Made by a program: the position numbers and the translations under genes | Shown: positions 1 to 24,000 of the stretch, piece by piece | How the letters are laid out: the number at the start of each line of letters is the position of its first letter | Position numbering within the stretch: position 1 is the stretch's first letter | From: Phycisphaerae bacterium | Lineage (GTDB): Bacteria > Planctomycetota > Phycisphaerae > Tepidisphaerales > Tepidisphaeraceae | DNA: 24,000 nucleotides | Direction of reading: 5' to 3' | Assembly: GCA_031377185.1 (NCBI GenBank) | Contig: JANMES010000070.1 | Span: forward strand, 1 to 24,000 | The notes under the pieces: generated by a model | The model's database searches: none | What the model was told of the DNA's origin: nothing | Seen by the model: only the letters and a program-made list of their open reading frames with translations

Positions 1-42
1 TGATGGTGTTGTTTTTTTTTGTTTATCTAAGGATCCGTGACA

Positions 43-136
43 CGGGGTTTCGGGGTTGTGGGTTCGGGGTTCGGGGTTAATTGGCATATGTTTTCTCTCC
101 CGTAACCCGTAACCCGGAACCCGGAACCCGGAACCC
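43..136. repeat. Inverted arrays of tandem heptads: 5x CGGGGTT-type (43-78), 22-nt pyrimidine-rich spacer (79-100), 5x CG[T/G]AACC (101-136)
   Basis: Read directly. The left arm is cggggtt(t) cggggtt gtgggtt cggggtt cggggtt. The right arm is cgtaacc cgtaacc cggaacc cggaacc cggaacc c. The GGGTTC core pairs with GAACCC, giving 6 bp per heptad with a G.G mismatch between heptads. GACAC occurs at 39-43 and again at 139-143, flanking the element. Confidence 0.8.
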
Positions 137-153
137 AAGACACACTCCTTTCC

Positions 154-807
154 ATGCTGATTGAAGCTCGCGACGAAGTCACCGGCCAAGGCATGAGCGA
201 CCTGCAGTTGCGCGACGAAGCCGTCACAATCCTGATCGCCGGCCATGAGACGACGGCGAACGTGCTGACCTGGGCGCTCTACCTGCTCGGACAGCACCCG
301 GCCGTCCAGCAGCAAGTGTATGACGAAGTTGCGGGTGTGCTGAAATGTTCACCCCCCACGGCAGCCTATGTGGCCCGCCTTCCACTCACGACGGCCGTCA
401 TCAACGAAGCCATGCGTCTCTACCCACCGGCTTGGATGCTCGGTCGATCGGCGAGGCAGGACGACGTTTTGGGCGATTTCCAGGTCAAGGCCGGGCAATT
501 CGTCCTCGTCAGCCCGTACGTCACGCACCGCCACCCGGGTTTATGGGATCGCCCCACCGAGTTCGACCCCACACGCTTCCTCGACGGCCGGAGCGAAAAT
601 CTCCCCAAGTTCAGCTACCTCCCCTTTGGCGGCGGGCAGCGGTTCTGCATCGGCAGCCACTTTGCAGCGATGCAATCGACCCTGATGCTGTCGGCGATTG
701 TGCAGCGGTTTGAGATGTCGGTCGTCCCCGACCACCCTGTTAAACCGTACGCCATGATCACCCTGCGCCCCAAATGGGGCATCAAAATGATCGCCCGCAG
801 GAGGTGA
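154..807 (+). CDS. Cytochrome P450, C-terminal half only (I-helix to C-terminus); probable 5'-truncated remnant or pseudogene
   Basis: I-helix motif AGHETT lies near the ORF N-terminus, where a full-length P450 has it around residue 250. ExxR motif is present (EAMR). Cys-ligand loop FGGGQRFCIGSHFA is present. The frame is open back only to a TAA at 103-105, so the roughly 230 N-terminal residues of a normal P450 are missing here. Confidence 0.85.
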   Translation: MLIEARDEVTGQGMSDLQLRDEAVTILIAGHETTANVLTWALYLLGQHPAVQQQVYDEVAGVLKCSPPTAAYVARLPLTTAVINEAMRLYPPAWMLGRSARQDDVLGDFQVKAGQFVLVSPYVTHRHPGLWDRPTEFDPTRFLDGRSENLPKFSYLPFGGGQRFCIGSHFAAMQSTLMLSAIVQRFEMSVVPDHPVKPYAMITLRPKWGIKMIARRR

Positions 808-868
808 GAGGATGGGGATGAGCAATGAGTCTTTTCCTACTCATCGCTCATCGCTCATCGCTCATCGC
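802..868. repeat. Second heptad-array palindrome: 4 degenerate heptads (802-829), 11-nt spacer, 4x TCATCGC (841-868); likely terminator hairpin of the P450 fragment
   Basis: The left arm is aggtgag aggatgg ggatgag caatgag and overlaps the TGA stop at 805-807. The right arm is tcatcgc x4. gatgagcaatgag (817-829) pairs with ctcatcgctcatc (840-852) at 12 of 13 positions around the loop tcttttccta (830-839), the stem taking in c840. Confidence 0.75.
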
Positions 869-1024
869 ATTCCATTGTGATAGCTTTCCACTTTCCGTCC
901 CCGGGATTCTTCCCCTTGCCCGCAGGGTCGATATAATCGAACGCATCTTTCGTCGCGGCAAACAGTTCGGTCGTTCATCGGAGAACGGCTTTCGGTCGCG
1001 TTGAAAGGGAAGGAGTCTTGGCAC

Positions 1025-2692
1025 ATGGCGGACGAAATGCAGGCGCTGCGGGGTATTTCCTGGCGGGAAACGTTTCCTTTCACTCATCTGTTCCGCACGT
1101 TCCGAGTTGCTATCCATCCCTCCAAGTTGCTACTGGGGTTGACGGCATTGATCGTGCTACTGGTAGGTGGTTACATCCTAGACACCATCTGGCCCGTCGC
1201 GCACCGGGCCGTGCCGAACGAAATCTCGATGTACGAGTTCGCGCGGTACAACCCCACGTCTGATTTCCGTACCATTCGTGCTGATAGCCGCAAGGAACAT
1301 GAACTGCGATACGCCGCGTTCCTGTTGGAATACGAGGTCGTCAAAACACTGCCCGACGCGCAGGCGGCTGCCAAAAACAGCAAGCTTCTTGGGGATCTGA
1401 AAAAGGCCATCGTTAAACACCGTAACGACAAAGCCGAAGCCCTGGTCACCCAACTCAGCAAGGATAAGGCCGACGCCGACCGCATTACCGATGGAACCCT
1501 GAAGCGGGCCAGGCTTGATCAGGCGGAAGCCGACTATTTGACCAATCGCCGGTCAGAGTACGATCGTGCCTACACTGCCTGGATGTCGGCCCAGTCGATC
1601 AAGAATGATGGGGTTTTTGAAGCTTTCTTCGCCTATGAGCGGATGCAATTCAACGGCGTTATCTCGGCGGTTAAGCGTTTGGATTGGGTCACTGGCTACC
1701 ACTCAGTCGAACGGTTTTTCACCCTCGGGCCGGTCTGGCTGCTTTCGCAGCATCCGGTGTACTTTTTCCTGTTCCTGATCCTGTTCACCTCGGTCTGGGC
1801 GATTTTCGGCGGAGCGATCGCCCGAATCGCAGCGGTTCATGTGGCTCGAGACGAAAAACTCTCGATCCGCGCCGCGTTGCGATTCAGCAGCGGCAAATTC
1901 CTCAGCTTCCTGTTTGCCCCGATCATTCCCCTGATGATCGTGGCGGCATTGGGAATCGTGATTACTCTGCTGTCGGCCATTGTGATGTGGGCACCGTTTG
2001 TCGGGCCGATCATTGCAGGCGTATTCTTCTTTATTCTGCTTGCCATCGGATTTGTGATGGCGCTGGTGCTGGTCGGCACCGTCGGCGGGTTCAATCTGAT
2101 GTACCCGACGATCGCCGTCGAAGGCTCCGACAGCTTCGACGCCATCAGCCGCAGTTTCAGCTACCTGTACGCCCGGCCGTGGCGGCTGGCGTTCTACACC
2201 GGGATCTCGATCGTATACGGGGCGGTTACATATACGTTCATCAAACTCTTCATCGCATTGATGCTGAAGCTCATCCATGTGTTCGCCGGGTTTGGCGTAT
2301 TCCGATCCGCCGACAACATGCGTCCGCTGTGGAACATGCTCTGGCCCGGTCCGGGCGAATTTGCCCACCTGACCTATGACGTTCACACCCTTTCACTGGG
2401 ACCGGGCGAGACCTTAGGCGCTTACCTGATCGGGATGTGGGTTTACCTGGTGATCGCGATCCTGGGTGCCTATGCAATCAGCTTCTACTTCTCATCAAAC
2501 ACCATCATCTACTACCTGATGCGAAATGAAGTCGATGCCACCGATATGGAAGACGTATACGTAGAACAACAGGATGACGAATTAACCGATGGCACCCTCG
2601 CACCGGCCCCCGAGCCGACGCCAGCGACGGCGGATGCTTCGGCAGCGGCTCCGGAGCCTGAAAAGCCGGCCGCGCCTTCGGAGAATGCCTAG
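1025..2692 (+). CDS. Polytopic inner-membrane protein of unknown function, with a charged coiled-coil-like insert and an acidic, Pro/Ala-rich C-terminal tail
   Basis: Long ORF with several hydrophobic spans of about 20 residues. ATG at 1025 is preceded by GGAAGGAG at 1008-1015; the ORF track begins at an upstream TTG at 1001. I recognised no catalytic motif. Confidence 0.75.
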   Translation: MADEMQALRGISWRETFPFTHLFRTFRVAIHPSKLLLGLTALIVLLVGGYILDTIWPVAHRAVPNEISMYEFARYNPTSDFRTIRADSRKEHELRYAAFLLEYEVVKTLPDAQAAAKNSKLLGDLKKAIVKHRNDKAEALVTQLSKDKADADRITDGTLKRARLDQAEADYLTNRRSEYDRAYTAWMSAQSIKNDGVFEAFFAYERMQFNGVISAVKRLDWVTGYHSVERFFTLGPVWLLSQHPVYFFLFLILFTSVWAIFGGAIARIAAVHVARDEKLSIRAALRFSSGKFLSFLFAPIIPLMIVAALGIVITLLSAIVMWAPFVGPIIAGVFFFILLAIGFVMALVLVGTVGGFNLMYPTIAVEGSDSFDAISRSFSYLYARPWRLAFYTGISIVYGAVTYTFIKLFIALMLKLIHVFAGFGVFRSADNMRPLWNMLWPGPGEFAHLTYDVHTLSLGPGETLGAYLIGMWVYLVIAILGAYAISFYFSSNTIIYYLMRNEVDATDMEDVYVEQQDDELTDGTLAPAPEPTPATADASAAAPEPEKPAAPSENA

Positions 2693-2759
2693 TGGATCAG
2701 CAGCCCTGATTTCTCGTGCGTTTTGATGGGACCGCCATCAATTCGCTGTTGCCAGTCCA

Positions 2760-4568
2760 CTAGATCAGTGATTTCAGCTCGCCGATGAGCTTTGTCATGC
2801 TCTCTTTGGCGTCGCCGAAGAGCATCATGCACTTTTCGTTGAAGTAAAGTTCGTTATCCACGCCGGCAAATCCGGGCCGCATGCTGCGCTTCAGAACGAT
2901 GATCGACTTGGCACGATCCACCTCCAGGATCGGCATGCCGTACAGCGGGCTGCTCTTGTTGGTCTTGGCAGCCGGATTGGTGACGTCGTTGGCGCCCACG
3001 ACCAGCACGATGTCGGCCTGCGGGAAATCGGGGTTGATTTCCTCCATCTCCACCAACTGCTCATAAGGGACATTCGCCTCCGCCAGCAGCACGTTCATGT
3101 GGCCGGGCATTCGGCCGGCCACGGGGTGGATGGCGTACTTCACGTCGACTTTTCGCTCGTGCAGAATGTTGGCCAATTCCGCCACCGCGTGCTGCGCCTG
3201 CGCGACGGCCATGCCGTAGCCGGGGACGATGATGACGTTCGTCGCGGTTTCAAACAGCACCGCCGCCTGCTCATGCGTAAGGCTGCGAACTGTGCCTTTA
3301 GCCTCGGAAGCAGCGGCGTTCGGATCCACGGGCGCCACCTTACCGAACGCGCCGAACAGCACATTGAAAGCCGACCGGTTCATCGCCCGGCACATCAGGA
3401 TTGCAAGCAGGAAACCGCTGGTACCATCGAGCGATCCGGTAATGATCTGGATCTTGTTCATCAGAACGAACCCCATCGCCGCGTCCGCCAAACCGCCGTA
3501 GGAGTTGAGCAGCGCGATGACGGTCGGCATGTCGGCCGCACCGATTGGAATGACCAGCAGCAGGCCGAACACCAGCGACAGAAGCACCATCAGGTAGAAC
3601 AACCAGCTCCCGCGATCAGCCACCACGAGATACACGGCGATGACTGTGATCAGCAGCATCAGTGCCATATTGGAGAAGTTCTGGAACTTGTAAGTGATCG
3701 GCCGACCGGGCAGCAGTTCCTGCAGCTTGGCGGCGGCGATCAGGCTGCCCGTGAACGTAAGGGCGCCGACGATGACCTCAAAATCCAGCGCCGTCATCGT
3801 CACGCCGGTCAGTGAGCCGCGATAACGGAAGAATTCCGACACACCCACCAGGCACGCCGACAGCGCCCCCAGCGAATGCGACAGCGCCGTCCGCTGCGGG
3901 ACGGCCGTCATCGGGATGCGCAACCCCATCGATCCGCCAGCCGCCGAGCCGACGATGAAGCCGATGACGATCCACAGATAGCTGACGATTTCGCGTTGGA
4001 ACAGCGTTCCCACAATCGCCAGCACCATCCCACCGGCCGCCAGCAACATCCCTCGGCGGGCCCACTTGGGCGAGCTCAGCCCCTTCAGCCCGATGATGAA
4101 CATCGCGGCGGAAGCGATGTACGAGAGCTTCAGCAGTTCATCGGTCGCGCCATGCTCGCCTTCAACGACATGCGCCTTCTTGATGTAGATCGCCAAACCC
4201 ACCAGGACGGCGATGCCCGCTGCGACGACGGAAACACCAACCACGCTGGAGTGATTGGCGGCCGTCTTCTCGCCGGACTTGCGGAACATGCGCAGCATCC
4301 GGTCGGTAATCAGAAATCCGCCGACGGCGTTGGTGGTCGAACACGTCACGGCCAGGAAACCCAGCGCCGTGCAGACCCACCCGTACCGTACTTGGCTGTA
4401 ATCGCTACCGCAGACCACGAGCGACCCGACCAGCGAAATCGCGGCGATCGCATTGGTGGCCGACATCAGCGGCGTGTGCAGCAGCGGTGGAACGCGCGTG
4501 ATCAGGTGATAGCCGAGAAAACCGGCCAGCATGAAGATGTACAGCCCGACTTCCAGTTCAGTAGTCAT
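2760..4568 (-). CDS. pntB: Proton-translocating NAD(P) transhydrogenase, fused alpha-2 (PntAB) plus beta (PntB) subunit
   Basis: The N-terminal ~100 aa are PntAB-like (LYIFMLAGFLGYHLI...TDRMLRMF). An extra hydrophobic span follows, then a PntB membrane domain and the C-terminal NADP(H)-binding dIII (YGMAVAQAQH, AGRMPGHMNVLLAEANVPY, VVGANDVTNPAA). Its start overlaps the stop of the upstream pntAA by 4 nt. Confidence 0.9.
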   Translation of the reverse strand: MTTELEVGLYIFMLAGFLGYHLITRVPPLLHTPLMSATNAIAAISLVGSLVVCGSDYSQVRYGWVCTALGFLAVTCSTTNAVGGFLITDRMLRMFRKSGEKTAANHSSVVGVSVVAAGIAVLVGLAIYIKKAHVVEGEHGATDELLKLSYIASAAMFIIGLKGLSSPKWARRGMLLAAGGMVLAIVGTLFQREIVSYLWIVIGFIVGSAAGGSMGLRIPMTAVPQRTALSHSLGALSACLVGVSEFFRYRGSLTGVTMTALDFEVIVGALTFTGSLIAAAKLQELLPGRPITYKFQNFSNMALMLLITVIAVYLVVADRGSWLFYLMVLLSLVFGLLLVIPIGAADMPTVIALLNSYGGLADAAMGFVLMNKIQIITGSLDGTSGFLLAILMCRAMNRSAFNVLFGAFGKVAPVDPNAAASEAKGTVRSLTHEQAAVLFETATNVIIVPGYGMAVAQAQHAVAELANILHERKVDVKYAIHPVAGRMPGHMNVLLAEANVPYEQLVEMEEINPDFPQADIVLVVGANDVTNPAAKTNKSSPLYGMPILEVDRAKSIIVLKRSMRPGFAGVDNELYFNEKCMMLFGDAKESMTKLIGELKSLI

Positions 4569-5722
4569 GATCGAACCTCGCTGGCGATCAGTTTCGCGGT
4601 GGCCTCGTGAAGAACTTTCCCCTGATGCGTGACCAGCGACGCCTTGATCACCTCGTCCGCCAAATCCAGGTTGAGATTGCCGTCCTTCACGATCAGCGAG
4701 ATGAGATTCGTGATGTTTCGTGAATACATCTGGCTGGCGTGCATGGGAGTGGCACTGGGCAGATTGAGCGGCCCGTGAACAATGATGTTGTTGTGAGAGA
4801 CGGTTTCGCCGGGCACGGTCACATCACAGTTTCCTCCGGCCTCGGCGGCGAGATCGACGATGACTGAGCCAGGACGCATTCGCTCAACCGTTTCTCGGGT
4901 AATGAGCTTTGGCGCTGGACGACCAGGAATAAGCGCGGTCGTAATCACCACATCAAACTCCTTGATCTGGTCCGCCATCCAGACCTGCTGGCGCTTTTGC
5001 GTGTCGGCCGACAGTTCCTTCGCGTAGCCGCCTTTGTCCTCGAGATTGGCCTCGCCGACGTTGAATTCGAGGAACTTGGCCCCCAGGCTCTGCACTTGCT
5101 CTCTGACGGCCGGCCGTACGTCGTAGCCGAATACCACAGCACCCAATCGGCGGGCGGTGGCGATCGCCTGCAAGCCGGCAACGCCGGCCCCGATCACCAG
5201 TACCTTCGCGGCGAAGTACGTGCCGGCCGCCGTGGTGAGCATCGGGAAGAACTTATGAAGCGATTCGGCCGCAATCAGCACCGCCTGGTAGCCGGCGAGC
5301 GTGGCCTGCGACGACAACGCGTCCATCGCCTGGGCCCGACTGATGCGTGGGATCAGGTCCATGCTCAACGTGCTGATGTTGCGATCAGCCAGTTTTTTAA
5401 CCAGTTCAATGTTCAGGGTCGGCTGCAGGAAGGAAACCAGCACCGATCCTTCGCGGAGGCGATCGGCCTCATGCTTGTTGCTGTTCAGCAGCGGACGCTG
5501 GATTTTCACCACCGCATCGGCCTCGCGGTAGAGCACGTCGGGGTCGGGCACCAGACGAGCGCCGGCGGCTTCGTATTCCGCGTCGCTGTAGTGCGACGCC
5601 GCACCGGCACCGGTTTCCACCAGCACCTCGACCCCCTTTTTACGCAGAATCCCCACGGCCTCGGGGACGAGAGCAACCCTTCGCTCGCCGGGAACGGATT
5701 CCCTGATCACCGCGAGTTTCAT
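4565..5722 (-). CDS. pntA: NAD(P) transhydrogenase alpha subunit part 1 (dI, alanine-dehydrogenase/PNT fold)
   Basis: Rossmann motif VLVIGAGVAGLQAIATARRLGA and overall dI-like sequence. GGAGG sits 6 nt upstream of the ATG at 5722. Confidence 0.9.
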   Translation of the reverse strand: MKLAVIRESVPGERRVALVPEAVGILRKKGVEVLVETGAGAASHYSDAEYEAAGARLVPDPDVLYREADAVVKIQRPLLNSNKHEADRLREGSVLVSFLQPTLNIELVKKLADRNISTLSMDLIPRISRAQAMDALSSQATLAGYQAVLIAAESLHKFFPMLTTAAGTYFAAKVLVIGAGVAGLQAIATARRLGAVVFGYDVRPAVREQVQSLGAKFLEFNVGEANLEDKGGYAKELSADTQKRQQVWMADQIKEFDVVITTALIPGRPAPKLITRETVERMRPGSVIVDLAAEAGGNCDVTVPGETVSHNNIIVHGPLNLPSATPMHASQMYSRNITNLISLIVKDGNLNLDLADEVIKASLVTHQGKVLHEATAKLIASEVRS

Positions 5723-5780
5723 TCAAACCTCCGTTTGAAAAGTCGGCGGGCTTAACAATTCAACTCTGCCCACCTGAGGC

Positions 5781-6815
5781 TCAGGCAATGTGTGCAGCTT
5801 CCCAATCGGCAGTATCACCCAGGAAGTATTGCACGCGGGTTTTCTTAAACTCGCGCGTGGAATAGAGCACACGGTATTCAGTCACGCCGGTGTTCCGGCT
5901 GATCTCCGCCAACACCGCTTCGCAGGCGGCGGCGTTGGTGGCATGGACCATCGTGAAAATACTGAAAGGCCAATCAGGATAGCTCGGCCGCAGATAGCAA
6001 TGGCTGACGGCGGGATGAGAGCCGGCGACGGCACCGAAAGACTCCTGCCCTTCCGGCGCGACCGCCCACACGCCCATCGCGTTGGCGGTGAAGCCAGCCT
6101 CGCGGTGATGCAACACGGCGCTGAACCGGCGCATGTAGCCGACATCCTGGTACGTCCGAGCATGCCCCAGCAGCGTCTCCACCGACACGCCGGCCTGCTC
6201 GGCCCAATTGTCGAACGGGCGTTCGATCAACGGCAGGTCCTGCTGAAGTACACGGATCATACGCTTGTCTTCATCTGTGGTCGGCGGCTTGGGTTGCCCG
6301 TGCTTCACATGTTTTTTGGCAGGGGCCGGTGCGTCCTCGGCCGCGCCGAGATTGAACTTCACGCCGATCTTGAACAGCTTCAGCGTCGGCAGCATGCGGG
6401 TGGCGATCGCGCCGCTTAGTTCGTGCAGGCGCTGAACGGTGCCCTCCATTCCCAGCTTGCTGTCCGGCGGAACCGCCAGCGTGTACCAGAGGTTGTAGGC
6501 GTTCTCCCGCTGGTAGTTGTGCGATACGCCCGGGTGCTTGGAGATGATCGCGGCCGCCTCTTCGAGCCTGTCCGGATCCACCTTGGCTGCCACCAATGTG
6601 CTCTTGTAACCGAGCGAACCGCTGTCGAAGATCGCGCTGATCTGCCGGATCACTCGTCTTGGCGGTTGTTTCAAGCCGCGAAGTTGGTCGAGCACCTCAT
6701 TCTCCGTAAGACCGATGCGATCACCGATCTGCGCATAGGGCCGTGCGTTGAGAGGGATCGCGTCTTGGATCGCTTCCAACAATCTTGCCTCGAGACTGTT
6801 CATCGTGACGGACAT
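5781..6815 (-). CDS. ahbAB: Fused siroheme decarboxylase AhbA/AhbB (NirD/NirL-type, two Lrp/AsnC-like repeats)
   Basis: Two tandem halves, each an HTH followed by a ligand domain (LEARLLEAIQDAIPLNARPYAQIG... and DKRMIRVLQQDLPLIERPFDNWA...), typical of NirDL/AhbAB. Start is ATG 6815 (weak GAGG upstream) or ATG 6803 (ATGA overlap with the hemC stop). The longer track ORF to 6920 lies inside hemC and is rejected. Confidence 0.8.
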   Translation of the reverse strand: MSVTMNSLEARLLEAIQDAIPLNARPYAQIGDRIGLTENEVLDQLRGLKQPPRRVIRQISAIFDSGSLGYKSTLVAAKVDPDRLEEAAAIISKHPGVSHNYQRENAYNLWYTLAVPPDSKLGMEGTVQRLHELSGAIATRMLPTLKLFKIGVKFNLGAAEDAPAPAKKHVKHGQPKPPTTDEDKRMIRVLQQDLPLIERPFDNWAEQAGVSVETLLGHARTYQDVGYMRRFSAVLHHREAGFTANAMGVWAVAPEGQESFGAVAGSHPAVSHCYLRPSYPDWPFSIFTMVHATNAAACEAVLAEISRNTGVTEYRVLYSTREFKKTRVQYFLGDTADWEAAHIA

Positions 6816-7759
6816 AGTGCCTCGGCCGGTCCGGTGGCGAGCAATTCTCTCGCGTTTTGTTTCAAAAGTGCATTCATCACCGTCTGCAGCACAACCTGAG
6901 GATCCTGGCCGGTACCGCAAGCGGTAATGACCGGCAGGTTTCCGCCGCGCGCTCCCACTGCCGCATGAAGCGTGATCGAGCCACCGTTCACGCTGGCCAG
7001 CGCGGCGATGGGCGAGTGGCAGTCGCCGTTGAGTGACGCGACGATTCCGCGTTCGAGCCGAACCGCGGCCGCAGTATCCGTATCGTTCAACCGGGCGATG
7101 TACCGCCGGGTTTCGATGTCATTTTCGCGGCATTGGATCAGCAGCGCGCCCTGCCCGGCGGCGGGAAGCATCTGGTCGGTCGGAATGGCGGTCATGCAGT
7201 CGCTGTCGAACAATCCGCTGCGCCGCAGGCCGGACATCGCCAACAGCACCGCGGTGTATTGCCCCTCGCGGCATTTTCGCACGCGAGTATCGACATTTCC
7301 CCGGAGCATTTGCACGTTCAGGTCAGGGCGTAACGCCAGCAGTTGGCAGCGACGCCTGAGGCTGCCGGTACCGACCACCGCGCCCGGCCGTAGCTCGGCG
7401 ATCGACCGGGGACCGAACGAAACAAACGCATCGCGAGGATCTTCCCGCCTGGGAATCGCCCCGATCATCAGGCCGGTTTGATCCACCAGGGGCATCGTGA
7501 CAGGCACGTCCTTGCAACTGTGTACGATGAAATCAATCCGCCCGGCGTGCAAATCCTCCTCGATCTCCTTGGTGAACAATCCCTTGCCACCGAATTCATG
7601 CAACGGACGATCGAGAATCTTATCGCCGGTCGTCTGGAAGATGACCGTTTCAACCTTCAAGCCTTCGTGTTGTTTTTCGAGCGTTTGTGCGATGCTGGCG
7701 CTCTGCAACCGGGCAAGCAAACTGCCGCGCGTGCCCATCCGCAGGGTATGGCTAGACAT
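6800..7759 (-). CDS. hemC: Porphobilinogen deaminase (hydroxymethylbilane synthase)
   Basis: LRMGTRGSLLA, TTGDKILDRPL, GGKGLFTKEIE, VHSCKDVP, and the cofactor-Cys region LNGDCHSPIAA. Confidence 0.95.
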   Translation of the reverse strand: MSSHTLRMGTRGSLLARLQSASIAQTLEKQHEGLKVETVIFQTTGDKILDRPLHEFGGKGLFTKEIEEDLHAGRIDFIVHSCKDVPVTMPLVDQTGLMIGAIPRREDPRDAFVSFGPRSIAELRPGAVVGTGSLRRRCQLLALRPDLNVQMLRGNVDTRVRKCREGQYTAVLLAMSGLRRSGLFDSDCMTAIPTDQMLPAAGQGALLIQCRENDIETRRYIARLNDTDTAAAVRLERGIVASLNGDCHSPIAALASVNGGSITLHAAVGARGGNLPVITACGTGQDPQVVLQTVMNALLKQNARELLATGPAEALCPSR

Positions 7760-8156
7760 GATCCCCTACTTTCGATTCCATGCATTCTTCGATCCGCAGG
7801 TGGATCAGCTCGAGCATCAGATCATTCACTCCGAGCGGCGCAGCCAGTCGGAACGTCGTGTGCGGAAACTTCGCCGCCGCTTCGCGGACCAGACGCGGAA
7901 TGTCTTCCTGCCAGTGTTTTCCGGGCCCGAGGAAGAACGGACAGACAATCACGTCCGTCGCGCCACCCCGAACCGCCGACGCATACGCCGTTGAAATGGA
8001 AGGCTCGGCAATTTCCATGTGGGCCGGCTCGATGATCGAATACTCATCGGTGAACCGCTGTGCAAACCGCTCGACAATCTCATGAAGCAGTAGATTGCTC
8101 TCGACGCTGCGCGAGCCATGATCGACAATGAGAATGGCGGGCTTGTTCCTTCTCAT
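7752..8156 (-). CDS. cbiX: Small CbiX/SirB-type sirohydrochlorin chelatase (ferrochelatase for siroheme)
   Basis: 134-aa product with ILIVDHGSR, VIVCPFFLGPGKHWQEDIP. ATG 8156 forms an ATGA overlap with the hemC-upstream gene hemA's stop, and its own stop overlaps the hemC start by 8 nt. The 223-aa track ORF extension lies inside hemA and is rejected. Confidence 0.8.
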   Translation of the reverse strand: MRRNKPAILIVDHGSRSVESNLLLHEIVERFAQRFTDEYSIIEPAHMEIAEPSISTAYASAVRGGATDVIVCPFFLGPGKHWQEDIPRLVREAAAKFPHTTFRLAAPLGVNDLMLELIHLRIEECMESKVGDHV

Positions 8157-9424
8157 GTTCGATCCAGCAGTTCGGCCACCGCATGAAACGCCTTCGCCAG
8201 CGTGGCGGGCGGAGTGGAATAACTGTGCGTTCGCATCGTCGCAATGCACGGGTGCATGAACTTGCCCATCAGCCGGTCCATGGCTTGGACGATTTCCTTC
8301 TTCTCGTCTTCCGGCAGGTCCGGGCAGCGGCGGAAAAGCCGCTGGATTTCGGCGTCGCGCAACTCGCGGGCGTCGCTGTACACCTGGGCGATCATGGGGT
8401 TGATCTTGGTCTGGCAAAGCCACTTCTCGAAGTCGCTGACTTCCTCATCCAGAATCTTTTCGCAGGCTTCCAGTTGCCCCTGGCGGTGCTGGTTGTTTTC
8501 AGCCACGATCCGGCCGAGGGCATCCATGTCGTAAACGTATACCTGCTCAAGCTGTCCGACGGTTGCTTCAACGTTGCGCGGGACCGCCAGATCGATCAGG
8601 AACAACATCCTGCCGCGGCGGCGCTTCTGGATTTCACGCACACGATCGACCGTCAGGATCGGCTTCGGGCAACTCGTCGCCATGATCGCAATGTCGGCCG
8701 ACGCGAATTGTTCGTCGAGCTGGTCGAATGGGACTGCCGTCCCTTCGCAGGCTTCGGCAATCGCCCTGGCGTTGGCGAGGGTGCGGCTGGTGACGACGAA
8801 TCGTGTCGCGTTGGCTTGCCGTAAGTACTGGCAGACCAGCTGCGCCATATCGCCGGCACCGACCACCAAGGTTTGCTTGTTGGAAAAGTCGGAAAAAATC
8901 TGTTTCGCCACGTCCACTGCTACGGAAGGCACGGAGGTTTTGCCTTCGCTGATGCTTGTCTCGCTGCGAAGACGCTTGCCGACCTCGAACGCGGTGTGGA
9001 AAAGACGGTTCAGCACCCGGCCGGTGGTGCCCTGCTCGCTGGCGATCGAATAGGCCTGCTTGACCTGATTGACGATCTGGCTTTCACCCAGCACCATCGA
9101 ATCCATCCCGCCGGCCACGCGGAAGAAATGGCGAGTCGCCTGTTCGTCGCTCAACTGATAGAGGTAGTTCCGGAACTCCTGTGCCGGCAAGTCTTTAGCT
9201 TCCGCCAGAAAGCTCACGATGTCATTCGGACCAGGCTTCTCGGCGTCGCAGGCGATCAGAACTTCCACCCGATTACAGGTACTGATAATCGCCGCCTCAA
9301 TATTGGGAAACTTGTTTCTCAACAAAAGGAGAGCCGTCGATGCCCCTTCGCGGCTAAATGCAAGCTGCTCACGCAGTTCCACGGGGGCGGTACGGTGATT
9401 TAGGCCGATAAGGTGGATACTCAT
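8153..9424 (-). CDS. hemA: Glutamyl-tRNA reductase
   Basis: The N-terminus LIGLNHRTAPVELREQLAF, the active-site region STCNRVE, and the NADPH Rossmann motif LVVGAGDMA are all present. Confidence 0.95.
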   Translation of the reverse strand: MSIHLIGLNHRTAPVELREQLAFSREGASTALLLLRNKFPNIEAAIISTCNRVEVLIACDAEKPGPNDIVSFLAEAKDLPAQEFRNYLYQLSDEQATRHFFRVAGGMDSMVLGESQIVNQVKQAYSIASEQGTTGRVLNRLFHTAFEVGKRLRSETSISEGKTSVPSVAVDVAKQIFSDFSNKQTLVVGAGDMAQLVCQYLRQANATRFVVTSRTLANARAIAEACEGTAVPFDQLDEQFASADIAIMATSCPKPILTVDRVREIQKRRRGRMLFLIDLAVPRNVEATVGQLEQVYVYDMDALGRIVAENNQHRQGQLEACEKILDEEVSDFEKWLCQTKINPMIAQVYSDARELRDAEIQRLFRRCPDLPEDEKKEIVQAMDRLMGKFMHPCIATMRTHSYSTPPATLAKAFHAVAELLDRT

Positions 9425-9543
9425 GACTCTGTCCTTCCACGGCGGTCTGCCTTACCACGGGCGATCCAAAGCCAAATGACATAACCCCATAGCAATGCAA
9501 GACCTATGGCGTATGCGAGTCGGAGGTAATCCAGAGCTAACAT
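9421..9543 (-). CDS. ccmD: Small single-TM protein, probable haem exporter protein CcmD (40 aa; below the ORF-track cutoff)
   Basis: Hand translation of the minus strand gives MLALDYLRLAYAIGLALLWGYVIWLWIARGKADRRGRTES. This is one hydrophobic helix plus a basic tail, in the canonical position after ccmC. The ATG lies inside the ccmC stop region (ATGTTAG), and its TGA overlaps the hemA ATG (TCATGA). Confidence 0.55.
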   Translation of the reverse strand: MLALDYLRLAYAIGLALLWGYVIWLWIARGKADRRGRTES

Positions 9544-10229
9544 GACGCGAATCCTCCGACGGTGGCTACTGTCGCACGAGTCTCTGAACTGTTATGCAAA
9601 CCGCGTTCCACGCGATTGAGACCATATTTCGTCGCAATCAGCCCCGCCGTGAACGCCGTTACCGCAATGAAGAACAAGATCAGAGTGGCCTTCATCTCGG
9701 GAGCCAATTCAATATGGGAAGGATGGATGTCGGGCATCAGGCGAACTGACAGGTAGACCAGCGGGACATCCAGGAAGGCGATCACCGCGTACACGGCGCA
9801 AATCAGCGCCCGTCGTTCCGACGACTCGATCGAACTGCGAATGATCAGGTAGACCGTATACAGCAGCCAAAGCACCAGGCTGAACGTCAGCCGTGGGCTC
9901 CAGGTCCACCATTGGCCCCAGGCGCATTTGCCCCATATCATTCCGGTCAGCAGGACGATCGTGCAAAGCTGCACCGACACCCGCGCCCCCGCCGCTGCCA
10001 GGTCGTCCCACCAGGTTTTGCGAGTTGCGAGATAGCCGATGCTGGCGACGAACGCCACGAGGCACGCGAGGAACGTATTGATCGCAACGGGCAGATGCAG
10101 GTAGAAGATCTTCTGGATCGGCCCCATCGTCTGCTCATCGGGCGTGTTGATAATGAGCCTCACCATCGCCGCCGTGAAAAGTCCGGCGGTGATCAGCCAG
10201 AAGCCTACATTGGATATTCGTTTCAGCAT
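9537..10229 (-). CDS. ccmC: Haem exporter / holo-CcmE synthetase subunit CcmC
   Basis: Contains the Trp-rich WWD-type motif WGKCAWGQWWTWSPRLT and the conserved periplasmic His context FYLHLP. It has six or more hydrophobic spans and sits in ccmABCD order. Confidence 0.9.
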   Translation of the reverse strand: MLKRISNVGFWLITAGLFTAAMVRLIINTPDEQTMGPIQKIFYLHLPVAINTFLACLVAFVASIGYLATRKTWWDDLAAAGARVSVQLCTIVLLTGMIWGKCAWGQWWTWSPRLTFSLVLWLLYTVYLIIRSSIESSERRALICAVYAVIAFLDVPLVYLSVRLMPDIHPSHIELAPEMKATLILFFIAVTAFTAGLIATKYGLNRVERGLHNSSETRATVATVGGFASC

Positions 10230-10238
10230 GGTTTGCTC

Positions 10239-10907
10239 CTACGGCTCCAGCACCCATTCAAACACCAGCCAGCTGACGACCAGGAAAATCGCATCAAACG
10301 CCACGAGGATGCCCAGCCCCAGCCCGCCGATCGGTTCGTGATCGCGGAAGAGGTGGATGAGCATCTGCGTCGACGAAATCACCAGCGGTAGCGTGATCGG
10401 GAAGATCATCATCGCCAGCAGCCCGCCCTGCAGTCGTGACGAGCTGGCCACCGCAGAAAACAGCGTGCCGACGGCGGCGAAGCCGACCATCGACAGCGCC
10501 ATCACCGCCGCGAATTGCCGCGGGGCGGCCGACAGATCGAATGAGAAGAACAGCACGCCGGCTGGGGTGACGACGATTGCGATCGCGAACATCAGCAGCA
10601 GGTTGCTGATCAGCTTGGCCGCATAGATCGCGCCGCGATCCATCGGGGCGATCATCAGCGCGGCTAACGCGCCGTCCTGCCGTTCGACGTTCATGGTTTT
10701 TTCAAAGCACAGCACGCCGCTGAACAGGTAAGCAACCCACAGCACCGCCGTCGCATCGAACGCCGCCGGTCGACCGCCCAGGCCAAGCCCGAGCACGACG
10801 ATAATCAGCACCGCCAGCACGATCACCAGTCCCAGCGTCTGTCGGCTGCGGGCTTCGATCCGCACGTCTTTCTGCACGAGGTGGAGGATTTGAGCGGTGG
10901 CGTTCAT
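10239..10907 (-). CDS. ccmB: Haem exporter membrane subunit CcmB
   Basis: 222-aa polytopic protein between ccmA and ccmC, with a CcmB-like N-terminus (KDVRIEARSRQ). ATGA overlap with the ccmA stop. Confidence 0.85.
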   Translation of the reverse strand: MNATAQILHLVQKDVRIEARSRQTLGLVIVLAVLIIVVLGLGLGGRPAAFDATAVLWVAYLFSGVLCFEKTMNVERQDGALAALMIAPMDRGAIYAAKLISNLLLMFAIAIVVTPAGVLFFSFDLSAAPRQFAAVMALSMVGFAAVGTLFSAVASSSRLQGGLLAMMIFPITLPLVISSTQMLIHLFRDHEPIGGLGLGILVAFDAIFLVVSWLVFEWVLEP

Positions 10908-11692
10908 GGCCCGTTGATCTCCGCCAGAACCAGTTCCGGATCGACGTTGTCCGTCGGGCGGTCGGATTCGACCTTGCCGTTGCTTAGCACGATGGCGCGC
11001 TTGGCGATTCGCAGGCTTTGCGGCACATCGTGGTTCACCATGATGATCGTCCGCCCGGCTGCGTTCATGCGGGTGAATAGTTTTTCCAACCCTTCAGACG
11101 ACCGTGCATCCAGCCCCGCGAACGGCTCGTCGGCCAACAGCAGATCGGGGTTGTGAACCAGCGCCCGCGCGATCGACACCCGCTGGGTCATCCCACGGCT
11201 GAAGGTTTTCACCGCGTCGTCGCCACGTTCTAGCAGGCCCACGGTGCGGAGAATGGCGTCGGTCTTGACCTTGACGTCGTCCACGCCGTACAGCTTGGCG
11301 AAAAACGCGATGTTCTGCCTGGCAGAAAGATCGCGGTAAAGCATGGATTGATGCCCGACGTACCCCACTCGCCTGCGGATCGCAGGGTCGGCGGTTCTGA
11401 GGGATTCGCCAAACAGTTCCACGTTCCCCTCGTCCGGCGTGATCATCCCGATCAGCAGCTTTAGAAGCGTGCTCTTTCCCGCGCCGTTGGAGCCCAGCAC
11501 GGCGAGAAACTCACCGGCGGCGATTTCAAGGCTGATGTCGCGCAGCACCGGGCGCTCATCGAGCCGCTTACCCACGTTGGTCAGTCGTACCGCGTTCAAT
11601 GGCTTGGCCCTGAAGGAGGCTCGCGTTGGAGAAAGAGTGGCGAACACGTTGCGCTCATGCTTTCTTGGGCTTAAGGAGGATGGCCGCACCAA
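10904..11692 (-). CDS. ccmA: Haem exporter ATP-binding subunit CcmA (ABC ATPase)
   Basis: Walker A GSNGAGKST, signature-like FSRGMTQR, Walker B LLLADEP. The start is uncertain: TTG 11692 overlaps orfX by 38 nt, and in-frame GTG 11647 lies 8 nt after the orfX stop. Confidence 0.85.
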   Translation of the reverse strand: MVRPSSLSPRKHERNVFATLSPTRASFRAKPLNAVRLTNVGKRLDERPVLRDISLEIAAGEFLAVLGSNGAGKSTLLKLLIGMITPDEGNVELFGESLRTADPAIRRRVGYVGHQSMLYRDLSARQNIAFFAKLYGVDDVKVKTDAILRTVGLLERGDDAVKTFSRGMTQRVSIARALVHNPDLLLADEPFAGLDARSSEGLEKLFTRMNAAGRTIIMVNHDVPQSLRIAKRAIVLSNGKVESDRPTDNVDPELVLAEINGP

Positions 11693-12893
11693 CGAACAGG
11701 ATGATCACGGCGCCCAGCCCGCCAACAATCTGCGGCGTCTTGTTGGCGCCGGGGATGTTGGCCGACGGAGCCGCCGCGAGTGCGGTCGGTTCGCCAGCGG
11801 CTTGCGCCTTCGGAACGTTGGGAAGGTTGCTGAGCACAACGCCCACCGCCGCGCCGGCCTTGATGTCCTGTCCTTTGAAGTACCGCGTAACGCTTCCGCG
11901 ATCGTTGGGCTTTGAGCCGAGCGATTCCAGCCCCTTGGCTTCAAGGGTCGAGCCGTCCTCGGGCACAAAAAGCATCATCTTGTCGATCCCGGCAGGCGGA
12001 TCGATCAGCAGATTGATCTTGCCCTCAACAGCAGGCACGCGATAGCGGAGTTGGATTGCCGTAGCTCCGGGCAACATCGGGTCGGAACTGACGATGCGGT
12101 CATTCACGATCGTCGCGCCGCCTGCCCGCAGGCCGGCCATCAGTTGCACGTCCGTGGCCCCTTTCGGCAGCGGCCAGGAGAGAGCTGCACGCTTGCCATC
12201 GGCACCGCTCGGTCCGAGGTACGCTCGGTCGGACGGGTTTTCGGTGTTCATCATCTCCATCACCACGGCACCGTCGCCAGCCGGGCTGACCATGACGTGA
12301 CGGACTTTCACCCGCCATTCCGGAGCGACGTCAGTCGTCTCATACACCGTAACGCCGATGCGCTGGCCGGTGCGTTGCATGTCCATCACCTCGCCTTGCG
12401 TGATAAAATCCACGCCATTGTGGGTTACTTTCACCAGCGGCTGGAACTCGACGAGGACCGGGATGTTCTCCACGGTGATTTTTCCATCGGCCTGCAGGCG
12501 CGAGGCGGTTTTGAAAACCACTTGCCCGTTGTGATACGCCTCGACGGTGACCGGATCGGCCCCGATCGCCGGCGCGCCGGCGGTGCCCTGTTGGGCTTCG
12601 ATGAAGAGTGTCGGCAGTTGCGGCTGAGTGGTCGGAACCGCGTTGGCGTTTTTGCCCATCCCTGGAATCTGCGGGTGCCCAGCCGGAAGTTTGCCGTCTT
12701 TGGCCTTTTGCATCAGATCTTTCAGATCAGGATGCCCACTCGGCAAAGCCGGAGCGTCCTGCTGCTGTTGTGCCTGTAATTGCGAAATGTCCGGATGACC
12801 CTTGGGCAACACCGGCGCGGTCGTCGGCGAAGCCGCCAACGCCAACGGCGAGACGCTCAACACATACACGATGGATTGAACCAGCTTGTTCAT
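11655..12893 (-). CDS. Uncharacterised periplasmic, C-terminally membrane-anchored protein embedded in the ccm operon; three LPxGHPx[IL] repeats plus beta-rich domains
   Basis: Signal peptide MNKLVQSIVYVLSVSPLALAA. Repeats are LPKGHPDI, LPSGHPDL and LPAGHPQI (aa 29-76). The central region is beta-strand-like. C-terminal TM is IVGGLGAVIILFVGAAILL followed by KPKKA. ATGA overlap with the ccmF stop. Confidence 0.8.
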   Translation of the reverse strand: MNKLVQSIVYVLSVSPLALAASPTTAPVLPKGHPDISQLQAQQQQDAPALPSGHPDLKDLMQKAKDGKLPAGHPQIPGMGKNANAVPTTQPQLPTLFIEAQQGTAGAPAIGADPVTVEAYHNGQVVFKTASRLQADGKITVENIPVLVEFQPLVKVTHNGVDFITQGEVMDMQRTGQRIGVTVYETTDVAPEWRVKVRHVMVSPAGDGAVVMEMMNTENPSDRAYLGPSGADGKRAALSWPLPKGATDVQLMAGLRAGGATIVNDRIVSSDPMLPGATAIQLRYRVPAVEGKINLLIDPPAGIDKMMLFVPEDGSTLEAKGLESLGSKPNDRGSVTRYFKGQDIKAGAAVGVVLSNLPNVPKAQAAGEPTALAAAPSANIPGANKTPQIVGGLGAVIILFVGAAILLKPKKA

Positions 12894-14950
12894 TGCCGCA
12901 CCTTCTGTTTCTTCGAGAGCTTGACGTGCTTCTTGTTCTGCTTGACTGCGGCCTGCGGCTTGGCGGTCGCCGGCGGTGGGGCAACGGCCTCAGTCATCGG
13001 AAGTGACTTGTGCGGCTCAAACCGCGGCAGCAGACAGAGGATTCCGCCGGCCGTCAGGACGATGCCGCCTACCCAGATCCAGCTCACCAGCGGATCGATG
13101 ATCGCCTGCACGGTGACGCGGGTTCCGTCCTGCTCCCAGCCGGCCAGCGTGAGATAGAGGTCTTCGCGCCAGGTCGATCGGATCGCGACCGAAGCGGACG
13201 ATTCCTCGGACTTGTCGTAGAACCGCCGCTGCGGGAGTAGCGTGCCCATCTCGCCAGCGGAGTTGGTGTAGGTCAGCACGGCCTGCACGGCGGAGAAGTT
13301 GACGTCGCGGACTTCCTCCAGCTTCACCAGCGCGAGGTCGTATTGCCCGATCCTGGCGGTTTGGCCGGGTTTGAGTTCGAAGTTCTGCTTTTCGCTGAAC
13401 TGACTCGACCCGACCACGCCGACGATGAACAGCAGGACGCCCACGTGCGTGATCTGCCCGCCGTAACGTCGGTGATTGCCGTCGAACAGGCGGAGGGTGG
13501 CTACCAGGAGATTCTCGTGGTGAGCGGACGAGCGAATCCACGCAGAGGCGATGAAATCGGCGGAAACGGTGAACGCGGCCGTGACGGAGATGAACGTTGC
13601 GGAGATCGCCCAGGCATTATGTATACCGCGGCCCCACACCACGCCCGCAGCTAGGACGCCGAGGATCGCCGGGATCGCCAGTTTGCGGCCGAGCAGATGG
13701 CCGGCGCTCTTGCCGTACCGCAGGAACGGCCCGGCCGCCATGATCGCCGCCAACACCAAGCTAACCGGACCGACGGTCGTGTTATAAAAACTTTGCGACA
13801 CACTGACCCCTTGAGGCATGAAAATGCCGCTGATCAGCGGGAAGATCGTCCCCACGAGCGTAATCCCGGTCATCGCGATCAGCAGCCACCCCGCTGCCAG
13901 AAACGCGCTCTCGCGGCCGACGAGGGATTCGATCTTCTGGTCGGTCGCCAGTGCTCGGCGTTTGCTGACAAGCAACAACACGCTAGAAATCACCAGCAAG
14001 CCGAGGAAGATCAGGAAAAACGTGCCGATCAGTGATTCGCCGAAACTGTGAACCGACTGCACCACGCCTGAGCGGGTCAGGTAAGTTCCGAAGATGCAGA
14101 GGATGAAGTTCACCGCGATCAGCGCGGCATTGAGGCCCTTAAACATGCCGCGTTGTTGCTGAACCATCACGGTGTGCAGCAGCGCCGTCGCGGTGAGCCA
14201 AGGAAGCAGCGAGGCGTTTTCAACCGGATCCCACGCCCAGTAGCCGCCCCACCCGAGTTCAACGTACGCCCACTGAGCGCCTAATAGAATGCCCACGCTC
14301 AGGAACAGCCAGGAAGCCACCGACCACCATCGCACGGCGCGCAGCCAACCGGCGTCGTCGCGGCCGGTTAGCAGCGCGCCGACCATCAGTGCGAACGGTA
14401 CGGCAAACCCGGCGTAGCCGAGAAACAGCATCGGCGGATGGGCAATCATGCCCGGATCCTGCAACATCGGATTCATCCCGTGCCCGTCGGCGGCCACCAC
14501 TGCGGCAAGCTTGAACGGGTTGGCGGCGAACAGGATCAACGCAGCGAAAAAGCCGCAAATCACCGCGAGCACGGCGGTTGTAAACGCCCGTTCGCGTGCG
14601 TCGGCCCGGTGCAGAAATACCGCAATCACCGAGAGAACCGCCAGAAACCATGCCCACAGCAGCAAGCTGCCTTCCTGTCCCGCCCAAAATGCGGCGAGCT
14701 TGTAACCGAATGGCAGTGCCTTCTCCGTGTAGTGGGTGACGTATTCCAGGCGGAAATCTGAATTAACCTCCGCGATCATCAACATCGCCGACGAGGCCGT
14801 AATAAGGCCTGCGAACAGAAACAAGCCTCGGTTGGCTAACGCCAGCAGATGTGCGTCACGCTTCTGGGCCGACGCAACGGAGAGCAGCAGCGCCATCGCA
14901 CTGACGAGAACTGCGGCACACAGACTATAGTTGCCGATTAAGATGGTCAT
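12890..14950 (-). CDS. ccmF: Cytochrome c haem lyase subunit CcmF
   Basis: 686-aa polytopic protein with the canonical WWD motif WGGYWAWDPVENASLLPWL. ATGA overlap with the ccmE stop. Confidence 0.95.
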   Translation of the reverse strand: MTILIGNYSLCAAVLVSAMALLLSVASAQKRDAHLLALANRGLFLFAGLITASSAMLMIAEVNSDFRLEYVTHYTEKALPFGYKLAAFWAGQEGSLLLWAWFLAVLSVIAVFLHRADARERAFTTAVLAVICGFFAALILFAANPFKLAAVVAADGHGMNPMLQDPGMIAHPPMLFLGYAGFAVPFALMVGALLTGRDDAGWLRAVRWWSVASWLFLSVGILLGAQWAYVELGWGGYWAWDPVENASLLPWLTATALLHTVMVQQQRGMFKGLNAALIAVNFILCIFGTYLTRSGVVQSVHSFGESLIGTFFLIFLGLLVISSVLLLVSKRRALATDQKIESLVGRESAFLAAGWLLIAMTGITLVGTIFPLISGIFMPQGVSVSQSFYNTTVGPVSLVLAAIMAAGPFLRYGKSAGHLLGRKLAIPAILGVLAAGVVWGRGIHNAWAISATFISVTAAFTVSADFIASAWIRSSAHHENLLVATLRLFDGNHRRYGGQITHVGVLLFIVGVVGSSQFSEKQNFELKPGQTARIGQYDLALVKLEEVRDVNFSAVQAVLTYTNSAGEMGTLLPQRRFYDKSEESSASVAIRSTWREDLYLTLAGWEQDGTRVTVQAIIDPLVSWIWVGGIVLTAGGILCLLPRFEPHKSLPMTEAVAPPPATAKPQAAVKQNKKHVKLSKKQKVRQ

Positions 14951-15369
14951 GGTTGGGCCTCGGCTCCGGTCTTCTTGGGATGGCCGGTCGGTTCATATTT
15001 GCTGGCGCACTTGGTCATCAGCACATCGGCGTGGAAGACATGGTCTGCGCCCATTTGGCCTTCGACGACGATTTCATGGTCGGCGCGGAACATGTCCGGA
15101 ATCACACCGCAGTAAACGACGTGCAACTGCTCCTTCGTGCCCTTCATATTGAAATCGGCGACAAGCCCGGCACGGTCGATGATCAGGTTCCCCGCGGCCA
15201 CCTTCCCGTTCAGGCGAACGCGGCGGGATTGGTAGGAGGGATCATTCACGTACTGATCCAGGGGCAGGAAATAGACCCAACCCTTCTTCACCCCCGCGAT
15301 GGCGAGGTAACTGATGGCCGCCACCAGGACGAAGGCTCCAAACGACAGTTTTAGCTTCATCGAGTTCAT
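14947..15369 (-). CDS. ccmE: Haem chaperone CcmE, variant with Cys replacing the haem-binding His (CXXXY)
   Basis: N-terminal membrane anchor followed by an OB-fold-like body (VRLNGKVAAG, HVVYCGVIPDMFRADHEIVVEG). The C-terminal motif is LMTKCASKYEP where canonical CcmE has HxxxY. Confidence 0.9.
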   Translation of the reverse strand: MNSMKLKLSFGAFVLVAAISYLAIAGVKKGWVYFLPLDQYVNDPSYQSRRVRLNGKVAAGNLIIDRAGLVADFNMKGTKEQLHVVYCGVIPDMFRADHEIVVEGQMGADHVFHADVLMTKCASKYEPTGHPKKTGAEAQP

Positions 15370-15398
15370 AGCGAATCCCGGTTATCCGCAGAACACAG

Positions 15399-15414
15399 AA
15401 CAAACCCGGTGCCA
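15399..15414 (-). promoter_or_regulatory. Near-consensus sigma-54 (-24/-12) promoter facing the ccmE operon
   Basis: The minus strand reads TGGCAC-cgggt-TTGTT about 29 nt upstream of the ccmE ATG. The -24 element is perfect, but the -12 element has T instead of the conserved C (TTGT vs TTGC). Confidence 0.35.
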
Positions 15415-15715
15415 CACGGAATGGGCACTGGAATTGGAGCTTTTTCCTCAATAATCGCCCCTTTTGGAGCAAAATTGGGCTTCCTGGCGAGCGGTGGATA
15501 GGTGGAAAAGATCGCGAAAGTCTCAACATTGAGAATACGAAGGGGGAGGGAATCCCGCCTGCGTCAGAGAATCAGTCTCAATACGCATAAGTCTTTGTCT
15601 TCGCGGGATCGGGAAGGGAGTCTTGCTCGGGTTTCCCACTTTTGGAACGCGGGGGGAAAACTGCCTTCACAAGTGCGTTTTTGACGTGATTATCCGCCTC
15701 CAGAATTCTATCGAC

Positions 15716-15731
15716 TGGCACCGGCGTTGCT
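15716..15731 (+). promoter_or_regulatory. Consensus sigma-54 (-24/-12) promoter upstream of the cytochrome/NHL/barrel cluster
   Basis: The plus strand reads TGGCAC-cggcg-TTGCT, an exact match to TGGCAC-N5-TTGCW. It lies about 90 nt upstream of the ATG at 15822. Confidence 0.65.
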
Positions 15732-15821
15732 TCGCACCTGTTGTCCTCCTATGGAACGGACGGACGTGGCCGGGCAGCGGAGTCCCAATGTAAACCCCGC
15801 GATCTTTTTCGGAGATCTTTT

Positions 15822-16526
15822 ATGAAACGCTTAACACTATTAGCTGCGATCATTCCCATGATGCTAGCAGCCGCAGCCTATGGGCAGACCAAAAGTCTGA
15901 CTCAAATCACTGCGACCAAACATAATTTCAACGCCGACGGATATGCATGGGCCGACGGCGAGATCTGCAAACCCTGTCACACCCCGCACAATGCGATGCA
16001 GGATGCCAGCATCAGCACGCGTCTGTGGAACCACAAGCTCACCACCGCAACCTACACGTTGCACGATGGTGTGACCACCGCCACCTACGACCAGGCGTTG
16101 GACCGCTACAGCCGCCTGTGCATGAGCTGCCATGACGGTACGGTCGCTCTGGACGCTTTCGGAATCAACTCCGACGGCACACCGAATGACGGCGTCGACA
16201 CCGCCGGTTTCAAGAGGACACCGTCCAATCTTGGCACGAACCTGGTGAACGATCACCCGGTCGGGCTGGGCGCGAACTACACCTCAGCCTCGGCCAAGCC
16301 ATACTTCAATAGTATGACGACCCCGGTTGCTCCGAGCACGACCTATAAGATCGGCGCTCTGAGCCTGGTGAACGCCACCGTCAGTGGCGCCAGCGTCCAA
16401 GTTGTTGGGTGCAGCACCTGCCACACCCCGCACGGTAAAGGTCTGACTGCCGGCAACCCGTACAAGCACCTGCTGGTGATGGATAACAGCAACAGTGCTC
16501 TGTGCCTGAGTTGCCACATCAAGTGA
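15822..16526 (+). CDS. Secreted tetrahaem cytochrome c
   Basis: GGAGA sits 6 nt upstream of ATG 15822. Signal peptide MKRLTLLAAIIPMMLAAAAYG. Four CXXCH motifs: CKPCH, CMSCH, CSTCH, CLSCH. The upstream part of the track ORF (15741-15821) is not needed. Confidence 0.9.
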   Translation: MKRLTLLAAIIPMMLAAAAYGQTKSLTQITATKHNFNADGYAWADGEICKPCHTPHNAMQDASISTRLWNHKLTTATYTLHDGVTTATYDQALDRYSRLCMSCHDGTVALDAFGINSDGTPNDGVDTAGFKRTPSNLGTNLVNDHPVGLGANYTSASAKPYFNSMTTPVAPSTTYKIGALSLVNATVSGASVQVVGCSTCHTPHGKGLTAGNPYKHLLVMDNSNSALCLSCHIK

Positions 16527-16545
16527 TGAAAGAGAGGCCGCCGGG

Positions 16546-16568
16546 GGGCCAGTGCAATGCACTGGCCC
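16546..16568 (+). terminator. Perfect GC-rich palindrome 20 nt after the tetrahaem cytochrome stop; possible intra-operon attenuator or terminator
   Basis: GGGCCAGTGCA-a-TGCACTGGCCC has 11-nt arms that are exact reverse complements. No clear T-tract follows (cttacc). Confidence 0.4.
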
Positions 16569-16677
16569 TTACCGGCGACCCCACACAAGTCGTTGCATCG
16601 GCCCCGTCCGCCCGTTCCATAGATAGTAAGGTCCGCACTTGAGGGAGTCGAGTCAGTTTGAAAGGTTGGATTTGAAG

Positions 16678-17925
16678 ATGTACACACCCCACCGAATCGC
16701 TGTGAACGCCTTGGTCCTCTGCTCCCTGTTCGCTTTAATCGGTTGCCAATCGCAAAAACAAGTCACCGCCCCTCGCGAGATCTCCTTCTGGCCCGCTCCG
16801 CCGGATGAACCTCGGATCCAGTTCCTGACCTCCTACGTCTCGTCGGCTGATGTCGCCGAAAGGCAGACGGGCATCGAGGACTCGATCTACGGCAAAGCCG
16901 ATATCCTGCCGATCACCAAGCCGTACGGCGTGGCGATGTGGCAGGGGAAGGTCTATGTATGCGACATCCGCAATAAAGGCGTCACTGTTTTGGACTTGCG
17001 ATCGAAACTCACCCGCGTCTTAGGGGCCGGTGGTGTGGGCGTCATCGAGAAAGCCATCGACATCGCCATCGCGCCTGATGGGTTTAAGTACGTCGTTGAC
17101 GGAAACCGCGCCGTGATTGTCGCGTTTGACGCTCAGGACAAGTTCTCCGGTGTGTTCGGGCCCAAGGATTTCAATCCGGTCAGCATCGCGGTTTACCAGA
17201 ACGAACTGTTCGTCGCCGATTTCCGCGGGCAGAAAATCAAAGTCCTCGACCGCGTCACAGGGAAGCAACTCCGCACGATCGGCGAAGCCGGGCCCGATGA
17301 CGGGCAATTCGTCCGCCCGCTGGCGGTACGCGTTTCGCCGAAGGGGATGGTCGTCGTCTCCGACATCATGAAATGCCGCATCCAGACCTTCACCCGCGAT
17401 GGCAAGTTCGTCTCTGCTCACGGCCAGATGGGCAACAGGCCCGGCGATCTGAACAAGCCCAAGCACATGGCGTTTGATGCCAACGGCTTCATTTACGTCG
17501 TCGATGCCGGCTTCAACAACGTGCAGATCTTTGACGACGAAGGCAAAGTTGTCGACTATTTCGGCTCGGCCGGCGCTCACCCGGGGTCGATGGATCTGCC
17601 GGCCGGTATCTTCGTTCAGGAAGGGGATTTAGAGCTGTTCGAGAAGTACATTCATCCCGCGTTCCAGCCCGAGCGATTGATCGTCGTCACCAACCAGTTC
17701 GGACCGCACCGCGTGGCGGTGTATGCTCAGGGTCACCTGAAGAAAGGCAAAACCGTCGCCGACGTGCTGCCGGGTCGGGCGAATGTGGCTGCCGGGATCG
17801 AAGACCCCAACAAGGCCGCCACCACCCAGCCCGTACCGCTGAAAGACCGGCTGCCCGCGCCGCTGGATACGCCCTCGACGAAGCCGACCTCGGCACCGGC
17901 CGCGCCGTCGCCTTTCGTGAAGTAA
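16678..17925 (+). CDS. NHL-repeat six-bladed beta-propeller lipoprotein (paralog 1) with a Pro/Thr-rich C-terminal tail
   Basis: Lipobox LFALIGC. Repeated NHL-type blades: PYGVAMWQGKVYVCD, AIAPDGFKYVVD, IAVYQNELFVADFRGQKIKVLD, VRVSPKGMVVVSD, MAFDANGFIYVVDAGFNNVQIFD. Confidence 0.85.
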   Translation: MYTPHRIAVNALVLCSLFALIGCQSQKQVTAPREISFWPAPPDEPRIQFLTSYVSSADVAERQTGIEDSIYGKADILPITKPYGVAMWQGKVYVCDIRNKGVTVLDLRSKLTRVLGAGGVGVIEKAIDIAIAPDGFKYVVDGNRAVIVAFDAQDKFSGVFGPKDFNPVSIAVYQNELFVADFRGQKIKVLDRVTGKQLRTIGEAGPDDGQFVRPLAVRVSPKGMVVVSDIMKCRIQTFTRDGKFVSAHGQMGNRPGDLNKPKHMAFDANGFIYVVDAGFNNVQIFDDEGKVVDYFGSAGAHPGSMDLPAGIFVQEGDLELFEKYIHPAFQPERLIVVTNQFGPHRVAVYAQGHLKKGKTVADVLPGRANVAAGIEDPNKAATTQPVPLKDRLPAPLDTPSTKPTSAPAAPSPFVK

Positions 17926-17980
17926 CTCGACCCAGGCGCCCCACTACATCCTCCCGGATCAGGGCGCCCTCAGGTGCCCC

Positions 17981-18640
17981 ATGGCCGACCGATGCTCATC
18001 CCGATGGACTCTGCTTCGGCGGATCATCGTACCCCTGCTGGCGATCGTCATGATCGCCAGTTGGTTCGGATGTACAGCACAAAAGCGGTACGTCGTCCTG
18101 AGCTTCTTCTTCGACGGCGTGCCTGACCCAAGCAAACCCGCCCCCGGATCACGCGGGACCATCGGCGTCAACGGCCAGGTGGTACTCGCCTCCCACGTCC
18201 ACAAACCCTACGCCGACGGCAACTGCCAGGCCTGCCACACCGGCGGAACCGACAGCGTCTTTCGCGCCAGCAGCGGGTTGAGTATTGAATCCGACGTCTG
18301 CCTGAAATGCCACCAGAAAGTTCTCACCCAATACCCCGTCATGCACGGTCCGGTGACGAGCGTGGAGTGCCTGCGGTGTCATACGCCACACGAATCGAAC
18401 TCCGCGCACTTGCTGAGCAGCGCTTCTCCGCGGGTGTGCGTGCAATGTCACACGCCCGAGCTTTTGTCGACCAAACCCCCCGAGCATATGGTTAAGACCG
18501 CCGACTGCCTGAGCTGCCACAGCGGGCACGGCGGACTGAAACACAAGCTCCTGCTCGACAGGACAACCACCCGTCCGGCAACGCAGCCTGCACCCTCCTC
18601 GAAAATCGCGATGGCCAACCCCCAGCGGGAGAAGCCATGA
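17981..18640 (+). CDS. Pentahaem c-type cytochrome, probable lipoprotein
   Basis: Five CXXCH motifs: CQACH, CLKCH, CLRCH, CVQCH, CLSCH. The N-terminal hydrophobic span ends in the lipobox-like WFGC. The stop overlaps the start of the next gene (ATGA at 18637-18640). Confidence 0.9.
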   Translation: MADRCSSRWTLLRRIIVPLLAIVMIASWFGCTAQKRYVVLSFFFDGVPDPSKPAPGSRGTIGVNGQVVLASHVHKPYADGNCQACHTGGTDSVFRASSGLSIESDVCLKCHQKVLTQYPVMHGPVTSVECLRCHTPHESNSAHLLSSASPRVCVQCHTPELLSTKPPEHMVKTADCLSCHSGHGGLKHKLLLDRTTTRPATQPAPSSKIAMANPQREKP

Positions 18641-20652
18641 GGAACCCGAGCTGCATCCCGACAGGCTCAAGGCTTCTCGTTGCAGCCGCTTGTGTCCTGC
18701 TGGCCAGCCGGCTGGCGATGGCACAATCCGACGAAACACCGGTATACGGCGCTAGACAACGTCCTCCTGTGGTTGATTTTGAACGCATTACCGGCGACTT
18801 CAGCCTGACCGTAAGAGCGTCAAAGGAGGAGCAGACACCGAAAACCGGCGACAAGACCAAGACCAACGAATTGATCTTTGAAGAAGCTCTCACGCTCCGC
18901 ACTAACGGATACGTCGTCACGCCTCGATTCGCGGTCATCAACCTGAGCGGCCGGTTCGGGCTCAATCAGGATTATCTCGATCAAACCGATCGAACGGAGA
19001 GTACCAACTCCACTATCTACGAGTGGGACACCTCGGCCACCTTTCTGCAGGACAGTTCCAAGCCGCTCACGCTCTACTCGTCGCAGTCGCGATCGTTGGT
19101 CGATCGGTCGTTCGGATCAACCCTTGAGGACACCACCACGACGTATGGCGCCCTGTGGCAACTGAGATCTCCCACCCTGCCCACCGAGCTGCGCGTCTAT
19201 CGCGAAACCCAAACCCAGTCGGCTCTGAACAGTAGTGAGCCTGATTTCAACATCGAACGCAACGCTTTCGACTGGCACACGGAATACAAGATCTCCGAGC
19301 GCCAGCACGCAGACTGGAACTACCACCTGGAATCGACCGACCAGAACAGTTCGTCAGGCGTGAGCGAAACCAGCACGTCTCAATCGGCGTCGCTGACACA
19401 CTCGTACGTTTTTGCCGACAAGCTGGGATCATCGCTGGATTCGGGCGTAAGCTGGTCCCATGTCACCGGACTGTTCCCGATCGAAACCGAACGATGGAGC
19501 GAACGCCTCCGGCTGCGCCACACCAGAAAATTTGAGACCAACTACGAGTATTCCATCGACCGACAGGACTACAACACCAACAGCCAAATCCGACAGCGCG
19601 GCGTGGTCGGATTTCGCCACCAGTTGTACGAAAGCCTCACCACGATCGGCCGAACCGGTTGGCAGCAGATTGATCTGTCGGACGACAGCCAAACCACCAA
19701 CTGGTTCGACACGCTCGACTTCAACTACAACAAGAAGATCCCGTACGGGCTGATGCTGGACACGTTGAGCCTGTCCTACGATCGTCAGAACAACACCGCT
19801 CGGCAGGCCACTACGCAGGTGCAGAACCAACCATTGATCTTTACCAGCTATGCTCCGGTGATCATCCAGCAGCGGAATATCGTTCCGTCGTCGGTGGTGA
19901 TCCGCGATGCGACCGGGCAGCTCTATCTTCCCGGCGACGGCTATACCGTGATCGCCGTGCCCAACGGTGTGCAGATTCAGCCCGAACCGGGCGGGCCACT
20001 TCCGTTGAATGAACCGCTGTTCCTCTTCTACGACATCGGACCGGCACCGGCGAATATCATCACCTCCAGGGGACTGAGTATCAGCATCCGCTACGAAATC
20101 CAGCGGGGCTGGCTCAAGGGAGTCAGCCCGTACGCTCGGTATGGCATGATCGATCAGGACGTGGAAGGCGGGATGGATCAGGTCAAACCCAATTCGTCCC
20201 GCAGCTATATTTATGGCGTGGATTACCGGGTGCGGGATTTCCGATTCAAAGCCGAGCGGGAAATCGTCGAAAGCGACCTGTTTCCCTACGACACCACCCG
20301 CTACGAAGCCCGATACGACCACCGCGCCACCGTCTCCACCACCATTTCTCTCAGTGCCATCTACAGCGACACCCATTACACTGAGCAAAATACCGAAATC
20401 CAAACGCTTCTGGTAAACGGAGGATTGGCCCACCAGATCAGCCGAAACCTCACTTTCAACGCCTCGGCGGCCTGGGTTAACATCGACGACAATACCAGCG
20501 GCATGACCAACGGCTGGGAGGAAGAACTCAGGATCACCTGGCAACATCGACAGACCGAGATCTACGGTCGAGTCCGTAACGCCACACTCGACACCGATAA
20601 CGACACCCGGTCGTTCCAGTTCCTGGAAGTTGGCATTCGGCGGGAGTTTTAG
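18637..20652 (+). CDS. Predicted large outer-membrane beta-barrel protein (porin component of a cytochrome conduit?)
   Basis: Signal peptide ending LAMAQ. Composition is rich in Ser, Thr, Asn, Gln, Tyr and Asp, with many short alternating amphipathic stretches. No Cys or haem motifs. The C-terminus is ...LEVGIRREF, with the terminal Phe typical of BAM substrates. Confidence 0.7.
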   Translation: MRNPSCIPTGSRLLVAAACVLLASRLAMAQSDETPVYGARQRPPVVDFERITGDFSLTVRASKEEQTPKTGDKTKTNELIFEEALTLRTNGYVVTPRFAVINLSGRFGLNQDYLDQTDRTESTNSTIYEWDTSATFLQDSSKPLTLYSSQSRSLVDRSFGSTLEDTTTTYGALWQLRSPTLPTELRVYRETQTQSALNSSEPDFNIERNAFDWHTEYKISERQHADWNYHLESTDQNSSSGVSETSTSQSASLTHSYVFADKLGSSLDSGVSWSHVTGLFPIETERWSERLRLRHTRKFETNYEYSIDRQDYNTNSQIRQRGVVGFRHQLYESLTTIGRTGWQQIDLSDDSQTTNWFDTLDFNYNKKIPYGLMLDTLSLSYDRQNNTARQATTQVQNQPLIFTSYAPVIIQQRNIVPSSVVIRDATGQLYLPGDGYTVIAVPNGVQIQPEPGGPLPLNEPLFLFYDIGPAPANIITSRGLSISIRYEIQRGWLKGVSPYARYGMIDQDVEGGMDQVKPNSSRSYIYGVDYRVRDFRFKAEREIVESDLFPYDTTRYEARYDHRATVSTTISLSAIYSDTHYTEQNTEIQTLLVNGGLAHQISRNLTFNASAAWVNIDDNTSGMTNGWEEELRITWQHRQTEIYGRVRNATLDTDNDTRSFQFLEVGIRREF

Positions 20653-20653
20653 G

Positions 20654-21682
20654 ATGAGACACCACCTCGCACTATTCCTGCTTGTGATCGCCGCCGGTTG
20701 TAGCACACCGGCGGGCGTGATCTTTCCCGACCTGCCCAACGCCCCCCGCTGGCCTGGACCGCCCGATCAGCCGCGAATCCGATACGTCGGACAACTGCAG
20801 AGCAATGTCGATCTCAAGCCCGGCGTATCGTTTGGAGAAAAACTGAACCGCGCGATCTTCGGTAAGAACCCAACCCAGACCATGCTCACCCCGTTCGCCG
20901 TCTGCACCGACAACGTCTCCCGCGTATTCGTTGCTGACTCCAACGCACAGGTGGTACACGTTTTCGATCTCAAAACACGCAAGTACTCGCAATGGCGGCC
21001 GGAAAACAAACACAAGCGATTCGATCAGCCCGTGGGCATCGCGTACGACCCGGGCGGGAGGTTGCTCGTCTCGGATTCCGTTGCAGCGTGCATCTACGTC
21101 TTCAACGCCGACGGCAAATACACCGGTACGATCGGCAACGGTCATTTCATGAGACCCTGCGGGCTGACGATCCATTCGATCACACGCCGTATCTACGTCG
21201 CAGATTCCGCGGCGCATCAGGTCGTTGTCCTATCCGCCAACGGGCAGGAACTGGTGCGGGTCGGCAAGCGAGGCAACAAGCCCGGGGAGTTCAACTTCCC
21301 CATCTCCGTCGCCATCGATCGCCAGGGCCGGCTCTACGTTGCCGACGCGCTCAACTTCCGCGTGCAGCAGATCGCGCCGGACATGAAGACCGTTCAGGTC
21401 TTCGGGCGTAAGGGCGACGCACCGGGATATTTCTCTCAGCCCAAGTGCGTGGCGGTGGATAACGAAGATCACGTGTATGTGGTCGATAATCAGTTCGAAT
21501 CCGTGCAGGTGTTTAATTCCGACGGCGCCTTGCTGATGGATTTCGGCGAAGAAGGGCGCGGCCCCGGGCAGTTCTGGCTGCCCACGGGCCTGTTCATCGA
21601 TTTCGGCAACCGAATCTGGATCGCCGACAGTTACAACCGCCGACTACAGGTGTTTGATTATCTCCCGGAGGTCAAGCCATGA
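20654..21682 (+). CDS. NHL-repeat six-bladed beta-propeller lipoprotein (paralog 2)
   Basis: GGGAG lies 7 nt upstream of ATG 20654, which is 1 nt after the barrel gene stop. Lipobox VIAAGC. NHL blades: VFVADSNAQVVHVFD, IAYDPGGRLLVSD, IYVADSAAHQVVVL, VAIDRQGRLYVADALNFRVQQI, VAVDNEDHVYVVDNQFESVQVFN, IWIADSYNRRLQVFD. Confidence 0.85.
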   Translation: MRHHLALFLLVIAAGCSTPAGVIFPDLPNAPRWPGPPDQPRIRYVGQLQSNVDLKPGVSFGEKLNRAIFGKNPTQTMLTPFAVCTDNVSRVFVADSNAQVVHVFDLKTRKYSQWRPENKHKRFDQPVGIAYDPGGRLLVSDSVAACIYVFNADGKYTGTIGNGHFMRPCGLTIHSITRRIYVADSAAHQVVVLSANGQELVRVGKRGNKPGEFNFPISVAIDRQGRLYVADALNFRVQQIAPDMKTVQVFGRKGDAPGYFSQPKCVAVDNEDHVYVVDNQFESVQVFNSDGALLMDFGEEGRGPGQFWLPTGLFIDFGNRIWIADSYNRRLQVFDYLPEVKP

Positions 21683-23292
21683 AACGGCTGATGTTTATCC
21701 TCGCGTGGTGGATGCTGGCCGCTACCGCGGTTGCACAGCAGCAGAGCATTGTGAACAGCCCGCACAACCTTTCCGCCAACGGCCCGGGGGCAGTGCGCGC
21801 CAGCAATGAGCAGGAAGTTTGTATCTTTTGCCATACGCCGCACAACGCCGCTCCCGTCCAGCCGCTATGGAACCGCAACACCCCGGCCAGCACATATCGG
21901 GTGTATTCCAGCAACTCCCTGCAAGCCGCCCCGGGCCAGCCGACGGGGTCGTCAAAGCTCTGTCTGTCGTGTCACGACGGGACGATCGCGCTCGGCAGCG
22001 TGCTTTCGCGCGAGCAGCCGATCGCCATGGCCGGCGGAATCACCACCCTGCCGCCGGGCACTACCAATCTGGGCACCGATCTGTCGGATGATCATCCGAT
22101 CTCCTTCAAGTACGATGCGGCGTTGACACAAAAGAATCTGAAACTCAAAGACCCCGCGCTGCTCCCTCCCGACGTAAAGCTCGACGCGAACAAGGAAATT
22201 CAATGCACCAGTTGCCACAACGCCCACGACAATCAGTTCGGCAAATTCCTCGTCATGGACAACACCCATTCCGCGCTTTGCAGCAGTTGCCATAGCAACG
22301 GCACGACCTCAGTGGTGGGTCACAGCGAATGCGCCAACTGCCACCAGCAGCACAGCGCCCCGAGTGGACCTTACCTGCTGAAAGCCGCAAAGGTGAGCGA
22401 TACCTGCCTGACTTGCCACAGCGGCACGGGCGGCGCAAACCAGGGGGCGGACATCGCCAGCGACATCAATAAGTACAGCAAGCACGACACATCCAGCCCC
22501 GTGAACCTGGCCGATCCGTATCCGAACAATGTCGGCTGCAGCGATTGCCACGAACCGCACACGATGACCGGCGTGATTGCGTCAGCCCCGTCAATCTCCG
22601 GGAAGTTCGGCAAAATCAATGGCGTGAATGCTTCGGGCGTGCCCGTGGTCAACGCGCAGTACGAGTACGAGGTTTGCTTCAAGTGCCACGCCGACAAATC
22701 CGCCGTCCCGCCGACAGTCAGCCGGCAGGTCGTCCAAGCCAATCTGCGACTGAAGTTTGACCCGACGGCCGTCAGCTTCCATCCGGTGGAGGCGGCTGGT
22801 CGAAACACCAATGTGCCTAGCCTGCGGCCGGGCCTGTCGACCGCGAGCATCATCTACTGCAACGACTGCCACAACTCCGACACCGGCAAGAAAGCCGGCA
22901 CTGGCGGGCCGGACGGCGTGCATGGGTCGATCAACAAGCCTCTGCTCGTTGCGCGGTACGACACGCTCGATAATACCCCAGAATCCGAAGCCACCTACGC
23001 ACTCTGCTACAAGTGCCACGACCGCAACAACATCCTGGCCAACGCTTCGTTCACCAAGCACAAGGAACATGTGGTCGATAAACGCACGACATGCTCTACT
23101 TGCCACGATCCGCACGGTATCCCATCGGCCCAGGGAACGGCGACGACCAACGCGAACCTGATCAACTTCGACACGTCGATCGTGCAGCGCGACCCAGTGA
23201 CGCAGAAACTCGAATACCGCTCCACCGGCCCCGGCCATGGCACATGCACGCTAAGCTGCCACGGCGTGGTTCACTCGGGCACAGCGTATTGA
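21679..23292 (+). CDS. Secreted multihaem cytochrome c with 11 CXXCH motifs plus one C-terminal CX3CH
   Basis: ATGA overlap with the preceding NHL gene. Signal peptide MKRLMFILAWWMLAATAVA. Motifs: CIFCH, CLSCH, CTSCH, CSSCH, CANCH, CLTCH, CSDCH, CFKCH, CNDCH, CYKCH, CSTCH, and CTLSCH. Confidence 0.9.
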   Translation: MKRLMFILAWWMLAATAVAQQQSIVNSPHNLSANGPGAVRASNEQEVCIFCHTPHNAAPVQPLWNRNTPASTYRVYSSNSLQAAPGQPTGSSKLCLSCHDGTIALGSVLSREQPIAMAGGITTLPPGTTNLGTDLSDDHPISFKYDAALTQKNLKLKDPALLPPDVKLDANKEIQCTSCHNAHDNQFGKFLVMDNTHSALCSSCHSNGTTSVVGHSECANCHQQHSAPSGPYLLKAAKVSDTCLTCHSGTGGANQGADIASDINKYSKHDTSSPVNLADPYPNNVGCSDCHEPHTMTGVIASAPSISGKFGKINGVNASGVPVVNAQYEYEVCFKCHADKSAVPPTVSRQVVQANLRLKFDPTAVSFHPVEAAGRNTNVPSLRPGLSTASIIYCNDCHNSDTGKKAGTGGPDGVHGSINKPLLVARYDTLDNTPESEATYALCYKCHDRNNILANASFTKHKEHVVDKRTTCSTCHDPHGIPSAQGTATTNANLINFDTSIVQRDPVTQKLEYRSTGPGHGTCTLSCHGVVHSGTAY

Positions 23293-23303
23293 GACAGCGC
23301 CTG

Positions 23304-23327
23304 TCGCATGGGCTACCAGCCCATGCC
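23304..23327. repeat. 24-nt palindromic element, copy A (hairpin with 9-bp stem and acc loop), 11 nt after the cytochrome stop
   Basis: tcGCATGGGCTaccAGCCCATGCc. Its exact reverse complement occurs at 23450-23473. Confidence 0.8.
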
Positions 23328-23394
23328 CAATTTAGCTGGGGCGGCAGATGTGCGGGGGTTTTGAATAGACTCGCTCCGAGCGTCGAGGGCAAAA

Positions 23395-23427
23395 CGATCC
23401 ACGTTTGTATTGCGTAATCGTGGATCG
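23395..23427. repeat. Hairpin with 9-bp stem and 15-nt AT-rich loop, flanked by the 10-nt direct repeat TCGCTCCGAG
   Basis: CGATCCACG-tttgtattgcgtaat-CGTGGATCG. TCGCTCCGAG occurs at 23371-23380 and at 23434-23443. Confidence 0.6.
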
Positions 23428-23449
23428 ACTTGTTCGCTCCGAGACTCCA

Positions 23450-23473
23450 GGCATGGGCTGGTAGCCCATGCGA
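23450..23473. repeat. 24-nt palindromic element, copy A' (inverted copy of 23304-23327), 9 nt after the TPR gene stop
   Basis: gGCATGGGCTggtAGCCCATGCga is the exact reverse complement of copy A, 24 of 24 positions. Confidence 0.8.
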
Positions 23474-23482
23474 CGAATTTGG

Positions 23483-24000
23483 TTACGGCTTCTGCGTCGA
23501 CAGTAACTTCCGTCCATCAGGGCTGGCTTCGTACGCCTTGCGGAAAAAGTCCGACGCTCCCGCGAAGTCCTTCTCGTGGGAGGCGATCAGGCCGGCGGCG
23601 TAACAGGCCTCGGCGGGTTGTGGGTTCAGGCGGATCGCTTCCTTGGCCATCAGCTTGGCGTCGTCCCACTTATCGAGCGCGATCAACGCCCAGGTCTTCA
23701 CCAACGCCGTCTGCCATGCCGGCAGTGCGTCAGGTTTGACGCGGGAGAGCAGGTCGAGCGCATCCTTGGGCGCGTTCTGTGAAACGAGGATGCGCGCGAG
23801 CATCACCTGCAACTCGGCGTTGTCGGCCTGAAGTTTGAGGTCCGCCTCGACTTCCGTCCGGGCTGCCTTGACGTCTCCGGAATCGAAGAGACGTCTGGCG
23901 ACCTGCATGTGACGGGCGGCTTTCTGGTCGTCGCCGTCAGTGACGACTTCTCGCGTGGTGAGCCGCCGCTGCAGGGTCGGGCCGTCCAACTTGCCGGAGG
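23483..24000 (-). CDS. TPR-repeat protein, C-terminal part (gene runs off the right edge of the window)
   Basis: Helical-repeat sequence with TPR-like A/L/Y spacing (AEACYAAGLIASHEKDFAGASDFFRKAYEASP). The frame stays open from 23989 to the window end, so the true start probably lies outside the window. Confidence 0.6.
   Translation of the reverse strand, partial: SGKLDGPTLQRRLTTREVVTDGDDQKAARHMQVARRLFDSGDVKAARTEVEADLKLQADNAELQVMLARILVSQNAPKDALDLLSRVKPDALPAWQTALVKTWALIALDKWDDAKLMAKEAIRLNPQPAEACYAAGLIASHEKDFAGASDFFRKAYEASPDGRKLLSTQKP

Follow-up and report, generated by a model that had tools for sequence, protein, structure and literature searches.

The 24,000-nucleotide stretch of DNA analysed here (the window) encodes a CcmE that is a genuine haem chaperone in which a cysteine replaces the haem-binding histidine. 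We put the probability that this Cys-type CcmE is functional, and serves as the haem chaperone of System I* by the standard four-step scheme, at roughly 85%. The host is a Phycisphaerae planctomycete from the GTDB family of Fontivita pretiosa (Tepidisphaerales-type), and as the original prediction had anticipated for an organism lying outside the archaea and Desulfovibrio, the known distribution of the variant is thereby extended. The operon runs in the order ccmE-ccmF-orfX-ccmA-B-C-D and continues into hemA-cbiX-hemC-ahbAB; a cluster of cytochrome genes is oriented divergently from it. By position in the window, the features are:

5781..6920, minus strand: fused ahbA-ahbB, sirohaem decarboxylase (NF040708, 247 bits, and NF040707, 241 bits; start uncertain)
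6800..7759, minus strand: hemC, porphobilinogen deaminase (PF01379, 245 bits)
7752..8156, minus strand: small CbiX-type chelatase (PF01903, 80.5 bits; its ATG overlaps the hemA stop codon)
8153..9424, minus strand: hemA, glutamyl-tRNA reductase (PF05201, PF01488, PF00745)
9421..9543, minus strand: ccmD-like ORF of 40 aa with a single TM segment (overlaps the end of ccmC and the start of hemA)
9537..10229, minus strand: ccmC (PF01578; alignment to chain C of 7F02)
10239..10907, minus strand: ccmB (PF03379, 90 bits)
10904..11692, minus strand: ccmA, ABC ATPase (PF00005 and conserved synteny; start codon uncertain)
11655..12893, minus strand: orfX, 412 aa, with a signal peptide, three LPxGHP repeats and a C-terminal TM anchor
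12890..14950, minus strand: ccmF, 686 aa (PF16327 and PF01578; 4-nt overlap with ccmE)
14947..15369, minus strand: ccmE, 140 aa, Cys-type haem chaperone (PF03100)
14995..15009, minus strand: codons of the CXXXY haem-binding motif, C121-A-S-K-Y125 (translation and alignment to E. coli H130/Y134)
15741..23292, plus strand: divergent cluster of likely substrates, comprising 4-, 5- and 11-haem cytochromes, two NHL propellers and a 671-aa protein (Pfam, CXXCH counts and co-occurrence with ccmE in the family)

In the ORF translation, the C-terminal part of CcmE reads ...HADVLMTKCASKYEPTGHPKK... and the protein ends in ...HADVLMTKCASKYEPTGHPKKTGAEAQP. Positions 14995-15009 correspond exactly to the CASKY pentapeptide and nothing more, with the Cys121 codon at 15009-15007 (gca on the plus strand, TGC on the minus strand) and the Tyr125 codon at 14997-14995 (ata on the plus strand, TAT on the minus strand). 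A phmmer search against the PDB pairs VLMTKCASKYEPT with VL-AKHDENYTPP of E. coli CcmE (1SR3/8CE8), whereby Cys121 falls on His130 and Tyr125 on Tyr134. The proposed CXXXY motif in place of HXXXY is therefore confirmed by translation and alignment alike, and no histidine occupies the attachment position when the protein is aligned with characterised CcmE proteins. A System I* CcmE has a Cys at the His130 position and a Tyr, rarely a Phe, four residues further on, and this is the arrangement found (C121 and Y125); a His-type System I CcmE would have a His where Cys121 stands. The best PDB match is the Cys-type CcmE from D. vulgaris (2KCT, LMTKCP), and non-CcmE structures are absent from the phmmer matches.

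Membership in the CcmE family, which calls for an N-terminal membrane anchor, an OB barrel and a PF03100 score above the cut-off, is equally clear. The Pfam match covers residues 32-127 with 86.8 bits against a cut-off of 24.6, and the AlphaFold2 (AF2) model (pLDDT 87) comprises a TM helix (residues 2-29), an OB barrel (33-119) and a flexible tail from residue 120. Since the model confidence collapses just past residue 120, Cys121 is predicted to open the flexible tail, like His130 in E. coli. Foldseek places five CcmE structures at the top of its matches (8CE8 chain E, 1SR3, 1LM0, 1J6Q and 2KCT). Against the NCBIfam CcmE equivalogs the protein stays under every cut-off (77.9 vs 126 bits), which indicates that it is divergent.

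The cysteine is a conserved feature of the relatives. A word-based search retrieved [LMV]TKCASKY in 104 of 107 homologues, a proportion biased by a search that favours the motif, and in the genome collection [LM]TKCASKY was found in 146 species. When 1.84 billion cluster representatives (50% identity) were scanned with HMMER, free of that bias, 1863 relatives were recovered, and the motif column was read in the nearest 146 of these, that is, the query and 145 fetched representatives. Cys occupies the column in 137 of the 146, eight are truncated and one has Trp, and His was found in none of them. These data bear on the suspicion that a canonical His-type gene shows a Cys codon only through faulty sequencing or assembly. 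No point in favour of an error was found, whereas a change from His to Cys would take two base changes (CAY to TGY) and Cys is present in every relative read, from independent assemblies. Its probability is negligible, and on this conservation across independent assemblies we consider the error reading already refuted.

The genes for ccmE, F, A, B and C and the ccmD-like ORF are all intact, with overlapping stop and start codons, and the gene set of System I* (CcmA, B, C and F together with CcmE) is represented by Pfam matches in one operon. According to the motif census, CcmF retains a canonical WWD motif (WGGYWAWDPVE). As for CcmC, alignment to chain C of 7F02 shows that the His ligands corresponding to E. 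coli H60 and H184 are both retained, and the WWD motif is WGQWWTWSPRL (residues ~100-112), with Ser-Pro at the position of E. coli Asp126-Ala. The form with Ser for Asp126 is common to 47 of the 55 planctomycete loci in the census. The 40-aa ORF after ccmC has zero Pfam or NCBIfam matches, even with permissive thresholds; we read it as CcmD on the grounds that 54 of 61 related loci have an ORF of the same type behind ccmC, in most cases overlapping by 4 nt and with the consensus ..QY.ILAYA.GLGLLWGYA..LW...R.

The haem-synthesis genes that follow include the AhbAB that the original prediction named together with the extra orfX, and both are present; the fused AhbAB scores above the cut-off for both NF040708 and NF040707. 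The small CbiX-type chelatase is probably a sirohydrochlorin ferrochelatase. The sirohaem-dependent (Ahb) haem pathway is typical of archaea. Ferrochelatase was not found in the genome, and AhbD- and AhbC-like radical-SAM genes are located on the same contig at 34-38 kb (34.3-38.2 kb), so that the sirohaem route looks like the sole route to haem b. A second hemA (454 aa) on contig C147 makes the hemA of the ccm operon an extra copy; it adjoins a gene for a 328-aa CcsA/HemX-like protein of the cytochrome-assembly family (locus L160 1448-3729, minus strand).

The assembly (5.04 Mb, 95.75% complete) contains a single ccmE. The Pfam scan of the operon bears out the claim that it carries neither ccmG nor ccmH, and a search for copies elsewhere yielded no second ccmE and, at 95.75% completeness, no PF03918 match that would indicate CcmH. 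The corresponding search for ccmG and dsbD homologues had a mixed outcome: CcmG was not found at the equivalog level, the best TIGR00385 match, on another contig, reaching 62.6 of the required 123 bits, and on contig C106 a DsbD_TM (CcdA-like) gene shares its open frame with a weak thioredoxin-like match. Generic thiol reductants are thus at hand. The broader statement that CXXXY is typical of clusters without ccmH is correct for this locus but does not hold as a rule. In a phylum sample of 300 Planctomycetota genomes, 41 have CcmE, and in 28 of these 41 a CcmH gene lies downstream of ccmE, in the same orientation and at the distance of one ccmF; about one third of bacteria with Cys-type CcmE possess CcmH, and its absence is not obligatory for the variant (PMC3601427). 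In the class Phycisphaerae, CcmH was found in none of 301 genomes (300 sampled and that of the window).

In Phycisphaerae, orfX occupies the slot that is held by CcmH in the other Planctomycetota classes. With the pattern L[ML]TKCASKY, 80 loci were fetched, of which 68 are from Planctomycetota, nearly all labelled Phycisphaerae, as are the named homologues. The gene order ccmE-ccmF-orfX-ccmABC is shared by 63 related Planctomycetota loci; of the 68, 63 carry orfX between ccmF and ccmA, and some of the remaining five are truncated. The 12 loci of other phyla (Desulfonatronovibrio, Neomarinimicrobiota, Chloroflexota, Poribacteria) all lack it there. The protein has no Pfam or NCBIfam match, permissive thresholds included, and the AF2 model shows all-beta periplasmic domains with pLDDT above 95 for residues 94-360. 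The Foldseek matches to the OST1/ribophorin subunit and the N-terminal domain of M1 aminopeptidase were set aside as generic beta-sandwich similarity (TM-scores <0.3), uninformative with respect to function. Lacking any cysteine, the orfX of the window is unable to reproduce the thiol chemistry of CcmH; it probably helps CcmF handle the apocytochrome. The number of LPxGHP repeats in the orfX orthologues varies from 0 to 5, and many CcmE homologues have similar GHP, NHP or SPH motifs in their C-terminal tails (here YEPTGHPKK, 14947-14990).

All Planctomycetota CcmEs read from the genome samples are Cys-type (61 of 61): 41 of 41 in the phylum sample, with motifs such as TKCPSKY, TQCPSRY, AKCPSRY and TKCSSKY, and 20 of 20 in the class sample of 300 genomes (CcmE in 25, or 8%), where the motif is mostly TKCASKY. 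As in the window, ccmE of the other Planctomycetota classes adjoins ccmF, but the motif there is CPSKY, CPSRY or CSSKY, CcmH directly follows ccmF in 28 of the 41, and the proteins belong to a separate CcmE clade. In a FastTree phylogeny of CcmE (n=92), the class sequences, including that of the window, form one clade with three sequences from other classes (support 0.98), and most of the CcmH-linked CcmEs of other classes form another (support 0.91); with a single His-type outgroup and weak deep nodes, the tree cannot decide between a single and a multiple origin of the Cys-type protein. Two flavours of the system can thus be separated in the phylum: that of Phycisphaerae has orfX where that of the other classes has CcmH, and the contrast offers a natural comparison for the role of CcmH and for how CcmF works without it. 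The question is testable, as Fontivita pretiosa B-254 and strain ZRK34 are cultured carriers with complete genomes.

According to the summary in PMC3601427, System I* was defined by Allen 2006 and Goddard 2010 as a Cys-type CcmE with covalent haem that works without CcmH and CcmG. The original prediction correctly named archaea and Desulfovibrio-type bacteria as carriers, but the published range is wider, the hosts listed in 2011 being archaea, delta-proteobacteria, Chloroflexi and Firmicutes (Stevens et al. 2011, PMC3601427). Within a literature coverage that is incomplete, we found no papers pairing ccmE with Phycisphaerae or ccmF with Planctomycetota, and the phylum, not named for the variant in the literature found, is here added to the hosts of Cys-type cytochrome c maturation. 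As the Cys-type CcmE itself has been known since 2006-2011, this extension is real but incremental.

Compared with System I* of Desulfovibrio desulfuricans and D. vulgaris (CPSKY, 2KCT; ccmEFABCD(I)), the window shares the Cys at the His130 position with Tyr at +4, the TKC-SKY context, ccmE-ccmF placed before ccmABCD, the presence of CcmD and the absence of CcmH. It differs in having CASKY instead of CPSKY, the latter being the commonest Cys-type motif (PMC3601427), and Ser for the Asp of the CcmC WWD motif. It also has orfX between ccmF and ccmA, which is absent in all Desulfovibrionales loci read, an operon that runs into haem-synthesis genes, and a planctomycete host that possesses System II as well. 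The Ccm system of M. acetivorans (CcmABCEF, CXXXY; PMC9084895) likewise combines a Cys-type CcmE with the absence of CcmH, but archaea lack CcmD and have a split CcmF and scattered genes, unlike the CcmD-like ORF, single CcmF and single operon of the window. The pairing with an Ahb haem pathway, the kind typical of archaea, is a further shared trait. E. coli CcmE (HDENY; 1SR3, 8CE8) has the same N-terminal TM anchor, OB barrel and motif-bearing flexible tail, and CcmABCD and CcmF are partners in both systems; here, however, Cys replaces His130, CcmH is absent, no dedicated CcmG was found at the equivalog level, and the identity to E. coli CcmE is only ~20–25%.

In the four-step scheme, haem b would be presented by CcmC at its tryptophan-rich loop, where both His ligands are conserved, and the Cys121 thiol of CcmE would then bond covalently to a haem vinyl group, with Tyr125 as axial ligand. 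The CcmAB ATPase and the small CcmD would release holo-CcmE, which would pass the haem on to CcmF for attachment to CXXCH without CcmH. That the Cys-haem bond is covalent and that the haem is handed over are inferred from the homologous proteins studied experimentally in D. desulfuricans and M. acetivorans. In D. desulfuricans CcmE, haem is covalently attached to the Cys, and the operon works in E. coli without CcmH or CcmG (PMC3601427); in M. acetivorans, CcmE C120 is needed for haem binding and cytochrome maturation (C120A/C120H; Gupta et al. 2022, PMC9084895). An alternative would be that no covalent Cys adduct is formed in this clade, the haem being held non-covalently with Cys121 and Tyr125 acting as ligands only. 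A thioether bond is hard to reverse chemically, a puzzle raised in PMC3601427, and the motif here is CASKY and not the CPSKY of the tested proteins, both of which would fit non-covalent binding. On the other hand, the adduct of D. desulfuricans CcmE is covalent, C120 was required for the haem stain of M. acetivorans CcmE (PMC9084895), and the TKC-SKY flanks are common to the CcmE of the window and the tested proteins, so that we judge non-covalent binding improbable.

Several observations count against a functional System I* chaperone: the absence of CcmE from the same-genus genome G552, the sub-equivalog CcmE score, the Asp to Ser change in CcmC, and the presence in the same genome of a System II CcsBA fusion (1052 aa) that could mature cytochromes by itself. 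If CcsBA did all of the maturation, the ccm operon would be redundant or idle and CcmE would have no physiological role. This reading agrees with the finding of ResB in 33 of 43 sampled family members, among them G552, from which ccmE is absent, making the system dispensable for the lineage, and with the sparse distribution of ccmE (8% of the genomes sampled in the class, and 11 of the 60 family genera). Yet none of the seven ccm genes is disrupted, they are translationally coupled, and the CcmE motif and gene order are kept in >60 species at 40-55% identity, which points to selection. Moreover, ResB matches were obtained for 185 of the 301 genomes of the class, whereas just 11 of the 26 ccmE carriers (the genome of the window included) gave one; from the lack of a ResB match in the other 15, System I* appears to be the sole maturation system in many carriers, although ResB matches are weak in Phycisphaerae and some of these calls may be false negatives. 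As the ccm genes also co-occur with a specific multihaem cluster, an idle operon is unlikely, and we favour a working Cys-type chaperone.

This multihaem cluster is encoded next door, and its cytochromes are the likely main clients of the ccm operon. Seventeen ORFs of the genome contain at least three CXXCH motifs each, 168 motifs in all; seven of these ORFs, with 66 of the motifs, are found at 15.8-31.1 kb of the ccm contig. A homologue of the tetrahaem protein adjoins ccmE in 49 of 80 loci, and the 671-aa protein of the cluster, for which there is no Pfam or NCBIfam match, was followed through the family with one genome per genus (60 genera). Its homologue is present in 12 genera and ccmE in 11; 10 have both, one has ccmE only, two have the homologue only and 47 have neither, numbers that describe a pattern and no statistic, since the genomes are kin. 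Where the two occur jointly, they are often on one contig, a few kb apart. The tight co-occurrence of ccmE with the multihaem cluster suggests that a maturation system can move together with the proteins it serves.

Just past the window, at 24.4-31.1 kb of the same contig (C79), are four further multihaem ORFs (13, 12, 11 and 10 CXXCH), followed by a sensor kinase/HAMP pair and then the AhbD-/AhbC-like genes; about 33 kb of the contig are given to haem synthesis, haem attachment and cytochromes. As for the haem supply, a true AhbA match occurs in 13 of the 60 genera, 9 of the 11 with ccmE compared with 4 of the 49 without, and ferrochelatase in two of the 60. We considered whether AhbAB is a mere background haem pathway of the family, which is not clearly so with true AhbA in only 13 genera. 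A weaker AsnC-like paralogue (AhbA match of ~45 bits, open frame ~390 aa) is widespread in the family (for example G570:C1:111320-111718 and G486:C1:4384505-4384906), and many carriers of this weakly matching gene lack both true AhbAB and ferrochelatase; it may be a divergent sirohaem decarboxylase. A wider reading, which we offer tentatively and regard as possible but doubtful, is that the Cys-type Ccm of Phycisphaerae is not a housekeeping system but a co-inherited island. It would have its own haem supply (hemA-cbiX-hemC-ahbAB, with ahbD-/ahbC-like genes 20 kb off) and its own haem attachment (ccmEF-orfX-ABCD, with orfX for CcmH). Its substrates would be the OmcE-like multihaem cytochromes alongside, and System II would serve the rest of the cell.

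Comparison with G552 was also considered as a means of placing insertion borders, but synteny is restricted to window positions 88-2580 (the P450 gene and a 563-aa ORF) and no borders could be drawn. Downstream of the syntenic part, G552 has no counterpart in the genome of the window (G000) save a 60-nt stretch at the end of the synteny (6300-6360 of locus L169, from G552:C76), which is 100% identical to G000:C114:34411-34470. Copies with 81-89% identity are present on three other G000 contigs, and the stretch is probably a small dispersed repeat. The P450 ORF in the window (154-807, plus strand) covers only the C-terminal 217 aa, whereas the G552 gene is full-length with an open frame of 509 aa (2867-4393 of L169); the partial ORF agrees with an earlier-noted break point at 27-143.

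Follow-up and report, generated by a model that had tools for sequence, protein, structure and literature searches.

A planctomycete gene cluster with an OmcE-like cytochrome, two NHL beta-propeller lipoproteins and a large beta-barrel: a probable counterpart of the omcE nanowire clusters

OmcE is a Geobacter nanowire subunit whose structure is available as PDB entry 7TFS (PMC12954529), and the OmcE filament of D. soudanensis is represented by entry 9YUQ (Petersen et al., 2025; bioRxiv 10.1101/2025.10.22.684050). Minimal omcE clusters always comprise the genes for two multihaem cytochromes, two beta-propeller lipoproteins, OmcE and a large beta-barrel; they adjoin cytochrome-maturation genes, and OmcE filaments have been purified from organisms with such clusters (10.1101/2025.10.22.684050). 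NHL propellers are also encoded beside such cytochromes in D. ferrophilus (PMC5815863), in the Occ cluster (10.1101/695007), in the Uet cluster (10.1101/2022.05.06.490989), in Gallionella (PMC10734462) and in Geoalkalibacter (PMC12016550). The omcE cluster that serves for comparison is that of the Desulfuromonadia (GSU0618 region of G. sulfurreducens; D. soudanensis WTL).

The locus described here lies within a 24,000-nucleotide stretch of a Phycisphaerae contig (JANMES010000070.1; hereafter the window), where six genes (g1 to g6) are read in one direction from the + strand between positions 15822 and 23292. The first gene, g1 (15822..16526), encodes a secreted, OmcE-like tetrahaem cytochrome of 234 amino acids with four CXXCH motifs and a Sec signal, a candidate filament or surface subunit. 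It is followed by g2 (16678..17925), encoding an NHL beta-propeller lipoprotein (415 amino acids; lipobox LIGC) with a Pro/Ala/Thr-rich C-terminal tail, and by g3 (17981..18640), encoding a pentahaem lipoprotein cytochrome (219 amino acids; five CXXCH motifs; lipobox WFGC). The product of g4 (18637..20652) is a predicted outer-membrane beta-barrel of 671 amino acids ending in RREF, that of g5 (20654..21682) a second, six-bladed NHL beta-propeller lipoprotein (342 amino acids; lipobox AAGC), and that of g6 (21679..23292) a non-lipoprotein 12-haem cytochrome of 537 amino acids with a Sec signal, 11 CXXCH motifs and one CTLSCH motif of the CX3CH type. The haem motifs of the cluster add up to 21. 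These gene calls, haem counts and lipoboxes agree with those of the original prediction, as do the junctions: g3 and g4 overlap by ATGA, g4 and g5 are separated by 1 nt, and g5 and g6 again overlap by ATGA; the last four genes are translationally coupled. The profile searches that had been suggested returned Pfam matches to NHL repeats in g2 and g5 and to paired-CXXCH or c7-type domains in g1, g3 and g6. Glycosylation genes are absent from the cluster.

Over its whole length, the g1 protein matches OmcE in 7TFS (E 1.3e-15) and in 9YUQ (E 1.1e-14), and among solved structures no other significant match was found. An independent OmcE-family HMM scores it at 112 bits over positions 1-229, and direct comparison with the G. 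sulfurreducens omcE locus gives an E-value of 1.3e-18 for g1 against OmcE. The identity of g1 to OmcE is only 31%. The g6 protein begins with an OmcE-like four-haem head (residues 1-206), to which eight further haems are appended. This head is a better OmcE match than g1 itself (residues 12-206 against 7TFS, E 1.3e-34; 170 bits with the OmcE-family HMM). Both g1 and the g6 head keep all eight cysteines and all eight ligating histidines of OmcE; among the relatives, 56 tetrahaem and 82 12-haem proteins, conservation of these residues is 93-100%. Judged by its sequence, g1 is thus a member of the OmcE family with every haem ligand kept; its haem and histidine counts fit a filament subunit and a monomeric tetrahaem cytochrome alike and cannot separate the two. 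The 12 motifs of g6, including the CX3CH motif, are invariant among 21 relatives; more than 7600 relatives are present in the database and at least 590 species genomes carry one, among them MAGs of Burkholderiales, Nitrospirota and Nitrospinota. The AF2 model of g6 reached a pLDDT of 36.

Among solved six-bladed NHL propellers, g5 matches the NHL domain of TRIM71 (E 3.5e-61); Pfam recognizes five NHL repeats and DUF5128 in it, together with weak matches to SGL and arylesterase-type propellers. The two propeller proteins are paralogous (29% identity; E 6e-41), and the NHL lipoprotein of the Geobacter omcE cluster is related to g5 (E 2e-56) as well as to g2 (E 5e-39). The original prediction had taken the propellers to be an addition to the characterized conduits; this no longer holds, as two beta-propeller lipoproteins are a constant of the minimal omcE clusters (Petersen et al., 2025), and since the parts list of the window is that of an omcE cluster, its propeller genes represent a known accessory.

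Modeling of g4 yielded an all-beta protein of about 28-30 strands (AF2; pLDDT 85.4) with a beta-rich insert at approximately residues 401-470 (about 70 residues); strand count and lumen size were derived with DSSP from this one AF2 model and not from coordinates. Foldseek retrieved large barrels only, MtrB having the top TM-score (0.41), which bears out the earlier view of the 671-residue protein as a large barrel. Its C-terminal F671 is invariant, its two cysteines both lie inside the signal peptide, and its family counts 2568 representatives at E<=1e-3. Searches of Pfam and NCBIfam gave no match for g4, so that it has no link to MtrB/PioB in these collections, and neither phmmer nor a 127-sequence HMM detected similarity to the 752-aa protein encoded beside Geobacter omcE. 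The g3 gene is located immediately upstream of g4, with which it overlaps in the manner of mtrA and mtrB, and the top solved match of g3 is MtrA (6r2q_A; E 2.4e-10). Its relatives have five CXXCH motifs in 55 loci. With the DmsE family model, g3 and g6 score 48.7 and 51.8 bits, far under the cutoff of 192.2. Membership of the Mtr/PioAB families, to which the original prediction had pointed, is hence not borne out for g3, g4 or g6.

A sigma-54-type -24/-12 promoter element (TGGCACCGGCGTTGC; 15716..15730, + strand) is positioned 92 nt upstream of the g1 start codon. It is the sole match within the window, and at least one match arose in 12 of 100 shuffled sequences. Of 56 related loci, 18 have such an element, with one mismatch allowed, at 212-310 nt upstream of the first CXXCH motif of the tetrahaem gene; the background rate is 0.026 per 490 nt. 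The sigma-54 promoter previously proposed ahead of the cluster is therefore present as a recurrent sigma-54-type element. Immediately 3' of the g1 stop codon lies a GC-rich hairpin (16539..16577, + strand; dG -39.5 kcal/mol, z -4.36), a candidate attenuator or transcript stabilizer. Hairpins with z < -2 follow the tetrahaem gene within 110 nt in 55% of 55 related loci and follow g2 in 11%; a canonical terminator stands after omcE in G. sulfurreducens.

Of the 80 best loci in other genomes, 41 carry members of all six families on the same strand, and many of the rest end at contig edges; the genes for the second NHL lipoprotein and the 12-haem cytochrome are neighbors in 77 of the 80. This recurrence shows that the grouping is not due to chance. 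The syntenic loci belong to Planctomycetota, Bacteroidota, Calditrichota, Myxococcota and others, and the variant is present in at least 10 bacterial phyla; the objection the original prediction had raised against itself, that the gene set might be syntenic in no other genome, thereby falls away. As had been noted, the cluster stands back-to-back with a haem-synthesis and Ccm operon: Pfam searches, ORFs and the gene tables of loci L001 and L002 place CcmE, F, A, B and C together with HemA, HemC and a NirDL/Ahb-like protein on the - strand (5781..15369), and the divergent CcmF-CcmE arrangement recurs in L002. Downstream, the 3' part of a convergent gene for a TPR protein (23483..24000, - strand) is truncated by the window end. 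In L001, a longer copy of the contig, this protein has 329 amino acids and is followed by three cytochromes with 13+2, 12+3 and 11+1 motifs, the third of which is membrane-anchored and has a NapC/NirT domain; the locus ends within the gene for a fourth cytochrome. NapC/NirT-type cytochromes thus adjoin the module on this contig, and they do so in one Woeseiaceae locus as well.

With the OmcE homology of g1 and the OmcE-like head of g6, a nanowire-type module becomes a likelier function than a plain conduit of the Mtr/Pcc type. We consider it probable (about 0.68) that the cluster is a planctomycete-type omcE cytochrome-nanowire module, through which respiratory electrons would cross the outer membrane and reach an OmcE-like extracellular cytochrome; the best reading is an outer-membrane conduit that would export and anchor an OmcE-like surface cytochrome or filament. 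The neighboring Ccm system would make the holo-cytochromes in the periplasm, and a barrel with the modeled 28-30 strands may have room to house a folded haem protein or to let one through. By analogy with MtrA in MtrB, the non-lipoprotein g6 could sit inside the barrel with its eight-haem tail extending into the periplasm, where the pentahaem lipoprotein g3 and upstream carriers would feed it. The gene for a NapC/NirT-type cytochrome lies just past the window; both g6 and g3 are candidates for the barrel occupant. The OmcE-like head of g6 would then lie outside and might dock g1 through a His-to-neighboring-haem contact of the type seen in OmcE filaments, in which case g6 is possibly the filament base. 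At the outer membrane, the NHL lipoproteins may serve as scaffolds or help in assembly as chaperones, the hairpin past g1 might raise expression of the subunit gene above that of the machinery genes, and the sigma-54 promoter would place the whole unit under an activator.

Synteny, the modeled 28-30-strand barrel and its top fold match, MtrB, uphold the original assignment to an outer-membrane electron-transfer module built from multihaem cytochromes and a large barrel; its further reading as a plain conduit of the Mtr/Pcc type overlooked the OmcE homology of g1 and g6. Such a porin-cytochrome conduit, with g3 or g6 threading the barrel, g1 as a monomeric surface or periplasmic protein, passive NHL scaffolds and no filament, would account for the large barrel with its top fold match to MtrB and for a g3 gene whose position relative to the barrel gene and whose top match both recall MtrA. 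It also fits the co-variation of barrel, g3 and g6, which depart from the Geobacter set although OmcE-like proteins accompany both, and the sequence offers no proof of polymerization. We nevertheless regard it as unlikely: OmcE filament subunits are the only solved matches of g1, whose ligands are all kept, including the N-terminal histidine region; the parts list is that of clusters which yielded purified OmcE filaments; the hairpin past g1 suggests subunit in excess; and the Mtr, DmsE and MtrB family models do not recognize these proteins.

Somewhat doubtful, but possible, is that the same hardware serves electron uptake from Fe(II), minerals, cathodes or partner cells, a proposal that concerns direction and not architecture and therefore overlaps the other explanations. 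Uptake has been proposed for Uet of Tenderiales and Gallionella and for the NHL-cytochrome clusters of D. ferrophilus, whose genes are induced when the electron donor is limiting; similar parts (a tetrahaem cytochrome, a barrel, two NHL proteins and an 11-CXXCH cytochrome) exist in cathode- and iron-oxidizing bacteria, and the Burkholderiales, Nitrospirota and Nitrospinota relatives of g6 are in keeping with it. However, the Uet-specific prolyl isomerase, cupredoxin and trihaem c7 proteins are missing from the window, OmcE has been characterized in metal- and electrode-reducing bacteria, and the host lineage resembles heterotrophic Phycisphaerae. It is highly improbable that the cluster encodes a periplasmic redox enzyme whose catalytic subunit is an NHL propeller fed by cytochromes, with the barrel as a substrate porin. 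This reading can draw on a loose propeller-plus-cytochrome precedent and on the weak SGL and arylesterase-type matches of g5, but g2 and g5 are lipoproteins devoid of haem motifs, so the analogy to hydrazine synthase is unsupported. Moreover, these propellers are closest to protein-binding NHL domains and to the NHL protein of the omcE cluster, the cytochromes show no catalytic-haem signature (CX3CH being the sole unusual motif), and 28-30 strands far exceed the size of a substrate porin.

Among known systems, MtrCAB, PioAB and MtoAB (6R2Q) share with the planctomycete cluster the logic of a cytochrome within a very large barrel and a cytochrome gene directly upstream of the barrel gene, as in g3/g4, but the surface decahaem of the MtrC/OmcA type is absent from the window, where g3 is a five-haem lipoprotein. 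The osc (OmcS-companion) cluster of G. sulfurreducens, attributed to Shen et al. 2025, reportedly combines a nanowire subunit gene with channel-like, beta-propeller-like and chaperone proteins; set beside the window by description, it differs in that OmcS is a hexahaem protein unrelated in sequence to OmcE. Likened by its parts list, the Uet cluster of Ca. Tenderia electrophaga and Gallionella, proposed for electron uptake, shares the protein classes: an extracellular tetrahaem UetA, a barrel predicted to have 28 strands (UetC), two NHL proteins (UetH and UetI) and UetJ, which has 11 CXXCH motifs, exactly as g6 does, with maturation and TPR genes adjoining. It differs by its prolyl isomerase, its cupredoxin, three trihaem c7 proteins and its gene order. 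In D. ferrophilus IS5 (DFE_0448-0451 and DFE_0461-0465) and in Occ of Ca. Dechloromonas occultata, multihaem cytochromes (OccP being a 922-aa undecahaem protein) are encoded with NHL propellers that, likened by description, are proposed stabilizers of an outer-membrane cytochrome complex; the DFE clusters have no apparent porin gene.

The omcE cluster comes closest. Its parts list is identical to g1-g6, its NHL lipoproteins are clearly homologous to g2 and g5, it likewise adjoins cytochrome-c maturation genes and has a hairpin or terminator after the subunit gene, and its minimal marine-type versions also do without glycosylation genes. The gene order is unlike, however, and maturation relies on Ccm (system I) in the window but on ResB/CcsB (system II) in the omcE cluster. 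The barrels (671 versus about 750 amino acids) have no detectable sequence homology, and both Geobacter cytochromes match g3 and g6 via the generic paired-CXXCH unit only; hence, the machinery may be partly analogous and not orthologous. The variant of the window occurs in Planctomycetota, Verrucomicrobiota, Bacteroidota, Calditrichota, KSB1 and Myxococcota, phyla outside the five of the preprint. The companion cytochromes carry 5 + 12 haems in the window and 11 + 8 in Geobacter, and only in the window does one of them bear a complete OmcE-like head, the Geobacter pair matching the paired-CXXCH unit alone; this OmcE-headed 12-haem protein is the most interesting feature of the cluster.

The six co-directional genes on the forward strand at 15822-23292 are present exactly as the original prediction had described them. 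The first of these, g1 (15822-16526), encodes a protein of 234 amino acids with a Sec signal and four CXXCH motifs; g2 (NHL1; 16678-17925; 415 amino acids) and g5 (NHL2; 20654-21682; 342 amino acids) encode NHL proteins with a lipobox, and g3 (17981-18640; 219 amino acids) a cytochrome with a lipobox and five CXXCH motifs. The 671-residue g4 protein (18637-20652) ends in a C-terminal Phe and carries its sole two Cys residues in the signal peptide, and g6 (21679-23292; 537 amino acids) has 11 CXXCH motifs plus a CTLSCH motif. Searches of the cluster proteins against Pfam and NCBIfam confirmed the NHL and the paired-CXXCH/c7 domains. Genes g3 to g6 are translationally coupled, with ATGA overlaps at the g3/g4 and g5/g6 junctions and a 1-nt gap between g4 and g5, all of them as claimed beforehand.

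The key finding concerns g1, which, judged from its sequence, is homologous to OmcE over its full length. In OmcE, four histidine residues outside the haem motifs complete the bis-His ligation, one of them to the haem of the neighbouring subunit. All eight ligating histidines are found in g1: the four motif histidines, and H34, H56, H145 and H204, which align with H31, H58, H149 and H208 of OmcE and which, like the other g1 ligands, are 93-100% conserved among 56 related tetrahaem proteins. The four CXXCH motifs are in register (8/8 Cys align), and a hidden Markov model (HMM) built from 120 OmcE homologues alone gives g1 112 bits across positions 1-229. The OmcE residue H118 has no counterpart in g1; it is not conserved in the D. 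soudanensis OmcE protein either. The only significant solved relatives of g1 are 7TFS, the G. sulfurreducens OmcE filament (PMC12954529), whose residues 17-232 align with g1 residues 16-234 (E 1.3e-15), and 9YUQ, the D. soudanensis OmcE filament (E 1.1e-14; bioRxiv 10.1101/2025.10.22.684050). Likely nanowire formers have been picked by the adjacency of genes for beta-propeller lipoproteins and a large outer-membrane beta-barrel (Petersen et al., bioRxiv 10.1101/2025.10.22.684050), and g1 has both kinds of neighbor, the NHL lipoproteins g2 and g5 and the g4 barrel.

An OmcE-like domain also forms the head of g6. The first 206 residues of this 12-haem cytochrome match OmcE better than g1 does (E 1.3e-34; 170 bits with the OmcE-family HMM) and keep the same eight ligands, and eight further haems follow. 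All twelve haem motifs, the CX3CH motif included, are invariant among 21 relatives, and identity within the g6 family across phyla is 43-63%. An AF2 model of g6 calculated from a 21-sequence alignment had a pLDDT of 36 and was unusable. The stretch 217-248 is a repeat of the paired-CXXCH unit that closes the OmcE domain (19 bits), a weak hint that the tail may have originated through a partial duplication. We dropped the idea that the tail consists of two further OmcE-like repeats: only residues 217-248 are a repeat, and the resemblance of residues 265-296 ('KYSKHD...CSDCHEPH') to the OmcE N-terminus (about 3 bits) is not significant.

The g4 protein found no family match in Pfam or NCBIfam, and a sequence profile search of the PDB returned nothing below E 0.48. 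Its AF2 model is confident (pLDDT 85.4), and DSSP assigns to it 29 long strands together with a short strand at residues 461-467, perhaps a thirtieth; we estimate that the predicted barrel has about 28-30 strands. MtrB, the barrel that houses MtrA, has 26. The modeled g4 barrel is at least as wide, and the narrow barrel that the original prediction had named as its counter-case is therefore not what the model gives. Simple barrel geometry for 28-30 strands, calculated and not read from coordinates, yields about 5 nm between backbones. Foldseek retrieved only large barrels with the g4 model, and the top TM-score, 0.41 to MtrB, resembles the scores to TonB-dependent receptors and LptD. A beta-rich insert of about 70 residues (about 401-470), with invariant G433 and G453 residues, separates strand 18 from strand 19 and, going by the model, could be a plug or docking domain. 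An exhaustive profile search found 2568 representatives of the barrel family at E<=1e-3; an earlier impression that the family is rare (10 matches in a word-based search) proved to be a product of the method used. A barrel 42% identical to g4 is encoded in another contig within the same six-gene order, where the cluster adjoins the genes for CcmF and CcmE.

The two propeller proteins, g2 and g5, are paralogous, with 29% identity (E 6e-41), and g5 matches six-bladed NHL structures. Shortly past the lipobox cysteine both contain the motif WP(A/G)PPD(E/Q)PRI, a segment that may serve as a conserved tether or interaction segment. FWPPLP stands at the equivalent place in the NHL protein of the Geobacter omcE cluster (8338-9423 of L083, the corresponding locus in our collection). 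A hydrazine-synthase-like enzyme, offered originally as a loose precedent, was rejected because the propellers are lipoproteins without a haem motif and because the barrel is very large.

Upstream of g1, the sigma-54-type element TGGCACCGGCGTTGC is present at 15716-15730 as a motif match. Taken alone, such a match is mildly unlikely, since at least one occurred in 12 of 100 shuffles. Of 56 related loci, however, 18 have an element with no more than one mismatch at the corresponding distance, compared with a background rate of 0.026 per 490 nt, and because of this recurrence we accept the predicted sigma-54-type promoter as real. Directly 3' of the g1 stop codon, a GC-rich hairpin without a U-tract is located on the forward strand at 16539-16577 (dG -39.5 kcal/mol, z -4.36). 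A strong hairpin comes after the tetrahaem gene in 55% of the 55 loci compared, in relatives from several phyla, versus 11% after g2, and a canonical terminator occupies the same place 3' of G. sulfurreducens omcE. The hairpin would fit production of the g1 subunit in excess over the machinery, as is usual for filament subunits.

The divergent operon upstream of the cluster encodes CcmE, CcmF, CcmA, CcmB, CcmC, HemA, HemC and an NirDL/Ahb-like protein. The last of these, a two-domain NirDL/siroheme-decarboxylase-like protein (5781-6920, reverse strand) encoded beside hemA and hemC, suggests an alternative (Ahb) haem-synthesis route next to the Ccm genes; it is followed by the pntAB transhydrogenase genes (2760-5722). 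The omcE clusters have likewise been placed beside haem and cytochrome-maturation genes (bioRxiv 10.1101/2025.10.22.684050). Two open reading frames had no Pfam match: one of 563 amino acids at 1001-2692 (forward strand), and one of 412 amino acids at 11655-12893 (reverse strand) between ccmF and ccmA, for which a divergent CcmH/I-type maturation factor is our guess. Downstream, between the six-gene cluster and a convergent cytochrome operon, lies the gene for a secreted TPR protein (23483-24000, reverse strand; complete at 9262-10251 of L001, a longer copy of the same contig); TPR proteins are listed in the literature beside Uet and Geobacter-type omcE clusters. The convergent operon itself (10248-16431 of L001, reverse strand) lies just past the 3' end of the window and is rich in haem motifs: three of its cytochromes have 13+2, 12+3 and 11+1 motifs, the second being a lipoprotein, and one more is cut by the end of the locus. 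The cytochrome with 11+1 motifs combines a NapC/NirT domain with a membrane anchor at its N terminus, and the operon probably serves the inner-membrane and periplasmic leg of this electron path.

The neighborhood, whose conservation the original prediction had proposed to test, recurs in other genomes: 41 of the 80 best loci have all six families on one strand, many of the others being cut by contig ends, and the NHL2 and 12-haem genes occur together in 77 of these 80. Of the 12-haem proteins counted, 80 of 81 have 11 CXXCH motifs, and 55 of 58 tetrahaem proteins have four. g6 has more than 7600 database relatives, and a scan with one genome per species found relatives in at least 590 genomes; the nearest ones point to a planctomycete (Tepidisphaerales/Phycisphaerae-like) affiliation of the window itself. 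The hosts of g6 relatives are mostly Planctomycetota, together with Verrucomicrobiota, Bacteroidota including Ignavibacteria, Calditrichota, KSB1, Myxococcota, Nitrospirota, Nitrospinota, Woeseiaceae and Burkholderiales. All six families together were recovered from Planctomycetota, Bacteroidota including Ignavibacteria, Calditrichota, KSB1 and Myxococcota. Calditrichota, Ignavibacteria and KSB1 have a circularly permuted order (NHL2, 12-haem, tetrahaem, NHL1, pentahaem, barrel); the permuted loci L028, L036, L038, L047, L062, L065, L073 and L074 contain all six families where the contig allows. In the Verrucomicrobiota loci L026, L041 and L052, phmmer found no barrel in the roughly 2-kb interval that separates the g3-like from the g5-like gene (about 6800-8800), which probably holds a more divergent one. 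Five phyla have been listed for OmcE homologues, and of the phyla hosting g6 relatives only Nitrospirota and the proteobacterial groups (Pseudomonadota) are among them (bioRxiv 10.1101/2025.10.22.684050); the Planctomycetota, which carry the omcE-type set, are absent from that list. Some of this distribution has begun to attract attention: a 2026 preprint on peat reports 'OmcE-like' cytochromes within porin-cytochrome clusters of Verrucomicrobiota and Acidobacteriota. The omcE-type module is widespread beyond the phyla from which omcE clusters had been reported, and its parts list recurs in a distinct, highly conserved version across at least ten phyla abundant in soils and sediments.

Starting from the family memberships, the barrel size, the translational coupling, the synteny, the adjoining Ccm genes and the NapC/NirT-type cytochromes as firm points, one may envisage that holo-cytochromes matured by Ccm would reach the outer membrane, where g6, which is not a lipoprotein, would fill the g4 barrel with its OmcE-like head outside. 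The g1 protein would dock on this head and may polymerise, g3 and periplasmic carriers would feed the g6 tail, and the NHL lipoproteins would scaffold or chaperone assembly. A bolder form of this proposal makes g6 the base of an OmcE-type nanowire: the head would join the first subunit by the His-haem swap that links subunits to one another, and the eight-haem tail would run through the barrel into the periplasm, so that one protein both anchors the filament and wires it to the cell. We regard this as unlikely on present evidence, with a chance of roughly one in four.

An alternative is that g3, and not g6, is the barrel partner. The position of its gene favors this, as does its match to MtrA; MtrA-type proteins are periplasmic decahaems, whereas g3 has five haems and is a lipoprotein, and the MtrA/DmsE model TIGR03508 gives g3 48.7 bits and g6 51.8 bits versus a cutoff of 192.2. 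Were g6 indeed the nanowire base, it would offer a testable answer to how the filament is anchored, and OmcE-type filaments would be implied in Planctomycetota, Bacteroidota, Verrucomicrobiota, Calditrichota and others. To our knowledge, cytochrome nanowires have been shown structurally in few organisms only. Initiation, anchoring and termination of such filaments have been called unknown, with no candidate seen in omcE operons (bioRxiv 10.1101/2025.10.22.684050); an OmcE-like head fused to an eight-haem wire is a concrete candidate for the junction between filament and membrane.

Set against known systems, the original reading of the cluster as an electron conduit with novel propeller subunits is partly supported. 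The wide barrel and the synteny stand; membership in the MtrB/PioB and MtrA/DmsE families does not, and unlike the barrels of MtrAB, PioAB and MtoAB, g4 falls outside the MtrB/PioB family by Pfam and NCBIfam. Matches to the GSU2203 decahaem family in NCBIfam were weak and sub-threshold. The novelty of the propellers fails because NHL proteins beside multihaem cytochromes were described earlier, in D. ferrophilus (PMC5815863, PMC9769857), the Occ and Uet clusters, Gallionella and Geoalkalibacter; such propellers recur as an accessory throughout this class of systems. The Uet cluster of Tenderiales and Gallionella comprises a tetrahaem cytochrome, a predicted barrel of 28 strands, a pair of NHL proteins and a cytochrome with 11 CXXCH motifs, and by published descriptions UetA, UetC, UetH, UetI and UetJ resemble g1, g4, g2, g5 and g6. 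The prolyl isomerase UetB, the cupredoxin UetF and the trihaem c7 proteins UetD/E/G are, in contrast, absent among the six genes at 15822-23292.

The six-gene set corresponds to the parts list of the minimal omcE cluster of Petersen et al. (two cytochromes, two propeller lipoproteins, OmcE and a large barrel). We fetched the G. sulfurreducens omcE locus and compared it directly with g1-g6. Its 361-residue NHL lipoprotein matches g5 (E 2e-56, full length) and g2 (E 5e-39), and g1 matches OmcE (E 1.3e-18). In contrast, g4 has no phmmer match to the 752-residue protein next to omcE, and an HMM of 127 g4-family sequences scores at most 6 bits against three Geobacter-type proteins. The match of g3 to the 370-residue Geobacter cytochrome (E 8e-25) runs via repeated paired-CXXCH units only, and an HMM of the g6 tail reaches only about 23 bits against the omcE-cluster cytochromes. 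Haem numbers are 5 and 12 in g3 and g6 versus 11 and 8 in the two Geobacter proteins, neither of which has the OmcE-like head of g6. On this direct comparison, the two clusters have their architecture, subunit family and propeller family in common, and the barrel and cytochromes appear to form a different set; at the level of sequence, the six-gene system is a predicted omcE-type nanowire or conduit module whose barrel is distinct and whose 12-haem cytochrome is OmcE-headed.
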